Program-made: the position numbers and the translations under genes
Part shown: piece by piece, positions 1 through 64,000 of the stretch
Numbering within the stretch: position 1 is the stretch's first letter
How the letters are laid out: every line of letters begins with the position of its first letter
Origin: Gemmatimonadota bacterium
GTDB taxonomy: Bacteria > Latescibacterota > UBA2968 > UBA8231
DNA length: 64,000 nucleotides
Reading direction: 5' to 3'
Assembly: GCA_038153405.1 (NCBI GenBank)
Contig: JAYOYH010000012.1
Span: 1-64,000, forward strand
Notes under the pieces: model-generated
Databases searched by the model: none
Told to the model about the DNA's origin: nothing
The model's input: only the letters and a program-made list of their open reading frames with translations

Positions 1-610
1 CCACGCTCCACAGGCGCACTTCGTCGAGGATGGCGTTGGAAAAGGAAGTCAACGACATCGAATTCACACCAAACCGCATGGCGGACACCACGCTATTCAA
101 CGTGCCCGTCACAGCCAGACTGCTCACCAGCACGCCGTCTTTGTAGACCCGCAGGCCCGTGGCATCCGAATAGGTCATCGCCACGTGCACCCACTGGTTG
201 GCCGTATAGGGGATGTCGATGTAGGGCCACGTTGAATTGTTCGAACCGGTGGGACTCGGCATATACACAAGACAGCGCAGCGCGCCGGCTGTAGTGTCGT
301 ATTCGTGTACGAAGCCACCTACATTGCTGGCGTCGCGTTTGGCAATAATGTCTTGCGTAGTAGCAGTAGAGCGCGGGTACAGCCAGTATTCGAGGGTGAT
401 CTCGTTGGTCGTTGCATACGTGTTGAGACTAGCCGCATCGGCCACCTCGACGTAGTCGTCAACGCCGTCCAAATCCAGTCCGGTGGCGAATAGACCATCC
501 GGTGAACTCTGCCCCCACGCCGCGCCCACACCACCGTACAGCACAAACGCCGCGCAGAACAGCGCGGCCAGTGCAACGGAGCGATAGGTTGGATTAGAGA
601 CTGTGGACAT
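1..610 (-). CDS. Secreted LamG-like jellyroll (concanavalin A-like) domain protein, 3' end truncated by the window edge
   Basis: Not in the ORF track because it runs off the edge. Manual translation from ATG 610 gives MSTVSNPTYRSVALAALFCAAFVLYGGVGAAWGQ (signal peptide), then LDLDGVDDYVEV...ITLEYWLYP...NQWVHVAMTY...LRVYKDG...ILDEVRLW, which are typical LamG motifs. Confidence 0.85.
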   Translation of the reverse strand, partial: MSTVSNPTYRSVALAALFCAAFVLYGGVGAAWGQSSPDGLFATGLDLDGVDDYVEVADAASLNTYATTNEITLEYWLYPRSTATTQDIIAKRDASNVGGFVHEYDTTAGALRCLVYMPSPTGSNNSTWPYIDIPYTANQWVHVAMTYSDATGLRVYKDGVLVSSLAVTGTLNSVVSAMRFGVNSMSLTSFSNAILDEVRLWSV

Positions 611-792
611 ACAGTGTGCTTTCGGGAGACGAGATAGGCAAGGTGCTTAGTTTAAGGCGGCAGTATTCTGCCCGCTATCCACGAGCAACATGCGATGGGC
701 ACGGTACAACTCGAACAGACCTGCCGATCTAACAGGAGACGGATCACAGTATTTGGGAAAATGCCATGTCAAGATAATATATTACCTTCAGT

Positions 793-825
793 TATATACA
801 TCGGTGATACATATCACAGTATATA
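793..825. promoter_or_regulatory. CRP/FNR-like palindromic site in AT-rich intergenic DNA
   Basis: GGTGA-TACATA-TCACA (803-818) matches the TGTGA-N6-TCACA architecture and is flanked by inverted TATATAC/GTATATA. It lies upstream of the LamG gene. Confidence 0.4.
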
Positions 826-1008
826 TCTTTGATTCGTACTACACAATGCATTTTGACTTATTTTCAATTTTTTTGTCTATTTTTTTGTATGATTTTCTAT
901 TTTTTGTGTAATAATACCTTATTTAGTGTATATAGATACCGAAAATGCTGTCGCAAACAGCCGCTTCGGTCGCGCCAGACGGCCACCCCAAGCCCAGATG
1001 AAATAGGC

Positions 1009-2103
1009 TCAGATCAGCGATGCATAGACGCGTTCTTGCTCGCCGGCAACCCGGTCCCAGGTAAATTGCCGCGCCCACTGGCGCCCGTTGGAGCCCATGC
1101 GCTGGCGTTCTAGCGGCTGGTCTAAGAGGCGCTCAATCGCCTCTGCTAGGGCGGCGGGCTGTTCAGACGGCACGAGCAGGCCGGTCTCGCCGGCGCGTAT
1201 GGCGTCGCGCAGACCCGGAATGTCGGTGCCGATAACGGGCTTGCCAGCGGCACCGGCCTCAATGGCGACAATGCCCCACCCTTCGTAGCGCGACGGCATG
1301 CAGACGAGCAGTGCACCGCTCATCAGCTGCTCCTTCTGCTCGTCGTTGGCCGGACCATAGAGCTCTACGCGATCGGCTATGCCCAGCGCTTCAGCCAGCG
1401 CAACCAGCTCGCGCTGGCGCTCCGGCGTGCCGCGCCCGGCCAGCACCAGGCGCACGTCGGGGCGCGATACGGCCGCCATGCCGCGCAGCAATACGTCCAG
1501 CCCTTTGGTGTGTATGTCCAATCGGCCAAAGTAGAGGATGTAGTCGCCCTCCGGTCCGCCGGCGGCAAAGCAGCGATCGTCGACGCCGGTATAGACCAAG
1601 TGCAGCTGCGCGCGCAGGCCCATGTCTTCCAGCTGCTGCATAACGGTTGGCGAGATAGTCAGGATATGGTCGTGCTGGCGCAGGACGCGCCTTTCCGCGC
1701 GATGAGCGGCGCGGCCAATAACGGGAAACTTTTCGCTCGCATGCGCGCCCATCAGATGAAAAAACTCGAGCAGGCTGCGCTGCCGCGTGCGCGCGGTAGC
1801 CAACAGTGGAGCGTAGGCCGAGAAGCCGTAGACCCATAGGTCGTACTCGCCGCGCGCTACTTCCGCAGAAGCGGCCGCGCAAAAGCTGAGGCGGCTGAGT
1901 GCGTACGAGCGCGCCGAACCAACGCGCCGAATGCGCACGCCATCGCGCTCCACTTCGCGCTCCGCGCCGGGAAACGCGCCCACAACGACGGTGATATCGT
2001 GGCGTGCGCTCAGACGGCTGGAGATTTCCAGCGTGCGCAGGGCGCCGCCGCCGCCGCACCACGGGTTGTCCACGTCGTCGTATACTGTGTGAAGGATTTT
2101 CAC
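1009..2103 (-). CDS. Glycosyltransferase family 4 (GT-B)
   Basis: N-terminal GGG motif, YFGRL..KG, PSRYEGWGIVAIEA (EX7E), and G.PVIGTDIPGLRDAI. Confidence 0.92.
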   Translation of the reverse strand: MKILHTVYDDVDNPWCGGGGALRTLEISSRLSARHDITVVVGAFPGAEREVERDGVRIRRVGSARSYALSRLSFCAAASAEVARGEYDLWVYGFSAYAPLLATARTRQRSLLEFFHLMGAHASEKFPVIGRAAHRAERRVLRQHDHILTISPTVMQQLEDMGLRAQLHLVYTGVDDRCFAAGGPEGDYILYFGRLDIHTKGLDVLLRGMAAVSRPDVRLVLAGRGTPERQRELVALAEALGIADRVELYGPANDEQKEQLMSGALLVCMPSRYEGWGIVAIEAGAAGKPVIGTDIPGLRDAIRAGETGLLVPSEQPAALAEAIERLLDQPLERQRMGSNGRQWARQFTWDRVAGEQERVYASLI

Positions 2104-2211
2104 AAGCCGCCCGGCCTATATCTGAAGAGTATGCGGCGCACACCAGCCGCTCTGTGCGCCCTCGTGCGTAAACATACACCCCATAGCAGATCCTGTCACT
2201 GCGCAGCGGCG

Positions 2212-5200
2212 CTAGAGGCCGAGCAGCGGCTCGCAGCGCACGCAGTCGCCCACCACGTAGTCGACGACATCGACCCATACCCCGGTCGCCGCCGCGGGCA
2301 AGGCGGCCGATAGCCACAGGCGCGTCGACTGCGCGTCTGGATTCATCGCCTCGTCGATGGGCACCCAAGCATCGGCCCCTTGTACCTGCAGACGCGTTCC
2401 GTGCAGGTTGCCAGTGCGCGCCGCAATAAAGTGGTCCAGCTCGACTTCGGCGCCGTCGGCGCGGCGCACCAGACCGCGTCCCAGCAGCGAGTCGATATCC
2501 AGCGTCAGGCGCTGTCGCGCTTCGGCCAGCACCTCTACCGCCTCGATGCGATAGGTATGCCCGCGCCCGCTCGGGTTGGCGGCGATGCGCGCGCCCGGCT
2601 CTACGCTCAGGCCCTCGACGTCGATGGTGCAGGCGGCGCGGTCGAGCGCGGCAATACGCCCTTCGACCGGCACCGCGCAGCGCAGGCGATGGGCGCCTAC
2701 GGCAACGGCCTGCGCCGCTGCATAGGGTCGGCCGTCGACCGTCCAGGCCACGCCCGCGCTCAAGAGCGCTCCGTCGGTAAAGGAGGCCTCGTCCCGATCG
2801 GGATTCCAGTAGAGGGCTACGGCGCGGCCGGCGCGCGTCGTCAGGCGCACGCCAGCCGCCGCGCCATCGCTCCTCCCGATCGGCTCGACCTCGGCCAGCG
2901 CAGCGTCGCCAACGCGCGGCTCAAAAACTAGATCGACGCGCGTTGTAGGCGCTTCGGACGTCGGCCGCCGCGACCACAGCAGGCCGTTGTAGACGTAGCG
3001 CGAATCGTCCGGCTCGCCGAGCGTGGCCGTCGAGCGCGCGCACAGCAGGTCAATGTCGGCGCTGGCATCGACTTGGTAGACGTCCAGATGCACGTCCTCC
3101 TCGTGGCGCGAGCGCCACTGCCCCCGCCACGGCGACGATCCCTCGTAGTGGCGCACATCGTCCATATAGGCCAGCGCCGATAGATCGCCGTGTCCAACCC
3201 GGTCGGCCTGACCGCGCTCGACGTACTGGCCGGCCGCCGTGCCGGGCCGTGCGCTCCAGGGCCCATCTCCTGTAAAAAGCCCTTCCAAGCCGCGGCAGCA
3301 GCGCCAGTGCTGCTGGCCGCCGTCGATGCGCATCATATCGACCAGCGCCACGCCGTCGCCGTCCGTTTCGACTAACGCCAGCAGGCGGCGTAGCTGCACG
3401 CCGGGGCGAAACCAGCGCATGCCCTCGGCGTCCCAGGCCCAGCGCTCGGCCTCCACTTCGATAATCTGCACGCCGTCGGCCGCGGCAACCCGGCGCAGCC
3501 GGCCGCGCCCGGCCAGCGCCTTGAGAAAGTAAAAGGGCGTGTCGGAAGGCCAGTGCACCGGCTGCACGTCCTCGACGATACCCCAGCCCGTATTGTGCGT
3601 TGCCCAATGCCCCTCCCAGCGCGCCACGCTGGTCCACGACTGCGGATAGCCCAAGTCGCTCAGAAAGGGCCGGCCGTGCGCAAAGAGCTGCACGTCGAGC
3701 AGATCCATGTGACGATGCAGCCAGGCGTCGCCATACACTAGGCCAACGGCGGCGCGCTCGGGCGTTTCCGCCGTGCGCAGGACGGCGATGCCCGCCCCGT
3801 CGTGGATCGTCGTGCCCAAGCTCCTGTGGGCACCGGGTGCAACCTGCAGCGCGCGCACGCGCGGATCGTCTAGCTGGGCGATGGCCCGCTCTAGCAGGCG
3901 CCCGCCCAAGGGCGCATAGGGCTCGTCCTTGAGCGGGCCCTGCACGCCGGCCGAAGCGCCGTCGCCAAAGCCGAAAATCGCTCGCCCGAGCAGCACCGTC
4001 TCGTGCGGGGCCAGCGCAATGCGCCGCGCCCTGGGCTGCTCTAACAGCGACGGATAGCGGTCAGCCGGATAGGTGGCCGGGCGCAGGGCGCGCAGCCGCT
4101 GCAGGTGCTCTTCTAACTCAAACAGGCCGATGCTGTGCGTGTCGTTGTAGCCGCCCGTCGCCTCGGGTGGCGTGCCGTCGGCAAAGAAGTTGTTGGTGGC
4201 AAAGGTGCGCAGGCGCTCCTGGCTGCGATCGTAGAGCCAGGCCAGAGGACCTTCCAAATCCTCGCGGTCGAGCACCTGCAGCAGGACGAGGGCGCCCACG
4301 CTGGCGCGCGGAAAGTTGCTCAGACCGCCGCCGTCCATCAGGCACTGCAGCTGCACGGCCAGCATTTCCTCGATGAGCTGCACGCCCTCGCGCGCATCGC
4401 CCAGCGACAGGCCCAAGGCGTTAACCGCTGCGCACCAGCTGCGGTCGCTCTGCATATAGGGCCACACCGTGTCGTAGGCTAGCGCCATCGACTGGGCGAC
4501 GATGGACACGTCGATGCTGTAGCGCAGCAGCCCCTTGCGATAGAGCGCGGCGACGGGATCGGCCTGCGCCGCCCAGTCGGTCTGGCCCCAGTCCCACGGC
4601 TCTTCCTTTTCCTTGGACGGCCCGTAGCGAAACTGGGCGGCCGTCGCCACGTAGAGCGTCTCCTGCGCGTAGCGCAGCAGCATGAGCACCAGGCGCTGCA
4701 TCCCATCGGCGGGCAGGCCCTCGCGGCGCACGTAGTGGGTCAGGGCGGTAATGCCCGCGCCAAAGGCCGCTACCTGGTTGCGGTGATAGGTGGCGGCAAA
4801 GAGGTAGATATGCCCCTCTGCATCGACGTAGCCAAAGCCGTCGTCGGGGCATGCGCCGTCGTACCACTGGCCCGCGCTCAGGTCGTTGCTCGGTGCTTCA
4901 AACGCGCAGCTGGGACAGCGCGCGCGCGGACCGGCGCCCAGCTCGGGCCAGATCCACGGATAGAAGCCGTGGTGGGCAAAGATAGCCCGATCGCAGCGCG
5001 GACAGCCCTGGGTCACGTTGACGTAGTGGGCCTGCGGCCGCTCGGCCGGCGGCAGCGCCTGCCACAGCTCGGCTAGGTTGCAGTCCAGCCACCAGGCCAG
5101 CGTCGGAGAATCGGCGCGCTCGGTCAGCGGTAGATCCTGCAGCGTCTGGCGCGTCTTGTGCGATTGCCAGGGCTGGCCCAGCGGCCAGCGCCGCGGCCAC

Positions 5201-5487
5201 TGCGCGCCGTTGTACTCGTGCGGCGCGCGCAGCTGCTCTAGACCACATACTCGGATCGACTGGCTGCACTGCTCGGCACCCAGCCGAGCCGACAGCACAT
5301 AGGTGCCGGGCCGGCTGGGTGCGCGCAAATAAAAATAGTGCGCGCCGTCGGCCGCCGAATAGCGCTGCTGCTCGACGACAAAGTCTGGACACGATAGCTC
5401 GACGTCGCCGCGGCAGACGACCGGCAGGCGGAAGGAGCGCCCGGTCATAAGGATGCGCGGATACCACGGAATGGCTACGGTCGTCAT
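2212..5487 (-). CDS. Large heparinase II/III-like (polysaccharide lyase-like) protein with an N-terminal Cys4 Zn-ribbon
   Basis: 1091 aa. Contains CPRC...CPSC, E.TGGYN, and HRHMDLLDVQLFAHG.PFLSDLGYP...THN, which resembles the heparinase II/III C-terminal motif. Confidence 0.6.
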   Translation of the reverse strand: MTTVAIPWYPRILMTGRSFRLPVVCRGDVELSCPDFVVEQQRYSAADGAHYFYLRAPSRPGTYVLSARLGAEQCSQSIRVCGLEQLRAPHEYNGAQWPRRWPLGQPWQSHKTRQTLQDLPLTERADSPTLAWWLDCNLAELWQALPPAERPQAHYVNVTQGCPRCDRAIFAHHGFYPWIWPELGAGPRARCPSCAFEAPSNDLSAGQWYDGACPDDGFGYVDAEGHIYLFAATYHRNQVAAFGAGITALTHYVRREGLPADGMQRLVLMLLRYAQETLYVATAAQFRYGPSKEKEEPWDWGQTDWAAQADPVAALYRKGLLRYSIDVSIVAQSMALAYDTVWPYMQSDRSWCAAVNALGLSLGDAREGVQLIEEMLAVQLQCLMDGGGLSNFPRASVGALVLLQVLDREDLEGPLAWLYDRSQERLRTFATNNFFADGTPPEATGGYNDTHSIGLFELEEHLQRLRALRPATYPADRYPSLLEQPRARRIALAPHETVLLGRAIFGFGDGASAGVQGPLKDEPYAPLGGRLLERAIAQLDDPRVRALQVAPGAHRSLGTTIHDGAGIAVLRTAETPERAAVGLVYGDAWLHRHMDLLDVQLFAHGRPFLSDLGYPQSWTSVARWEGHWATHNTGWGIVEDVQPVHWPSDTPFYFLKALAGRGRLRRVAAADGVQIIEVEAERWAWDAEGMRWFRPGVQLRRLLALVETDGDGVALVDMMRIDGGQQHWRCCRGLEGLFTGDGPWSARPGTAAGQYVERGQADRVGHGDLSALAYMDDVRHYEGSSPWRGQWRSRHEEDVHLDVYQVDASADIDLLCARSTATLGEPDDSRYVYNGLLWSRRPTSEAPTTRVDLVFEPRVGDAALAEVEPIGRSDGAAAGVRLTTRAGRAVALYWNPDRDEASFTDGALLSAGVAWTVDGRPYAAAQAVAVGAHRLRCAVPVEGRIAALDRAACTIDVEGLSVEPGARIAANPSGRGHTYRIEAVEVLAEARQRLTLDIDSLLGRGLVRRADGAEVELDHFIAARTGNLHGTRLQVQGADAWVPIDEAMNPDAQSTRLWLSAALPAAATGVWVDVVDYVVGDCVRCEPLLGL

Positions 5488-5512
5488 AGAAGCTCCCCGG
5501 TATACAGGTCAG

Positions 5513-6523
5513 CTACAGCAATGAGCGGATATCGGCCACTGAAGCCGCGCCCGTCGTGCCCAGTTGGTGCACGGTGTGCGAGGCAGCGGCCATCGCAATG
5601 CAGCATGCCTCCTCGGTGGTCGCTCCGGCGGCTAGCGCCGCGGCCAGATTAGCCGTCACGCTATCGCCGGCGCCAACAATATCAATCGGACCGCGCAGCG
5701 GCAGCGCCGGCACCTGGCACAGCGCGCCGTCGGCATCGGCCGCGATCATGCCGTCCTCGGCCAGCGTGACAAAGGTCGAGCGGCCGCAGCGCCGGGCCCA
5801 CGCGGCAACGGCCGCCTGCAGCGCCGGCCGATCGGGCAGCGTCGGCGCATCGATCAGCGCGGCCAGCTCGGCGCCGTTCATCTTGAAGTTGAGCGACGGA
5901 AAAGCGGACAGGCTGCGGCGCGAGTCGGCCAACACGGGCACGGTCGGCCGCTGATGGGCCAGGCGCGCCAGCGCGTCGAGGACGGCCTGCGTAATCGCGC
6001 CGGTCTCTGCCCGGTCCGTTTGCTCCAGCGCGACGACCGCATCGACCTGCGCAGCTAGCGCGTCTACGGCTTGGGCCAGTCGCATGCTTAGCTCCGACGG
6101 AGTAGACGACCAGTTTTTGCTGTCGAGACGCGACAGCTCGCGCGGCCCACCCGCTTCCATCAGCAGCGGCTTGCAGTAGGTAAAGGTGCGGCGCCCCTCG
6201 GCGCAGAGGAAGTGATCCATACACGCGCCGGGCAGGTGCTGCAGCGCGCGGCGCAGTTCGTAGCCCTCGCCGTCGTCGCCACAGTAGCCGACCAGATCGA
6301 TGCGCCCGACACCGAGCGCGGCCAGATTGGCCACGACAGTGCCGGCGCCACCCGGCTGCGCGCGCACGTCGATCACGTTGTGGACGGGCAGGCCGGTCTC
6401 GATCGATGTCTCCGCGCGCGTCGGATCAATTTCCAGATAGCGATCCAAGCAGATGTCGCCGACCACGGCTATGCGCAGCGCGGCGTAGCGCGCGGCCAGC
6501 GCGTCAAAGCGGTGCGTATTCAC
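5513..6523 (-). CDS. PfkB-family carbohydrate kinase, HldE/RfaE domain I-like
   Basis: VVGDICLDRYL, PGGAGTV..NL..LG, and DIVGAGD. The GTG start at 6523 overlaps the upstream TGA (GTGA); the extension in the ORF track is rejected. Confidence 0.85.
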   Translation of the reverse strand: MNTHRFDALAARYAALRIAVVGDICLDRYLEIDPTRAETSIETGLPVHNVIDVRAQPGGAGTVVANLAALGVGRIDLVGYCGDDGEGYELRRALQHLPGACMDHFLCAEGRRTFTYCKPLLMEAGGPRELSRLDSKNWSSTPSELSMRLAQAVDALAAQVDAVVALEQTDRAETGAITQAVLDALARLAHQRPTVPVLADSRRSLSAFPSLNFKMNGAELAALIDAPTLPDRPALQAAVAAWARRCGRSTFVTLAEDGMIAADADGALCQVPALPLRGPIDIVGAGDSVTANLAAALAAGATTEEACCIAMAAASHTVHQLGTTGAASVADIRSLL

Positions 6524-7629
6524 GTGCTCATCAGCATGCGGTGGAGGTGCTGAACAAAGATCGCGTTGTCGCTCTGCACGTACTGCATGCGCCCTCCCAT
6601 GCGCGAGAAGCTCTTGCAAAAGCGCAAATAGTAGGCCGGCTCGGTCTTGGGCGGCTCGCCCTGGCGCCAGTCCCAGCCGCCGCCGTCCTGCAGATCGACC
6701 ACGTAGATGGCGTGGTCGTCGACGACGCCCTGCCCGTCCTGCAGGCGCAGGTTGTTGACGCAGCTGAGCGCCTTTTCAAAGACCTGCGGCCCCATGATGG
6801 CCGATCCAATCGACAGCGTAACGCCGCCCTGGATCTGGCTCAGGCTGCCGCCAAATAGCGCGAAGTCCCACTCGGCGGCGCGCCCGATGGCCGCGCCGCT
6901 AAAAATCGGATGGTTGGCAATAATATCGTAGCCGATGCCCGGATGTACGCTAAAGGGCACGCCGTGCTGCCAGGCGGCCGCCAGAATCGAGGCGTGGCGA
7001 TGCGGATGCGCTACGGCGTGGCGACCGGGCTCCAGCGCGCATCGCTGCATGGCCTGCAGCAACTCGGCGCGCGCGGCGGTATGGGAGTCTGCTGGCGCTT
7101 CGGCAATGACCCGAATCAGGTCGTCCGGGGCCGGCAGCGTGCAGCCGTCCTCGCAGATAAAGCGCCCGAGCGCGCCGCCGTAGCCCAACCCGTCCAGCGC
7201 CCCCGTCATCAGCGCCAGGTGAATATTGCGGGCGGTCTCGTCCCAGAGGCCAAAGGTGCCGCTGGCCACGCCGCGCTCGACGCTTTCTGTGCTAGCGCCC
7301 AAGTGCGCGTACTCCCAGTCGTGGATGGTGCCGGCGCCGTTGGTCGCCAGGTGAGTTAGCCAGCCGGCCTCCATGAGCTCGGCCAGCAGCAGAGCGGCGC
7401 CGTTGCGCAGCAGGTGGGCCCCGTAAATCAGCATAGCCGTCGCCCCGCGCGCACGCGCGCGCCGCACGTCTTCGGCCGCCTGAGCCACGCGCTCCTGCGC
7501 CTCAGGCGCCAGCGGACGCAGCGGCGCGTCGGGGGCCAGCAAGATATCTTCGACGCGCGTCATGTGCGCGCGCTCGGCCAGCGGCCGAACGCGCAGCTGC
7601 GTCAGGTCGAGCCGGTACATGGATTTCAT
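6520..7629 (-). CDS. Deoxyhypusine-synthase-like conserved protein
   Basis: YGAHL, HLATNGAGTIHDWE, G.FGLWDET, PFSVHPGIGYDII, IGSAIMGPQVFEKALS. The ATG at 7629 overlaps the stop of the HAD gene (ATGA). Confidence 0.65.
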   Translation of the reverse strand: MKSMYRLDLTQLRVRPLAERAHMTRVEDILLAPDAPLRPLAPEAQERVAQAAEDVRRARARGATAMLIYGAHLLRNGAALLLAELMEAGWLTHLATNGAGTIHDWEYAHLGASTESVERGVASGTFGLWDETARNIHLALMTGALDGLGYGGALGRFICEDGCTLPAPDDLIRVIAEAPADSHTAARAELLQAMQRCALEPGRHAVAHPHRHASILAAAWQHGVPFSVHPGIGYDIIANHPIFSGAAIGRAAEWDFALFGGSLSQIQGGVTLSIGSAIMGPQVFEKALSCVNNLRLQDGQGVVDDHAIYVVDLQDGGGWDWRQGEPPKTEPAYYLRFCKSFSRMGGRMQYVQSDNAIFVQHLHRMLMST

Positions 7630-8402
7630 AGTCGGGACTCCCAGCGGTGTAGCCAGTCTACAGAACCAGAAAAATCGGCCCACGCCTCGTCGGCGCCGAC
7701 TGCCAGCAGCTGCTCCCGCTTGCGCGGATCGCATGCCTTTAGGTCTCGATCTTCTTCGCTCGTGCAGAGGGCAACCGCATAGCCACCCAAGCGCTTGGCT
7801 TCGGCTATTTCTACCGGCCCGTCGCCAAAGGCGACCAGTTCCTCTCCGCGGCAGCCCATCTCGCGCAGCAGGCGCGCAAATACATCGGCCTTGCGATAGC
7901 GCGACGGATCGCCCGTGCACCCGTAAATTCGATCGCCGAAAAACGAGTCCAGTTCGAGCAAAGCGGCTTCTTGGCGCACGTGGTGTTCTACCGTAGCACT
8001 GATGACAGCTAGCTGTGCACCCGATGCCTGCAGTGCGGCCAGAAAGGCACGCGCGCCGCGAATGGCCCACTCGTCGGGCTGGGCTCGACCCGAGCGCAGC
8101 GCACCGACGCGTTGCTCGACTGCGGCCAATAGGCGCTCCTGATAGGTCGCATAGAGCGCCTCGGGTGCGGGCGACTGCTGCTCCCGTCCCTGCGCCAGCT
8201 TTACAAAGTGCTGCATCTGCACGAGCGTCGCCTGGCCGCTCAGCCCGAAGACGATGTGCTGCAGGTGCGCTTCGCGCGCCGCTTCCGCTTCGCCGGGCAA
8301 GAGCGGCAGGTGCGCGCGCAGCAGGTCGGCCATGAGTGCAGGCCAGCCGTGGCGAATCCAAGACAGCGTGCCGTCGAAGTCGAATACGTAGAGGTGGTCC
8401 AT
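7626..8402 (-). CDS. HAD-superfamily hydrolase/phosphatase
   Basis: Motif I FDFDGT, motif II VISAT, a conserved Lys, and motif IV FGDGPVE. Confidence 0.88.
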   Translation of the reverse strand: MDHLYVFDFDGTLSWIRHGWPALMADLLRAHLPLLPGEAEAAREAHLQHIVFGLSGQATLVQMQHFVKLAQGREQQSPAPEALYATYQERLLAAVEQRVGALRSGRAQPDEWAIRGARAFLAALQASGAQLAVISATVEHHVRQEAALLELDSFFGDRIYGCTGDPSRYRKADVFARLLREMGCRGEELVAFGDGPVEIAEAKRLGGYAVALCTSEEDRDLKACDPRKREQLLAVGADEAWADFSGSVDWLHRWESRL

Positions 8403-8485
8403 GGGCGCCGTTGGCTAGGGGACAAACGATAGCAAAAGTAGACAGGCGGCAGACAGCGGCGCAACAGCGCGTCCCCGTCGCCCGT

Positions 8486-9316
8486 TCAGGGCCAGCGCCA
8501 CAGCGCCGCGGCGGTGCCGCCGAGGATCCATGCGCGCTCTTCGGCGCTCAGGTCGATGGCCTCGGCAAACAGCTCGACCGTTTGGGCATAGCTCGTCTTG
8601 GGACTGTACTGCGCGGTGGGGAAATTGCTGCCAAACAAACAGCGCTCCGGGCCAAAGGCATCGACTAACTCGCGCACCATCCAGTGCGCATCGGCAAAAG
8701 GGTAGGCCTGGCGGCTAGCCAGCGGCAGAAAGGTCAACTTGACGTAGACGTTTTTGTAGTCGGCTAGCGCGCGCACCGGCGCCGTCGTATTCTCGCTGGG
8801 CGCCAGCGACCCCGACACGTAGCCGCAGTGGTCCAGCACAAAGCGCGTCTGTGGAAACTGGCGCACGCGCGCTTCAACAGCGGCGTATTCCTCGTGCGTG
8901 GCGTTGACGTCCACTGTCAGATTGAGGTCGGCCGCTGCACGCCAAAGCGGCGTGCTGATGGGATCGTCGAGAACCTGCTGGTAAAAGAGGTGACGCTGGA
9001 TGCGCACGCCGCACACGCCCTGTGCCACCAGCTGTTCCAGGGTCTGCAGCGCGTCGGCACTGGCCGGGTCGACCAGCGCAGCAACGGCCAGCCACGTCTC
9101 GTTTCCTCTGCGCTGGTCGAGCGCATAGCGATTGTCCCAGCCATAGAATCCGGTCGAAATGGCCAGCGCGCGCTGCACGCCAGCCGTTTGCATGTGCTGG
9201 CGCAGCGCAGCGGCCGAACCCTCGAATTCAGGCCGGTAGCCCGATGCGGGGTCGGCCAGCGGGTAGCCCTCGGTATCCAGCGTCATCAGATGGGTATGAC
9301 TATCAATAATCTGCAT
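8486..9316 (-). CDS. Amidohydrolase_2 family (sugar-lactonase-like)
   Basis: IDSHTH, GVR, VLDHCG, VKL, LFGSNFP. Start refined to ATG 9316. Confidence 0.85.
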   Translation of the reverse strand: MQIIDSHTHLMTLDTEGYPLADPASGYRPEFEGSAAALRQHMQTAGVQRALAISTGFYGWDNRYALDQRRGNETWLAVAALVDPASADALQTLEQLVAQGVCGVRIQRHLFYQQVLDDPISTPLWRAAADLNLTVDVNATHEEYAAVEARVRQFPQTRFVLDHCGYVSGSLAPSENTTAPVRALADYKNVYVKLTFLPLASRQAYPFADAHWMVRELVDAFGPERCLFGSNFPTAQYSPKTSYAQTVELFAEAIDLSAEERAWILGGTAAALWRWP

Positions 9317-9350
9317 GGGTAAACCGTATCGTTGTATGGAAAAACGCACC

Positions 9351-10319
9351 TCAGTCGATGCGATATAGGGGTGCCTGACCGCGGGCAATGCGCTCGACGT
9401 TCTCCGCCGCACAGGCCGCGCGCTTGCGCGACGTGCCGTCCGTCACCCCGGCAATATGCGGCGTGGCCACTACGTTGGGCAACTGATACACCGGCCGGGC
9501 CGCGTCGGGCGGCTCCTGCGCATAGGCGTCGAGTCCAGCGCCGGCAATCTGTCCGTCGATGAGCGCCTGGTAGAGCGCCTCTTCGTCGACCAGCGCACCG
9601 CGCGCCACGTTGATCAGGCAGGCCGTCGGCTTCATCTGGGCGAGCCGACGCGCGTCGATTAAATGCCGGGTCTCCGCGTTTAGGTGCAGGTGCAGCGAGA
9701 GAAAGTCGCTCTCCCCCAGCACGCGTTCCATATCGTCGGGCGTGCCCACAAAGTCGGGCTCAATCGCCTCCAATACGCTCGCCTCAATAGAGCGCACGTC
9801 AATGGCCATGACCCGCATACCAAAAGCCTTGGCGCGCACGGCTAGATCCTGCCCGCTGGCGCCAAAACCGATGATGCCTAGCGTTCTGTTTTCAATTTCC
9901 ATGCCGAGCGGCTCATACAGGACGCCGCGATAGAAGTTGGCCGCACTTTCGCGGTAGCGGCGCGCCAGCATGAGAATGAACATCATCGCCGTCTCGGCCA
10001 GCGCTACGCTGCTGAACTGACCGGGGCAGTTGGCGACGGCAATGCCCTTGGTGCGGATGTAGTCGAGGTCAAAGTGATCAAAGCCCGTGCCGAGAACTTG
10101 CCATAGAAGCGCCGAGCGCGCCGCGTCCATCATGGGTCGCGTACCCACGCTGCCGCCCTGGTCGATAACCACTTCGACGCCGTCAAACTGCGATGACAGC
10201 GGCAGACACTCGTCGTAGACGGACAGCGCGTGACGATCGCCGATGGCTGCGATAACGTCATCGATCCAGGGCGAATACACTGCGGGCAGAGGCAGTATTA
10301 ATACGTTCAGGCGACGCAT
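9351..10319 (-). CDS. D-isomer-specific 2-hydroxyacid dehydrogenase
   Basis: GIIGFGASG, LINVARG, AGLD...EP, TPHIAG. Confidence 0.92.
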   Translation of the reverse strand: MRRLNVLILPLPAVYSPWIDDVIAAIGDRHALSVYDECLPLSSQFDGVEVVIDQGGSVGTRPMMDAARSALLWQVLGTGFDHFDLDYIRTKGIAVANCPGQFSSVALAETAMMFILMLARRYRESAANFYRGVLYEPLGMEIENRTLGIIGFGASGQDLAVRAKAFGMRVMAIDVRSIEASVLEAIEPDFVGTPDDMERVLGESDFLSLHLHLNAETRHLIDARRLAQMKPTACLINVARGALVDEEALYQALIDGQIAGAGLDAYAQEPPDAARPVYQLPNVVATPHIAGVTDGTSRKRAACAAENVERIARGQAPLYRID

Positions 10320-10323
10320 GCCA

Positions 10324-11100
10324 TCAGTGCTTTAAAAAGGCAAAATTGGTCACGGCGCGACGGCAGGCCTCCATCAGGTAGGACTCATCGCCGCCGACCA
10401 GCAGCAGCGGCCCGCACTGTTCGACCTGCTCCCGCACGTGCGCAGGATCGTCCAGCGGCCCCGTGACGGGCAGGCCACCCGGCTTGCCGGTGCGCTGCGC
10501 CGCGGCGCGCACGCGCTCAAGCGCTGCTCGATAGTCGGGATGATCCATTTGGAGCGGTATGCCGAGCGAGATACACAGATCGACGGGGCCAACGATGCAG
10601 CCGTCCACTCCGTCAACATCCATGATGGCGTCGATGTTTTTGACGGCTTCTGCCGTTTCTATGATCGGCAGAAACAGCACGCACTCGTCGATCTGCTGCG
10701 TATAGGCCTCGGCGAAAAGGCCATATCCGGCCGCCCGGTGCGGCCCCCAACCGCGCGTGCCGCGCGGCGGATAACGGCACGCCGCCGCCCCGACGCGCGC
10801 TTCCTCTGGCGTGCTGATAAACGGCACGGCAATGCCCATGGCCCCCATGTCCAGATACAGCTTGATCAAATCGGAATCGTTTTTGGCCGCGCGCACAATC
10901 GGCGTGGCTGCAGTGCAACCGACGGCCTGCAGCTGGGCCTGAACGGCAGTGGGCGTCTGCGGCGCGTGCTCCGTATCGATGAGCACCCAGTCAAAGCCAG
11001 CAAGGCCGGCCAACTCGGCGATGGCCGGCGAGCCAAAGCGCAGCTGTATGCCCAGCGCTGGCTCGCCGTTTTGCAAGCGCGTCTTGAGTCGATTCTGCAC
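10324..11100 (-). CDS. HpcH/HpaI (GarL-like) aldolase
   Basis: GFDWVLIDTEH, LDMGA.GI.VP, RYPPRG.RG, IIET, VGPVDL. Probable GTG start at 11100 with an upstream GGAG. Confidence 0.9.
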   Translation of the reverse strand: MQNRLKTRLQNGEPALGIQLRFGSPAIAELAGLAGFDWVLIDTEHAPQTPTAVQAQLQAVGCTAATPIVRAAKNDSDLIKLYLDMGAMGIAVPFISTPEEARVGAAACRYPPRGTRGWGPHRAAGYGLFAEAYTQQIDECVLFLPIIETAEAVKNIDAIMDVDGVDGCIVGPVDLCISLGIPLQMDHPDYRAALERVRAAAQRTGKPGGLPVTGPLDDPAHVREQVEQCGPLLLVGGDESYLMEACRRAVTNFAFLKH

Positions 11101-11151
11101 GGTGAACTCCGAGTGAAAACGGTGCAACTGCGCGAGGCGTGGACTGGCGTT

Positions 11152-11997
11152 CTAAGCGTCGGCGGTAGCCCAACAGCCCTCGCTGTAGGGCGCGCGTTGA
11201 AAGAGCTTTTGCCGATACGGGCTAGCGCCCTCTAACCACGCCGGCGGGATCGCCTGCGTGTAGCGGTGCGGCGGACCCGCTTCCTTAAAGATATCGATAT
11301 TAAAGATGCGATGGGCCTGGGGCGAATCGGCCGGTTTGGCCTCGACGGCGTGGAATATGCGCGCGTTGATATAGACCATGCTGCCCGGCGGCGCCTCCAG
11401 CCGCACTTCGCTCAGCGGGCGACCCGCCTCTTCGTCATAGTCGCCGGCCAGCATTTTTTCCGGCGTGATTTGCTTGGAAGGAGCCAGGCGATGGCTGCCG
11501 GGAATTACGCTGAGATTGCGGTCGCCGCGGTTAAACCCGTTGGGATAGTAGAGAATCTGAATGTAGTACTTATCGCGCTCGGCCAAATTGACGGGGTGGG
11601 TGTGATTCCAGTGGTGGTGATCCTGGTGGTAGGGAATCGAACCGATGCCGCGCGGCGCTAAATTGAGCGCCGAATGGCAAAAGTGATAGTCGGAACCAAT
11701 GGTTGCCCGCAGTAGCGATTCAATAAAGGGGTCATCGATGAGGCGGTGGCCAACGGGGCCGCGCTCGTCCCACGGTCGAACGAAATAGGCCTGCGGTTCG
11801 GCATGTGCACAATCCAAGTATTCGCGCACTGCGCTGCTGTGCAGGATCTCGTCGACTAACGCCTGCCGCGCCGCGTCCCGCAGGACGTCGGGAAAGAAGA
11901 TATAGCCGTCGCGGTGGAATGTTTCGACGTCAGTCGCCGTGGGCCGTTCGATGCGAAAGAGCGAATCCACTTGGGGAACGTTGCTCGTCGTCGGCAA
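11152..11997 (-). CDS. Phytanoyl-CoA dioxygenase (PhyH) family Fe(II)/2OG oxygenase
   Basis: FHRDGY, the HQD triad, VIPGSH, and IFHAV. Confidence 0.85.
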   Translation of the reverse strand: MPTTSNVPQVDSLFRIERPTATDVETFHRDGYIFFPDVLRDAARQALVDEILHSSAVREYLDCAHAEPQAYFVRPWDERGPVGHRLIDDPFIESLLRATIGSDYHFCHSALNLAPRGIGSIPYHQDHHHWNHTHPVNLAERDKYYIQILYYPNGFNRGDRNLSVIPGSHRLAPSKQITPEKMLAGDYDEEAGRPLSEVRLEAPPGSMVYINARIFHAVEAKPADSPQAHRIFNIDIFKEAGPPHRYTQAIPPAWLEGASPYRQKLFQRAPYSEGCWATADA

Positions 11998-12001
11998 GAT
12001 G

Positions 12002-13114
12002 CTATTTGGGCGGTGGACCGAGGTGGGTGCAGGCGACGCTCACCTTTTTCAGCGCGATGAAGCCCGACTTGTCGTCCTCGTAGAGGCCGGCTGCCAGCAG
12101 CGCGTCGTAGATGCCATCTACCGCACCCTGTCCGACGATCAACTCGGCCGTCTCGCGCGCCGGCGAAATCGCCCCCAGTTCACCGTCAAAGCGCGCATAG
12201 CTCTGCTTGGAAATCGTCGCGCCGGCCGCGCCGGATGCCATCGCCGCAATCACCAGGTCGCTGGCGTGCCCTTCGTTGCAGACCAGTATCATGCACACCA
12301 AATCGTTCAGGTAGCGATAGCCCTGACTCTCCTCGCTCAGCGCGCGCCGACGCCAGTCGGAAGACCCCTGCATATGGTCGACGGCAGCAATGAGTTGCTC
12401 CATGCTAGCCGAATGCTGCTGGCCGCGCACGACCATATTGTTGATTATACCGCGCGTGCCGGGCGACTCGTATATGAAGCCGGAGCCGATCTCATTGATG
12501 CGCCCGGCCGTTATCAGCGAGGCGAAGATTTCGTCCGACTCCTGCTGAGAGACGGTGACGTGGACGATTTCCTTGGCCGCCGGCACCGTAATGCGAATCA
12601 GGCTGAGTTTGTCGCGCAGGCCGGTGCCCTCGCCGGTGGTCACCTGCGGCATCGGCACGCCTAAGTCGAGCGACGAGCGCGCAATGTGGTTGCCGCGATC
12701 CTGCTGGACAGTGCAGACAATGCTCGACAGATCGTCGCGCAGTGGCACCGGATTGGCGCCGCCAAACGGCGCGACCTGCGGCGGCGCCCAGACCGACTCC
12801 TCGGCAATGTCGACTAAGTCGCAGACCGCACTGCCGCGGCCCGGAATCTGCAACCCGCAGGCGGAGATCACCGCCTGCAGTGCGTCTTCCGCCGAGTCCA
12901 CCGGCACGTAGAACACGAGGCGCGTGGCCGGCTCTCCTTCCAGCACTAAGCCGGCGCCAATTCCCCAAAATCCCTCGCGGCGGCGCAGGACCGTGGCACG
13001 ACTAGGCTGGGAGTGGTACTCCTTCACGCCGATAGCTTGCAGCGTGGCCAACGCGCGGTCGGCAACGGAGTTATAGATCGTACAGGTTAGCTTTGCTGCA
13101 CTCTTTTTTTCCAT
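12002..13114 (-). CDS. Tandem PII-like (GlnB-like) domain protein
   Basis: Three repeats of about 110-120 aa with a PII-like pattern (e.g. IVCTVQQDRG..IA...G.GTG...KEIV; LVCNEG.A..V.AA..GAAGATI...RE). It lies directly downstream of DUF1538. Confidence 0.7.
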   Translation of the reverse strand: MEKKSAAKLTCTIYNSVADRALATLQAIGVKEYHSQPSRATVLRRREGFWGIGAGLVLEGEPATRLVFYVPVDSAEDALQAVISACGLQIPGRGSAVCDLVDIAEESVWAPPQVAPFGGANPVPLRDDLSSIVCTVQQDRGNHIARSSLDLGVPMPQVTTGEGTGLRDKLSLIRITVPAAKEIVHVTVSQQESDEIFASLITAGRINEIGSGFIYESPGTRGIINNMVVRGQQHSASMEQLIAAVDHMQGSSDWRRRALSEESQGYRYLNDLVCMILVCNEGHASDLVIAAMASGAAGATISKQSYARFDGELGAISPARETAELIVGQGAVDGIYDALLAAGLYEDDKSGFIALKKVSVACTHLGPPPK

Positions 13115-13123
13115 GACCTTCTC

Positions 13124-15217
13124 CTAGGCCGCCGTAGCTTCCAGTTCTGCTTTGCGCCGCGCCGTCACATACATACCAACCAGCAGCACCGATAAAATCG
13201 GACAGACCGAAGCCAGCGACAAAATCCCAAATCCCTCGATGCTACCCACCTGTGCGCTGATACCCAACCCCATAGCTAACACCAACGGCACGGTAACTGG
13301 CCCCGTCGTCACGCCGGCGCTATCCCAGCCGATGTTGACAAATTCCTCGTTCGACATGACCGTCAGCACCATGAGCAAGATATAGGGCGGAACGAGCATC
13401 CATATGAGCGGCCAATTGTAAATGATCTTGGCCACGCCTAGGGAAATGCCGACGCCGACGCCGATGGCCACCGCCTGCATCAGCAACTGCTTTTTAAAGG
13501 TCCCGACCGTCAGCTGTTCTACCGTCGTTCCCAGCGCGTTGAGCGCCGGCTCGGCCAGCGTGGCGCTATAGCCCATCATAAAGGCGAAGAGTATGACTAC
13601 GACTACGCCGAGAATGCCCTTAAAGAGCGGCCCGCGTATCGGCGTATACGAATACTGCTGCGTGCGCGCGTCGAAGTTTTCGCTGTGGTAGGGCAGCAAG
13701 TCGTATCCCTCTTCCGTCTTGCGCGAGAAGATGGCCTGCACATCGCCCTCGTTGGTGATCGACTTGGTGACGATAGACGGATCGAAGTTGCGAATAACCT
13801 CGTGCTGCTGCGTCATTTCGACGGCCTTGAACGAAGTCGGCAGATTCGTGCCGATTTCGCTGCCTAGCCTCGACAGGCCCAACTCGATGCCAATGCTAAA
13901 CAAGCTCATGCCGACCACGGCAAAGAAGATACCCAGCACGAGTTCGTCGGCGCGGCGAATGCGCTCGCGCAGCACAGCGACCAACACGAGGAGCAGAAAG
14001 AGGCTGAGCGGAACAATGGCCTGTATAGCGCCAAACCCGTTGCGCTCTAGTAAATCGGGCAGGTCGAGTGTGTCGCCCCTGCGGGCGTAGAGGGCTTCGG
14101 ACTGCGCGCGAACCGCCTCCTCCGAGCCGTATACGGCCAGACGCTGGGCATTGGTGCCGCTGCTGAGCAACCAGCGGGCAAAGTCGTCGGCGCCGCCGAA
14201 AATAGTCTCCTGCGCCGCGCCGTCTTTTGACAGCGCGACGATATAGGCATCCAGCGCTGCAGTATCGCCGTTGAAAAAGGCCTCGCGCGCCATGGAGCTA
14301 CCGTTGCGCATAACGTATCCCTTAAACTCTTCCTCGCTCTCAAAGAGCGATACGGCCTGCGCGCGCTGCTGTGCGCTGCAAAATTCCACGTCGGTGGATG
14401 GATCCGGCACGGACGACAGAAAGTAGAGGCCCAACCCCAAGACGGCCAAGATAGGGAAGGCAGACGCTAGCGTAACCACGCCAAAGCCGCCCGCTGCGCC
14501 GCCGCCGCTGCCGCTAGACGCCGCGCGCGAGATGCCGATGCCCAGCGCCAAGACCAGCGGCACGGTGACTGGTCCGGTTGTGACGGCCCCGCAGTCCCAG
14601 GCCAGACCGGTCAAATGCACCAGGTTGGGATCGAAATAGGCCCAAATGGAAATTGAGCCACCAACGGCGTACAGCACGTAGACAAAGGGCTTTAACGACC
14701 AGCCGTAGAGAAAGCGCAGCATGCCGAAGAGCACGGCAATCCCCACGCCAACACCCACCGACCACACCAGCGCACCGGAGTATTTGTTGAGCAGCAGAAA
14801 GAGCAGCGGTGCATCCCAAGCGCGCACCGACGATCCGGCCGACTTCAGCACGCCAATCGCTGGCTCGGCAAAGGTCGCACCTATACCAAGTATAAAGGCA
14901 AAGATCAAGATGACGGGCAGCACCGTTTTTTGCGGCAGCCTTATGCCGCAAATCTCCCCCAGCGGCATGAGACCAAAGAACAAGCCCTCCATGAAGAAGG
15001 CCAGGCCCAGCACCACCACGCCAATGCCCAGCGCAACGACGAGCGCATTGGAGATGGGAATGCTGAGGACGATGAGCTGGAATAAGACTAGGTAGGCTAC
15101 GATCAGCGACACCGTCTTGATCTGCTCAACGACCTTCAACTTAGCGTAGGGGCCGATCATTTTCAGCGCTTGGCCAAACGACACGCTGACGCGTCCAGAC
15201 GTTTGCTGTGAAGGCAT
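13124..15217 (-). CDS. Fused double DUF1538 membrane protein
   Basis: Two copies each of AT.AEPA and WD.G/AG.VTTGPVTVPLVLA.G.GIS, with about 14-16 hydrophobic segments. Start refined to ATG 15217. Confidence 0.85.
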   Translation of the reverse strand: MPSQQTSGRVSVSFGQALKMIGPYAKLKVVEQIKTVSLIVAYLVLFQLIVLSIPISNALVVALGIGVVVLGLAFFMEGLFFGLMPLGEICGIRLPQKTVLPVILIFAFILGIGATFAEPAIGVLKSAGSSVRAWDAPLLFLLLNKYSGALVWSVGVGVGIAVLFGMLRFLYGWSLKPFVYVLYAVGGSISIWAYFDPNLVHLTGLAWDCGAVTTGPVTVPLVLALGIGISRAASSGSGGGAAGGFGVVTLASAFPILAVLGLGLYFLSSVPDPSTDVEFCSAQQRAQAVSLFESEEEFKGYVMRNGSSMAREAFFNGDTAALDAYIVALSKDGAAQETIFGGADDFARWLLSSGTNAQRLAVYGSEEAVRAQSEALYARRGDTLDLPDLLERNGFGAIQAIVPLSLFLLLVLVAVLRERIRRADELVLGIFFAVVGMSLFSIGIELGLSRLGSEIGTNLPTSFKAVEMTQQHEVIRNFDPSIVTKSITNEGDVQAIFSRKTEEGYDLLPYHSENFDARTQQYSYTPIRGPLFKGILGVVVVILFAFMMGYSATLAEPALNALGTTVEQLTVGTFKKQLLMQAVAIGVGVGISLGVAKIIYNWPLIWMLVPPYILLMVLTVMSNEEFVNIGWDSAGVTTGPVTVPLVLAMGLGISAQVGSIEGFGILSLASVCPILSVLLVGMYVTARRKAELEATAA

Positions 15218-15595
15218 AAGGCGATCTCGTACTTTCGGAATGCACTCGGGCACTCGCATAATACAACGGGCTAATTAGGTCCTAAAGTAATTGTTTTTAA
15301 ACTGCATGCATAGGATAAAAAACAGCGCGTTGATCGCACTCATCGCATCCCGTTGCCACGGCGCCGACTCCATTATCACGAGATGTGGCCAATGGTCCTG
15401 CCGGGGCTAGGGGCGCTTTAGATCGCGCTGCAGACCATTTTTCACTCGACCGCGCAGCGCGCGCAGACTCTGATTTCCGACAAACCGGAGATCCCACAAG
15501 CGAGCGAAGCAGTTGCCAAAGAGCGCTGCGCACCGAAGTGGGAACGCTTCCATATTCAACGTGCATTGGGATAACCAGTCTAAACGCCATGCGCC

Positions 15596-16852
15596 CTACG
15601 CGGCGACCACCGGCACTTCGTCCCAGCGCGTCGTATAGCGCGGCGAGCGGCTGAACTGGCGCATACGCCAACCCTGATCCAACCCCTCGCGGGCGTGCTT
15701 GAGCGCGTCGTTTCCCCACTCGGCCGTCACTCGATCCAACGCAACCATCAGCGCCTCTTTGCCGCCGTCGTAATGGGCGTCGGTAAAGAGGTTGACCTGC
15801 TGCGCGTTCCGCGGCGACAGTTCCGTCAACATGATCCCGCAGCGCCGGTAGGCGTAATTGGGCCGATAGAGCTGCCGCATGCACTGGCTGGCCCAGCCAA
15901 TAAGTTCGCCCGTGTGGGCCGTCGCCCAGGGCAGCGCGCGGAAGATAGAGTTGGCATAGGCGTATTCGTCGTAGCGACTCGTGGCCAGCGACACGCGCAT
16001 AGCCCCGGCGATGCTGCCCTGTTTGCGCAGCGCGCGCGCGGCAGCAGCAGTATAGGCAGCGAGCGGTTCGAGTACTTCTTCCAAGTCGACGATCGCCCGC
16101 CCGAACTGCCGCGCACGTGCGATGGCTTTCTTGGGTGGCGGCTGCTCTTCCAGCGCAAAGCAGGGCGTGCCGCGCAGTTCCAACACAGTGCGCAATCCCA
16201 TGACCGTCATGCGTTGCCGTGCCCACTGCTCGTCAACCTGGCTCAACTGCCATGCGTTGGCAATGCCATGCGATGACAGCATGCGCCCATGGCGGGGGCC
16301 GATGCCCCAGACGTCGCCCACTGCCACGTCGCTCAGCACGCGGCCCATATCGGTGTGCCCAACTAGGCTGTAGACACCGGTGCCGCGCTTGGCGATGCGG
16401 TTGGCCACCTTGGCCAGCGTCTTCGTCGCCCCCACGCCGACTGACACGGTCAACCCGGTCCACTGACGCACGGTCTGGCGCATCGCCTCGCCCAGTCCAG
16501 CCAGCCCAAGCCCGCCGTCGCGCAGTCGCAAAAAGGCCTCGTCGATGGAGTAGACCTCCACTTCATCGGTAAATGTGCGCAGCGTGTCCATTACGCGGCG
16601 CGACATATCGCCGTATAGCGCGTAGTTAGAGGAAAAGGCCAGGCCACCGCGGCGTTCAAAGGCGTGGCGAATCTTGAAGTAGGGATCGCCCATTTCAATG
16701 CCCAGCGCCTTAGCCTCTGACGACCGCGCCACAACGCAACCGTCGTTGTTACTCAACACCACTATGGGACGCTCCCTGAGATTGGGCCGGAAAACCTGTT
16801 CGCAGGAAGCGTAGAAATTGTTGCAGTCCACCAGCGCGAAGATACCGTTCAT
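15596..16852 (-). CDS. umuC: DNA polymerase V catalytic subunit (Y-family)
   Basis: ALVDCNNFYASCE, VLSNNDGCVVARS, YSIDEAF, and C-terminal W.MR...SPRYTT.W. Confidence 0.95.
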   Translation of the reverse strand: MNGIFALVDCNNFYASCEQVFRPNLRERPIVVLSNNDGCVVARSSEAKALGIEMGDPYFKIRHAFERRGGLAFSSNYALYGDMSRRVMDTLRTFTDEVEVYSIDEAFLRLRDGGLGLAGLGEAMRQTVRQWTGLTVSVGVGATKTLAKVANRIAKRGTGVYSLVGHTDMGRVLSDVAVGDVWGIGPRHGRMLSSHGIANAWQLSQVDEQWARQRMTVMGLRTVLELRGTPCFALEEQPPPKKAIARARQFGRAIVDLEEVLEPLAAYTAAAARALRKQGSIAGAMRVSLATSRYDEYAYANSIFRALPWATAHTGELIGWASQCMRQLYRPNYAYRRCGIMLTELSPRNAQQVNLFTDAHYDGGKEALMVALDRVTAEWGNDALKHAREGLDQGWRMRQFSRSPRYTTRWDEVPVVAA

Positions 16853-17313
16853 TTCACTTGGTGAATGACGTAGGTGACGACGCCCCAGACTTCGAATTCC
16901 ATCCCTTCGCGGAGCGCGATGTCCGGCATGCGCTCGTTCTCCGATGCCAGCAAGATGGCACCCTCCCTTTTGCGCATGCGCTTGACGGTAAACTCGCCGT
17001 CTAACACAGCGACGACGACGGATCCATCCGCCGGTCTTTCCGCCCTATCCACCACCAGCGTATCGCCCGGATGGATACCGGCGCCGATCATCGACTCGCC
17101 CTCTACGCGCACGAAGAACGTGGCCGCTGGATGGCGAATGATCAGGTCGTTGAGATCGAGGCCATCGTCGAGGTAGTCGTTGGCCGGCGAGGGAAAGCCC
17201 GCCGCAATGCGGCAGGCAAAGAAGGGAACCGGCGTGCGCGACCGGAGGGCATAGGGTGCGATGCATGCGCCGCCGACGGCGCGGACATCGGTAAAGCGGG
17301 AGTGGGCGTTCAT
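16849..17313 (-). CDS. umuD: DNA polymerase V accessory subunit, S24 autopeptidase
   Basis: AAGFPSPA cleavage site, GESM (catalytic Ser), FTVKR (catalytic Lys), WGVV. ATG at 17313; the stop overlaps the umuC start. Confidence 0.95.
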   Translation of the reverse strand: MNAHSRFTDVRAVGGACIAPYALRSRTPVPFFACRIAAGFPSPANDYLDDGLDLNDLIIRHPAATFFVRVEGESMIGAGIHPGDTLVVDRAERPADGSVVVAVLDGEFTVKRMRKREGAILLASENERMPDIALREGMEFEVWGVVTYVIHQVK

Positions 17314-17339
17314 GTAGTTGCCTTTGCGTGCCAGTGTGG

Positions 17340-17377
17340 TCCATCTGATACTATACAAATGTATAGTATCAGATGGA
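17340..17377. promoter_or_regulatory. Inverted repeat with perfect 18-bp arms (putative SOS-type operator) upstream of umuD
   Basis: TCCATCTGATACTATACA-AA-TGTATAGTATCAGATGGA, 26 nt upstream of the umuD ATG. A minus-strand TTGACA is adjacent at 17383-17388. Confidence 0.8.
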
Positions 17378-17502
17378 GAAACTGTCAACGGCTGCACTTC
17401 GCAATCCGGATAGGCGCCCATTGCTCCCAACGACATCGCCCACGCCGGTTGCGCGCAGCGCGCGCGCGCCGTTCTTTGGTGGACCACAGCGAAAGGGAAC
17501 CG

Positions 17503-18339
17503 TTGCTACAACACACGTTCTGTCACGCGCCCGGTCTGGGGCCACAAAACGAACGCCTGCTCTGGGATAGGGGCTTGCACACCTGGCGCGACGTGCTCTG
17601 GGCGGAAAAGGTGCCGCTCACGCCGCAAAAAGCAGATGCGCTGATCGACACGGCGCGGCGCTCGACGCACCATCTGAGCGAGCGCAATCCACATTTCTTT
17701 TACGAGAGCCTGCCGGCGCGCGAGCACTGGCGTATGTTTGGCGAATTCCGCGGCGATACGGCATATTTTGATATCGAGACCACGGGCCTGGGCAACCCGG
17801 ACGACCACATTACGACCATTGTCCTATACGATGGACGTCAGCTGCGCCACTACGTCCACGGAATCAATATGGACGCGTTTCCCGGCGACGTAGCGCGCTA
17901 CAAAGTGCTCGTCAGCTATAACGGCAAGAGCTTTGACGCGCCCTTTGTGCGCCGCTGTTTGGGCGCCCCGCTGGACCAACCCCATATCGATCTGCGCTAC
18001 GTGCTCAGCAGCTTGGGGCTCAAGGGCGGTCTGAAAGGCTGCGAGCGCCAGCTCGGCATCGACCGCTGCGGCCTAGAAGATATCGACGGCTTCTTCGCCG
18101 TTATCCTGTGGAACGAGTACTGGCGGCGCGGCGATGAAAAGGCCCTGCACACGCTGCTGGCCTATAATGCCCTTGACGTCATCAACTTGGAGACGCTGAT
18201 GGTCATCGCCTACAATCAAAAGCTGGCTGCCACGCCTTTTGCCGAAAGAGTCCTTCCGGCACCAGCACCACAGCCGCTGCCCTTTGCTGCTGACCGGCCG
18301 ACGATTCGCCGCCTCAAACTGCAGTACGGCATGGAATAA
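17503..18339 (+). CDS. YprB-like RNase H-like (RNase_H_2) exonuclease-domain protein
   Basis: AYFDIETTGL, VSYNGKSFD.PF, HIDL, GGLKGCE, LLAYNALDVINL. TTG start at 17503 follows AAAGGGA. Confidence 0.85.
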   Translation: MLQHTFCHAPGLGPQNERLLWDRGLHTWRDVLWAEKVPLTPQKADALIDTARRSTHHLSERNPHFFYESLPAREHWRMFGEFRGDTAYFDIETTGLGNPDDHITTIVLYDGRQLRHYVHGINMDAFPGDVARYKVLVSYNGKSFDAPFVRRCLGAPLDQPHIDLRYVLSSLGLKGGLKGCERQLGIDRCGLEDIDGFFAVILWNEYWRRGDEKALHTLLAYNALDVINLETLMVIAYNQKLAATPFAERVLPAPAPQPLPFAADRPTIRRLKLQYGME

Positions 18340-18373
18340 AAAACGGCTCCAGGTGCTATTCCCGGAGCCGTTT
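18338..18373 (-). terminator. Rho-independent terminator of the Spy-like gene
   Basis: AAACGGCTCC...GGAGCCGTTT hairpin followed by a T-run on the minus strand, between convergent genes. Confidence 0.65.
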
Positions 18374-18405
18374 CCCATTGGAGGTTTGGTGCGTCTTGCC
18401 GGCGT

Positions 18406-19068
18406 TTACCAGCGACCGCGACGCCCCGCGCGGTGGTAAAAAGCCTCGTCCTTCATCTCTTCCAATTCGCTGCGCTGCTCCTTGGTCAGCACCTTTTCAA
18501 CAGCTTCGCGGTGCTTTTTGGTCAGCGCTTGCATCGCTTCGCGCTGCTTCTGGCGCAGCCCTCTAATCTGCTCCATCTGCTCATCGCTCAGGTTGAGCTG
18601 TGCAAAGGGCCTGTGCCCCAGGCCGCGGCGATCCCCGCCGCGACCGTGCATCGCCGGACCGCCCTTGCCGCGACCACCGCGGCCCCAACCGCGATCGTGC
18701 ATTGCCGGACCACCCATGCCGCGACCACCGCGACCGTGCATCGCCGGACCACTCATGCCCCGTAGCTGCTCCATCTGCTCGCGCTGCTCGGCGGTCAAGA
18801 CCTTTTCCACCTGCTCCCGATGAGCGGCAAATAGCTGCTCCATCTTCTCTGGGCCGGGCCGCTCTCCGCTGGCGCGCAGCGCCTGCATTTCCTTGCGATG
18901 AGTTTCGCGCAGCTGCTTTACCTGCATCTTTTGCTCGTCGCTCAATCCCAGTTCGTCCATCATTGCCTCACCGCGCAGCGCTCCGAACGGACCGCGCTGG
19001 GCGTCAGCCGTAGCGATCGTCGCTACACTCCAACCTGCCACCAGCAGGTAAATCCACTTCTTCTTCAC
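18406..19068 (-). CDS. Spy/CpxP-family (LTxxQ) periplasmic protein with a Gly/Arg-rich repeat linker
   Basis: Signal peptide; LGLSDEQ, VLTAEQR, LNLSDEQ and VLTKEQR motifs; three GPAMH(G/D)RG repeats. Start is GTG 19068 (GAGGGG RBS) or ATG 19125. Confidence 0.8.
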   Translation of the reverse strand: MKKKWIYLLVAGWSVATIATADAQRGPFGALRGEAMMDELGLSDEQKMQVKQLRETHRKEMQALRASGERPGPEKMEQLFAAHREQVEKVLTAEQREQMEQLRGMSGPAMHGRGGRGMGGPAMHDRGWGRGGRGKGGPAMHGRGGDRRGLGHRPFAQLNLSDEQMEQIRGLRQKQREAMQALTKKHREAVEKVLTKEQRSELEEMKDEAFYHRAGRRGRW

Positions 19069-19132
19069 TGCCTTATACCCCTCGTGTGATGTTATCGTTT
19101 GAGAACCGGCCGCGTTCTTGTTCATTCACCCA

Positions 19133-19163
19133 TTAGACACAAACAACACGGATATTCATTCCC
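19133..19163 (-). promoter_or_regulatory. Putative ECF-sigma promoter of the Spy-like gene
   Basis: GGGAATG-N17-TGTCTAA. The same two boxes occur upstream of the ECF sigma gene. Confidence 0.7.
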
Positions 19164-19168
19164 GGCAA

Positions 19169-19207
19169 ATAAAAAAAACGGCGCGCTTGTGCGGGCCGTT
19201 TTTTTAT
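19169..19207. terminator. Bidirectional-type intrinsic terminator
   Basis: A8-CGGC...GCCG-T7 hairpin after the sigma operon. Confidence 0.75.
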
Positions 19208-19234
19208 GCGTTTACGCTGTCGCATGCATAGGTA

Positions 19235-19672
19235 CTATTGATCTCCGCGCGGCGGCCGTCGATCGCCTCGACCATCGCGCATACCGCGCGGCCGTCGATC
19301 GCCCCACCGACCCATCATTTCGCGAAAGCGCCGGTCGCGGTCTTCCAAGCGCACCCACTGCTCGGCATCTACGTGGGGCTTAAGTTCGGCGTATACCGAG
19401 TCGATCAGGCCTCGCATCGCATCGCGATGCGAGGCCTCTAATTGCTTGAAACGCGGCATTGCCCCGTCTAAGATGGACCGCACGCGCTGGCGCTGACCCT
19501 CGTCACGCGGTTCGATAAGACGCTCCGTATTGCGCGCAAAAAAATGTGGGTTGGGAATATGGCGCAGGCGTTGGCGCGTATACCATCCCATGCCCAGACT
19601 GCCTAGGACTATGCCCAACAGCAGCGTGCACAGCAGAATGAGCGCTCCTTTTCCCTTTGCGCCAAGTGCCAC
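19235..19672 (-). CDS. Membrane-anchored periplasmic helical protein (CnrX/ZraP-like sensor candidate)
   Basis: One N-terminal TM helix, a helical domain ending L.P.VD.EQ, and an Arg/Gly-rich tail. Third gene of the sigma operon; GTG start at 19672. Confidence 0.6.
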   Translation of the reverse strand: MALGAKGKGALILLCTLLLGIVLGSLGMGWYTRQRLRHIPNPHFFARNTERLIEPRDEGQRQRVRSILDGAMPRFKQLEASHRDAMRGLIDSVYAELKPHVDAEQWVRLEDRDRRFREMMGRWGDRRPRGMRDGRGDRRPPRGDQ

Positions 19673-19673
19673 G

Positions 19674-20084
19674 CTATTGCTCCACCGCGTAGGCGACATC
19701 TAACGAGATGGGGTCTACGGCAAAAACGGCCTCGAGGATCGGTACTTCTTCTTCGGTGGACGCGTAGTCGCTCCAATTGCTGAACGCAATAAATAGGGCG
19801 ACGAGGGCCGCCGTTGGAACAAGAGGACGAAACAGCCACAGCAGACCGTCGGTTAAACTCTCGCTCTGTTTGGCGCGCAGGTGCTGAACGACGCGGGCGG
19901 CGAAAAAGGGCCGGAAGGACTGGGGGCGTTCGGCCTGTAGAAGCCCCTGCACGCGTTGAAGGTCGCGCCATTCGGCGCACAGCGCACCGTCTTCCTCTAG
20001 GCGCTGGGCCAGCGAACTGGCCTCCGTTTCGCTCAGTTCACCTGTCAGTGCACGCATCATCATCGTGCGATCGTCACCGTTCAT
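19674..20084 (-). CDS. Putative single-TM anti-sigma factor
   Basis: N-terminal ASD-like LTGELS..E...L...L, an F..RV motif, and one TM helix. Overlaps the sigma stop (ATGA). Confidence 0.75.
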   Translation of the reverse strand: MNGDDRTMMMRALTGELSETEASSLAQRLEEDGALCAEWRDLQRVQGLLQAERPQSFRPFFAARVVQHLRAKQSESLTDGLLWLFRPLVPTAALVALFIAFSNWSDYASTEEEVPILEAVFAVDPISLDVAYAVEQ

Positions 20085-20650
20085 GCGTCATCCACCTCAC
20101 TCTTGAGGATTTCCTGTAGTTTTTTCATGCCGCGCGAAAGGCGCGATAACACCGTGCCCTCCGCCAAGTCTAGCATCTCGGCCGTGTCCCTAGTGGAGTA
20201 GCCTTCCAACATGCGCAGGACCACTACGGCGCGAAACTCTGGGCTGATCTGCTGCAGCGCCGCCTGTACCTCTTCGCGGCGCTCTTGGCCAGCGCGTTCT
20301 TCGCGACCGTCTACGCCAACCTCTTCCGGCGCATTGTGCTCTTCGTCGCGACTCCAAAAGCGCAAGCGCATGCGCTTGCGGCGCTTGATGGCATTGAGCG
20401 ATAGATTGATCGCTATGCGCGTCAGGTAAGTACCCACCGCCGCATCGCCGCGAAATACGTCGAGGGCTTCATAAAATCGAATAAAAACTTCCTGTCCGAC
20501 GTCTTCGGCCTCGGCGCCGGCGCCCAACATCCCCACAACCGTCGCAGCCACTCGACTTTCGTATTGCTCCACCAGTGCGCGAAAGGCTCTTTCATCGCCT
20601 GCTTTAGCGCGAGCGATTCGCTCCGTATCGGTGGCTAGCTGCTCCTCCAT
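20081..20650 (-). CDS. ECF RNA polymerase sigma factor (sigma-70 family)
   Basis: GDERAFRALV, AEDVGQEVF, YLTRIAIN, and region 4 EGYS..DTAEML.L.EGTVLSRLSRG. Start at ATG 20650 or 20656. Confidence 0.95.
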   Translation of the reverse strand: MEEQLATDTERIARAKAGDERAFRALVEQYESRVAATVVGMLGAGAEAEDVGQEVFIRFYEALDVFRGDAAVGTYLTRIAINLSLNAIKRRKRMRLRFWSRDEEHNAPEEVGVDGREERAGQERREEVQAALQQISPEFRAVVVLRMLEGYSTRDTAEMLDLAEGTVLSRLSRGMKKLQEILKSEVDDA

Positions 20651-20656
20651 ATACAT

Positions 20657-20686
20657 TTAGACAGTATATCGGCCATTTCCATTCCC
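20657..20686 (-). promoter_or_regulatory. Putative autoregulatory ECF promoter
   Basis: GGGAATG-N16-TGTCTAA immediately before the sigma start codon. Confidence 0.7.
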
Positions 20687-20937
20687 ACTGCACGCAAGGA
20701 CCATCACCGATCCGCTGTCCGCCACTCCAATTCCTCGTTATGAGTCTGATAACCTCGCACCTGACACCGCGCAAGGGACTGCACGGCCGTAAAATACGGT
20801 TTGGCGCGCTGCGCTACCAGCACATTAATCCTTCTGCTGGCAGCAAATAGGAGACTGCCGGCATACCGGGGCGTTGTCATTAGCGTCGTTTTTAGTACTT
20901 TTGTCCTGTCCTTTCCACCCATTCCAACGCCTCCTCC

Positions 20938-22233
20938 ATGCGCATCCTCACGCTCGGTCTCAACCATCACACTGCACCGGTAGAAATACGCGAGCGACTG
21001 GCCTTTCCAGAAAACGACCAGCCGCAGGCCCTGACCCGCCTGCTGGAGGAATACGGCTTAAGCGAAGCGGCTATTCTCTCCACCTGCAATCGCTCAGAGC
21101 TCTACATCGCCGTCGATAGCGATAGCGGTATCGAGGGAGCACATCGCTTTTTGGCCGATACGCGCGCAGTGGACGTGCAGCAGCTGCAGTCGCACTTCTA
21201 CATGCTCAGCGGTGAAGACGCCGCCACGCACCTGTTCCGCGTGGCCTGCGGCATTGATTCGCTAGTGCTCGGCGAGTCGCAGATTCTCAAACAGGTGCGC
21301 ACCGCGCTCGATACGGCGCAGCGCAACGGCTCGGCGCGCCTTCTGCTCAACGAGTTGTTCCAGCGCTCGCTGCGCACGGGCAAACGCGCGCGCAGCGAGA
21401 CGGATATCGGCCGCGGACACCTGTCGATCAGCACGGCGGCCGTCGAATTAGCCGGGCAGGTATTCGATCACCTCGAGAGCTGCCACACCATGCTGCTGGG
21501 TGCCGGTGAAATGGGCGAACTAACGGCCCAGTACCTGATCGATGCCGAGGTCGCCTCGCTGCGGGTAGCCAACCGCACGTTCGCCCGCGCCGAAGAGTTG
21601 GCGCAGCGCTTTGGCGGTCAGGCTGTCGACTTTGCCCACCTCGTCGATCACCTAGCCAAAACCGATATCGTCATTTCCTCGACCTCGGCGCCCGACTTTG
21701 TCGTGACGCCCCCCATGCTGCGCGAAGCCATGGAACTGCGCCGCGGTCGGCCCATATTCCTCATCGATATTGCCGTGCCGCGCGACATCGATCCGGCCGT
21801 GCGCCAGATCGACAATGTGTTCCTCTTCGATATCGACGATTTACAGCAGGTCGTGGCGAGCAACAAAACGGAGCGCGAGCGCGAAATCGACAAGGTGCAG
21901 CTGATTATCGAAGACGAATTGCGCGACTTCCTGCACTGGTTTAACGCACTGAGCGCCGGTCCGCTAATCCGCGATCTGCGCCGGCACGCGGCCGAACTGC
22001 AGCACGTCGAACTGCGGCGCTGGAGCGCCAAGCTCGATCGCCTGCCGGAGGAGGACCGCAAGCTGGTCGAAGGCATTCTGCGCGGCTACGCCAACAAGCT
22101 GCTGCACCAGCCACTGGTCCAGGTGCGCCAATTTGCCAACGACGACGACGGCTATATGCGCTTTGACACCGTGCGTCGCCTCTTTGGCCTCGACGACCAA
22201 GGGGACGATGACGCGGAGCAGGAGACTTCATGA
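20938..22233 (+). CDS. hemA: Glutamyl-tRNA reductase
   Basis: GLNHHTAPVEIRE, STCNRSE, GIDSLVLGESQIL, GAGEMG, DIAVPRDID. Confidence 0.97.
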   Translation: MRILTLGLNHHTAPVEIRERLAFPENDQPQALTRLLEEYGLSEAAILSTCNRSELYIAVDSDSGIEGAHRFLADTRAVDVQQLQSHFYMLSGEDAATHLFRVACGIDSLVLGESQILKQVRTALDTAQRNGSARLLLNELFQRSLRTGKRARSETDIGRGHLSISTAAVELAGQVFDHLESCHTMLLGAGEMGELTAQYLIDAEVASLRVANRTFARAEELAQRFGGQAVDFAHLVDHLAKTDIVISSTSAPDFVVTPPMLREAMELRRGRPIFLIDIAVPRDIDPAVRQIDNVFLFDIDDLQQVVASNKTEREREIDKVQLIIEDELRDFLHWFNALSAGPLIRDLRRHAAELQHVELRRWSAKLDRLPEEDRKLVEGILRGYANKLLHQPLVQVRQFANDDDGYMRFDTVRRLFGLDDQGDDDAEQETS

Positions 22234-23126
22234 CCACCGCATGCGCCATCACCCTCGGTATTTCCCTGGTGCTCTACCTGACAGCCGCACTGCTCTTTCA
22301 GGGCTCTTTCCTGCTGCGCAAAGCAGGCTGGGAGCACCGCGGTCGACGCGCCCTGCTCGTCGGCGTTACCGTACACGCGCTGGGTATGGGCCTGCACGCC
22401 ACGCTGTCGGGTCAATCGCCGTTTTCCAGCATGCTCGTCGTCATATCGTGGCTGATTATCGTCCTGCTCGGCGCGGCGCTGCTAGCCGAGCACTACACCC
22501 ATATTCGCTACCTGAGTCTGTTGGCTTCGCCCTTGGCCTTTCTCGCCCTGCTCTATCCCATCCTCATGCCGGTGCAACTTGACGATAGCCAGTATGTCCT
22601 CGTGCAATACCCCTGGCTCGGGGTGCACGTCGTTCTCACGCTGCTCGGCTACGTCGGCTTTGCGCTGGCCTTCTGCACGGCCGTTACCTATCTGCTGCAG
22701 CAGCGCGCGCTCAAGAGCGGACGCCTGAACCACTACCTGCCCGCGCTCGACACCTCCGCAACGGCGACTTTCCGCTTTGCCGGTATCGGTTTCTCGATCT
22801 TCACGCTCGGTCTCGGCATGGGCATCATCTGGCTCTTTGGCGCACCCGGCGAGCACTTGCAGAGCCGCGATACCAAGGTGTGGATGGCCATCCCAACCTG
22901 GGCCGTCTTTGCCTACTATCTATATGTCCGCGGTATCCATCGCCGGCACGGTAGTCGCCTCAAGTGGATCGTCATCGTCGGCTTCCTCCTAGCCCTGGCC
23001 AATCTCGTAGGCGTGCGCCACGACTTTAATGGATCCGCACCGGTTCCAGATGAGCCCACCGGCGTGGCTACCCAACGCCGTGCGCCGCTTGCCCAATTGG
23101 ATGGCCCCCCGTGGCCTCTGCTATAG
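22230..23126 (+). CDS. ccsA: Cytochrome c assembly protein (CcsA/HemX-like)
   Basis: Eight TM segments, conserved His residues (VHA, GVHV, RH), and G..W...D.K...W. Translationally coupled to hemA. Confidence 0.75.
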   Translation: MTTACAITLGISLVLYLTAALLFQGSFLLRKAGWEHRGRRALLVGVTVHALGMGLHATLSGQSPFSSMLVVISWLIIVLLGAALLAEHYTHIRYLSLLASPLAFLALLYPILMPVQLDDSQYVLVQYPWLGVHVVLTLLGYVGFALAFCTAVTYLLQQRALKSGRLNHYLPALDTSATATFRFAGIGFSIFTLGLGMGIIWLFGAPGEHLQSRDTKVWMAIPTWAVFAYYLYVRGIHRRHGSRLKWIVIVGFLLALANLVGVRHDFNGSAPVPDEPTGVATQRRAPLAQLDGPPWPLL

Positions 23127-23140
23127 CGGCAACAGCAGCG

Positions 23141-23196
23141 TGCAACAATGCAACTTTACGTTGCAATATGTCGCCCTACATGCAGCATTGTGCATC
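23141..23196. promoter_or_regulatory. Putative enhancer (bEBP upstream activating sequences)
   Basis: Clustered TGCA elements, including the palindrome TGCAAC-N5-GTTGCA (23149-23165) and ATGCAGCATTGTGCAT, about 80-130 bp upstream of a sigma54 motif. Confidence 0.5.
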
Positions 23197-23273
23197 ATTT
23201 ATTTTTTAAAATACAAATAAGCAAGATTTTGTTTTTTATTGCTTTACATTCTTTTTTACAATAAAAAAAACGC

Positions 23274-23289
23274 TGGCATACGTCTTGCA
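23274..23289 (+). promoter_or_regulatory. Sigma54 (RpoN) -24/-12 promoter
   Basis: TGGCA-TACGTC-TTGCA, with GG at 23275-76 and GC at 23287-88 (canonical spacing). Preceded by an A/T tract. Confidence 0.8.
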
Positions 23290-23353
23290 GTAATGGTAGC
23301 AACCCGCTGCGTTTACACGCAGTGCCAATACTTTTACCCGTGGAGAACGCGCC

Positions 23354-23542
23354 ATGAAACGCGAGCGCTGGATTCGCCTGATCGCCGGCACCTTTGTGAT
23401 GGCTAGCTTGGCTTTGGGACACTTCGTCAATCCCTACTTCTACCTCTTTACTGCCTTTGTCGGCCTCAACCTCTTCCAGTCCTCGCTGACGCAGTGGTGT
23501 TTAATGGACGATATTCTGCGCAAAGTAGGGGTGCGGGGATAG
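23354..23542 (+). CDS. DUF2892 (YgaP-like) small membrane protein
   Basis: ER.IRLIAG, FVGLNLFQS..T.WC.M; GGAG RBS. Confidence 0.9.
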   Translation: MKRERWIRLIAGTFVMASLALGHFVNPYFYLFTAFVGLNLFQSSLTQWCLMDDILRKVGVRG

Positions 23543-23552
23543 GAGCATTCAC

Positions 23553-23729
23553 TTGGCAGACCTAATAGCTATCGCACTTTTTCTCGGCGCCTACTACGCC
23601 CTACAGCGCTACCTACTTCCCTACTTTGGGGTCCCTACCTGAATGGCTCCAACGCTCCCGGAGGGAGATCAAAACGGAGTGGATGCCACCCGTGCGGAAA
23701 ACGACAAATTAGAGCGCGAGCTGCAGTGA
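23553..23729 (+). CDS. Small membrane protein with in-frame UGA (candidate selenoprotein, 58 aa; 29 aa if UGA is a stop)
   Basis: AGGAG RBS and TTG start. MADLIAIALFLGAYYALQRYLLPYFGVPT-UGA(23640-23642)-MAPTLPEGDQNGVDATRAENDKLERELQ. A SECIS-like hairpin follows the UGA. Absent from the ORF track. Confidence 0.7.
23646..23680 (+). other. Putative bacterial SECIS element
   Basis: Upper stem CTCCC-GGA-GGGAG (23655-23667) begins 12 nt after the UGA and has a G-led loop. Lower stem GCTCC/GGAGT. Confidence 0.6.
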
Positions 23730-23751
23730 GTCGCAGGTGCATCTTATCGAC

Positions 23752-24984
23752 TCAGTAGGGCCGCACCAAAAGGGGAATTTCCATCTCTGCCGCGGTTAGA
23801 CCACCGTGCGCACCGTAGTGAATTTGCTCGAACTTGCCGCGCTCGTACCACCAGACCGAATGCCCCTCGTGCGGCAGAATCACCAAGTCGCCAATGTGGG
23901 CGCTAAACGCCTCGCTCGGCAGGCCCGGTCCAAACAGGCCGCTCGCCACCAAGTCGGCGCAGCGCAGTACCGATGCCCTGCCACTCAAGCGCATCTCAAA
24001 AAACGCCTGTGCCTCGTCTAACAGCCCTTCTTTGATATAGAGAAACATATCGCGGCACGAACCGGCCGGCACCAGCAACTGGCCGCTGCCGCTGCGGCGC
24101 AGAAAGCGCTCGACGCCGTCGAACTCCGGTTCGATATTGAGGTAGATCGTCGTGCGCGGATCGACCGCGGCCATGCCGTGATCGGCGACTACGATGAGCA
24201 GCGTATCGCCGTCGACGCCCTCGCCAAGCACCTGCTCGGCCGTCGATAGAAAGGCATCGACTTCGGCGTCGATATGCGCTGAGTCGGGCCCCTGCACGTG
24301 CCCCACCTGATCGATGCCATCAAAATAGAAGAAGAAATAAGCCGGATCCGTCTCATCCCGCAGCCGCGCCTTGAGCGAGGTCAGCCCTTCGGCCAGCGTC
24401 CGATAGGGCACGACGTCGGCCCCGTCGTAAGTCAGCCGCGCATAGGGCGATATCAGGTGCAGGGCCGGCTGGAAGGCACACGAGCGAATACCCATTTCCT
24501 CCAGATCGCGGTAGATCGTCTGGGTCGGCAATATTTCTTCGGGCTCTATGTCGACCAGAGCGTTGCGCATCTTGGTTCCCACCGGCGAGAACAGCAGCGG
24601 CGCGATAATTTGATCGACCAGCGGCTCGTAGTACTGCCACTCGTACACACCGCTCTCTATCGGCGGCATGCCCGTGTGAATGCAGGTCACGTGGGCGGCG
24701 GTAGTAGAGGGAAACTGCGCGGTGATTTTTTCGGCGACACCCCCCTCGACAAAGCGGCGCAAAAAGGGGTTATCGCGCAGGCGGGGTTGGCAAAAGCGCC
24801 AACCAAAAGCGTCGATAAAAAGCAGCGCGACTTTCTTCCAGCGCCGGTGGAGCGGGCCGAGCAGTTGGCTCGACAAGCCGGGTCCACCCTGTCCGGTCAA
24901 TACGTGGCGCACGGTCTGCGGGAGGTCGGCAAACGAACGCGTCCCGTACTGCGGCAGAACTACCTCTCTGTCAAACACATGCAC
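23752..24984 (-). CDS. Alkaline-phosphatase-superfamily protein (nucleotide pyrophosphatase/phosphodiesterase-like)
   Basis: IDAFG, FPSTT, DQVGH, ADHG, HGG. Confidence 0.88.
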   Translation of the reverse strand: MHVFDREVVLPQYGTRSFADLPQTVRHVLTGQGGPGLSSQLLGPLHRRWKKVALLFIDAFGWRFCQPRLRDNPFLRRFVEGGVAEKITAQFPSTTAAHVTCIHTGMPPIESGVYEWQYYEPLVDQIIAPLLFSPVGTKMRNALVDIEPEEILPTQTIYRDLEEMGIRSCAFQPALHLISPYARLTYDGADVVPYRTLAEGLTSLKARLRDETDPAYFFFYFDGIDQVGHVQGPDSAHIDAEVDAFLSTAEQVLGEGVDGDTLLIVVADHGMAAVDPRTTIYLNIEPEFDGVERFLRRSGSGQLLVPAGSCRDMFLYIKEGLLDEAQAFFEMRLSGRASVLRCADLVASGLFGPGLPSEAFSAHIGDLVILPHEGHSVWWYERGKFEQIHYGAHGGLTAAEMEIPLLVRPY

Positions 24985-25026
24985 CCCCGAAAATATTGCT
25001 CTGATAGATGACCATAGATAAGCGCG

Positions 25027-26907
25027 TTAATAAACGACGGAAACCGCGCCGGCGCGAGCTCGTCGGCCCACACCGGCATCGACTTCGATGCGGTAGATGT
25101 AGGTGCCGGGCGGCACGCGGTGCCCCCATGCATCGCGGCCGTCCCACACCCGGGCGTGCCGACCGCTCAACTCTTGGGCGGTTTGACCGCGGCGCACCAG
25201 GCGCCCATCGAGGCTGAAGACCTCGAAAGCGACCGGCGCCGGACGCGTCAGCTTGAGCACGTCGTAGGCAATGAGCAGATAGTCGTTGATGCCATCGTCG
25301 TTGGGCGTTAGCAGCGGCGAGGTGCTGGCGATCGAACCGACTAAGGGCGGATCCTCTTGGCGCAGGCGCACCGCCAGGCTGCCGCCGAGGCTGAGCGGAT
25401 CGACATCGCCCTCGCGCGCAAATTGGTACACCGTATCGATCTGCGCGCTGTCGGCGCCCTTGCGCCGGTCGAGCACGCGCACCTGAAACGGCGTGCCGTC
25501 GACAAAGATGGCGGCGCGAAAAAAGAGCTGCACGAAGCTGCCATCCCGCACGACGCGCTGCCACAGATTGACGTCGAAGCCGCTCTCGCGCTCCGTGTCC
25601 GCGGTGAAGACCACGAGCTGGTCGTCGACGCGCACGCTGTCGACGGCAAAGACCTTTGCCGGCGTCTCTACGCTGAGAAAGCGAAACCCCGTCGAACCGC
25701 TTTCGCCGCGTCGCATTTGCATCGACAGCACAAAGGGGGTTTCCACACCAGCGTCGACCTGCAGCGGGCTGATTTCGGCGCGCAGCGCGTCGGCTAGGGG
25801 ACGAGTAGAGTATTCGAAGACCAGGCGTTCCAGCTTGGCGCCGGGTTCCAACAGGCGCACGCGAAATTGGATGTAGCGGTTGGGGCTGGGCGAGCGGATC
25901 AGATCGCCGTCTACCGTTTCCCAACTGCTCCACTCGGGGTTGGGCAGCACGGGCCCCTGTTCGAGGGCGCCGAGAATGCCGTCGATGCCGTCGATGCCCT
26001 CCCATACATCGCGCGACTCGCGCCGCAGTCGCGCGCCCGATTGCACATAGTAGTGCAGCGGTTCCTCGTCGGGACCGGTGCGCGTCTGTAACACCACCGG
26101 CAGGTCTTGCAATCCGACCGCGCCCTCGTGGCGCACTACGCCCCATCCCGGCGTGCCGCTGCTGGCCAGCAGCGGCTGCGATACGAACTCACCGGTCGGC
26201 ACAGTGCCGTCGGCATAGACCTCAATTTCGGCGATTTCCCAGGGCAGGCTATTGAGCGGCACAAAGCGCAAATAGCGCGTTTGGCGCGTGCCCGTGACCT
26301 GGCGCGTGCCGGGCCAGTCGATTATTGCGCGGTAGTTGGGCCGCGTGCGCGAATAGCGTATCAGCTGCGAAAAGTCCTGATCAATAACGACGCGCAGAAA
26401 CTCCAGCGCCGTCTGCCGCTGCCCTAGCCCCAGTTCAAAAGACTGCGGAAACGAATCGACGTGATCGCTGTCCAAACGCGGAAATACGCGGACGCGATTG
26501 ATGCCGAATACGCCGCCCAGATCGACAAAGACCTCCACGTCGCGCTCGACGCCGGCCTCGTCCGGATTAAAGGCGGTTGCCACATCGCCATCGACCAGCG
26601 CTTCGGCTGCACTCGAGTTAAGTATGGTAAACGTATCGGTAAATTCGCCGGGGCCCGTCTGCAGCGGCCGCACGCCGCCCAGATAGGCGCCGCCGCCGCG
26701 CGCAACGGCTAGGGGAGCGATATTCTGGTCTACCGGAGCCGACCACGTCCACACCGAGTCGGCATTCACCTGTACAAAGGCACTGGAGTCCATCACCGCA
26801 TCCCACGGCACGCCGCCGCGGCCAACGACCAGGCGCAGCTGTGCTTCGCTCCACGAGGCCATGCAGCACAGCATCGCGCCAAGCCACAGGAATAAACGCC
26901 GTCTCAT
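25027..26907 (-). CDS. Secreted discoidin-like + C-terminal FlgD-Ig domain protein (paralog C)
   Basis: Signal peptide (SEA-Q); DLGG.F.INRVRVFPR, EIEVY, TRTG, WSSW...SP.RYIQF, TPNDDGIND, WDGRD..G..VPPGTY. Confidence 0.75.
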   Translation of the reverse strand: MRRRLFLWLGAMLCCMASWSEAQLRLVVGRGGVPWDAVMDSSAFVQVNADSVWTWSAPVDQNIAPLAVARGGGAYLGGVRPLQTGPGEFTDTFTILNSSAAEALVDGDVATAFNPDEAGVERDVEVFVDLGGVFGINRVRVFPRLDSDHVDSFPQSFELGLGQRQTALEFLRVVIDQDFSQLIRYSRTRPNYRAIIDWPGTRQVTGTRQTRYLRFVPLNSLPWEIAEIEVYADGTVPTGEFVSQPLLASSGTPGWGVVRHEGAVGLQDLPVVLQTRTGPDEEPLHYYVQSGARLRRESRDVWEGIDGIDGILGALEQGPVLPNPEWSSWETVDGDLIRSPSPNRYIQFRVRLLEPGAKLERLVFEYSTRPLADALRAEISPLQVDAGVETPFVLSMQMRRGESGSTGFRFLSVETPAKVFAVDSVRVDDQLVVFTADTERESGFDVNLWQRVVRDGSFVQLFFRAAIFVDGTPFQVRVLDRRKGADSAQIDTVYQFAREGDVDPLSLGGSLAVRLRQEDPPLVGSIASTSPLLTPNDDGINDYLLIAYDVLKLTRPAPVAFEVFSLDGRLVRRGQTAQELSGRHARVWDGRDAWGHRVPPGTYIYRIEVDAGVGRRARAGAVSVVY

Positions 26908-28460
26908 AGCGCCACCCGAACCTTGGCCTCATCCAGCGCCTGCAGCAGCCCTTCCAACCCATCTTCGTCGAGCGGGTTATCGCGCAGATCAACGGTGACG
27001 AGGGCCTGGAGCTCGAGCAGCACTTCGATACGCCGTATCTGGTTGTCGTTGGCGCGCAAGCGGATCAGCCGATTCAAGCCGCGCAGCGGCGACAGATCAT
27101 CGACCTGATTGAAATCGACGAATAGCAGTTCCAGCGCCGTCAGGCTCGATAAGGCAGATAGGTCGCGCACGCCGTTGCGCGACAGTTCGAGTCCGGTCAG
27201 GTTGACTAGGCCGGCCAGCGGCGAGACGTCTTCTATCCGATTGCGGGAAATATCTAAGGTTTCCAGACTCGTCAGCCGCGCCAGCGGAGACAGGTCCGCA
27301 ATCTGGTTATCGGCTATGTCGAGCAGACGCAGGCGGCGCAGGCCGGCCAGCCCCGAAATATCAACGACCTGGTTGTCGTTCAGCGTCAGCGTCGTCAAAC
27401 GCGTCAGGCGGCGCAGACCAGAAATATCGTTGACCTCGTTGCTAAACAGGCGCAGCGTTTCCAGCAACACCATGTTTTGCAGCGGCGCGACATCGACGAT
27501 GCGATTATTGACCAGCACCAGATCGCGCAGACCGGTCAGGCCGGACAGCGCCGAAATATCGCGCACCGCCGTATTGTTTATCTCCAGGCTCTTCAGCTTT
27601 TTGAGCTCGGCCAGCGGCAGAATGGAAATGATGCCCTCGTCGGCCGACGACGTCGTGCCGCGAATGCTCAGTCGCTCGAGGTTTTCCAACTGCTCCAAGC
27701 CAGTCAGTGAAGCCGTGCGGCCGGGCACGTTGAGCAGCGTAATGGAGCGCAGATCACTCGGCGTTAGATCAGCCGTCGGCTTATCGACGGCGCGGCGCAC
27801 TGCATCTTCTAGACGGGGGTCTTCAAAGGCGATGGCCGGCTCGTAAAAACCTACGTGCAGGATGCGCGCGCGCAGGGCTATTACGTCTTCGCTGGTCAAG
27901 GGGTTACCCGACAGTTCGACGCTCTGCAGACGCCGCAGCGAGGCCAGGGCACCAATGTCGCCCACGGCGTTGTTGTCGATATTGAGCACCTGCAGCAGCA
28001 GCAGCGAGCGCAGCGGCGCGATATCGGTGATCTCGTTGTCATCGAGGTTGAGATGGGTGAGCTGGCGCAGGCCGGACAGCGGCGCGATATCGCGAATGGC
28101 ATTGAGCGAGAGGTCGAGCACTTGCAGGCGCCGCAGCGCCGACAGCGGCGCGATGTCGACGATCTCGTTGTCCGATAGAAAGAGCGCCTCTAGTCCCGCC
28201 AGATCCTCGACCCCCTGCAGCGAAACCACGCCCTCGCCGGACGCAGACAGCGCGCTAAGCGACGCCAGGTCGTCGTCCTGCAGCGCTCCGCCGGGCTGCT
28301 CGAGGACACGGCGCACGGCGCGCTCCAGACCAGCGTCGACAAAGTGCGTGTGCTCATACGCGACATCCTCTACAGCTGGGTCCTGAGCTACCGGTGCGCG
28401 CTCCTGCGCACAGGCGCACAGCACGAGGCACAGCAAGACCCACGACGCGCGCGCAGACAT
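26904..28460 (-). CDS. Internalin-like leucine-rich repeat lipoprotein
   Basis: Lipobox-like LCAC. Two modules, each with an F.D..LE.AVR cap followed by 22-residue LxxLxLxxNxIxDIxPLxxL repeats. Confidence 0.9.
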   Translation of the reverse strand: MSARASWVLLCLVLCACAQERAPVAQDPAVEDVAYEHTHFVDAGLERAVRRVLEQPGGALQDDDLASLSALSASGEGVVSLQGVEDLAGLEALFLSDNEIVDIAPLSALRRLQVLDLSLNAIRDIAPLSGLRQLTHLNLDDNEITDIAPLRSLLLLQVLNIDNNAVGDIGALASLRRLQSVELSGNPLTSEDVIALRARILHVGFYEPAIAFEDPRLEDAVRRAVDKPTADLTPSDLRSITLLNVPGRTASLTGLEQLENLERLSIRGTTSSADEGIISILPLAELKKLKSLEINNTAVRDISALSGLTGLRDLVLVNNRIVDVAPLQNMVLLETLRLFSNEVNDISGLRRLTRLTTLTLNDNQVVDISGLAGLRRLRLLDIADNQIADLSPLARLTSLETLDISRNRIEDVSPLAGLVNLTGLELSRNGVRDLSALSSLTALELLFVDFNQVDDLSPLRGLNRLIRLRANDNQIRRIEVLLELQALVTVDLRDNPLDEDGLEGLLQALDEAKVRVAL

Positions 28461-31096
28461 TAGCGCTCTACTCCGGCGTAGACGGTGAGAAATCCGCGCG
28501 TGCGCGTGCGCGTGCCCTCAACTTCAAAATGGCGCCGCGTCATATCAAAGCCCAACACCGTCGTCAGTCGATAGCCCTGATAGTCGGATATATTGGTCAG
28601 CTGCGCGACGATCGTCGTCTCGTAAAAGGAATCCTCATAGCCCGGTGGCGTCGGGTTGCGCAGTTGGCTAAAGCGATGGTGTTCGACGCCGCCCTCGACG
28701 TAGGAACTAAGAAAAACCGGCAAGCGCGACATGAGGATAAAGATTTCGCTGAGTTCGCGACGGTGCGGCGCACGGCGATCGATGGGCGACTCGCGGCGAA
28801 ACTCGCTCTTCCAGGCGGGAATCAGCGTCAGGCGGCCTAGCTGCACGCGGTATTCTGCCTTGTTGATCAGACCGAGGAAATAGCCCTCGTCGCGCTGGTT
28901 GCGCAGCTCCAATTGGATGCCGTCATCGCGCTGGTGATACCACTGCCACTTAAAGACATTCTTCAGTTTTAACGCCGAAAAGCGCGTTAGATCGAGTCCG
29001 AGCCAGGTCGTGTTGATGACGGTATTGCGCGCCGGCAGGGCATCGCGCTGAGGCAGCAACTCGCCGCGCGAGTTGGGCAACTGCACCCACTGCAGTAAGT
29101 CGTCTTCTATGTCGTCTTCTACCTGGCGTAGATCTTGAAAAAAGCGCACGCGCGCCCAGCGGAACGGGTGGTCGGCCGTCACGATGGCGTAGTCGGCCCG
29201 GCTCTGTCCATCGTCGGCTATTTCGCGTAGGCGTTGACGACCCAGCGTCAGGCGCACATCGGGCAGCAGAAATACACCGCCGTACACATTGTACCCGCGG
29301 CGATCGCGGCGGTAGGGATAATCGGCTTCCTCGTCGTTTTCAAAGCGATCAACCGTGCCGTTGTGGTTCATATCGATGCCGTATTGATACTCTGGACGAT
29401 CGGTGTGAAAGCGCAGAAAGGGCTCGTCGTAGTCGGGCACTCGGTTGGGGCTAGCCGGGCTGTCGTTCTGATTGAAGTCGGATATGAAGTCGTTGTTCTC
29501 GTCCCATCCAGGAAAGACTTCGACGTCGCCGGAAGTAAAGCCGCTGCGCTCCCAGTCGGGAAAGCGATCCTGGTCGTCGTTATCGTCGACAAACTCGAAG
29601 TAGCGAAAGTTGGAGCCGTAGTCTACGACGCCGTTCTGATCGACCACGTGCAGTCCGGTGCGATAGTTGGGCCCGGTGCGAAACGCCTCGAGAAAGCCGA
29701 AGTAGGGATAGCTTTGCTTGGACGCATTGAACATCCAGGCCAGCGCTTCGTCGCCGCCGACGTGGTGCTTTTGCAGTGCTGGATTGGGATATTGCCGATA
29801 CTGGTTGTTGACGTTGATCTCAAAATAGGCGTCCAGCCCTTCGAGATCGGTCATCTCCACCGTGAAGCCGGCAAGTTGGTTGGCCGTCGGCAGGCCGTAG
29901 TCGATGGCCAGCACGCGCTGGTTGGACGAATCCTTGACGTTGCCCGCCGCGCGAGCGACGGGTATGAAGACGACGTTGCCCTGAACGTTGTTCTGGCGAT
30001 CGGAAGCCATCTCGACTCGGTAGTCATTGGCCAGCACCAATTCGATCTGCACGCGTTTGATCTCACCCGGATCGGGGCCGGTATAGGAGCGATCCTGCAG
30101 GTCGTAGCGCAGCGCGATGGTCTCACTACCGTCGGCCGACAGGTAGCCGCGGCGCTGAAAGCCACCTTCGACAAGCGGGCGAAAGCCTATTTCCGATCCG
30201 CGCGTCTGCCGACCCTGCGTATCCCATATGACGATATCGTGCGCAAAGAGCGCGCCGCCGGCTTCGCCGTCTTCCGGCGAGTCGTCGCCGATCAGCACTT
30301 CAATCAGCGTCACGTGGGCCAGGTTTTGCTCACCCGTCAGATTGCCCTTGAGAATATTGCCGTTAAATACCTCGGTCTGCGTTTGCGCGTGGTGCGCGTT
30401 GACAAAGGTGCCGCCTACTTTGACAAAATCGCCGACCTGCATCTCGACCCGTCCGCCGAGCAGGCTGGTGTTATTCGATGTTTCGGAGCCGCCGGTATTG
30501 CTGATGCGCGACAGCAGCAGCGTCGCGGCGTACTTGTCGGACTGGAAGTCCCACTGGATGCCGTCAAAGCGCGGCTTGGAAAACGTCATCGGCGTCAGCG
30601 TTGTGCGCAGTTCGTTGCCAATGGTGATGGCGTAGTGGAACTGTCCCTTGTGATCGGAGGCGATCAGCAGATTGGAAAACCAGCCGCCAAAGCGCCCATC
30701 CTTGGTCAGCAGCGAGCCAAAGGGCTGTGGGTTTTGCTGGCGCCAGTCGAATACCAGCCAACCGCGCGTCAGCAAATTGCCATACGCGTCGTAGATGTAG
30801 TTGCCTTCTAGCGTCGTCGACACGTAGCGCTGGTAATTCTCGCGCGCGTAGTTGGAGTATTCCCACTGCCGCCAGTTGAACTCGTTGTAGAGCTCCTGCG
30901 GCACGTACCACTTGCGCACACTCGGATCCAGCGCGTCGAACAGCACGCCCGACCCCGTCGGCTCCCACGACACCTTGCCGCCGCGCTTTACGTTGCCCAA
31001 ACGCGCACCGTAGTCCTGCGCCCACAGCGGCGCGAACGCCACCAATAAGATGAACGCTGCGGCCAGCGCTCCTGACGTGTATGGTCTCTTTTGCAA
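28460..31096 (-). CDS. Large secreted, putative outer-membrane beta-barrel protein (paralog 2)
   Basis: Probable TTG start at 31096 with signal peptide (LWA-Q), amphipathic beta-strands, and Asp-rich loops. Colinear similarity to 34037-36781. Confidence 0.6.
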   Translation of the reverse strand: MQKRPYTSGALAAAFILLVAFAPLWAQDYGARLGNVKRGGKVSWEPTGSGVLFDALDPSVRKWYVPQELYNEFNWRQWEYSNYARENYQRYVSTTLEGNYIYDAYGNLLTRGWLVFDWRQQNPQPFGSLLTKDGRFGGWFSNLLIASDHKGQFHYAITIGNELRTTLTPMTFSKPRFDGIQWDFQSDKYAATLLLSRISNTGGSETSNNTSLLGGRVEMQVGDFVKVGGTFVNAHHAQTQTEVFNGNILKGNLTGEQNLAHVTLIEVLIGDDSPEDGEAGGALFAHDIVIWDTQGRQTRGSEIGFRPLVEGGFQRRGYLSADGSETIALRYDLQDRSYTGPDPGEIKRVQIELVLANDYRVEMASDRQNNVQGNVVFIPVARAAGNVKDSSNQRVLAIDYGLPTANQLAGFTVEMTDLEGLDAYFEINVNNQYRQYPNPALQKHHVGGDEALAWMFNASKQSYPYFGFLEAFRTGPNYRTGLHVVDQNGVVDYGSNFRYFEFVDDNDDQDRFPDWERSGFTSGDVEVFPGWDENNDFISDFNQNDSPASPNRVPDYDEPFLRFHTDRPEYQYGIDMNHNGTVDRFENDEEADYPYRRDRRGYNVYGGVFLLPDVRLTLGRQRLREIADDGQSRADYAIVTADHPFRWARVRFFQDLRQVEDDIEDDLLQWVQLPNSRGELLPQRDALPARNTVINTTWLGLDLTRFSALKLKNVFKWQWYHQRDDGIQLELRNQRDEGYFLGLINKAEYRVQLGRLTLIPAWKSEFRRESPIDRRAPHRRELSEIFILMSRLPVFLSSYVEGGVEHHRFSQLRNPTPPGYEDSFYETTIVAQLTNISDYQGYRLTTVLGFDMTRRHFEVEGTRTRTRGFLTVYAGVER

Positions 31097-31103
31097 AATC
31101 GGC

Positions 31104-32102
31104 CTAGTGCAGCGCCACGCGCTGCCCCGTGCGCGACGACTCCAGTGCCGCCGCGATAATGCGCAGCGTGCCCGCCGCGCTGCCGGCTTCGGCCAGCAGG
31201 GGCGCACCGCTGAGCGCGCAATCGTTAAAGTGTTCGATAGCCGGCGTGAAGGGACGCGTTCCCGTTGCAAAAGAAAACTCCTCCTCCTCTTCCCCCTTAT
31301 ATACTGTGAAGTGGCTTTCTTCTGCCGGATGGCAGGGCACGGGCACGGCGATGTGACCTTGGGTGCCAAATAGGTGTGCGCCCTGCCCAACGGGTGCGTC
31401 AAAGCCGGAGACTAACGCGGCCTGCCGACCAGCGCCAAAATCCAGCACCGTGCTAGTGCGCGTGTCGACGCCGTAATCTGCATCGATGCAGCACTGTGCC
31501 TGTACGGCAATGGGTTCGCAGCCGAAGACGTAGCGCGCGAAGGTGATTGGATAGCAGCCGACGTCCATGAGACTGCCGCCGGCCAGCGCCTTGTTCATGC
31601 GAATATTGTCCGTCGGTCGCTCCAGCGAAAAGCTAAAATGCGCCTGCACCTGCACGATCTGGCCGATAATGCCTTCGTCGAGCAGGGCGCGCAGTTTGAG
31701 AGTCTGTGGGTGGCAGCGAAAGACAAAGGCCTCGAAGAGCAGCACGCCGCTGTCCCGACAGGCCTGCACCATCTGTTCAACTTCGTCTGCGTTGGCCGCC
31801 AGCGGCTTTTCGCAGAACACGTGCTTGCCGCGCCGTGCCGCCGCGATGGTCCACTCGGCGTGCATGGAATTGGGCAGCGGATTGTAGACGGCATCGATCG
31901 CATCGCTGTCCAACATGGCCTCGTAGCTATCAAAGACCTGCGGTATCCCGTGTTTTTCGGCAAAGGCCTGCCCCTTGCTGCGATCGCGGCTGCTCACGGC
32001 AACCAATTCGCCGCCCTTAGCCATCCTGAATGCGGGTATAAATCCCCAGTCGGAAATACCCGCCGTGCTGATAATGCCCCATCGCAGTGTGTTATTGGTC
32101 AT
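31104..32102 (-). CDS. Gfo/Idh/MocA family oxidoreductase
   Basis: LRWGIIST, DAVYNPLPN..H, HVFCEKP, GGSLMDVGCY. Confidence 0.93.
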   Translation of the reverse strand: MTNNTLRWGIISTAGISDWGFIPAFRMAKGGELVAVSSRDRSKGQAFAEKHGIPQVFDSYEAMLDSDAIDAVYNPLPNSMHAEWTIAAARRGKHVFCEKPLAANADEVEQMVQACRDSGVLLFEAFVFRCHPQTLKLRALLDEGIIGQIVQVQAHFSFSLERPTDNIRMNKALAGGSLMDVGCYPITFARYVFGCEPIAVQAQCCIDADYGVDTRTSTVLDFGAGRQAALVSGFDAPVGQGAHLFGTQGHIAVPVPCHPAEESHFTVYKGEEEEEFSFATGTRPFTPAIEHFNDCALSGAPLLAEAGSAAGTLRIIAAALESSRTGQRVALH

Positions 32103-32141
32103 GGCAATCTCCTCTCCGTTTCTATCTAATTGTTCGCCGCA

Positions 32142-34040
32142 TCAGTAGGCAATGGCCAGCGTGCCCATGTGCCGCTCTTCAAAGGCGTTGGCACGCACCC
32201 GCAGCACCCAGACGTAGGTACCCGGCAGCAGGCGCATGCCGTCCAACGTGCCGTCCCAGGCCAGCTGCACTGGACCAATGCCGCGCTCTTCGTCGAGCAG
32301 CGCACCGAGTCGGCGTCCAGCCAAGTCGTAAATTTCTAATTGCACGGGGGCTGGACGCGTGAGTTGCAGCACGTTGAAAAAGACGTCCCAAGCGTCGTTG
32401 ACCCCATCGCCATTGGGCGTAAAAGTGCGCGTATCTATGGCGATATCGCCGACTAATTTGCCGATCTGCGGCTTGGGAATAGCCACCGACAGGCCCGATA
32501 ATTCGGCGATATCAGCCGGCTCGAACTGCACCGCGTCACCCGGCGTAAAGGCCTGCGGCACCTCGGGCGCGCGGCTGGTGTAGGCGCGACCGGAAAAGGT
32601 CGTGCCAAAGCGAAAAATTGGCAGATCAAAGGTCAGTTCGAGCAGTGCACCCTCGTCGCGCACCTGGGCAAAACTGATGCCGAAGCCATCGCTCTCGATA
32701 AAGTCGACGTTATATTCATAGGGCTCGCCGTTGAGCTTGACCTCGCGCACGGCCGATGCGGCAACGCCCGTATCGACTTCTATGCGGTCGAAGCCGCGCA
32801 CGGCACCGCCAACCTGAAACAGGCGCACAGCGTAGCGAAACGTAGCCGCTTTTTCCGCTTCGGCTAGGCGCGGAAAAACTTCGGCCACTAGGCGCCCGGC
32901 AATCGGCGGCTGGATATAGGCAAAGGACATCTCGTCGACGCGACGCGCGGCAAAGAGGTCGCCGTTAAACTCGAACTGAAACTGCACGTAGCGACGCGGA
33001 TTGGGCGCGGCGATTAAATCGCCGTTGCTGGCGGCAAACCACGGGCTCCAGCGGTCCGTATCCTCGACAATACCGCCGCGCGACGTGGGCACGAGTTCGG
33101 CGTATTCCTGGCGCGTCACCTCGACATAGGTTCCCTCGCCCGGCAAGACGCCTGGAATAAACTCGCGAAAGACCAGCGGCGTGTCGTCTAAGCCGGTGCG
33201 CACGCGCACAGATAGCGACGAAAACTCGGGCGTGCCCAGCGCATCCTCAACCCAGTCCACCGCGCCGATCGCCGCGCGGTCACCCATATCGATGATGTCG
33301 GTATAGTAGGCGCCGCGGCGCAAAAAACCCGTGCCGTAGACTTCGACTTCGTCAATTTCAAAGGGCTGGTCGACCAGCGACTTTATTTTGACGTAGCGCG
33401 CATACTGCGACGGCACTTCGATATCGACGATCGGCTCTTCGTTCTCCGCATCGCGCGCCACCAAGACGTCGGGCGTGGTAAAGCTGTCGAGCGCCTCGTT
33501 GATCCACACTTCGTAGCCGCGCAGAAAGTCGTTGTGAAAAGGAGCCGACGGCGTCTCAACCACCGTGTTGCGCGGATAGAAGCGCACGCGCGATACGCCG
33601 ACGGGCGAGCCAAAGTCGAGAATCAGCCAGATGCCGCGCGTCGTCACGCGCGGCTCAAAGAGCGTTGGCTTGCGCTCGAAGGCGAGTTCGTGATCGCCGT
33701 TTACCACACCCTCGAGCTGGGACGGCGGAATGCGGCCCGACGTCGGCGCGGTGACCTTGCCGCTGACCAATACGCGCGCGGCAATATTCTCGCTTTCGTC
33801 AAAGCGCAGCGGCGCGATCCAACCCGGACTATAGTCGTAGTCGATGCTGCCATCGGGCGAGTTGGTCCGTTCGACCTCTCCGCTAAACGAATTGAGTACA
33901 AAGACCGGATCGGTGCCCAGACCACCGCCGCGCCAAGGGCGGACCGGCCCCCCGAGGACAAAGGTCTGGGCCGGCTGTGCTACCGCACCGACGGTGCACC
34001 CTAGCAGCGCCAACCACGCTATCAGCTGCATGCGTCTCAT
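32142..34040 (-). CDS. Secreted discoidin-like + FlgD-Ig domain protein (paralog B)
   Basis: ATG 34040 overlaps the upstream stop. Signal peptide (AVA-Q); DFG.PVGVSRVRFYPR, EVEVYG, VRTG, WSPW...PRRYVQF, FTPNGDGVND, WDG...PGTY. Confidence 0.75.
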   Translation of the reverse strand: MRRMQLIAWLALLGCTVGAVAQPAQTFVLGGPVRPWRGGGLGTDPVFVLNSFSGEVERTNSPDGSIDYDYSPGWIAPLRFDESENIAARVLVSGKVTAPTSGRIPPSQLEGVVNGDHELAFERKPTLFEPRVTTRGIWLILDFGSPVGVSRVRFYPRNTVVETPSAPFHNDFLRGYEVWINEALDSFTTPDVLVARDAENEEPIVDIEVPSQYARYVKIKSLVDQPFEIDEVEVYGTGFLRRGAYYTDIIDMGDRAAIGAVDWVEDALGTPEFSSLSVRVRTGLDDTPLVFREFIPGVLPGEGTYVEVTRQEYAELVPTSRGGIVEDTDRWSPWFAASNGDLIAAPNPRRYVQFQFEFNGDLFAARRVDEMSFAYIQPPIAGRLVAEVFPRLAEAEKAATFRYAVRLFQVGGAVRGFDRIEVDTGVAASAVREVKLNGEPYEYNVDFIESDGFGISFAQVRDEGALLELTFDLPIFRFGTTFSGRAYTSRAPEVPQAFTPGDAVQFEPADIAELSGLSVAIPKPQIGKLVGDIAIDTRTFTPNGDGVNDAWDVFFNVLQLTRPAPVQLEIYDLAGRRLGALLDEERGIGPVQLAWDGTLDGMRLLPGTYVWVLRVRANAFEERHMGTLAIAY

Positions 34041-36781
34041 TGATTTAACCCCGCCGTCACCGTCATAAAGACCGTGCTGGCATCCTGGCGCTGGGCCCCT
34101 TTGAGACTGCGCCGCTGAAGCTGTGCCCCAGTGCGCGTAACAATCTGGTAGCCCTGATAGGCCGTTTGGTTGCGCAGCTGCACTACACCGGTCCACGACG
34201 TGGCGTCGCGTTCAGCGCCTGGGCGCATGCCTTCGAGCAGCCACAGGCGGCCTGCTTCAATGCCTATCTGCAGTTCGGTGCTAAAGAGCTGACGGCCGTA
34301 TTTGGGGAAGTAGCTGACGCCGATACTCTCGGCCAACAGCGGCTGGGTCCACATGAGAATGGCCAGCTGTTCGACGCTTTCCGAAGCCGGCAGGCGGCGG
34401 CTAAAGGGCCGTTCGCGCCGGTACTCGCTCTTCCAGCGCGGCTCCAGAACGCCCAAGCCGATGGGTATGCTCCACTCCGCCTTGTTGATCACGCCGACGA
34501 AAAAGCTGGTCTTGCGCCCTTCGCGCTGGCGCGTCGCTTCGGCCGTTTCGCGCTGTTGAGACCAGTCCCACTTTACGCGGTGAAAGAGCCGCACGCCGCG
34601 ACCTAGACGCTGGTCCACGTCGGCGTAGAGCGCATTTTTCCACGCGTCTAGGCCGGGCAGAACATCGCGCACGTCGATCATGCGCCCGGGCGCATCGAGC
34701 GGCTGCACCCACTGGCGCAGGTCGTCTGCTATATCGTCCTCGACGCGCGCCCCGTGCGCGGCCAAGCGCAGGCGTCCTCCGCGACCCAGCGCGTGTGCCA
34801 GCGTCGCCATGTAATAGTGCGAGCGCGTGCGACCATCGCCGGATAGGAGGCGCATATCCTGACGACCCCATACCCATTTTAGCCCGGGTATGATATCTAC
34901 CTGCACAAAGGCATTATAACCGCTGTGGTCCTTTTTGTAGGGGTAGTCCGGCAAAATGTCGTTCTCAAAACGATCTATCGTGCCGTTGTGGTTCATGTCG
35001 AGGCCAAAGAGAAATTCCGGCCGGTCGGAGCGATAGCGCAGAAAGGGCTCTTCGTAGTCGGGCAGTAAATTGCCGTTTTGGTTGTAATCGTTGAGGAAGT
35101 CGCCGTTTTCATCCAGGCCCGGCCAGGCAATCTCGCGCCGATCGGATTGGATCGTGCCGGCGCGCTGCGCCGCGTCGCTGCCCCAGTTGACAAAGAACGG
35201 ACGCTGCCATTCGGTTAGCCCGTTGAGATCGTCGTCGTCATCGACGAACTCGTAGAGCTGCGGTATCGGATTCTTATAGCGGATGCGCCCGCTCTGGTCG
35301 CTGATCCAATAATTGGTGCTGTAGTCGTCTTCAATGGAGAATAGTTCGGCAAAGAGCGTCCACGCGCCGCGCCGATACTGCGCGTCGAGATAGGAGGCCG
35401 ACGAGAGGTCGGCGCGCTCATAATGATCGGAAATAGCCGGATTGGGATAGCGGAAAAAACGGCGATTAAGCACGAACTCACCCTGCAGCGACAGGCCGCC
35501 CCAGTCCACGAGGTTCCAGTCGACGCCGATGAGTTCGCTGGCCGTCGGCAGCCCGTAGTCGAGGTGCACGACGCGGGTATTGCTGTTGTCCTGCACGTTT
35601 CCGCCCGAGCGCTCAACGGGCAGGAAAACAATTTCGGCATTGCGCGTCTGACCGTCGGTCTGCAGGTCCGATGCCATTTCAATGCGGTAGTCATTGGCCA
35701 CCGAGAGCTCGACGGTCACTCGGCGCAAATCGTCCGACTGGATGTCGTCAAAGTCCAAGCTGCCCAGGTCGTATTCGAGTAGGATACCCTCCTCGTCGCG
35801 CGCAAATAGGCGCCCACCCTGCACGATGCCACCCTCGACGGTCGGCAAGAAGCCGATGTCGCGCCCGCGCAGTTGGCGTCCGCTGGTGTCGACGAGCACG
35901 ATATCAAAACCGGCCAGCGCCGCGCCAACGGCGCCGCGCCCCGGCGAGTCGTCGCGCACGCGCACCCACAGCTTATCGAGCGGCTGATTCTGGCGCGCAG
36001 TGAGAATGCCGTGCAGCGGATTGCCCTCGTCAAATTGGACCTGTGTCAGCACGTTGTGCGCATTGACATAGGTCAGTCCCAGCGTCGTCTGGGCACCGAA
36101 CTGCGCTTCGACGTGGCCGCCCATGACCGTCGTCGAGTTGGTCTGCGCCTCTTCGTCGGGATTGCTCGGCCGCGAGAGCAGCACTGTGCTGCTGTAGCGC
36201 TCGGCCGCATAGTCGAGCCGCACGCCGTTAAAGCGCGGCTTGTAAAAAGTTAGCGGCGTAAAACGAGTAAAGATCTCATCGCCAATCATCAAGCGATAGG
36301 CGCCGGCGCCGCGCTGGTCCGATGCAATGACTAAGCGGCTAAAAAAATCGCGATAGGCCGGTCGCTGATCGCCCATCAGGCGCAGGCTCGACAAGCCTCC
36401 CAGATTCTTGTCCACCACGCTGCCGCGCGGTCCGGGCTGCTCCTGCGTCCAGCTGTAGACGAGCCAACCGCGTCCCAGCGGATTGCCAAAGGTATCGTAG
36501 GATTCTTCTCCTTCGAGCAGGCGGCTGAGATAGCGCGCATAGCCATCGCGCGCATAGTTGCTCTGCTGTGCATACCAAGGACTCATATAGGTCTCGGGCA
36601 AGTAGCGCGGCTCGTACCACTTGTGCAGGGCCGGCGAGACATAGTCCAACTCAAACGCCTCACCGTAGGGATTGATCGTGGCCGTGCCCCAGCGCCGCGG
36701 ATCGACTTCGCGCCCCTGGCCCCAGGCTGTCGCGCAGAGGACGAGCAGCCACAGCACGCTATGCAAGCACACGCCGTTCAA
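34037..36781 (-). CDS. Large secreted, putative outer-membrane beta-barrel protein (paralog 1)
   Basis: Signal peptide (AWG-Q). Shares KWY.P, GWLV..W.Q, TP.TF.KPRF.G, YEFVDD.DD, PG.DEN.DF..D.NQN, DMNHNGT.DRFEND and INKAE with paralog 2. Confidence 0.6.
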   Translation of the reverse strand: MNGVCLHSVLWLLVLCATAWGQGREVDPRRWGTATINPYGEAFELDYVSPALHKWYEPRYLPETYMSPWYAQQSNYARDGYARYLSRLLEGEESYDTFGNPLGRGWLVYSWTQEQPGPRGSVVDKNLGGLSSLRLMGDQRPAYRDFFSRLVIASDQRGAGAYRLMIGDEIFTRFTPLTFYKPRFNGVRLDYAAERYSSTVLLSRPSNPDEEAQTNSTTVMGGHVEAQFGAQTTLGLTYVNAHNVLTQVQFDEGNPLHGILTARQNQPLDKLWVRVRDDSPGRGAVGAALAGFDIVLVDTSGRQLRGRDIGFLPTVEGGIVQGGRLFARDEEGILLEYDLGSLDFDDIQSDDLRRVTVELSVANDYRIEMASDLQTDGQTRNAEIVFLPVERSGGNVQDNSNTRVVHLDYGLPTASELIGVDWNLVDWGGLSLQGEFVLNRRFFRYPNPAISDHYERADLSSASYLDAQYRRGAWTLFAELFSIEDDYSTNYWISDQSGRIRYKNPIPQLYEFVDDDDDLNGLTEWQRPFFVNWGSDAAQRAGTIQSDRREIAWPGLDENGDFLNDYNQNGNLLPDYEEPFLRYRSDRPEFLFGLDMNHNGTIDRFENDILPDYPYKKDHSGYNAFVQVDIIPGLKWVWGRQDMRLLSGDGRTRSHYYMATLAHALGRGGRLRLAAHGARVEDDIADDLRQWVQPLDAPGRMIDVRDVLPGLDAWKNALYADVDQRLGRGVRLFHRVKWDWSQQRETAEATRQREGRKTSFFVGVINKAEWSIPIGLGVLEPRWKSEYRRERPFSRRLPASESVEQLAILMWTQPLLAESIGVSYFPKYGRQLFSTELQIGIEAGRLWLLEGMRPGAERDATSWTGVVQLRNQTAYQGYQIVTRTGAQLQRRSLKGAQRQDASTVFMTVTAGLNQ

Positions 36782-39303
36782 TAGACCACGTGTATCAGGC
36801 GCACGACCTGCGTACCCTCCGCTGCGCTATCGGTGCCAAAGCGCACCTGTACCGCGTAAATGCCCGGGTGGACGAGCGCGCCGCGTTCATCGCGCCCATC
36901 CCATGCGACGACGTGCTCGCCGCTGGGGCGCACGCGCCGCGTCGATAGGTCGCGCACCCGATGCCCTGACAGGTCAAAAATCCCGATGCCGAGCTCTTTT
37001 TCACCCTCCACATGATAGACCGACAGCTCGATGGATACCCGGTCGTTGATGCCGTCGTCGTTGGGCGTAAACACATTGGGGTTCACCACTACGTCGCGCA
37101 GCAGCTGCGTATCTTCTAAATCGGATACGACGACCAGCGTCTGCGACGAAACCAGCGCACTGGCGTCGCCGCTGCTAACGCGCTGCACGCGCCCGGGCCG
37201 CGTCTGCCGCTCGAGCTCGACGCTAAACACCGTGCTCTGCAGAAATACCTTGGTTCTGAACTTCAGCTCATAGATCTGGTTGCCCCTCAGCACGGGGCTG
37301 GGAAAGCGCAGGGCCACCGCCCCATCGGCATCTCGCTCGTCCTGCAGCACGCCCGGCCACAGGTCGCTCCCTCCTCCCAAGCGCAGCGCGGCATCGGCGC
37401 CTGCGCGCACCGAGACCAATTCGATGTGCACGTCCGACGACGAGCGCAGGCGCATCAGATCAAAGCCCGGATTGCCGCTGGCAAACTGCGGTTTCACATA
37501 TAGGATGAACTCGCGCTCGATGCCCGGCTCTACCTGCCAAATAGGCCAGATCTCGCCCAGCACGTTGTCGACGAGCGGCGGCTCAAAGTTGAGCTGCAGC
37601 GAACGGATGCGCGCAGCGCGCAGCGGCTCGCGCGAAACTAGTCGCACTTCGACCTGTGCATAGCCGCGCGGACTGGGCGACTTAAAGTCGACGCCCGAGC
37701 CCTCGTACATCTCGCTCCAACTGCTCCAATCGGGTCCCGCGCGCTCCTCAATGACGACGGCTGGACGGCGGCTCTCTGGAATCAGCTCCCACAGCGTCTT
37801 GGATATCTCGCGGCCGGTGATGGCAAAGTAGTGTGGAATTTCTTCGATCTGCTCACCGGTGCGGGTGCGCACCTCGATACGCGTGCCCGGCGGCGCATCG
37901 CCATCCCATTCTATCGTGGTAAAAAGGCGCGGCCGATTGAGGCGAATAAAGGGCGAGACCATCGCCACTTCCGAGACGTAGCCCTCGCCAAAGGCCTGCA
38001 CCTCGCTGAGTTCGCCGCTCTCTTCGCCCGTATTGCTGAATTCGAGGCGACGCACCTCGATGTAGCGCACTTCGCGCGTGCTGAACAACTCCTCGACGTG
38101 CTGATAGCCGCTCAGATTCTGGCGCTCGCCCAGCGAAGTCCACACTTGTTCGCCGTTGGCGCTAAACGCCCCGTCGGATATGCGCAGCTGATAAGCCGGC
38201 GGCGGTCCCTCCGGCATCAGCAGCTTGATGCGGTTGAGCCAGTACTTGGCACCCAGATCGAGCACCAGTTGGTTCTCGTCGGTCACCGGATCGTAAATGC
38301 GCATGGGAAAGGCCGAGCTGTAGAGACCGTCGGTGTAAATGCGAAAAAAGAGAAATTCGAACCCGCTCTCGCCGGCGCCCAACTCGCGCTCGCTCTGCGT
38401 GAGTTGCACGATATTTTCCCCCAGCGAATAGACCTCGACCTCGGCCAGGCGCGGGCGTTCGTGGCGGTAGTAGCGCACGGGGCCGCGCTCCGCTTCGGCC
38501 AGCGCGCTCCACACCTCTTCGCCAATGAGTATTTCGCGACCGGCAGGCGTGACGCGGAAATAGTCGACGGCGCCCTGGTCTTCTTCGGGCAGCAGCGCAT
38601 AGTCGGCGTTCGACACTTCTTCGGCGCGCGGTCCGTCCGTGTCGAGCACATCGATGCGCAGGTACTGCATCACCTCGCCGACGATGCCCTCCGGCACGGG
38701 GCGCTGCGGTTCGATATCAAAGACGTATTCGCGCTGGTCTTTGTTGGGCTGCGTCTCCAATCCAACGCGATAGAAGCGCCGACGCTGCTCTTCGCCAAAG
38801 CGCTGGCCGTCCGAGGCGACTACGCGAAACTTCAAGAAGGGATCGCCCTGTTCCCTGTCTACAAAGCGCAACACCACTCGGTGAGCCACTACGGCACGGC
38901 CCAGATCGACCTCGATAAACCAGTTGTCGATCGGCGTATCGCGCAGCGGCTCCCAATACGTCAGCGCGTCGCCGTCGAGCACCAGCGGACCGTCGAGCAC
39001 GTTGCTGCCGGCCTCGTGCACGCCGCCCTGCAGCGTGTCGTTGGACACAAAGGGATTGACGTAGACAAAGCGCTCTGCGTCGAGCGAGACGTTGATATCG
39101 CTGCGCAGAAAGCGCGGCTCTACCGCACCGTCATCGCCGAGAACTTGCACGCCGGGCGGCGTTTTCCACAGCTGCCAATCTTCGGCCCGATCGATGCGCA
39201 CCTGCGTGGATAGCAGTCGATAGCCCAAGGAATCTTGCGCACTGGCGGCCTTAAGTAAACAGAGGGCGCACAAGAGCGTGCATCGCACGGAAAAAGAGAG
39301 CAA
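36778..39303 (-). CDS. Secreted protein with two discoidin-like domains + FlgD-Ig (paralog A)
   Basis: Signal peptide (ASA-Q); DLGR...RVVL and DLGA...NRI, EVEVY/EVQAFG, TRTG, WSSWS...SP..Y.Q, FTPNDDGIND, WDGRD..G..V.PG.Y. Confidence 0.75.
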   Translation of the reverse strand: MLSFSVRCTLLCALCLLKAASAQDSLGYRLLSTQVRIDRAEDWQLWKTPPGVQVLGDDGAVEPRFLRSDINVSLDAERFVYVNPFVSNDTLQGGVHEAGSNVLDGPLVLDGDALTYWEPLRDTPIDNWFIEVDLGRAVVAHRVVLRFVDREQGDPFLKFRVVASDGQRFGEEQRRRFYRVGLETQPNKDQREYVFDIEPQRPVPEGIVGEVMQYLRIDVLDTDGPRAEEVSNADYALLPEEDQGAVDYFRVTPAGREILIGEEVWSALAEAERGPVRYYRHERPRLAEVEVYSLGENIVQLTQSERELGAGESGFEFLFFRIYTDGLYSSAFPMRIYDPVTDENQLVLDLGAKYWLNRIKLLMPEGPPPAYQLRISDGAFSANGEQVWTSLGERQNLSGYQHVEELFSTREVRYIEVRRLEFSNTGEESGELSEVQAFGEGYVSEVAMVSPFIRLNRPRLFTTIEWDGDAPPGTRIEVRTRTGEQIEEIPHYFAITGREISKTLWELIPESRRPAVVIEERAGPDWSSWSEMYEGSGVDFKSPSPRGYAQVEVRLVSREPLRAARIRSLQLNFEPPLVDNVLGEIWPIWQVEPGIEREFILYVKPQFASGNPGFDLMRLRSSSDVHIELVSVRAGADAALRLGGGSDLWPGVLQDERDADGAVALRFPSPVLRGNQIYELKFRTKVFLQSTVFSVELERQTRPGRVQRVSSGDASALVSSQTLVVVSDLEDTQLLRDVVVNPNVFTPNDDGINDRVSIELSVYHVEGEKELGIGIFDLSGHRVRDLSTRRVRPSGEHVVAWDGRDERGALVHPGIYAVQVRFGTDSAAEGTQVVRLIHVVY

Positions 39304-39521
39304 ATAGATTCGACCTAACCTGAATAAATCGGAGCAACAGACGGGAATTGTGCTATACAGACGCGCGATTAAACAAAGTGGAGAACGCCCGTTGCCGCAA
39401 TACGGCCGCCTGCCCGACGCGCACCTATTGTCAAGCAGTGGATTTGGACGTACTTATACGTGTGACGCGCTCCTGCCGCTTCGGCACGTCGACGATTCAA
39501 TTCATCACAGAGGATCAACCA

Positions 39522-41147
<1,626 letters not shown>

Positions 41148-41175
41148 GCGCGTGGACCAGGTCGACTGATTACCG

Positions 41176-41219
41176 CGGTGCGCCGATGGGCAACAGAGCC
41201 CTTGGTGCACCGTTTTTTT
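41176..41219 (+). terminator. Intrinsic terminator after fumarase
   Basis: CGGTGCGCCGA...TTGGTGCACCG hairpin followed by T7. Confidence 0.7.
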
Positions 41220-42318
41220 AGTAGGTGTTTTGCGGCTGCGGCCACTGATATTGGGGCACCCAAGGCAGTTCGTAGCCCAGCTGGTGCGCGGCGCGCTGCC
41301 ACCAGCGCGGATCGGCCAGCGCGGCGCGACCGATAAACACGCCATCGGCCTGGCCCGTGCGCAGAATCAGCTCGGCCTGTCGTCCGTCCGTTATCATACC
41401 GACCGTGCCCACGGGCAGGTCGACCTCGGCGCGAATGCGTGCGGCCAGAACGGTCTGATACCCCGGACCGGGATGGACCGGACCATGGGGCACATTGCCA
41501 CCGCTCGATACGTCAATTAAATCTACGCCGCGCTCCTTGGCGCGTTGGACAAATGCAGCAGTGCGCTGCACGTCGCCCTCTACGTCGTGCCAATCGGTCG
41601 CAGAGACGCGCACCAGCAGCGGCATGCTGTCGGGCATCTGCCGACGCATTGCATCGATGACGGCCAGCGGCAGACGCATCCGATTTTCGTCGCTTCCTCC
41701 CCAAGCATCGGAGCGATTATTGACCAACGGACTGAGAAAAGAGCTCAACAGATAACCGTGTGCCCCGTGGATTTCTAGCGCATCAAAGCCCGCCGCAACG
41801 GCGCGTCCAGCCGCCGCCGCAAAATCGCCGATCACCCCGTTGATATCGCCTTCGGTCATAGCCAGCGGCGCGGGGCCGTCGCCGAATGCCGCATCGGTGG
41901 GCCCCAGCGTTTGCCAGCCCCCCTGCGCAGGGGACACGTAGCCTCTCTCTTGGGCAAAGGGCGGATGCGTCGAGGCTTTTCGTCCGGCATGGGCAAGTTG
42001 CACGGCGATCTTGGCACCGTTGTTCTGCGCGTGCACAAAGTCCGTTACGCGCCGCCAACCCGCTACTTGTGCCTCGTTCCACAAACCCGTATCGCGAGGC
42101 GAGATGCGCCCCACCGGATGGACGGCGGTCGCCTCGGCAACAATTAGGGCCGCACCGCCCGTAGCCAGCGATCCCAGGTGCACCAAGTGCCAGTCGTTAG
42201 GCACGCCCGGCGCGCTGTCCGCATCGCACGAGTATTGACACATGGGAGAAACCCAACCGCGGTGACGCAGTTCCAATGAGCGCAGTTGGAGTGGTTCAAA
42301 CAGCAGCGGCTTGTTCAC
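41218..42318 (-). CDS. NADH:flavin oxidoreductase (Old Yellow Enzyme, YqjM/NamA-like)
   Basis: SPMCQYS, QLAHAGRKAS, EIHGAHGYL, RVSATDW. GTG start at 42318. Confidence 0.93.
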   Translation of the reverse strand: MNKPLLFEPLQLRSLELRHRGWVSPMCQYSCDADSAPGVPNDWHLVHLGSLATGGAALIVAEATAVHPVGRISPRDTGLWNEAQVAGWRRVTDFVHAQNNGAKIAVQLAHAGRKASTHPPFAQERGYVSPAQGGWQTLGPTDAAFGDGPAPLAMTEGDINGVIGDFAAAAGRAVAAGFDALEIHGAHGYLLSSFLSPLVNNRSDAWGGSDENRMRLPLAVIDAMRRQMPDSMPLLVRVSATDWHDVEGDVQRTAAFVQRAKERGVDLIDVSSGGNVPHGPVHPGPGYQTVLAARIRAEVDLPVGTVGMITDGRQAELILRTGQADGVFIGRAALADPRWWQRAAHQLGYELPWVPQYQWPQPQNTY

Positions 42319-42489
42319 GATAATCCTCTCTCGTACACAGTGTTCAATAGGTCGGCAACGCCTAACATATGGACGCACACTGGGCGCGCAATCCGTCGCG
42401 GTACGCGCCGCATTTTGCCATGAGCCCTACGCTATGCCGATATTATGGGCCGTTTCGTCTCACCCAAAAATAACTACGAGAGTAGGACG

Positions 42490-43728
42490 ATGGATTCCGA
42501 CCGCATGCTCGCGCCTGAAGAGGCGCGCGATATTGTTTTAGAGCACATCCATGCGCTGGGCGTTGAGCGCGTTGCCCTGCTCGATGCCGTGGGCCGCGTG
42601 CTCGCGCGCGACGTGCTGGCGCGCCGCGACAACCCGCCGCACGACAATTCGGCAATGGACGGCTTTGCCGTGCGCTATGCCGACGCGCAAGGTGCCACTG
42701 CAGAGAACCCGGTAACGCTGCAGATCATAGAGGACATTCCCGCCGGCAGCGTGCCGCAGAAGGCACTTGGGGCCGGACAGGCTAGCCGCATTATGACCGG
42801 TGCCGTCGTCCCGACAGGCGCCGATGCCATCGTGCCGGTCGAAGACACGCGCGGCGAGGGCGATCAGGTCTCCATCCTCGACGTCGACCAACTGGGTGCG
42901 CACATCCGCGCGCGCGGCGAAGATATGCGCAAGGACGCCCCCGTCTTGAAGGCCGGTCAGGCCCTTGGGCCCGGAGAAATTTCCGTGCTGGCGACGCTGC
43001 AGCAGAGCTTTGTCACCGTCTATCGAAGGGCCCGCGTGGCCATTATCACCACCGGCGACGAGCTCGTTGAGATCGAAGACGAGGTCGGACCGGGGCAGAT
43101 CGTCAACGGCAATACGGCCGCGTTAGCCGCCTTCTGTCGCGCGCACGGCGCCGAACCGCTCATGTTGCCCATTGCCCGCGATGACCGGGCCGATATTCGC
43201 CGCACGATAGAAGCGGCGCTCGATGCGGACATCGTGCTCTCTTCGGGCGGCGTTTCAGTGGGCGACTACGATTTCGTCAAAGAGGTGCTCGACGAAATGA
43301 ATGCCAAGACCATTTTTTGGCGCGTGGCCATGAAGCCAGGCAAACCGCTGCTGTTTTGCACCATCGGCTCGACGCCCTATTTCGGTCTGCCCGGCAATCC
43401 CGTGTCGAGCATGATGTCTTTTTTGCAGTTTGTGCGGCCAGCCCTCTACAAGGCTGGCGGCCATCCGCCCGTGGCCTGGCCGCTGCCGCAGGCCACCGCG
43501 CTGCTCGACAGCGCCGTCGACAACGACGGCAATCGCCGCAACTACATGCGCTGCAGGCTCTACTACTGCGACGAGAGCGGCGCGCTGCGCGCCGAAGTAT
43601 TTGCCCAACAGGGCTCGCATATGGTTTCGTCTATGATTGGCGCCAACGGCATCGCCCTCTTTGAACCCGAAGCGCGCGCGGAGGCCAACGAGCGCATTGC
43701 CGTGCAAATCATCGGTCCCATTATCTGA
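42490..43728 (+). CDS. moeA: Molybdopterin molybdotransferase
   Basis: SAMDGFA, IMTGA.VP.GAD, TGDEL, SGGVSVGDYD, KPGKP, GLPGNP. Confidence 0.96.
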   Translation: MDSDRMLAPEEARDIVLEHIHALGVERVALLDAVGRVLARDVLARRDNPPHDNSAMDGFAVRYADAQGATAENPVTLQIIEDIPAGSVPQKALGAGQASRIMTGAVVPTGADAIVPVEDTRGEGDQVSILDVDQLGAHIRARGEDMRKDAPVLKAGQALGPGEISVLATLQQSFVTVYRRARVAIITTGDELVEIEDEVGPGQIVNGNTAALAAFCRAHGAEPLMLPIARDDRADIRRTIEAALDADIVLSSGGVSVGDYDFVKEVLDEMNAKTIFWRVAMKPGKPLLFCTIGSTPYFGLPGNPVSSMMSFLQFVRPALYKAGGHPPVAWPLPQATALLDSAVDNDGNRRNYMRCRLYYCDESGALRAEVFAQQGSHMVSSMIGANGIALFEPEARAEANERIAVQIIGPII

Positions 43729-43745
43729 GAGGAGGCCCGTAGCCC

Positions 43746-44756
43746 ATGAACCGCCCCCCCGACCAATTCAAGTGCATTGCCGTAGCGCAGCTTCGCCGCT
43801 TTGCCGCAGCCTGTCTAAGGGCCAGCGGCATGACGTCCGAACACGCCGACCAGTTGGCTGAGCTGCTGAGCAACTCCGACCTACGCGGCGTGCGTTCGCA
43901 CGGCACGCGGCAGATCCTCGGCTATTGTGGTAGCCTGCGCGAAGGGCGCGTCAACCCGACGCCCGATATACAAATCGTGCAGGAAACCGACACGGCTATT
44001 CTCGTCGACGGCGACGGCGGCCTGGGCTACGCGCCGATGATGCACGCCACCGAACGGGCCATTGCCAAGGCGAAAGAGAAGAAAGTGGCTATTGGCGCTA
44101 CCCGTCACCACGGCCACTACGGCTCGGCCGGACACTACGTGCGCCGCGCCATGGAAGAGGGCTGCACCGCCTTTTCCGTGCAGGGTTCGCACCCGGCCCA
44201 CTTTGGCGAAGGCGGCGGCAACAAGGGGCAGTCCTCGGCCTATTGGGGCAACCCGCCCATCTGCTTTGGCTTTCCATCCGATGAAGAGCCGCCGCTCGTC
44301 CTCGATGCGGCAACCTGCATTTTGGCCGACTACCAGCGCGGCGACCAATTCGACGCACTGCAGTCGCTCATCCCCGCCGCCTTTTTTAAGAGCATGGGCT
44401 ACACGGGCGCAGCTACGGCGCTGGGCGGCACCTTTGTTGGCCAGAGCAACGCGGCTGCCCGCGCCGTCGAAGAAAAGTGGCCCGCCGCGCGCGGAGGTGG
44501 ACTGATTATCGTACTCGATATAGAGGCCTTTGTGCCGGCCGCAGAATTTCGCAGTGGCATCGACTTTCTCGTGCGCGGCGTGCGCGAAACGATGGAACCG
44601 CTGCCTGGCTACGACGAAGCGACGCTGCCTGGCACGGTCGAACACCGCAACCAGTTGGCCTACGCCGAAGAAGGCGTACCCTATGCGCTAGAAGATCTGC
44701 AGCGTTTAGAAGAATGCGGCCGCCTGTGCGGCATTGAACCGGAGTGGGCCCAGTGA
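43746..44756 (+). CDS. Ldh_2 family (malate/L-lactate/ureidoglycolate-type) oxidoreductase
   Basis: DLRGVRSHG, VDGDGGLG, H.G, GNPP, LVLD.AT, LPG..E. Confidence 0.85.
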   Translation: MNRPPDQFKCIAVAQLRRFAAACLRASGMTSEHADQLAELLSNSDLRGVRSHGTRQILGYCGSLREGRVNPTPDIQIVQETDTAILVDGDGGLGYAPMMHATERAIAKAKEKKVAIGATRHHGHYGSAGHYVRRAMEEGCTAFSVQGSHPAHFGEGGGNKGQSSAYWGNPPICFGFPSDEEPPLVLDAATCILADYQRGDQFDALQSLIPAAFFKSMGYTGAATALGGTFVGQSNAAARAVEEKWPAARGGGLIIVLDIEAFVPAAEFRSGIDFLVRGVRETMEPLPGYDEATLPGTVEHRNQLAYAEEGVPYALEDLQRLEECGRLCGIEPEWAQ

Positions 44757-45427
44757 ATATCCCCGTCTACGCGCCGCCGCCCGTTGACCGGCTAGTCTTT
44801 CGCGCCCAACTGCGCCCAGCGGCGGCGAACCGCCTGCCCGATAAGCTGGAGCGATTGAAGCTACTAGCAGAAAAGAACATAGCCAGCGGCCAGATGCTGA
44901 CAGCCAGTCTGTTTCAAGCGCAAGACCAACTCTTTCTCTACTACGAGTGCCCGCGCACCAAGCTGCCAGCTAGCGAAGTGGCCGCCCCGCTAAACGACTT
45001 GCTAGAAGACTGGCCCGGCGCAGCAGCCCCAAGGTGCTGGGTGCCGATGATGGATATCTTTCACTACAGCCGACCGCTGAGCATCGAGCACTGGCGACGC
45101 GGCGCAGCGCCGCAGGAGTGCACTGGTCGCATTATCTACCTGCGGCCAGAAATGGTCAGCAGCTATATTTTCTATCATTTCCAACTGCAAGAGGAAAAAC
45201 CCGGCGCGCTCGGCAGCAAGTACGGACTAATTTCACAGCACGAAAATTTGCTCTTCTTCTACATGGAGAAGCCCGACGTAGCGGAGAGCGAATCGTATAC
45301 CGGACACCTCAAGACGCAGAACACGCCGCCCAATTGGGGCGAGGTCATGGATCCGCATTTTCAACCCTGGCCCGACGAAGAGGGCGAGCGCCTGTGGCGC
45401 CCTATCGAATGCATCTTCTCCGCTTGA
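44753..45427 (+). CDS. Hypothetical protein, possible tandem sugar-mutarotase (RhaM-like) fold
   Basis: GTGA overlap with the upstream gene. The halves end in WVPMMDIFH and WRPIECIF; LRPE....Y..YH and LF.Y.E motifs. Confidence 0.55.
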   Translation: MNIPVYAPPPVDRLVFRAQLRPAAANRLPDKLERLKLLAEKNIASGQMLTASLFQAQDQLFLYYECPRTKLPASEVAAPLNDLLEDWPGAAAPRCWVPMMDIFHYSRPLSIEHWRRGAAPQECTGRIIYLRPEMVSSYIFYHFQLQEEKPGALGSKYGLISQHENLLFFYMEKPDVAESESYTGHLKTQNTPPNWGEVMDPHFQPWPDEEGERLWRPIECIFSA

Positions 45428-45497
45428 GCAGGCGCGTTTACATGCGCTGCAGGCAGCCACTGTTCACCTAGACACCCACTGATAGAAAGGGATTAGC

Positions 45498-46289
45498 ATG
45501 AGTATTTTTTCACTGGAAGGTAAAGTAGCGCTGGTGACGGGCGCTGGCCGCGGCATCGGTCGCGCCATCGCCGAAGGGCTGGCCGCCCAAGGGGCCAAGG
45601 TCGCCTGTGCAGCGCGCAGCGTCGACCAACTGGAGGAATTGGCCCAGTCGATCCGCGACGCCGGCGGCGAGGCGATGGCCGTGGCCATTGACATGGGCGA
45701 TATGAATTCACTCGACCGCGCCCTTGAGACCGTGGCCAATGCCTATGGCCACCTCGATATCCTCGTCAACAACGCCGGCATGAACGCGCGTCAACCCATC
45801 GACGAGGTGACCGAAGAAAATTACGATCGCATTATGAACGTCAATCTGAAGGGCCTTTACTTCCTCAGCCAAAAAGCGGCGCGCTACATGGCGCAAAACG
45901 GAGCGGGTAAAATTATCAACATCGGCTCGCTGACCACGGGCTACGCGCTGGCCAAGGTCTCCGTCTACACCGCGACCAAAGGAGCCGTCGGCCAGCTAAC
46001 CAAGGCGCAGGCCGTCGAATTTGGCAAGCACAACATTCAGGTCAACGCCATCTGTCCGGGCTTTGTATTGACCTCGCTAACGGAAAAAATGTGGGCCGAT
46101 CCGACCATGCGGCAGTGGGGCGAAAGCCGGGTGGCGCTCGGTCGGTTGGCCACGCCCAAAGACATGGCGGGCACGGCAGCCTTCCTCGCCTCGCCGGCCT
46201 CCGACTACGTAACGGGCCAGTGCATCTACGTCGACGGCGGCTTTATGGCCGGCGACAATTGGCCGTTGCCCGAGGCAGCCGCTAGCTAG
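45498..46289 (+). CDS. SDR oxidoreductase (gluconate 5-dehydrogenase/KduD-like)
   Basis: TGAGRGIG, NNAG, YTATK, VNAICPG, DYVTGQ.IYVDGG. Confidence 0.92.
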   Translation: MSIFSLEGKVALVTGAGRGIGRAIAEGLAAQGAKVACAARSVDQLEELAQSIRDAGGEAMAVAIDMGDMNSLDRALETVANAYGHLDILVNNAGMNARQPIDEVTEENYDRIMNVNLKGLYFLSQKAARYMAQNGAGKIINIGSLTTGYALAKVSVYTATKGAVGQLTKAQAVEFGKHNIQVNAICPGFVLTSLTEKMWADPTMRQWGESRVALGRLATPKDMAGTAAFLASPASDYVTGQCIYVDGGFMAGDNWPLPEAAAS

Positions 46290-46317
46290 CGCGCGGCGCA
46301 CAGCGGCCAACGCTATA

Positions 46318-46347
46318 CGGGGGACCTTCAAAGTAGGAGGTCCCCCG
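46318..46347. terminator. Hairpin between convergent genes
   Basis: CGGGGGACCT...AGGTCCCCCG 10-bp stem with a weak T tail. Confidence 0.55.
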
Positions 46348-46362
46348 CTTTGCGCTAGCCAA

Positions 46363-46965
46363 CTAGGCTTCCTCCACCGGCTTGACGTAGGCCTTCTTGG
46401 GCCTGCGCTCGGCCGACAACGTCGCGCGCGTGCGCGCGCTCAGTCGCTCGAGCGCGTCGGCCACGTGCACTTCGGCAATGTGGTGGTCGCCGCGCTCGAC
46501 GCGCAGCAGATGGGCCTCAAACAGCACCTGCGCGTGCGCGCAGCCATCCGGCGGTTCGAATTTATAAGAGGCCAGTTCGATGCGCTGGCCTAGCGGATCG
46601 CGAAAGTATATCGAATCCATAAAGCCGCGATCGATTGCACCCGTATGCGGCACGCCGCGCGCCTCCAGCCGCGCAGGAATCTGCGCAAAGGTCGCGCGCG
46701 ACACGCTAAAAGCTAGGTGGTGCACATGGCCTATGTCTTCGCTATTGGACCGGGTGTCGACGTCGCGGCGTTCGTTAGTGAATACGGTGATGAGCCGCCC
46801 ATCGCCCGGATCGAAGTAGAGATGCGATTCGTCGGGGTTGTCCAAATTCGGCTGCTCAAAAATAAAGGGCATGCCGAGCACGCCTTCCCAAAAGTCAATC
46901 GACACTTGGCGCGTGGCGCCGACGAGCGTGATGTGGTGCACGCCCTGCACTTGAATCTTCTGCAT
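46363..46965 (-). CDS. VOC/glyoxalase family protein
   Basis: GVHHITL, HHLAF, SIYFRDP.G.RIEL. Confidence 0.9.
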   Translation of the reverse strand: MQKIQVQGVHHITLVGATRQVSIDFWEGVLGMPFIFEQPNLDNPDESHLYFDPGDGRLITVFTNERRDVDTRSNSEDIGHVHHLAFSVSRATFAQIPARLEARGVPHTGAIDRGFMDSIYFRDPLGQRIELASYKFEPPDGCAHAQVLFEAHLLRVERGDHHIAEVHVADALERLSARTRATLSAERRPKKAYVKPVEEA

Positions 46966-47030
46966 GGCTCTTCTCCACCGTGTGAGTTCTCACCGTTGAT
47001 ACTACGCGAAAACGCGCGAAATGGGAGTGT

Positions 47031-47618
47031 ATGAAAAAAGTAGAAATCTTAGCTCAACGCGGCCTCGTAGACGCCTTTTTTAAACTCGAAGAGGCGGAAC
47101 TGCGCCACGAGCGGCGCGACGGCTCGATGAGCGAACCCATGCACCGCCTCAACTTGGAGCGCGGTGACGGAGTGGCCGCACTGGTCTACCACCCACAGCG
47201 CGATGTGCTCGTCTTTGTGCGCCAGTTTCGCTACCCGGCCTATGTGCGCAGCGGACCGGGTTGGTTGGTCGAACTGCCGGCCGGCATGCTCGATCACGAC
47301 GAAGAACCTATCGACTGCATGCGACGCGAGATCGGCGAAGAGACGGGCTACGCCATCCGCCACATCGAACTCGTTTCCTCATTTTACCTTTCACCCGGAA
47401 GCTCTTCGGAGCGCATCTTTCTCTATTACGCCGAGATCGATCCTCTCGCAGAGCCCAGCGCGGGCGGCGGTTTGGCCAACGAACAGGAAGACGTCGAGCG
47501 GGTAGAACTCCCGCTGTCCGAGGCGTGGCGCCAACTCGACGCCGGCGCGTTTATCGACGCAAAGACCATCATTGCGCTGCAGTGGATGCGCGCGCGCGCC
47601 TCGCTGGGCTGTCCCTAA
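47031..47618 (+). CDS. NUDIX hydrolase (ADP-ribose/GDP-mannose pyrophosphatase-like)
   Basis: RQFRYP, ELPAG...REIGEETG Nudix box, SPG, DAKT. Confidence 0.92.
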   Translation: MKKVEILAQRGLVDAFFKLEEAELRHERRDGSMSEPMHRLNLERGDGVAALVYHPQRDVLVFVRQFRYPAYVRSGPGWLVELPAGMLDHDEEPIDCMRREIGEETGYAIRHIELVSSFYLSPGSSSERIFLYYAEIDPLAEPSAGGGLANEQEDVERVELPLSEAWRQLDAGAFIDAKTIIALQWMRARASLGCP

Positions 47619-47725
47619 GCTCTTGAAGCTCGACGCAAAATACAATAGTATTATGGGCAAAGCTCAACACCCACTACTGCGACTTACTACAAACCTACCA
47701 CGAGAAGCAACACAGGAGTTCCGCT

Positions 47726-49696
47726 ATGGCAGACGAAGTATATCAGCCCTCAGCCTCCCTGCAAGAGAGGGCCTTTATCAACAGCATGGAGGCCTACCAA
47801 CAGGAGTACGAGCGTTCCATTGCCGATCCTGAGGCGTTCTGGGCAGAAAAAGCGGAAGCGTTCCATTGGTTCAAAAAATGGGACACCGTCTGCTCGTACA
47901 ATTACGACATGAGCAAAGGCCCCATCTCGATCAAGTGGTTTGAGGGCGGCAAGACGAACATCACCTACAACTGCCTGGACCGCCATCTCGACGGCAAAGG
48001 CGATCAGACGGCGATCGTCTGGGAGGGCAATAGCCCCGACGAAGACGCGACACTAACCTACAGGGAACTGCACGAGCGGGTCTGCAAATTCGCCAACGTG
48101 CTCAAGAGCCGCGGCGTTAAAAAGGGCGATCGCGTGTCGATCTACATGCCGATGGTGCCCGAATTGGCCGTGGCCATGTTGGCCTGTGCGCGCATCGGCG
48201 CTATGCACTCGATCGTCTTTGGCGGCTTTTCCGCCGACGCGCTGGCCGATCGCATCGTCGATGCCACCTGCACCACCGTGCTGACCTGCGACGGCATCTA
48301 CCGCGGCGCCAAGCCCGTGGTGATGAAGCCGCTAGTCGATGAGGCCATGGCCAACGCCGAAAGGCAAATGGGACAGCCCGTCACTACCTGCATCGTCGTG
48401 CGCCACCACGCCGACGACGCCGATTTCACCTGCCCCATGCAGGACGGCCGCGACGTCGACTACGCCGAGGCCATGGCCGCCGCATCGGCCGACTGCCCGC
48501 CTGAAGAAATGGACGCTGAAGACCCGCTCTTTATCCTCTATACTTCGGGCTCGACCGGCAAACCCAAGGGCGTGCAGCACACCGTGGGCGGCTATATGGT
48601 CTACACGGCCACTACGCACAAATACGTCTTTGACTACCACGACGGCGATATCTATTTCTGCGCCGCCGATATCGGCTGGATCACCGGTCACTCCTACATC
48701 ATCTACGGCCCGCTGGCCAATGGCGCGACCACCATGATGTTCGGCGGCATTCCGACCTACCCCGACGCAGAGCGCTACTGGCAGATCATCGAAAAGTGGA
48801 ACGTCACCCAGTTTTACACCGCGCCGACGGCTATTCGCGCCATTGCCGCAGCCGGCGAAGAGTTGCCGACTAAATACGATATGGCCTCGCTGAAAATCCT
48901 CGGCAGCGTCGGCGAACCGATCAACCCGGAAGCCTGGCGCTGGTACTATACCAAGGCGGGCAAGGAGCGCAGCCCGATCGTCGATACCTGGTGGCAAACC
49001 GAGACGGGCGGCATTCTCATTACGCCGCTGCCCGGTGCCACGCCGCTCAAACCCGGTTCGGCAACTTTTCCCTTTTTTGGCGTGCAACCCGTCGTGCTCG
49101 AACCGGAGAAGGGCACCGAGATCGAAGGCAACGACATCAGCGGCGTGCTTGCACTAAAAGCGCCCTGGCCCGGCCAGATGCGCACCGTCTACGGCGACCA
49201 CGAGCGCTTTGAGAACACCTATTTCCAGCAGTATAAAGGCTATTACTTTACCGGCGACGGCTGTCGCCGCGACGCGGACGGCTACTACTGGATTACCGGA
49301 CGCGTCGACGACGTGATCAACGTATCCGGCCATCGAATGGGCACCGCCGAAGTAGAGAGCGCGCTCGTGCTGCACGGCAAAGTGGCCGAGGCCGCCGTCG
49401 TTGGCTTCCCGCACAACATCAAGGGCGAGGGGATTTACGCCTACGTCACGCTCAACGCCGGCGAGGAATACACCGACGCGTTGAAAGACGAGCTAAAAAA
49501 GCACGTGCGTCAGGTCATCGGTCCCATTGCCACTCCCGACGTCATTCACTGGGCACCGGGCCTGCCCAAGACGCGCTCGGGCAAAATCATGCGGCGCATT
49601 CTCCGCAAGATATCAACCAACGAGATCGATCAGCTCGGCGATACGTCAACGCTGGCCGATCCGGGCGTGGTCGACCAGTTGCTCGCCAACCGCTAG
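47726..49696 (+). CDS. acs: Acetyl-CoA synthetase
   Basis: [49 protein letters not shown]. Confidence 0.97.
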
Positions 49697-49711
49697 GACC
49701 CCACGCGGGCC

Positions 49712-49748
49712 AACCGGCGGCTTCCCAGCGGAAGTCGCCGGTTTTTTT
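49712..49748 (+). terminator. Intrinsic terminator after acs
   Basis: AACCGGCGGCTTCC-CAGC-GGAAGTCGCCGGTT followed by a T-run. Confidence 0.85.
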
Positions 49749-49780
49749 ATTCATTCTCTGCGTTTGCTACATAACCAACT

Positions 49781-51742
49781 ATGTCGCTACCCATATCTTT
49801 TAAAGACGATGTAACGCGCGATATTGCGCGCGCCGCTAGCCGAGAGTGGTTAGAAACCAACGGCCTCGGCGGCTGGTCATCGTCCACTATCTGCATGGCG
49901 CATACGCGCCGCTATCACGGCCTGCTCGTCGTCGCACAGCACCCACCCGTCGGCCGCGTCGTCCTTCTATCTCACCTAGACGAGACGCTATCGATTGAGG
50001 GCAACCGCCTCGCATTGGGCTGTCATTTCTTTCCCGGCGCCACGCATCCGCAGGGGCATCTACACCTATCCTCTTTTGCCCTGACGCCCAGCCCGACCTT
50101 CCTCTATACCAGCCAAGGCATATCGCTGCGCAAACAGATCGCCATGCTCTACGGCGAACACGGCCTCGTTATTCGCTACGAACTCCTGCGCGCACCGGCT
50201 CCCCTGCATATGGAGCTACAGCCGTTCTTTGCCGGACGCGACTATCACCATCTAATGAGCGCCAACAGCGATGTGCAGACGCAGGCCGATTTTGCCGACG
50301 ACTTATTTTCCTACACTCCCTATGCTGGCCTGCCCACGACCTATATCCACCTGCCTGGAGCACGCTACGCGTCAGCGCCAGACTGGTATTACAACTACGT
50401 ATACCCGCGCGAAGAAGAGCGCGGCCTCGATGCCAGTGAAGACCTCTTTACGCCCGGCACGCTCAACGCTACCCTGCGCGTTGGCCAGCCGCTTCACGTG
50501 CTCGTCAGCACGGCCAATCCACACAGCCGCCATGCAGAGGCGCTCTTCGTCGACGAGATGGCGCGCCGTGCGCGCCTAGTCGCACCGGCTCTCATTGCGA
50601 AAAAACCGCATTTGGTTCAGCTAGCCCGTGCCGCCGATCAATTTCTCGTGCGGCGCGGCAGCGGACTGCACACCATCTTGGCTGGCTATCCCTGGTTTAC
50701 CGATTGGGGGCGCGATACCATGATTGCCCTGCCCGGCATTTGCTTGGTAAACGGCAAATGGGCCGAGGCGCGTGCCATTTTTCGCGCTTTTGTAGAACAC
50801 GTCAATGAGGGCCTGATTCCCAACCGCTTTCCCGACCACGGCGAAGTGCCCGACTACAATACCGTCGACGCCACACTGTGGCTGTTTACCGCACTCCATA
50901 AATACGAACGGCACAGCGGCGACGAGGCGTTGGGCGACGAACTATGGCCCGTTTTGCGCGATATCATCGCCTGGCACGCGCGCGGCACGCGCTACCATAT
51001 CGGCGTCGATGATGATGGCTTACTGCGCGCCGGCGAGCACGGCACGCAGCTTACGTGGATGGATGCCAAGGTCGGCGATTGGGTCGTCACGCCGCGCCAG
51101 GGCAAAGCCGTAGAGATCAATGCACTCTGGTACAACGCCCTGCGCATTGCCGCCCCAATCGCCCAACGGCGCGGCGAAGAAGAATTCGCCGCTGAGTTAT
51201 TGGCCAAGGCCGCTGCGCTCCAGGACACTTTTTCCGAACAGTTCTGGAACGCCGAGTTGGGCTGTTTATACGACGTGATAGATGGCGAAAGCAAAGATGC
51301 CTCCATTCGTCCCAACCAACTCTTGGCGCTCTCCCTGCCCTTCCCCCTGCTAAATGGCGAGCGCGCCCATAGCCTCTTTGCCGTCGTCGACGAGCACCTC
51401 TACACGCCGCGCGGACTGCGCTCGCTATCGCCGCGCCACCCGGCCTATCGCAGTCGCTATTGGGGCGGTCCATGGGAACGCGATGGTTCCTATCATCAAG
51501 GTATCGTATGGGGCTGGCTCATGGGGCCCTTTCTAACGGCGCTGGCGCGCCTGCACGGCGAAGAGGGCAAGGTGCGCGGGCGCGCTATTGTCGAAGGGTT
51601 TACCGAACACCTGTGCGAAGCCGGTCTCGGCTCCGTGTCAGAAATATTTGACGCCGATCCGCCTTTCGCACCGCGCGGCTGCTTTGCGCAGGCATGGAGC
51701 GTAGCTGAACTGCTGCGAGCCTCCGTCGAAGACCTATCGTGA
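49781..51742 (+). CDS. Glycogen debranching enzyme (amylo-alpha-1,6-glucosidase, GH133-like)
   Basis: REWLETNGLGG, RRYHGLL, AGYPWF.DWGRD, TWMDA, RPNQ, YHQG, QAWS. Confidence 0.93.
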   Translation: MSLPISFKDDVTRDIARAASREWLETNGLGGWSSSTICMAHTRRYHGLLVVAQHPPVGRVVLLSHLDETLSIEGNRLALGCHFFPGATHPQGHLHLSSFALTPSPTFLYTSQGISLRKQIAMLYGEHGLVIRYELLRAPAPLHMELQPFFAGRDYHHLMSANSDVQTQADFADDLFSYTPYAGLPTTYIHLPGARYASAPDWYYNYVYPREEERGLDASEDLFTPGTLNATLRVGQPLHVLVSTANPHSRHAEALFVDEMARRARLVAPALIAKKPHLVQLARAADQFLVRRGSGLHTILAGYPWFTDWGRDTMIALPGICLVNGKWAEARAIFRAFVEHVNEGLIPNRFPDHGEVPDYNTVDATLWLFTALHKYERHSGDEALGDELWPVLRDIIAWHARGTRYHIGVDDDGLLRAGEHGTQLTWMDAKVGDWVVTPRQGKAVEINALWYNALRIAAPIAQRRGEEEFAAELLAKAAALQDTFSEQFWNAELGCLYDVIDGESKDASIRPNQLLALSLPFPLLNGERAHSLFAVVDEHLYTPRGLRSLSPRHPAYRSRYWGGPWERDGSYHQGIVWGWLMGPFLTALARLHGEEGKVRGRAIVEGFTEHLCEAGLGSVSEIFDADPPFAPRGCFAQAWSVAELLRASVEDLS

Positions 51743-51768
51743 GTAGGCAGTGCGATCTATCAGGTGCG

Positions 51769-52641
51769 TCAGCCTTGCACCTGCGGATGGCGCGCCTTGG
51801 GCAGGCCGTGCTCATCACACCACTCGGCGATCGGATTGCGCCCGCCATTGACCTGAAACGCCGCGACCTCTTCAAAAGCCTCGCCCACTAAAAAGCGCTG
51901 TAGCGGCGACAGCGTCTGCACAAATTCCGGCGCTTGCTTCACGTAGTCCATTGGCATCACCCAACGATAGCCATAGCCGATCATAATCGCCTTGCGCGTA
52001 TCATTGCCCCGGTGCAGCGCCCCGGCGTGAAACGTGCGATTTTCAAAGATCAGACAGTCGCCCGGCTGCAGCTGCGGCTCCACGGCATTTTCCGGATCGA
52101 CCTGTCCGTCGGGAATGGAGAGTCCACCCGAAAGCAGATGGCTGCCCGGAGAGACCATCGTCACGCCGCGCCCCTTCTCGCTGAGATCGGTCAAATAGTA
52201 GGCGCACTTGACTAGCAGGCGCGGAATGGCGGCATGGCCCATATCGTGCATTGCCATCGCGTAGTCGCGGTGCCAGCCCGGCAGTCGGTGCGTGGCCGGC
52301 TTATCGGATGGATCGGGCTGTTTGTAAATCAGGTGCGACGTCATCACGTGCAAACTCGCGCCCAGAAGCTGCACGACGACGGGCAAGATCCTCTCGTGAT
52401 CGATTAGCGCGGCAAAGGCCGGATCGAGTGCGATCGAGTTGCGAAAGCCGTCGTAAATGCCGCCGCTGGTGGTCTGGCGATTGGTCTGCATTTCGCTGTC
52501 GAGCAGGCGATCGCCGGCGGCGATTAACTGCTCTACCGTCGCCGCATCGAGGGCATTGCGCACGATCAGATAACCCTGCTGATCGAAGTGATCGATGTCT
52601 GTTTGAGAAACGGGTTCGTATTTCAGCATAAGTCCTCTCAC
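51769..52641 (-). CDS. PhyH-family Fe(II)/2OG dioxygenase
   Basis: FDQQGYL, WHRD, PGSH, TFHAG. Start at GTG 52641 or ATG 52629. Confidence 0.87.
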   Translation of the reverse strand: MRGLMLKYEPVSQTDIDHFDQQGYLIVRNALDAATVEQLIAAGDRLLDSEMQTNRQTTSGGIYDGFRNSIALDPAFAALIDHERILPVVVQLLGASLHVMTSHLIYKQPDPSDKPATHRLPGWHRDYAMAMHDMGHAAIPRLLVKCAYYLTDLSEKGRGVTMVSPGSHLLSGGLSIPDGQVDPENAVEPQLQPGDCLIFENRTFHAGALHRGNDTRKAIMIGYGYRWVMPMDYVKQAPEFVQTLSPLQRFLVGEAFEEVAAFQVNGGRNPIAEWCDEHGLPKARHPQVQG

Positions 52642-53921
52642 GAAGCGGCACCGACAGCCGCCTCTTCTTTTTTGCGCTGCGCGCTCAGTTCAGCTAAACT
52701 GCCCAAATTGCGCAGCGAGGGAAATAGGCCACTCCATGCCAGCACGACCACGAGCGTGCCGATGCCGCCGCTGACGACGGAAACTACCGGATTGTAAAGC
52801 TGGGCGACAAGCCCCGACTCAAAGCCGCCGATCTCGTTGGAAGAGCCGATGAAAATCGAATTGACAGCTGAGACGCGACCGCGCATGTGGTTGGGCGTGC
52901 TCATCTGCGATACGACATGGCGCACGACCATGCTGACGTTGTCGAACGCGCCGGTCAACGCCAGCATCAACATTGAAAGCCAGAAGTTCTGTGATAGGCC
53001 GAAGACGATGGTCGCCGCACCAAAGCCCGCCACGCAGAACAGCAGCGTGCGCCCCGCCCGCCGCATCGGTGGCAGATGCGCCATCAGCAGGGCCATCACA
53101 CAGGCACCGGCGGCCGGCGCTGCGCGCAGCCAGCCCAGCGCCTCTTCGGGCTCAAGACCGACGGGCGCTAGATCGACAATTTCGCGCGCGAAGATGGGCA
53201 GCAGATAAACGGCTCCGCCCAGCAGCACGGCGAATAGGTCGAGCGAACTGGCGCCAAGCAGGATTTTTTTGTTCCAGACAAAGCGCAGCCCCTCGGCTAC
53301 CTGCTCGAACATGCGTCCGCGTGCGCTGCGCGTGGACGCCGGAAGCTGCATGCCAAAGAGAAAGACGATAAAGGCCAGCGAGGAAATCGCGCTCAGCACA
53401 TAGGCCGCTTGAATATTGTAGGCAATGATAAAACCGCCGATAGCCGGGCCGCCGATGCCGGTGATTTGCTGCAGGCTCGTGCGCCATTTAACGGCGTTTT
53501 CGAATTCCTCTTCCGGCACGAGCAGCGGCATGATGGCCGTGCGCGCCGGCGCGCCCATGCGCAGCATCGTCGCGTCGAGAAAGAGCAGCGCATACATCCA
53601 GTGCACCGACAGCTCATGGTAGCTAAAAGCCGCAAGACCCAGCGACGTGAGCGTGGCGCCGGCCAGACTCAGCATCATCAGCTTGCGGCGATCGTAGACG
53701 TCGGCCAAATAGCCAGCCGGCAGCGTAAAAATCAGCATGGGAATGGCCTGGACGAGTCCGACCAGCCCGAGCGAAATAGCTTCGCCCGTTCGGTCGTATA
53801 CTTCCCAGCCAATGGCCAGACCCTGCGCCGCCGTCCCCATGCTGACCAGCGAAGACGCGACGAGATAATTGCGAAACAGCGCTATGCGCAGCGCGCTATA
53901 CGGATCGTGTTTTTCGCTCAA
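52638..53921 (-). CDS. MFS transporter (EntS-like / MFS_3)
   Basis: 12 TM segments, G.LAD.YDRR, P.HMRGRV. TTG 53921 follows GGAGG. Confidence 0.9.
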   Translation of the reverse strand: MSEKHDPYSALRIALFRNYLVASSLVSMGTAAQGLAIGWEVYDRTGEAISLGLVGLVQAIPMLIFTLPAGYLADVYDRRKLMMLSLAGATLTSLGLAAFSYHELSVHWMYALLFLDATMLRMGAPARTAIMPLLVPEEEFENAVKWRTSLQQITGIGGPAIGGFIIAYNIQAAYVLSAISSLAFIVFLFGMQLPASTRSARGRMFEQVAEGLRFVWNKKILLGASSLDLFAVLLGGAVYLLPIFAREIVDLAPVGLEPEEALGWLRAAPAAGACVMALLMAHLPPMRRAGRTLLFCVAGFGAATIVFGLSQNFWLSMLMLALTGAFDNVSMVVRHVVSQMSTPNHMRGRVSAVNSIFIGSSNEIGGFESGLVAQLYNPVVSVVSGGIGTLVVVLAWSGLFPSLRNLGSLAELSAQRKKEEAAVGAAS

Positions 53922-54113
53922 TGCACCTCCGCCCACTGGCGTGCGATGCCGCACGCAGTATCTCCTATACCTTCTCTAAAATGCTTCTGAACAAACAGCG
54001 GCAGAATATAATCGCGCCGACCACTCTCTACAATTCCATCGGCTTGGCCGACGGTGCGATTTATGCGATACTATGCAACGAGTTAAACCAGCTATTGATC
54101 GCGGGGATACGAT

Positions 54114-55007
54114 ATGCCCATTCGCTTTGTCCTGCTAACGGACAGTCACTACCACCCTCGGGCCGAAAAGGACTACGGTGCACCCAAGATGTTGACGCGC
54201 AGTCGCGAAGTGCTCGATGCCGTTCCCGACGCGGTCAACGCGCTCGACCCCGACTTTGTCGTGCACGCTGGCGACCTGCTTTGTGGGGGATCTTCCTTTG
54301 ACCTGCCTACCGCGCTGTACGAGCGCTCCGTCGACGAAGTGGCTGACGTATTCGCTTCCATCAAAGCACCTCTGTACTGCGTGCCTGGCAACCACGACTG
54401 CGACGCGCAGAGCGGTTCAATGGACGGCTTTGCACGCCGCTTTCACCTGCCCAATCCGCTCACGACAGTGGACGCCGGGCCGCGCCTGCGCCTAGCGCTG
54501 GCCAATGTATACCACGCCTGTAACGGCGTCGACGAAGGGTGCGGCATTTGGACCGATGCGCTCGATGCGCACCTGCGCTCCGCTGCGCTACGGGCCGAGC
54601 GCGACCGCTGCGCGCTCCTGCTCGTCTTGCATACTTGGGTGCTGTCCGATCACACGCCGGGCAGGGGCGTGGTCAACAACGTCGAAAAACTCGTCGATAC
54701 GCTGACCACTCACCCGGCCATCGCCGCCGTCTTTACCGGCCATCGCCACCTCAACCGCATACGCATGTACCGCGACGTGCTCGTCGTCGACACCGCTTGC
54801 TTAGTCGGTTTCCCGCTCGGCTTCCGCCTGATTGAGCTAACAGACGATGGGCTGTTGAAGACCCGCTTCCACGCGCTGCCCCTGCCCGAACTGAGCGCGG
54901 CTTCCTACGCGCGCTCGGCCGAGTGGGAAAACGAGCGCTGGCAGGGCGAAATTCACGATCGCGACACCGAAGTGCTGCTGCCGCGCCTGCGCCATAGCTG
55001 GTCTTAG
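54114..55007 (+). CDS. Calcineurin-like metallophosphoesterase
   Basis: TDSH, GD, PGNHD, GHRH. Confidence 0.9.
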   Translation: MPIRFVLLTDSHYHPRAEKDYGAPKMLTRSREVLDAVPDAVNALDPDFVVHAGDLLCGGSSFDLPTALYERSVDEVADVFASIKAPLYCVPGNHDCDAQSGSMDGFARRFHLPNPLTTVDAGPRLRLALANVYHACNGVDEGCGIWTDALDAHLRSAALRAERDRCALLLVLHTWVLSDHTPGRGVVNNVEKLVDTLTTHPAIAAVFTGHRHLNRIRMYRDVLVVDTACLVGFPLGFRLIELTDDGLLKTRFHALPLPELSAASYARSAEWENERWQGEIHDRDTEVLLPRLRHSWS

Positions 55008-55022
55008 ACAGCGAGGTCTTCC

Positions 55023-56120
55023 GTGCAACTACGCGAACAGAAAATGCCCGGCGGCTGGGCCGTCGACCTCTTTTGCGACGGGCGCTCCATTTCGCGCCTG
55101 TGGATTGCCGATCGTCAGATGCGGATTGGATCGTGCACCGTTAAAATAGGAGGCATTGCCGGCGTCGGCACCGATGCCCAGTACCGCAAACAGGGTCTGG
55201 CCAGCCGCGTGCTCAACGCCGCTGTCGAGCTAATGGGACGCGAGGACTACGACGCCTCTTTTCTCTACGGCATCGCCGATTTTTACCACCGCTTTGGCTT
55301 TGTAACGTGCATGCCGCAGCACAGTCTAGAATTGGATACGCGAAGCGCCGAACGCGCCGAAGACCGTTTGAAGATGCGGCCTGTCCACAAGGCCGATTAC
55401 GCTACCATAGCCCGCATATACAACCGCGACAGCGCCGAGCGCACGGCCAGTTGCACGCGCGACGTGCGCCGTTGGCGCGGCTTTCCCATGGGATCGGGCT
55501 TTGGCGTGCCCTGCACGACCCGCGTCGTTGTCGACGGGCGCAGCCGAGTTATCGGCTACGTGCTCTACGACGACATAGACACGCACTGCCGCGTCGCCGA
55601 AGTGGGCGGTCGGGGCGAAGCCGTATTTCACGCACTCCTGCGCGATATGGCGCGCCGCGCCGTCGCGCTGCGCCGCGGCAGTTTTTCGCTAAGCCTGCCA
55701 CCCGACCACCCCTTTGCCCTATTCTGCCGCAGCTACGGCTGCACGGCGCACACGGCCTACGAACGCAGCGCCGGCCCCATGGGACGCCTTATCAATTTGC
55801 ATTCCTGCATGGAAAAAGTGTGCTCTGTGCTGGCGCTTCGCTGGGGTCCCGCCGACCGCCAACAACCGCTCGCCGTGCGCACGGATATAGGAGATTTTTC
55901 GCTGGGTTGGCGCGACAACCAGCTGCGCGTCGACCACGAACAAATGCGGGGCGCCGTCCGCCTCGACCAGACCGCGCTTACTCAGCTACTGCTCGGCTAT
56001 GCTACGCCGAGCCATCTCAAGGCCGCTGGCCAACTGGCGTGCAGTAAGGCGCAGCTCGCTCTATTGGAGCGCCTGTTTCCGCTGCAACAGGCCCATATGT
56101 CCTGGCCCGACCGCTTTTAA
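55023..56120 (+). CDS. GNAT acetyltransferase, Eis-like
   Basis: GGIAGVGT..QYRKQGLA, FYHRFGF, a C-terminal SCP2-like part, and terminal DRF. Confidence 0.85.
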   Translation: MQLREQKMPGGWAVDLFCDGRSISRLWIADRQMRIGSCTVKIGGIAGVGTDAQYRKQGLASRVLNAAVELMGREDYDASFLYGIADFYHRFGFVTCMPQHSLELDTRSAERAEDRLKMRPVHKADYATIARIYNRDSAERTASCTRDVRRWRGFPMGSGFGVPCTTRVVVDGRSRVIGYVLYDDIDTHCRVAEVGGRGEAVFHALLRDMARRAVALRRGSFSLSLPPDHPFALFCRSYGCTAHTAYERSAGPMGRLINLHSCMEKVCSVLALRWGPADRQQPLAVRTDIGDFSLGWRDNQLRVDHEQMRGAVRLDQTALTQLLLGYATPSHLKAAGQLACSKAQLALLERLFPLQQAHMSWPDRF

Positions 56121-56134
56121 AAGGGAGACCAACT

Positions 56135-57595
56135 ATGCGCATTCTGCTAGCGGCTTTCAAGCAAGAAACCGCTACCTTTAACCCAGCTTGTTCGACGCGA
56201 GAGCATTTCACCGTAGCGCGCGGCGACGATATCCTGGCGCTAAAGAACACGCGCAGCGAAATCGGCGGCGCCCTGACGGTCTTTGCCGAGATGAGTGTCG
56301 AAATCGTACCGACCTACGCGGCGTGGGCCGTGTCTGGCGGTCCGGTAGACGACGGCGAGTTGGACGGCATGATCGACGAGATGCTCGCCTCCGTCCGCGC
56401 GCATAGAAACGTCGACGGCGCGCTCATTATCTTCCACGGCGCCATGGCCGGCCAGACGGAAATGGATCCCGAAGGGCGCGTCCTAACAGCGGCGCGCGAG
56501 ATACTCGGGGATATACCCATCGTCACCACCTTCGATCTGCACGGCGTTATTACCGACCGACTCGTCGAGCACTCGGACGCCATCGTGCCCTTTCACACCT
56601 ATCCGCACGTCGATCAGTACGAAACTGGCCAGCGCGGAGCCCGCTGTTTGCTCAGGTTGCTCACCACGACAGCCAAGCCCGTTATTGCGCGCATTAAACT
56701 GCCCATGCTCGTGCGCGGCGACGAACTCATTACCGCAACCGGGCGCTTTGGCCAGGCCATTGGCCTGTGCCAGAAAATCGAACGATCTGAAAGGGGACTA
56801 GCGGCCGGCGTCTTTATCGGGAATCCCTTTACCGACGTGCCCGACCTGCGCTCTAACGTCGTTATTACCGCCGACGGCGACGCGGAATGGGCGCAGCAAA
56901 GGGCCGTGGAAATCGCCCGCTTTATGTGGGATAATAGAGCGCATTTCGTCGCTCCGCTGACCCCGCTGGACGAGGCCATTGGCCTAGCCGAGAGCACGGA
57001 TGGGCTCACGGTATTCTCGGACGCGGCCGACGCCACGTCTTCGGGCGCCTCAGGCGATAGCAACGCGGCGCTGCGGGGCCTGATTGCGCACGGCTACTCG
57101 GGAACGGCTCTGCTGCCTTTGGTTGACGCACCGGCGGCCCGAGCGGCCTTTGCAGCCGGCGTGGGCAAGAGCATCCGCGTGGCGCTGGGCGGCAGCGTTG
57201 ACCGGCAGCGACACGAGCCCATCGAGTGCGAGGCCTACGTAAAAGCGCTCGGAGACGGCCACTTCCTCTACAGCGACGGCCTGCCCGGCCACGCCGGTCC
57301 CACCGCCGTGCTCTGCGTCGGACGCTACACCTTGATGGTGACGACGCTGCCCGTCAACATTATGGATCGCCACGTCTTCATGGCCTGTGGCCTGCTGCCG
57401 GAGCACTTTGATCTGGTGGTGTGCAAATCGCCCAACGGCTTCCGACCGCACTACGAGCACATCGCCCGCCGCATCGTCGCCGTAGACCTGCCCGGCTCGA
57501 CCAGTGCCAACCTGCGCTCACTGCCCTTTGCTCGCTGCCCGCGTCCCATCTTCCCGCTGGACGAGGACGTCGCCGCCCCGGACGAATTGGCTTAG
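56135..57595 (+). CDS. M81 family metallopeptidase (MlrC-like)
   Basis: QET.TF, HGAM, D.EG, DLHG, TYPHVD, D..D, GD, KS...FR. Confidence 0.9.
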   Translation: MRILLAAFKQETATFNPACSTREHFTVARGDDILALKNTRSEIGGALTVFAEMSVEIVPTYAAWAVSGGPVDDGELDGMIDEMLASVRAHRNVDGALIIFHGAMAGQTEMDPEGRVLTAAREILGDIPIVTTFDLHGVITDRLVEHSDAIVPFHTYPHVDQYETGQRGARCLLRLLTTTAKPVIARIKLPMLVRGDELITATGRFGQAIGLCQKIERSERGLAAGVFIGNPFTDVPDLRSNVVITADGDAEWAQQRAVEIARFMWDNRAHFVAPLTPLDEAIGLAESTDGLTVFSDAADATSSGASGDSNAALRGLIAHGYSGTALLPLVDAPAARAAFAAGVGKSIRVALGGSVDRQRHEPIECEAYVKALGDGHFLYSDGLPGHAGPTAVLCVGRYTLMVTTLPVNIMDRHVFMACGLLPEHFDLVVCKSPNGFRPHYEHIARRIVAVDLPGSTSANLRSLPFARCPRPIFPLDEDVAAPDELA

Positions 57596-58350
57596 TCGAC
57601 CGACGCCGTCACTTCGCCGATCCAGCGCAGGCACTCGGCACCCCAGTCAAACGGCGCACCGAGCCCAAGCCCGTGTCGCCCGCGCGCGTAGAGATGCAGT
57701 TCAAAGGGCACGCCGCGGTCGCGCAGCGCCGAGGCAAAGAGCATGCTGTTTTCCAGCGGCACGCCGACGTCTTCGCCGGTGTGCCACAAAAAACACGGCG
57801 GCGTTGCAGCCGTAACGCCGCGCTCGGTGGACAGTTCGTCGAGTAGCCCTGGCGCAGGCGTCTCGCCCGCCAAATTGCGCATCGAGCCGGCGTGTGCAAA
57901 GGGCCCCTGCGACGTGATGACCGGATAGCACAAGACGCCAAAGTCGGGGCGCAGCGACACCGCGCTCTCGTAGGTATCCCAAGCGACCAGCGCGTGCGAG
58001 GCCAGATGGCCACCGGCCGACGAGCCCATAATGCCGATGCGCTGCGGATCGAGGCCGAATTCGCCGGCTCGAGCGCGCACGGCACAGATGGCCGACAGCG
58101 CGTCTTCGAGCATGGCCGGATGGCGAAAGCCGTCCGTGCCCAGGCGATACGTCACCACAAAGCCGGCAATACCCGCCGCCGAAAAATACTCCGCATAGCC
58201 TCGTCCCTCGTGCTCGGCCAGCGCGCCGTAGCCGCCGCCGGGTAGAATGATCAAGCCCGCACCCGTGCTGTCTCCTTGCGGCAGCCAGCACTCGATGCGC
58301 GGCGAGGGGGCCGTAGTTCCGCCCTGCAATTCGCCTCTGATCTCGTCCAT
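57592..58350 (-). CDS. Alpha/beta hydrolase (acetyl/xylan esterase-like)
   Basis: PGGGY, GSSAGGHLA, D..V, HGLG. Start is probably ATG 58350. Confidence 0.9.
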   Translation of the reverse strand: MDEIRGELQGGTTAPSPRIECWLPQGDSTGAGLIILPGGGYGALAEHEGRGYAEYFSAAGIAGFVVTYRLGTDGFRHPAMLEDALSAICAVRARAGEFGLDPQRIGIMGSSAGGHLASHALVAWDTYESAVSLRPDFGVLCYPVITSQGPFAHAGSMRNLAGETPAPGLLDELSTERGVTAATPPCFLWHTGEDVGVPLENSMLFASALRDRGVPFELHLYARGRHGLGLGAPFDWGAECLRWIGEVTASVD

Positions 58351-58416
58351 AATACCGTTCTCCCATGGGACAATGTGTAGTTTTCTACAAAGTTCCAACC
58401 AACGCCGGTTTCGCGC

Positions 58417-60042
58417 CTAGCGATTCGGTCGCACGACTTGTCCGGGGGTCGCCCCCGTGTGCTCTCCGTCGCGCACCACCCGCACCCCGTTGACCCACAC
58501 GTCCTGCACGCCCACCGAAAGCTGGTGTGGGTCTTCAAAGGTCGCCCGGTCGCCTATGGTCGCTTCGTCAAAGACCACGACGTCGGCCTGCAGGCCGCGC
58601 ACCAACAGACCGCGATCGCCCAGCGACAGGCGCGTGGCCACGGCGCCGCTCATTTTATGCACGGCCTCTTCTAAGGACAGTATCTTTTCTTCGCGCACAT
58701 ACTTGCCGAGCACGCGCGGATAGGTGCCGTAGCCACGCGGGTGCACCGGACCATAAGCCTTGGCCCACGTCGGATCGTGGCCGCCAGCATCGGTCGACAC
58801 TTTAATCCAAGGCAGGCCCAGTTGCAGGGCAACATTTTCTTCGCTCATTGAAAAGTAGATGGTGCTGATGCGCTGACGCTCGCTCAGCAGCAGGTCGCAC
58901 ACCGCATCAAACCAATCCTGGCCGCGTTCCCGCGCAATGTCCGAAAGGCGACGCCCCACGTAGGGCTTATTCTCTTCCTTCTGAAAGCCGATCGGCATCA
59001 CGCCCTCCTGCCCATGCTGGTCGACCATGGCCTCCCAGCGCCCACCCGGCTGCATGGACTCGGCTTTGATTTCGGCGCGCTTGGCCGCATTTTCGAGGTT
59101 CTCAAAGAGCTTGCCTTCGGCCGCCGCCCACGGCGGCAGCACCGACGAAAGCCCGGTACCCGAAGCGGGATAAGGATACATATCGGCTGTCACGTCGAGC
59201 CCGCCGGCGCGCGCCGCATCGATCTTTTCAATGACCTGCTGCATCGCGCCCCAGTTGCGCCGACCAGCCGCCTTCAGGTGATAGATCTCCACCGGCAGGC
59301 CGCTGTCGCGACCGATGCGCAGCGCTTCGTCTACCGCTTCGAGAAGCGCGTCGCCCTCCGAGCGAATATGGGTTATGTACAGGCCGCCATAGCGCGCGGC
59401 TTCCTTGCACACCTCCACGATTTCCTCGGTCTCGGCATAGGCATCCGGCGGGTAGATTAGCGCATAGGACGGCCCGAAGGATCCGTCTTCCATCGCCTCG
59501 GCCATCACCCGGCGCATCAGCACCCGTTCGTCGGCCGTCGGTGCACGCATTTCCAGTCCCATCGCATATTCGCGCAGCGTGCCCGCCCCTAGGAAGGAGC
59601 CCACATTGGGCGACACGCCCGTCTCGACCATGGCCGCCAGCCAATCGCCAAAGCGGTGCCATTGGCCCGCCCGTTCGACCCACTCAGCCAGGCGCTCCCC
59701 GTATATACCCATGCTCAGCGCCTGTTCAATGCGTCCGCCAAACGGGGCCGGCGTCCACGCCTCGCCCATAATTTCGGTGGTGACGCCCTGCGTAATTTTC
59801 GACAGACAGCGGCCGTCGAGCATCAGCGGTACGATCGAATGGCTCTGGATATCGATAAAGCCCGGACACACCACTCGACCCCGCGCATCGACGACCTCTG
59901 ACGCATCGCCGTCGGCCAGCACGTCGGGCGCCGTGATGTCTGCAATGCGCTCGCCGCGCAAACCGATATCGCCATAGCGCCACGGACCGCCCGTGCCGTC
60001 GACGACCTTGCCGTTGCGAATCAACACGTCTAGTGCAGCCAT
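58417..60042 (-). CDS. N-acyl-D-amino-acid deacylase (D-aminoacylase) family amidohydrolase
   Basis: VVDGTG, PGFID, QGVTT, HIRSE, HLK, STD, HPRGYGTYPR. Confidence 0.9.
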   Translation of the reverse strand: MAALDVLIRNGKVVDGTGGPWRYGDIGLRGERIADITAPDVLADGDASEVVDARGRVVCPGFIDIQSHSIVPLMLDGRCLSKITQGVTTEIMGEAWTPAPFGGRIEQALSMGIYGERLAEWVERAGQWHRFGDWLAAMVETGVSPNVGSFLGAGTLREYAMGLEMRAPTADERVLMRRVMAEAMEDGSFGPSYALIYPPDAYAETEEIVEVCKEAARYGGLYITHIRSEGDALLEAVDEALRIGRDSGLPVEIYHLKAAGRRNWGAMQQVIEKIDAARAGGLDVTADMYPYPASGTGLSSVLPPWAAAEGKLFENLENAAKRAEIKAESMQPGGRWEAMVDQHGQEGVMPIGFQKEENKPYVGRRLSDIARERGQDWFDAVCDLLLSERQRISTIYFSMSEENVALQLGLPWIKVSTDAGGHDPTWAKAYGPVHPRGYGTYPRVLGKYVREEKILSLEEAVHKMSGAVATRLSLGDRGLLVRGLQADVVVFDEATIGDRATFEDPHQLSVGVQDVWVNGVRVVRDGEHTGATPGQVVRPNR

Positions 60043-60067
60043 CGCACGCTCCTATTGTGCAATGCGA

Positions 60068-61822
60068 TCAGCCCTGCACAGGCCGCAAATTGAGCAGCAC
60101 CAGCAGCCAGCCGCGATGCCAGTAGGCACTGTTGATATAGGGGTTTTCCTCCGTCGGCCAATTTGTCCAATAGGTCTCGTTGTGCGGAATGCGATGGTAC
60201 CACTGTACAAGAGGAATAGACGGCAGCTGGTCCAGCCAGATCTGCATTGCCTCGCGGTAGAGTTGCATCAGCCGAGGATCGCCCGGCGCCACTTCGGCCA
60301 TCTGGTCGACGACGCGATCAAAGTCTCTGTTGGGCCAGCGCCAAAAATACTCGGCCGAGGTGCCCGTCGGCTGCACAAAGCGGCTGTGGTAGAGGCGCAG
60401 CGTAAAGTAGGGATCGCGCACCGAACCGCCGTGGCCGTTTATGAAAGCGCGTGCCTCGCCCTGCGCCATGCGCGAATAGGCGTCCGAGGTCATGCGAAAA
60501 TCGGCATCGAAGCCGGCGCGCTCCAGCTGTGCAACCAGCACCGGCGCCAAATCATTGAATATGGGAAAGATGTCGATAATAATGCGAAAGGGGCGGCCGT
60601 CTTTTTGCCAGTAGCCGTCCTCGCCCCGCTTCCATCCCTTAGCGCGCATAATTTCGGCGCTCTTGTCGACGTCAAAGATGCCCACCTTGCTCGCTTGCAG
60701 CAGGTCTTCTACGGCCCTGAAGTAGGGCCTGAGCGCAGGATAGTCGGGAAAGGGCAACAGCGTTGGTTTGCCGGCGCCCTGCCAGCCTATTTCCACCAGC
60801 TGGTCCCGATCGATCGCGTAGTTTATCGCGCGGCGCAGATCGGGATCGTCAAAAGGTGGTTCCAGCGTATTAAAGCCGAGCGAGATCGGCCAGAAGTCGA
60901 CGTATCCCATCGGCGATTGGCGCCCCGTCCACGTGCTGACGCGCGCGTTGCGGTCGACGATTGTCTGAATGTTGGGCGGTCGCAGGTCTAAGCTCGTATC
61001 CATCGCGTTGGCGATGAGGTTCTGCACGCGCTTGGCCTCCTCCATATAGGGTAGGTAGATAACGCGCTCCACCTGCGGCTTTTTGGCCAAGCCCACGTTC
61101 TCACCCCACCAATTGTCGCGCACGTCCCAGATGCGCTGCTGCGGCGAGGATAGGACCATGGTATAGGGCCCCGACACGACGGGCCAACCGTTTTGCAGGT
61201 CAAAATTTTCAAACGTATTGGGATCTTTGCCCTCCCATATATGGCGCGGCACGATTGGCACGCCAATGCCGAACGTTGCCGTCAAGTAGGAAAACGCAAA
61301 GCGCGGGTTGGGCGCCGTCAGCTCGATGCGGGCCGTCAGCGAATCGACGGCTACCGCCGTTTTTACCCAGTTGGCCATATCCGTCGAATAGGTCAGCGAG
61401 GGGGCATTGTCCTTGAGCATATTGACAGTGAAGACCACGTCATGCGCCGTCCATGGCATGCCGTCGCTCCACTCAACGCCTTCGCGAATATGGACGACCA
61501 GCTCCGTATAGTCGTCGTTGAACTCGTGTCCGGTGGCAATCCAGGGAATGACCTCATCCTTGAACGCGTTGTAGTAGTAAAGCGGCTCATAGAGAAAGTT
61601 ATATCCCGTGCGCGAAGTCGTACCGGGCAAGAAGGGATTAAAGGAATTGTAGTCTTGGATTTGACCGCCGCAAATATTGCTCTCGGCGCAATCCATAATG
61701 AGCGTGCGATTGCGCGGCACGTTGGCCAAGCTAGCACCCGCCCCTCCGCTGCCGGCGGGCTGCTCACTGCAGCCAGCCCACAAAAAGACCACCCATGCGA
61801 GAATCGTGCATCGTTTTGCCAA
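60068..61822 (-). CDS. ABC transporter substrate-binding lipoprotein, family 5 (oligopeptide/oligosaccharide)
   Basis: TTG 61822 after AGGAG, lipobox WAGC, LYEPL, IREGVEWSDG.P.TA.DVVFT, RRAINYAIDR. Confidence 0.92.
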   Translation of the reverse strand: MAKRCTILAWVVFLWAGCSEQPAGSGGAGASLANVPRNRTLIMDCAESNICGGQIQDYNSFNPFLPGTTSRTGYNFLYEPLYYYNAFKDEVIPWIATGHEFNDDYTELVVHIREGVEWSDGMPWTAHDVVFTVNMLKDNAPSLTYSTDMANWVKTAVAVDSLTARIELTAPNPRFAFSYLTATFGIGVPIVPRHIWEGKDPNTFENFDLQNGWPVVSGPYTMVLSSPQQRIWDVRDNWWGENVGLAKKPQVERVIYLPYMEEAKRVQNLIANAMDTSLDLRPPNIQTIVDRNARVSTWTGRQSPMGYVDFWPISLGFNTLEPPFDDPDLRRAINYAIDRDQLVEIGWQGAGKPTLLPFPDYPALRPYFRAVEDLLQASKVGIFDVDKSAEIMRAKGWKRGEDGYWQKDGRPFRIIIDIFPIFNDLAPVLVAQLERAGFDADFRMTSDAYSRMAQGEARAFINGHGGSVRDPYFTLRLYHSRFVQPTGTSAEYFWRWPNRDFDRVVDQMAEVAPGDPRLMQLYREAMQIWLDQLPSIPLVQWYHRIPHNETYWTNWPTEENPYINSAYWHRGWLLVLLNLRPVQG

Positions 61823-61906
61823 GAAGTGCGCTCCTATGCTAAGTGCCGGCAAAAATACTCGGCAATATTTCCGTACTCGTGAAGACGACAGCGCGCGCGC
61901 CGCGTC

Positions 61907-61937
61907 TATAGCTTCCGTATATATGGCTTCCATATAT
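61907..61937. promoter_or_regulatory. Overlapping direct and inverted repeat in a divergent intergenic region
   Basis: TATAGCTTCCGTATA/TATGGCTTCCATATA tandem (13/15 identical) and palindrome ATATATGG-CTT-CCATATAT (61919-61937). Confidence 0.5.
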
Positions 61938-62007
61938 TATCTTGTAGCCGTCTCACAAGTAGTGCATTATACTACGCAAAAAACCACTCTTCGGGAAAGG
62001 ACACTCC

Positions 62008-62796
62008 ATGCGCTGTCAAGAAATAGACTATCATATATACGGCAACGACCTACAGGTGGTGGAGGTCGAACTCGACCCCGGCGAAACCGTCATTGCCGAA
62101 GCAGGGGCGATGAACTGGATGGACGACCGGATCAGCTTTGAGAGCAAAATGGGCGACGGCTCTAAGGCCGACGAGGGCTTTATGGGCAAGCTCCTCAGCG
62201 TCGGCAAGCGCGCGCTGACCGGCGAGTCGCTCTTTATGACTCATTTTACCAACGATGGACGCGACAAAAAGCGCGTCGCCTTTGCTGCACCCTATCCAGG
62301 ACATATCATTCCCATCGACATGGCGCACATCGGCGAGGAACTCATATGTCAGAAGGATTCTTTTCTCTGCGCGGCACTGGGCACTGAACTCAGCATCGCC
62401 TTTACCCGCCGACTCGGCAGCGGCTTTTTTGGTGGCGAGGGCTTTATCCTACAGCGACTGCGCGGCGATGGCATGGCCTTTGTGCACGCCGGTGGAACCG
62501 TCGTCAAGAAGGAGCTCAACAACGAACTACTCCGCGTCGATACGGGCTGTCTGGTCGCCTTTACGCCCGGCATTGACTACGATATCGAAATGACGCGCGG
62601 CCTCAAGTCGATGTTCTTTGGCGGCGAGGGGTTGTTCTTGGCCACCCTGCAGGGTACGGGCACCGTCTATCTGCAGAGCCTGCCTTTTTCGCGTCTGGCT
62701 GATCGCATTCTCGAGAATATGCCTTCGGCCGGAGGCAAGCAGCAGGGCGAAGGCTCCGTGCTGGGCGGTCTCGGCCGCATGATCGACGGCGACTAA
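62008..62796 (+). CDS. TIGR00266 / AIM24 family protein
   Basis: [33 protein letters not shown]. Confidence 0.93.
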
Positions 62797-62933
62797 CGAC
62801 CGTAAAGACGACTGCGCTGGTCAATAGAATCCGCTGTCGGTTGACACGGCGCCGCGTTGTGGCGAAAATGTGCCCGCGCTGGGGCCCGATGCCCCAGCGC
62901 GCTATCGCACACTAACCTGCACGAGGCGCTCCT

Positions 62934-64000
62934 ATGTATGATCTCCTCCTCAAGAACGGCCTCCTCATCGACGGCAGCGGGGCCCCTGCCTTCCAAGCTG
63001 ACATCGCCGTCCAAGACGGGCGCATCGCCGCCATCGGCGCGCTTGGCGACGGACCCGCGCGCCAAACGGTCGATGCCAGCGACCGCTGCGTGTGCCCCGG
63101 CTTTATCGATATCCATACGCACTCCGACCTGACCATCGCCCTCGACGGGCGCGCCTACAGTTCGCTGGCACAGGGCATCACCACGCAGATCATGGGCAAC
63201 TGCGGCGTCTCCGCCGCGCCTACGCGCGATGGCGCCCTGTACTACGGACCGCTAGACCCAAGCATGACGCGCGGCCTGGTCTGCGACTGGGCGCACTTCG
63301 ACCAGTATTTTGCGCGCCTCGAAGACCAGGGCTTGGGCACCAATACCGCTACGCTCGTCGGCCACGGCAATATTCGCGTCGCCGCCATGGGATACGACGA
63401 TCGACCGCCAACGACAAGCGAAATGGCTGTTATGCGCGAGCTGGTCGAGCGCGCCATGCACGACGGCTGCTTCGGTTTGTCCAGCGGCCTGGCCTACGCG
63501 CCGGGTCCCTACGCCGCCCTCGATGAATTAGTTGAACTGAGTGAAGTCGTCGCGCGCCACGGCGGCATCTACACCTCGCACATCCGCAACCAGACCGAGG
63601 GCATCGCCGCTGCCGTAGGCGAGGTGACCAGCGTCGGCCAGCGCGCGCGCTTGGCCGCGCACGTCTCGCATATGCAGCCAGGCGCGCCGATGATCGGCTC
63701 AACGCGCCAGCTGCTCGACGACATCGATGCCCTGCGCGCCAGCGGCATGGATATCAGCTGCGATGCCATTCCCTATACCATCGGCAGCACTACGCTCAAA
63801 TCGCTCCTGCCGCCCTGGGCACTGGACGGCGGCGACGAGGCGCTGCTGCGCCGGTTAAACGATCTGGAAATGCGCGAGAAGATCAAGGCCGATACCATGC
63901 AGTACGGCGCGGAGAGCGGAGGTAGCCGCAAGCGCAACCTAGTCAAAAGCCAGCAGTGGGAGAAAATCTGGCTGGGCAGCGCCGAGCACAACGCCGCGCT
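62934..64000 (+). CDS. D-aminoacylase family amidohydrolase, truncated by the window edge
   Basis: Not in the ORF track. Manual translation gives MYDLLLKNGLLIDGSG...PGFIDIHTHSD...QGITTQIMGNCG...SSGLAYAPG...HIRN...SH. Confidence 0.9.
   Translation, partial: MYDLLLKNGLLIDGSGAPAFQADIAVQDGRIAAIGALGDGPARQTVDASDRCVCPGFIDIHTHSDLTIALDGRAYSSLAQGITTQIMGNCGVSAAPTRDGALYYGPLDPSMTRGLVCDWAHFDQYFARLEDQGLGTNTATLVGHGNIRVAAMGYDDRPPTTSEMAVMRELVERAMHDGCFGLSSGLAYAPGPYAALDELVELSEVVARHGGIYTSHIRNQTEGIAAAVGEVTSVGQRARLAAHVSHMQPGAPMIGSTRQLLDDIDALRASGMDISCDAIPYTIGSTTLKSLLPPWALDGGDEALLRRLNDLEMREKIKADTMQYGAESGGSRKRNLVKSQQWEKIWLGSAEHNAA

Follow-up and report, generated by a model that had tools for sequence, protein, structure and literature searches.

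A predicted single-helix membrane selenoprotein represents a widespread and apparently uncatalogued family

The 64,000-nucleotide stretch of DNA analyzed here (the window) very likely carries a gene for a membrane selenoprotein of 58 residues and one helix. Its predicted ORF occupies 23553..23729 on the forward strand, starts with TTG and has its predicted Sec codon, an in-frame UGA, at 23640..23642 (residue 30). A Sec-containing product is very likely because this UGA aligns with the Cys of relatives and has a conserved hairpin behind it. The family to which the ORF belongs is real and widespread and appears to be uncatalogued; the recoding machinery is ordinary. A membrane selenoprotein of this length had been proposed in an earlier, sequence-only reading and is strongly supported by the comparisons that follow, although the T-U-M site named in that reading did not hold as a motif: the family shares U/C-x4-C, with a Cys 5–7 residues after the U in 50 of 66 loci.

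The open reading frame and its start signals

As that reading described, an AGGAG Shine-Dalgarno sequence (23541..23545, forward strand) lies 7 nt 5′ of the TTG at 23553–55, which opens a peptide with a single transmembrane segment; the first 29 codons are followed by the TGA at 23640–42, 28 further open codons and a final TGA at 23727–29. The AGGAG overlaps the TAG (23540–42) that closes the upstream YgaP-like gene, and translational coupling of the two genes is likely. Most relatives have ATG at the position of the window's TTG. The window sequence across 23553–23729 is reproduced without difference in two public DNA contigs, which probably stem from a single data set deposited twice; this indicates that the in-frame TGA is no assembly error. 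RNA-library contigs from one study span 23358–23611 and 23702–23887, leaving the UGA outside, and were not taken as transcription. No sigma-70 promoter-like site was found upstream of the locus, and its two terminator-like sites equal the chance level. The intergenic stretch at 23136–23350, between a cytochrome c assembly gene and the YgaP-like gene, is AT-rich; strain differences and two small insertions fall in or upstream of it, and none inside the two small genes. The final TGA (23727) was considered as a second Sec codon and rejected, since relatives close with TAG, TAA or a start-overlapping TGA.

The UGA aligns with cysteine in homologs

Among genomes of the phylum, a search with the single sequence matched 5 of 60 relatives, and a profile search extended over 168 genomes returned 10 carriers in 3 genera. 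All nine intact copies have TGA at the column of the predicted Sec, with 11–29 open codons after it. The remaining copy, in G019 (L042, 1501–1640), is broken by an early TAG and a frameshift with its TGA and hairpin intact; it lies within a decayed TolC/YgaP/MFP/RND operon, in a genome that retains selA. In metagenomes, scanning with alignment A2 confirmed 238 loci. Of the best 80, 79 are readable and all of them have TGA, the other being cut by a contig end, and neither TAA nor TAG was seen at the column. The terminal stops of 66 distinct ORFs are mixed, with 33 TGA, 18 TAG, 12 TAA and 3 running off the contig end.

A 57-row profile retrieved 291 database proteins. The column is occupied by Cys in 66 of the best 120 and by Trp in 2, and the remaining 52 stop precisely at this position; the Cys homologs are mostly C-M-x-x-x-C and continue in the same frame past the column. 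The pattern anticipated in the sequence-only reading, TGA or Cys and never TAA or TAG, is thus borne out in the loci examined, and the 52 proteins ending at the column bear out its expectation that gene callers would truncate the product at the UGA. An earlier search gave 22 proteins, 3 with Cys, 1 with Gly (P0023) and 18 ending at the column. The queries that ranked the metagenome and protein matches carried Cys at the column, and such a ranking can hide true-stop or other-residue forms. Other collections yielded little: a single-sequence scan of the genome collection gave only 3 weak Rhodococcus matches, none of 9 pattern matches in viral contigs was confirmed, and phmmer across cluster representatives found only 3 proteins. 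The ESM Atlas holds one unnamed 123-member cluster at both 0.90 and 0.85, which we take as a lead only. P0011, an unrelated-looking protein of 733 aa, shares a cluster with the Cys homolog P0009 (57 aa), probably as a clustering artefact.

The same data bear on whether the UGA might simply be a stop, in which case the product would be a 29-residue membrane or stalling peptide, perhaps with a separate AUG mini-ORF behind it, and the hairpin would have some other use. Gene callers do annotate 29-residue proteins, in 46 of 66 loci the codon after the UGA is AUG, and a frame of at least 14 codons is open after 64% of the ordinary TGA stops of this genome, so that an open frame alone was rejected as evidence. 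Against this, the 66 Cys homologs among the best 120 of 291 read on in frame with M-x-x-x-C kept, the codon after the UGA is not Met in 20 of 66 loci, and no TAA or TAG was seen at the column in the best 80 of 238 metagenome matches. We consider a true stop very improbable.

Reading of the UGA as Trp or Gly, through an altered code or readthrough without Sec, can hardly be credited. Its attraction is the two database proteins with Trp and the one with Gly at the column. The Trp proteins P0061 and P0131, however, match loci L094 and L068, whose DNA has TGA, and their Trp therefore looks like a TGA=W gene call; it is likely that gene callers switched the genetic code on these contigs. About 1040 long ORFs of this genome terminate at TGA, and the sense-codon counterpart of the UGA is Cys.

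A SECIS-type hairpin follows the UGA

Downstream of the UGA, CTCCC (23655–59) and GGGAG (23663–67) form an upper stem of 5 bp on the forward strand around a GGA loop (23660–62), the loop G standing at UGA +18 nt. The predicted fold adds a lower stem, 23646–50 with 23676–80 (element 23646..23680, forward strand). Both stems are present in the minimum-energy fold of 23640–23680 (−11.6 kcal/mol), and the upper stem by itself is worth −5.7 to −7.0 kcal/mol. The upper stem-loop and its SECIS geometry stand as first proposed; the enclosing lower stem, predicted in the window, is missing from the folds of L030, L031 and L032 and is therefore not a conserved part. When 40 nt 5′ of the UGA are included in the fold, the pairing probability of the upper stem falls to about 0.21 because upstream bases compete for pairing; we infer that a ribosome at the UGA would cover these bases.

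The consensus bSECIS, as given in the Fig. 2A legend of PMC13188914, has a loop of 3–9 nt, a stem of 4–16 bp and a free energy of −7.5 kcal/mol or lower; the same source places a G in loop position 1 or 2, 16–37 nt from the UGA. A script check of the window's element against this model returned agreement, with its GGA loop, 5 bp, +18 offset and −11.6 kcal/mol counting the lower stem. For comparison across loci, a hairpin was scored when its loop started at +16 to +26, with G in loop position 1–2, at least 4 bp and −5 kcal/mol or lower. By this test, 60 of 71 family loci have it (9 genome and 62 metagenome, a few sequences being in both sets), whereas among the ordinary TGA stops of this genome it follows 52 of 1040; the thresholds had been picked after family folds were viewed, and the loci are related. 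Only 14 of the 1040 ordinary stops have a hairpin at loop offset +17 to +19, and 30 synonymous-codon shuffles gave a hairpin in a mean of 9.5 and a maximum of 14 of the 71 loci.

Compensatory change points the same way. Within 10 close sequences, 4 of 6 tested pairs differ on both sides and 88% of cells pair; the covariation score is 0.519 vs 0.242 when shuffled, above all 500 shuffles in a test that is inflated by the kinship of the 10 sequences, and does not exceed 0.219 in slid controls. The earlier expectation that hairpin and downstream frame would be conserved was thus confirmed, with the qualification that what is kept is shape: offset and sequence differ among subgroups, from +17 to +24 with unrelated stems. 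Within the +24 subgroup of 23 loci, several pair types occur in the stem. Another subgroup (L059, L060, L061, L063 and L093) has an AGGU-loop hairpin at +17. No U-tract terminator was found at the hairpin, which argues further against a true stop. We conclude that SelB very probably recognizes the hairpin and places Sec at codon 30.

The genome carries Sec machinery

The sequence-only reading had made its case depend on selA, selB, selC and selD. In this genome (G000), selA, selB and selD all score above the NCBIfam cut-off, and selD (contig C77) itself contains an in-frame TGA followed by a hairpin with a GGUC loop starting at +18. This is the loop offset of the window ORF, and the shared geometry is a further point against a true stop. 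A formate-dehydrogenase-alpha-like gene (G000:C13, about 43274–44335, reverse strand; L159) has an in-frame TGA in a U-H-x-P context and, by inspection, a GGCC/GGUCU/GGCC hairpin with its loop at +19; it is a second ordinary selenoprotein of this genome.

Searches of this assembly, which is 93% complete, did not recover the fourth component, tRNA-Sec (selC), one of them having scored 150 of 387 candidates; this negative result counts in favor of a true stop. Of 5 other carriers tested, 3 have the gene (2 of 3 in the same genus), and it was not found in the other 2. tRNA-His is likewise absent from the ARAGORN listing of this assembly, and an assembly gap is the likely cause of the missing tRNA-Sec. 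All 10 carriers of the small gene in the phylum have selA, vs 131 of 168 phylum genomes overall, a co-occurrence that is weak because selA is common in the phylum and the carriers make up 3 genera.

Protein architecture and topology

Members of the family consist of one hydrophobic helix (about residues 1–18 in the window ORF), a conserved R-[WY]-[IL]-LP-x-x-GV-x-T block, the Sec or Cys, and a polar, unconserved tail. In the 16 of 66 loci that lack the near Cys, a Cys occurs further downstream in 9, as the last residue in 5 of them, and there is none in 7. The window's copy is of this last type, and no second Cys occurs in its lineage. A YgaP-like gene lies directly upstream in 5 of the 7 loci with no Cys vs 1 of the 50 with a near Cys, a link that comes mostly from one lineage. 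In the tails of L079, L096, L098, L101, L105 and L108, which have no near Cys, a C-terminal Cys is frequent (G-R-C, P-H-C, G-G-C) and looks like a relocated resolving residue.

In 131 of 133 proteins residues 1–5 are neutral or acidic, and in 131 of 133 the block that follows the helix carries a charge of +1 or +2. The positively charged flank of a membrane helix lies on the cytoplasmic side (the positive-inside rule), so this charge pattern would have the Sec face the cytoplasm. The predicted topology is therefore probably N-out/C-in, with the Sec just beneath the membrane.

Gene neighborhood

Directly upstream of the ORF lies the gene for a 62-aa, two-helix membrane protein of the YgaP-like/DUF2892 type (PF11127; 23354..23542, forward strand), likely a partner in the same operon. 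Its Cys49 is invariant in 14 aligned copies, and in the loci examined the codon at this conserved Cys was TGC or TGT in 36 of 36 pattern matches, a redundant set. Of the 9 intact phylum copies, 8 have a YgaP-like gene immediately upstream, as does the broken copy in G019. In G035, G159 and G117 the gene order is TolC, YgaP-like, small gene, MFP and RND permease, and in G116 the small gene precedes MFP. In the window, the YgaP-like/small-gene pair is preceded by hemA and a cytochrome c assembly gene; the pump is elsewhere: G000:C70:3050–10337 (reverse strand; L136) is a thioredoxin-TolC-MFP-RND permease-PAS sigma-54 activator operon in which TolC abuts MFP, the two small genes missing exactly where relatives have them. 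In L046 and L050 a sigma-54 activator lies upstream instead. In more distant members of the phylum (L152, L153, L155, L154 and L157), the YgaP-like gene is followed, without an intervening small gene, by a different gene that is transporter-like or encodes a secreted protein.

These arrangements invite comparison with AcrZ, a small membrane protein bound to the RND pump AcrB, in the account of PMC7267776, and the small gene might encode a selenoprotein of that kind, its helix docking on the RND permease and its Sec acting as a redox switch of the pump. Beyond that precedent, the protein is similar to AcrZ in size and in having one helix, its gene lies between TolC/YgaP and MFP/RND or before MFP in the four genomes above, and the same permease, present in 16 of 168 phylum genomes, occurs in all 9 intact carriers, even where unlinked. 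In the window's genus (8 genomes), permease, YgaP-like and small gene are found together in 5 and none was detected in 3. Yet 7 of the 16 permease carriers have no detected small gene, with YgaP running directly into MFP in 5, and the small gene is therefore dispensable to the pump; two of these, G013 and G027, also lack selA. On relocation of the locus within this genus, the gene stayed with YgaP and not with the pump. Only 6 of 67 metagenome loci have an RND permease nearby, and there is no sequence match to AcrZ or to any solved chain. We regard a pump-docking role as decidedly unlikely.

Metagenome neighborhoods were called from 143 entries, mostly from 283 selected ORFs, scanned against Pfam. 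Across 67 loci, 27 of them shorter than 2 kb, the recurring neighbors are YgaP-like (12), FmdB zinc ribbon (9), DUF302 (8), OsmC (7), thioredoxin (6), RND (6) and TlpA (3). At least one YgaP-like, DUF302, thioredoxin, TlpA, OsmC, FmdB, RND, rubrerythrin or CGGC neighbor is present in 38 of the 67 and none in 29, DUF302 and FmdB having been tallied by recurrence and not by redox role. The FmdB-type zinc-ribbon gene adjoins the small gene in L054, L055, L058, L072, L076, L083, L085, L087 and L119; the FmdB-type family is itself among the selenoprotein families listed in PMC13188914. In L059, L060, L061, L063 and L093 the gene has a 4Fe-4S protein together with a small membrane protein on one side and an ECF sigma factor on the other; ECF sigma factors are neighbors in L079, L113 and L114 as well.

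With such neighbors, the Sec and a downstream Cys might instead be ligands of a soft metal or metalloid (Cu, Hg or As) and pass it to the RND pump or to a sensor. The U/C-x4-C spacing, the extra Cys in some tails and the RND exporter, ArsR, zinc-ribbon and ECF sigma neighbors would suit metal binding, and the transporter-associated selenoproteins covered in PMC13188914 are mostly tied to metal or metalloid resistance. It is nonetheless unlikely: the adaptor and the permease fall below the CzcB, CusB and CusA model cut-offs (126 permease residues tested), the window's lineage offers a single Se/S ligand, and thiol-redox genes recur more than metal chaperones.

Discussion

We lean toward a redox role. 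Judging from the motif, the predicted topology and the neighboring genes, the protein would present a small redox-active selenol at the cytoplasmic membrane face, within a sulfur- or thiol-stress module of YgaP, RND and thioredoxin. SelB-dependent insertion of Sec would yield a membrane-anchored selenol, which could attack an oxidized or persulfidated thiol, or sulfane sulfur. A resolving Cys would then release the Sec; in most homologs this may be the Cys 5–7 residues downstream, and in the window's lineage, where there is none, Cys49 of the adjacent YgaP-like protein could serve. Thioredoxin would recycle the Sec/Cys pair, and the TolC/MFP/RND pump may export the product. In E. coli YgaP, a membrane domain of this kind is linked to a sulfurtransferase, as described in PMC4730233. 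The fullest form of this proposal, in which a widespread single-pass family of about 45–75 residues with a new UxxxxC motif acts as a selenium redox switch or sulfur carrier on the YgaP/RND module, with the pair split between Sec30 and the YgaP-like Cys49 in the window's lineage, is tentative and more doubtful.

The window ORF resembles bacterial SelB/bSECIS genes in having a UGA aligned to Cys, a hairpin in the coding region, a 3-nt loop with G first, and selA, selB and selD in the genome. Its product is a single membrane helix and not a thioredoxin-fold or enzyme domain. Selenoproteins K and S also cross the membrane with one helix and carry Sec in a disordered cytosolic segment; they are eukaryotic and longer, with a 3′UTR SECIS and Sec near the C-terminus, and the likeness is architectural only. 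The YgaP-like/DUF2892 protein and the window protein are both tiny, with a membrane-proximal Cys or Sec site and a similar helix end (I-L-x-[KR]-x-G-V), but the former has two helices and the window family one. Homology between them was rejected: PF11127 is found in 0 of 57 members, and hhalign gave a probability of 7.7% over 13 columns. AcrZ likewise shows no detected sequence similarity to the family, and it is not known to carry a redox residue.

Searches for an existing description were negative within their scope. NCBIfam (June 2026) gave no match at E≤0.1 for the window protein and 3 genome homologs, and none above cut-off for 10 further homologs at E≤1; Pfam had no match to the family, and PDB none at E≤1. 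Table 1 of PMC13188914 (2026, 119 families) contains no corresponding entry by name or motif and no single-helix UxxxxC protein. Its small selenoproteins KCU-star (NF033934), dual CXXC (NF041197), SaoC (NF040734), TsoA/B/C/X/Y and hypothetical DG/DW/DF are likewise short and hypothetical, are cut at the UGA in gene calls and are identified through Sec/Cys pairs, but have other motifs. The available excerpts of PMC12013277, PMC13326102 and PMC13745706 contain nothing resembling the family. A literature search on selenoprotein with UxxxxC/CxxxxU/UxxxxU, RND, DUF302, DUF2892/YgaP, rhodanese or thioredoxin found no description, and an earlier listing is possible (Haft and Tolstoy 2025, Deng et al. 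2026, supplements).

The family thus adds an apparently common, hidden member to the bacterial selenoproteome, represented by 291 database proteins, many as 29-residue fragments, with a family name absent from the best 120 of them. Its UxxxxC motif and its architecture of one helix plus tail are new relative to the 119-family list in Table 1 of PMC13188914. The Sec/Cys column marks what is very likely the working residue of the family, and its neighbors would tie selenium to a recurring YgaP/DUF302/thioredoxin/RND module.

Follow-up and report, generated by a model that had tools for sequence, protein, structure and literature searches.

Introduction

Energised import across the outer membrane is known from TonB-dependent barrels with a plug domain. 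SusC/SusD utilisomes and TonB-ExbBD combine large paralogous barrels, non-catalytic sugar-binding surface partners, a 5:2-type proton motor, and a single-helix, His-bearing transducer. The Agl-Glt machinery of Myxococcus combines a TolQ-like subunit with a pair of TolR-like ones, and also has TPR proteins, an AgmX/PglI domain, several outer-membrane barrels, and a surface adhesin. The ushers FimD and PapC have 24 strands and export folded Ig domains. In the T9SS, substrates with a type B CTD have cognate PorP/SprF shuttles, and portions of two reports give SprB-SprF, Fjoh_3952-Fjoh_3951, and PG1035-PorP as pairs (PMC12618676, PMC9143113). The type B CTD has five motifs, A to E, according to PMC12618676. 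Excerpts of PMC12204202 describe vWA-headed, motor-driven force transducers that adjoin TPR-tolQ-tolR-tolR genes, report a TonB/TolA-like layout for other transducers, and state that non-canonical force transducers remain to be discovered. That paper contains no occurrence of 'latesci' or 'DUF'.

In the present study we describe an operon of large barrels and secreted cargo proteins from an uncultured Latescibacterota bacterium (genome 93% complete). It lies in a window of 64,000 nucleotides, the whole stretch of DNA that was analysed. No described system matching the barrel-cargo module was found. Our preferred, if tentative, reading treats the operon as a satellite copy of an outer-membrane module of Latescibacterota, which joins secreted CBM32-fold proteins with type-B-like T9SS tails to a predicted ~24-stranded barrel and may serve as an energised surface receptor capturing and importing glycans.

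Results

Operon layout

The first-pass annotation had claimed seven co-directional genes, mostly with overlapping stop and start codons. All seven ORFs were found on the minus strand at 25027..39303 in the order claimed, with gaps of -4, -4, 39, 7, -1, and -4 bases in gene order and overlaps at 4 of the 6 junctions. The features are:

36778..39303, minus strand: cargo A (841 aa), with signal peptide, one or more F5/8-type (CBM32-like) domains, Ig-like domains, and a type-B-like tail at the C terminus that ends in HVVY (F5_F8_type_C_2 30.5 bits and FlgD_ig 28.1 bits, both above cut-off)
34037..36781, minus strand: giant barrel 1, 914 aa, with signal peptide; paralog of barrel 2 by alignment, without a Pfam or NCBIfam family in profile search
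32142..34040, minus strand: cargo B, 632 aa counted from the ATG giving a signal peptide; architecture as cargo A, tail ending AIAY (CHU_C 30.7 bits, cut-off 27; TIGR04131 32.8 bits, cut-off 35)
31104..32102, minus strand: Gfo/Idh/MocA oxidoreductase (profile match); recent insertion by locus comparison
about 28460..31096, minus strand: giant barrel 2 (878 aa), modelled as an outer-membrane beta-barrel of ~24 strands (pLDDT 85.1, pTM 0.82); the 5' boundary is approximate, with TTG as the inferred start
29894..30382, minus strand: insert 1 of barrel 2, 163 residues modelled as a beta-sandwich, between strands 7 and 8
29303..29674, minus strand: insert 2 of barrel 2, a 124-residue acidic loop that joins strands 11 and 12 (model and family alignment)
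26904..28460, minus strand: leucine-rich-repeat (LRR) lipoprotein, 518 aa (profile match)
25027..26907, minus strand: cargo C, 626 aa; split N-terminal beta-sandwich with an inserted CBM32-fold domain, Ig-like domain, tail ending SVVY (model pLDDT 92.0)
26197..26736, minus strand: CBM32/F5-8 type C domain of cargo C, residues 36-215 of the mature protein (4a42_B Z 14.6, rmsd 2.4, 126 aligned; profile matches)
25030..25356, minus strand: cargo C C-terminal tail, mature residues 496-604 (6za2_B Z 12.0, rmsd 2.6, 100 aligned; CHU_C 30.4 bits)

The gene order stood, but not the seven genes as one unit. Among 80 related loci, only L033 (97% identical) has the oxidoreductase between cargo B and barrel 2; it is absent there in L034 (91% identical) and in the remaining loci, and is therefore a recent insertion outside the module. 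The LRR lipoprotein is an accessory member of this module sub-type; 4 of 5 paralogs touch a cargo gene.

Giant barrels

The large proteins, earlier called paralogous, are 38% identical over 921 columns. Neither has a family in Pfam (E up to 0.1) or NCBIfam (E up to 1), neither matches the PorP/SprF models PF11751 and TIGR03519, and the plug domain PF07715 was found in neither by Pfam search. The genome holds 10 TonB-receptor plug matches versus 23 giant barrels, and none of the 10 is a giant-barrel paralog. The claim that the ~900-aa proteins are barrel-like is borne out by the model of barrel 2, and modelling supports the prediction that they are outer-membrane beta-barrels. The first predicted strand is short. 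Each of the 11 gaps behind an even strand spans 2-6 residues, and both large inserts, which the model places on the outer side, follow odd strands. Insert 1 is on the long-loop (outer) side of the model and carries a conserved DDSP motif; an Atlas search with it gave no usable match. The acidic loop of insert 2 (30 D/E versus 10 K/R) is the best-conserved part of the family, and its motifs DxNDxD, PGxDxNxD, and GxDxNxN are present in 21-22 of 22 full-length paralogs. Judging from these motifs, insert 2 may bind calcium.

The fold search against known barrels proposed in the first-pass annotation returned generic outer-membrane barrels. The top Foldseek match of the barrel 2 model was Deinococcus SlpA (8agd_A, E 1e-7). 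The longest VIA alignment was also to SlpA (7zgx_A, Z 12.1, rmsd 6.8, 422 aligned), with a Z score tied with many unrelated barrels, as was that of FhuA (Z 13.2, rmsd 5.4, 268 aligned). FimD and PapC were among the generic matches. SlpA_C (PF21620) gave weak local matches of ~90-130 residues in 10 of 52 family representatives (best E 2e-7, 30.2 bits versus a cut-off of 35), and its only two matches in this genome, both below cut-off, are giant-barrel paralogs. No SLH domain was matched by Pfam in the barrels, and the barrel 2 model contains no long helix or coiled-coil stalk.

Cargo proteins

All three cargos have a signal peptide of non-lipoprotein type, as read from the sequence by eye. The colinear architecture noted earlier was recovered in a three-way alignment, where D.G..R, E..E, RTG, WS.W, P.P..Y.Q, E..P, TPN.DG.ND, WDG, PG, and the terminal Y are invariant. 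No SusD family domain was matched, and no catalytic domain was detected by profile search or by comparison of the cargo C model. The cargos are predicted to be non-catalytic, sugar-binding proteins of CBM32 fold. A DGDxxT-like motif occurs in 37 of 50 cargos; the Arg after DLG...P (PR motif), which we take to be a sugar-contact residue, matched as a pattern in only 15 of 50.

CHU_C (PF13585, cut-off 27) matches cargos B and C above cut-off and cargo A just below it (26.8), and all three score below the TIGR04131 cut-off of 35 bits (19.0 for A, 32.8 for B, 17.3 for C). The modelled cargo C tail has the fold of the PorU CTD (6za2_B). TPNxDGxND occurs in 47 of 52 cargos and in none of 45 type-A-like proteins of the same genome, and PNPxN in 38 of the 45 and in no cargo. 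These motif counts support a type-B-like tail, as had been claimed, in a class apart from the type-A-like tails.

Copy number and linkage

This genome encodes 23 giant barrels and 53 cargos. The proposed linkage of the two families is strong: 21 of 23 barrels lie within 3 genes of a cargo gene, versus 154 of 4142 non-cargo genes, so the pairing is not chance. A barrel lies directly downstream of a cargo in 15 of the 23 cases here. Across related loci, the upstream neighbour is a cargo for 98 of 110 barrels and the downstream neighbour for 44. Barrel and upstream-cargo identities correlate (96 pairs; Spearman 0.84 for whole proteins, 0.58 for tails). The counts do not fit the claim that each CTD protein has a dedicated large partner, since cargos outnumber barrels here, and in genome G003 14 full-length barrels stand against a single detected cargo (7 of 41 candidates scored). 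Solo barrels also exist, at L117, L118, and C19 of this genome. In contrast to polysaccharide utilisation loci, with their glycoside hydrolases and regulators, the barrel cassettes carry genes of chaperone type (PPIase lipoproteins, TPR, ASPIC/UnbV), and the PPIase lipoproteins have expanded together with the cassettes. No clear enrichment near barrels was seen for inner-membrane DUF6785/FtsX genes, which lie within 10 kb of 4 of 23 barrels versus 340 of 4195 genes overall.

Throughout the phylum the two families occur together (95 and 94 of 151 genomes), and both are present in all 63 sampled genomes of the host's family. They span 180 kb, or 3.7%, of this genome. On these grounds they are probably a main surface feature of a widespread uncultured group.

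Core loci and motor genes

The window operon itself contains no motor, transducer, or small barrel. Elsewhere, core loci comprise a cargo, a small PorV/PorP-like barrel, one or more giant barrels, a giant TPR, ExbB, ExbD, and a TonB-like DUF4159 protein. In five distant genomes, core loci bring a cargo and a small PorV-like barrel together with giant barrels and a giant TPR; ExbB with two ExbD is present in four of these loci, and DUF4159 in two. Barrels are linked to ExbB/ExbD, TPR, and DUF4159-type motor genes at L065, L138, and C7 and C34 of this genome, and those of L138 and L065 are of the window type. Three giant barrels stand in tandem at C34, G015, and G001. One core-locus lipoprotein has an AgmX/PglI C-terminal domain above cut-off. 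An ExbB profile derived from the core loci, which could overlook divergent motors, gave 4 matches in this genome, 3 of them beside a giant TPR.

The DUF4159 protein has one N-terminal membrane helix followed by an extended Lys/Arg/Pro linker, a layout that, read from sequence, is TonB/TolA-like. The helix has a His in 8 of 9 rows (five rows being G003 paralogs); the C34 protein has none. Of the 12 DUF4159 paralogs in G003 with the strongest matches, 11 adjoin a barrel gene. The evidence for barrel-motor coupling is gene linkage and co-duplication. At C17, a TonB-receptor-like gene, a CTD protein, and a PorV-like barrel form a triad arranged on the same plan around a classical receptor.

In six core loci the gene directly after the cargo encodes the small barrel, which is for this reason the better candidate for an SprF-like shuttle. 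All 8 scanned small barrels match NF033709 (33-84 bits; cut-off 90), and 4 of 8 match TIGR03519 weakly.

T9SS components

The suggested search for T9SS core genes found sprA and porV, and also porU. GldL/PorL, GldM/PorM, and GldN/PorN gave no match in this genome, nor did PF11751, and in both cases the positive controls were also silent. SprA was detected in 146 of the 151 genomes, nearly all barrel-positive ones among them. Families f2-f4 (51 genomes) have SprA throughout, with neither giant barrel nor giant TPR detected, so the barrel-linked motor is not the general T9SS motor. G015 (96% complete, a draft in 60 contigs) has a core locus and PorU but no SprA match.

Discussion

The module is likely an undescribed route for catching and importing complex sugars, or for displaying adhesive proteins. 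A receptor with a surface lectin had been offered in the first-pass annotation as the alternative, and is favoured by the linked ExbB/ExbD-TPR-DUF4159 genes, which that annotation had missed. Its main proposal, an analogous but distinct modular system, holds in the T9SS-like tail, the barrel linkage, and the lack of a described match, but not in a dedicated large docking or export partner for each cargo. In the receptor model, Sec would take cargos across the inner membrane and SprA across the outer one, and the small PorV/PorP-like barrel from a core locus would collect them. They may remain uncleaved and dock as a lid on the cognate giant barrel, as SusD does on SusC. The barrel would be kept closed by the putatively calcium-stabilised acidic loop and the beta-sandwich insert, and opened by the ExbBD motor of an unlinked core locus via the TonB-like DUF4159 arm and the TPR scaffold. 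Paralog expansion could supply a repertoire of ligand specificities. Points against this model are the missing motor, transducer, and small barrel in the window operon, cassettes with chaperone-type genes in place of hydrolases, the unclear DUF6785/FtsX enrichment, the infrequent PR motif, the lack of a plug family in the barrels, and the C34 DUF4159 protein without the His.

Alternatively, the giant barrel could be an anchor or shuttle replacing PorP/SprF, with cargo passing from SprA to the downstream barrel and displayed as an adhesin, without import. Gene order is as for type B cargo and PorP/SprF in the part of PMC12618676 used here, window-type modules mostly lack a small barrel, PF11751 is silent (as is its control), and the identities correlate, although whole-operon duplication alone predicts the last. 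We consider this rather unlikely, as in core loci a small PorV/PorP-like barrel already follows the cargo, solo barrels occur, and neither a ~24-stranded pore nor a motor is obviously needed. Because the 14 barrels of G003 are mostly beside DUF4159 paralogs, with one detected cargo among 7 of 41 candidates scored, it is improbable that the giant barrel simply stands in for PorP/SprF.

It is less probable that the giant barrel is itself a translocon, through which VxY-tailed (perhaps also WGxIK-tailed) proteins would leave by a second route independent of SprA. The small barrel would then correspond to PorV, the PPIase lipoprotein to PPI, and TPR to SprE, and ExbBD would replace GldLM. The pore is in the usher size class, with FimD and PapC among its fold matches, and the short first strand, the co-expanding PPIase lipoproteins, and the silent GldL, GldM, and GldN searches (controls silent too) would suit export. 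G015 would also fit, but is a single draft genome. Against this, SprA is found in nearly all barrel-positive genomes and in 51/51 f2-f4 genomes with no detected barrel or giant TPR, and translocons are usually single-copy, versus 23 barrels here.

A motility or focal-adhesion machine like Agl-Glt, in which ExbB and two ExbD move a platform of up to three barrels bearing T9SS-delivered adhesins, appears more doubtful still. The ExbB-ExbD-ExbD order in four core loci, the giant TPR, the tandem barrels, and the AgmX/PglI domain recall it, but no Glt family model scored above cut-off among the scanned core proteins, and tens of divergent barrel paralogs suit a receptor repertoire better than one motility engine. 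An envelope scaffold related to SlpA, with cargos as a proteinaceous coat, is highly improbable despite the Foldseek, VIA, and SlpA_C matches and the metal-binding inserts of the SlpA pore described in part of PMC9388160, as the Z score is shared with unrelated barrels, SLH domain and coiled-coil stalk are missing, ~24 strands are predicted versus 30, and the ExbBD link is left unexplained.

Returning to the energised receptor, we put forward, more speculatively, a transporter class in the outer membrane of Latescibacterota that is driven by a proton motor and has no relation to TonB-dependent receptors, with ~24-stranded calcium-gated barrels, a DUF4159-headed TonB analogue, and T9SS-delivered lectin caps, as a separately built equivalent of SusC/SusD. 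If true, this would add to the known trans-envelope machines a second barrel family coupled to an ExbBD motor, via another kind of transducer, and would show a T9SS-type sorting tail in use with new partners outside Bacteroidota. It would also provide an outer-membrane target for the non-canonical force transducers raised in the excerpts of PMC12204202.

Comparison with known systems

As in T9SS type B systems, the cargos have a signal peptide and a TPNxDGxND tail, the barrel gene is directly downstream, and the genome has SprA, orphan cargos, and a separate type-A-like class with PorV and PorU. The tails differ in ending in VxY and scoring below the TIGR04131 cut-off, and the barrels (878/914 aa, ~24 predicted strands, no family match) differ from PorP/SprF (~300 residues; 292 positions in TIGR03519). 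Unlike in the Bacteroidota T9SS, no GldL/M/N was found (controls silent), and core loci add ExbBD, giant TPR, and DUF4159. Deinococcus SlpA/OmpM, in the part of PMC9388160 used, shares the very large barrel, metal-binding inserts (inferred here), and weak local profile similarity, but has SLH and coiled-coil regions, more strands, and another gene context. Core loci resemble Agl-Glt in ExbB with two ExbD, TPR, the AgmX/PglI domain, several barrels, and a putative surface adhesin, whereas no Glt family scored above cut-off among the scanned proteins and our searches related neither the barrels nor the adhesins to those of Agl-Glt.

Like SusC/SusD with TonB-ExbBD, the module pairs large paralogous barrels with co-encoded, predicted sugar-binding, non-catalytic surface proteins, and core loci encode a putative 5:2-type proton motor with a predicted single-helix, His-bearing transducer. 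Unlike them, the giant barrels have no plug or TonB-receptor barrel family, the lids are T9SS-tagged rather than lipoproteins, the transducer ends in DUF4159, and the loci are not hydrolase-rich. The vWA-headed transducers share TPR, ExbB/TolQ, paired ExbD/TolR, and a His-bearing transducer of TMH, linker, and globular domain; here, in contrast, the head is DUF4159, and a giant barrel, a small barrel, and a cargo are co-encoded as the outer-membrane end.

Organization of the operon

The first-pass annotation described seven co-directional genes at 25027..39303, and all seven are real open reading frames (ORFs) on the minus strand, in the order given there: cargo A, barrel 1, cargo B, oxidoreductase, barrel 2, LRR lipoprotein and cargo C. 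Stop and start codons, said to overlap mostly, do so at 4 of 6 junctions; both non-overlapping junctions flank the oxidoreductase. Among the 80 best of 575 confirmed related loci, L033, the closest relative, alone shares this interruption of the operon. The motifs attributed to the cargos are invariant in an alignment of cargos A, B and C, and the ∼900-aa barrels 1 and 2, proposed as paralogs, are 38% identical. Apparent cargo-barrel fusions in six relatives were rejected, the long open frames being run-on frames in GC-rich DNA. A promoter and terminator scan gave signal at chance level. Short contigs in two RNA runs were identical to cargo A, barrel 1, cargo B, the oxidoreductase and barrel 2, with shares of 0.07-0.08 and DNA carry-over possible.

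A phosphodiesterase/nucleotide pyrophosphatase gene (23752-24984, minus strand) lies 42 bases after cargo C and also follows the operon in L033 and three other related loci (L034, L035 and L038); because of this spacing and shared position, it may be co-transcribed with the operon. Other genes of the window are:

2212-8361, minus strand: 1091-aa protein (weak heparinase II/III C-terminal match), PfkB kinase and 613-aa protein without clear family, possibly a sugar-use cluster
13124-15259, minus strand: 711-aa protein with two DUF1538 stretches
15596-17487, minus strand: UmuD-like S24 peptidase and UmuC-like IMS polymerase pair
18406-20656, minus strand: ECF-type sigma factor, then small genes and an LTXXQ (Spy/CpxP-like) protein

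Linkage and distribution of the two families

Profile searches of all ORFs in the genome carrying the window (G000, with the window on contig C12; 4.86 Mb, 93% complete) identified 23 barrel paralogs, 22 of them full length, and 53 cargo paralogs, the two families together accounting for 3.7% of its sequence (180 kb). The suspected linkage was borne out by this count, since a cargo gene lies at most three genes away for 21 of 23 barrels, against 154 of 4142 non-cargo genes. The 80 best of the 575 loci, all from GTDB genomes, contain 110 full-length barrels. Directly upstream, 98 of these have a cargo, 7 another barrel, 3 a contig end, 1 the oxidoreductase and 1 some other feature, and a cargo lies downstream of 44; as the loci are kin, these counts are not independent.

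In a sample of 151 genomes of the phylum, barrels were found in 95 and cargos in 94, two sets that differ only by G044 (68% complete); neither was found in the 51 genomes of families f2, f3 and f4. The barrel profile collected 449 clusters at 50% identity (E up to 1e-30), and the named homologs are hypothetical proteins of Candidatus Latescibacterota, Handelsmanbacteria or 'Gemmatimonadota', to which the named cluster members also belong; one locus (L075) is labelled Planctomycetota. A quick tree of 46 rows, with the fragment on contig C60 left out, placed the window barrels in a 17-member clade apart from the type on contigs C7 and C34. The genomic context of the most distant branch (P0511) comes from two short contigs only. 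Directly before a distant barrel homolog, in locus L129 (843-2243), lies a reverse-transcriptase-like ORF with a YADD motif, presumably of the group II intron type.

Predicted structure of the giant barrel

As had been claimed, barrel 2 models as a membrane barrel (AlphaFold2, 140 sequences, pLDDT 85.1), with residues 1-70 poorly predicted. The model has ∼24 strands, an approximate count because it was read from the secondary-structure string of the model without coordinates and strand 1 is short. Every gap after an even strand spans 2-6 residues, and odd strands precede the long loops as well as the two large inserts, a beta-sandwich of 163 residues and an acidic loop of 124 residues. The C-terminus of outer-membrane barrels is usually periplasmic; if so here, strand parity would turn both inserts outward. 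Asp/Asn motifs of the acidic loop are conserved in 21-22 of 22 paralogs and suggest that it may bind calcium.

The fold search that the first-pass annotation had called for confirmed an outer-membrane barrel, with many families tied. Only generic barrels were returned (best Z 13.9, FhaC, rmsd 11.1 over 256 aligned; PorV, 6h3i_F, Z 10.3), and no specific structural relative stood out. An 85-sequence barrel profile matched no barrel among PDB sequences, SlpA included, and barrels 1 and 2 matched no Pfam or NCBIfam family. The ESM Atlas returned 30 matches without a common family, the nearest named cluster (DUF6029, 0.88) falling under the lead threshold, and no usable match to the beta-sandwich insert. 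The giant barrel passes no family test for PorP/SprF, TonB-dependent receptors or SlpA. A full-text search of mostly open-access literature found no paper on the barrel-cargo system.

Cargo proteins and type IX secretion genes

In the model of cargo C (pLDDT 92.0), one domain is of the CBM32/F5-8 type (Z 14.6) and another is Ig-like (YcnI, Z 11.6), and the tail can be superposed on the CTD of PorU (Z 12.0). Sequence profiles agree with these assignments, and no catalytic domain was seen. None of the tails of cargos A, B and C passes TIGR04131; two of the three pass the Pfam CHU_C cut-off. Tail classes in G000 are disjoint: 52 complete cargos have the consensus TPNGDGxND...VAY, and at least 45 proteins have YPNPFN...KM.L(R/K), a lower bound because these proteins were selected from weak profile matches by how they end. 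One scanned protein of the latter class exceeds the TIGR04183 cut-off.

The search for T9SS core genes was answered in part: sprA, porV and porU are present, and gldL, gldM and gldN were not found with models that matched no control genome either. SprA occurs in 146 of the 151 genomes, including all 51 of f2, f3 and f4. A second PorU-like protein of 1858 aa (C48:5701-11277) has a CTD and scores 256 bits, below the cut-off. G015 (96% complete) has PorU and CTD proteins and no SprA match with two models, which points to a gap in the assembly or else to a T9SS that lacks SprA.

Further secreted proteins (∼300 aa, weakly CBM9-like) form a third class, with a short (S/T)WGxIK tail that may be another sorting signal. 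G000 has 11 called genes of this class, 6 of them no more than 1 kb from a barrel or cargo gene, and such proteins also accompany barrels in three other genomes (G003, G006 and G009). They include:

C4:130047-130979, (S/T)WGxIK-class gene
C6:120382-121338, (S/T)WGxIK-class gene
C7:72465-73442, (S/T)WGxIK-class gene
C10:1555-2496, (S/T)WGxIK-class gene
C10:39174-40166, (S/T)WGxIK-class gene
C79:4858-5727, (S/T)WGxIK-class gene

In locus L063, about eight tandem CBM9-like profile matches precede a cargo-barrel pair. DUF6785/DUF6784 membrane proteins have 21 copies in G000 (e.g. C7:93324-95228) and also lie near several barrel loci of other genomes. On C17:1-14946 (L145), a TonB-receptor-like gene, a CTD protein ending HFAILR and a PorV-like barrel are followed by an FtsX-type, a DUF6785 and one further membrane protein, a trio that also follows giant barrels on C60 and C7. 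Of six FtsX-M28 genes, two are no further than 12 kb from a barrel and one is near a TonB-receptor-like gene.

A core locus with motor genes

Five genomes of four other families share a core locus of cargo, small PorV/PorP-like barrel (∼310 aa), one to three giant barrels and a ∼1090-aa protein with an N-terminal hydrophobic helix and TPRs, followed in four of the five by ExbB and two ExbD; a small lipoprotein and, in two of the five, a DUF4159 protein anchored in the membrane are encoded nearby. In G000, C7 and C34 carry core loci and C85 a motor locus; a merger of C85 with C10 into a single locus was rejected because their ends share only 83% identity and are hence not the same gene. The window-type clade is joined to motor genes in two loci (L065 and L138), and in G009 the motor and small barrels lie apart, in a locus of their own. 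The TPR protein was matched in 73 of the 151 genomes surveyed; its apparent absence from f6, f9, f11 and f12 is an artefact of thresholds and scoring, because the motor locus is present in G009 (f6) and G016 (f9). L116 (6320-7516) encodes a fusion of the small lipoprotein with a C-terminal AgmX/PglI domain.

In the DUF4159 protein, a single helix, which bears a His in 8 of 9 rows, precedes a long basic linker. G003 has 14 full-length barrels and a single cargo detected among the 7 of 41 candidates that were scored, and 11 of its 12 strongest DUF4159 paralogs adjoin a barrel. Barrels have therefore duplicated together with cargos in one lineage, and together with the transducer in another.

A candidate energised receptor

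An energised outer-membrane receptor would be the simplest account of both co-duplication patterns, and we infer every step of its mechanism. SprA would export the cargos, the small PorV/PorP-like barrel would hand them on, and each would dock on the giant barrel encoded after it. The giant barrel would be the constant part, surface proteins would supply specificity and the transducer force. Glycan import is the putative output because of the CBM32 fold, the range of paralogs and the scarcity of classical TonB receptors (10 plug matches in G000). Against this reading, barrel/cargo loci have no hydrolase-rich neighbourhoods, inner-membrane transporters show no clear enrichment near barrels, and the putative sugar-contact Arg is patchily conserved in cargos.

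The main rival is the interpretation of the first-pass annotation, in which the giant barrel is an anchor or shuttle for its cargo. Second comes an independent translocon, which G015, lacking an SprA match, would favour. An Agl-Glt-like machine ranks third. An SlpA-like scaffold ranks last: SlpA gave the best Foldseek E-value and longest alignment with the barrel, and the SlpA_C profile matched locally, below cut-off, in 10 of 52 barrel representatives, a weak lead.

Comparison with known systems

The layout of the DUF4159 protein resembles that of the TonB/TolA-type transducers described in PMC12204202. The two tail classes of G000 mirror the type A/type B split of Bacteroidota, where type B substrates need a PorP/SprF shuttle, whose gene usually lies directly downstream (PMC12618676, PMC9143113). 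The proposed handing-on of cargos by the small PorV/PorP-like barrel would resemble the case, described in PMC12618676, of a single shuttle for three orphan cargos.
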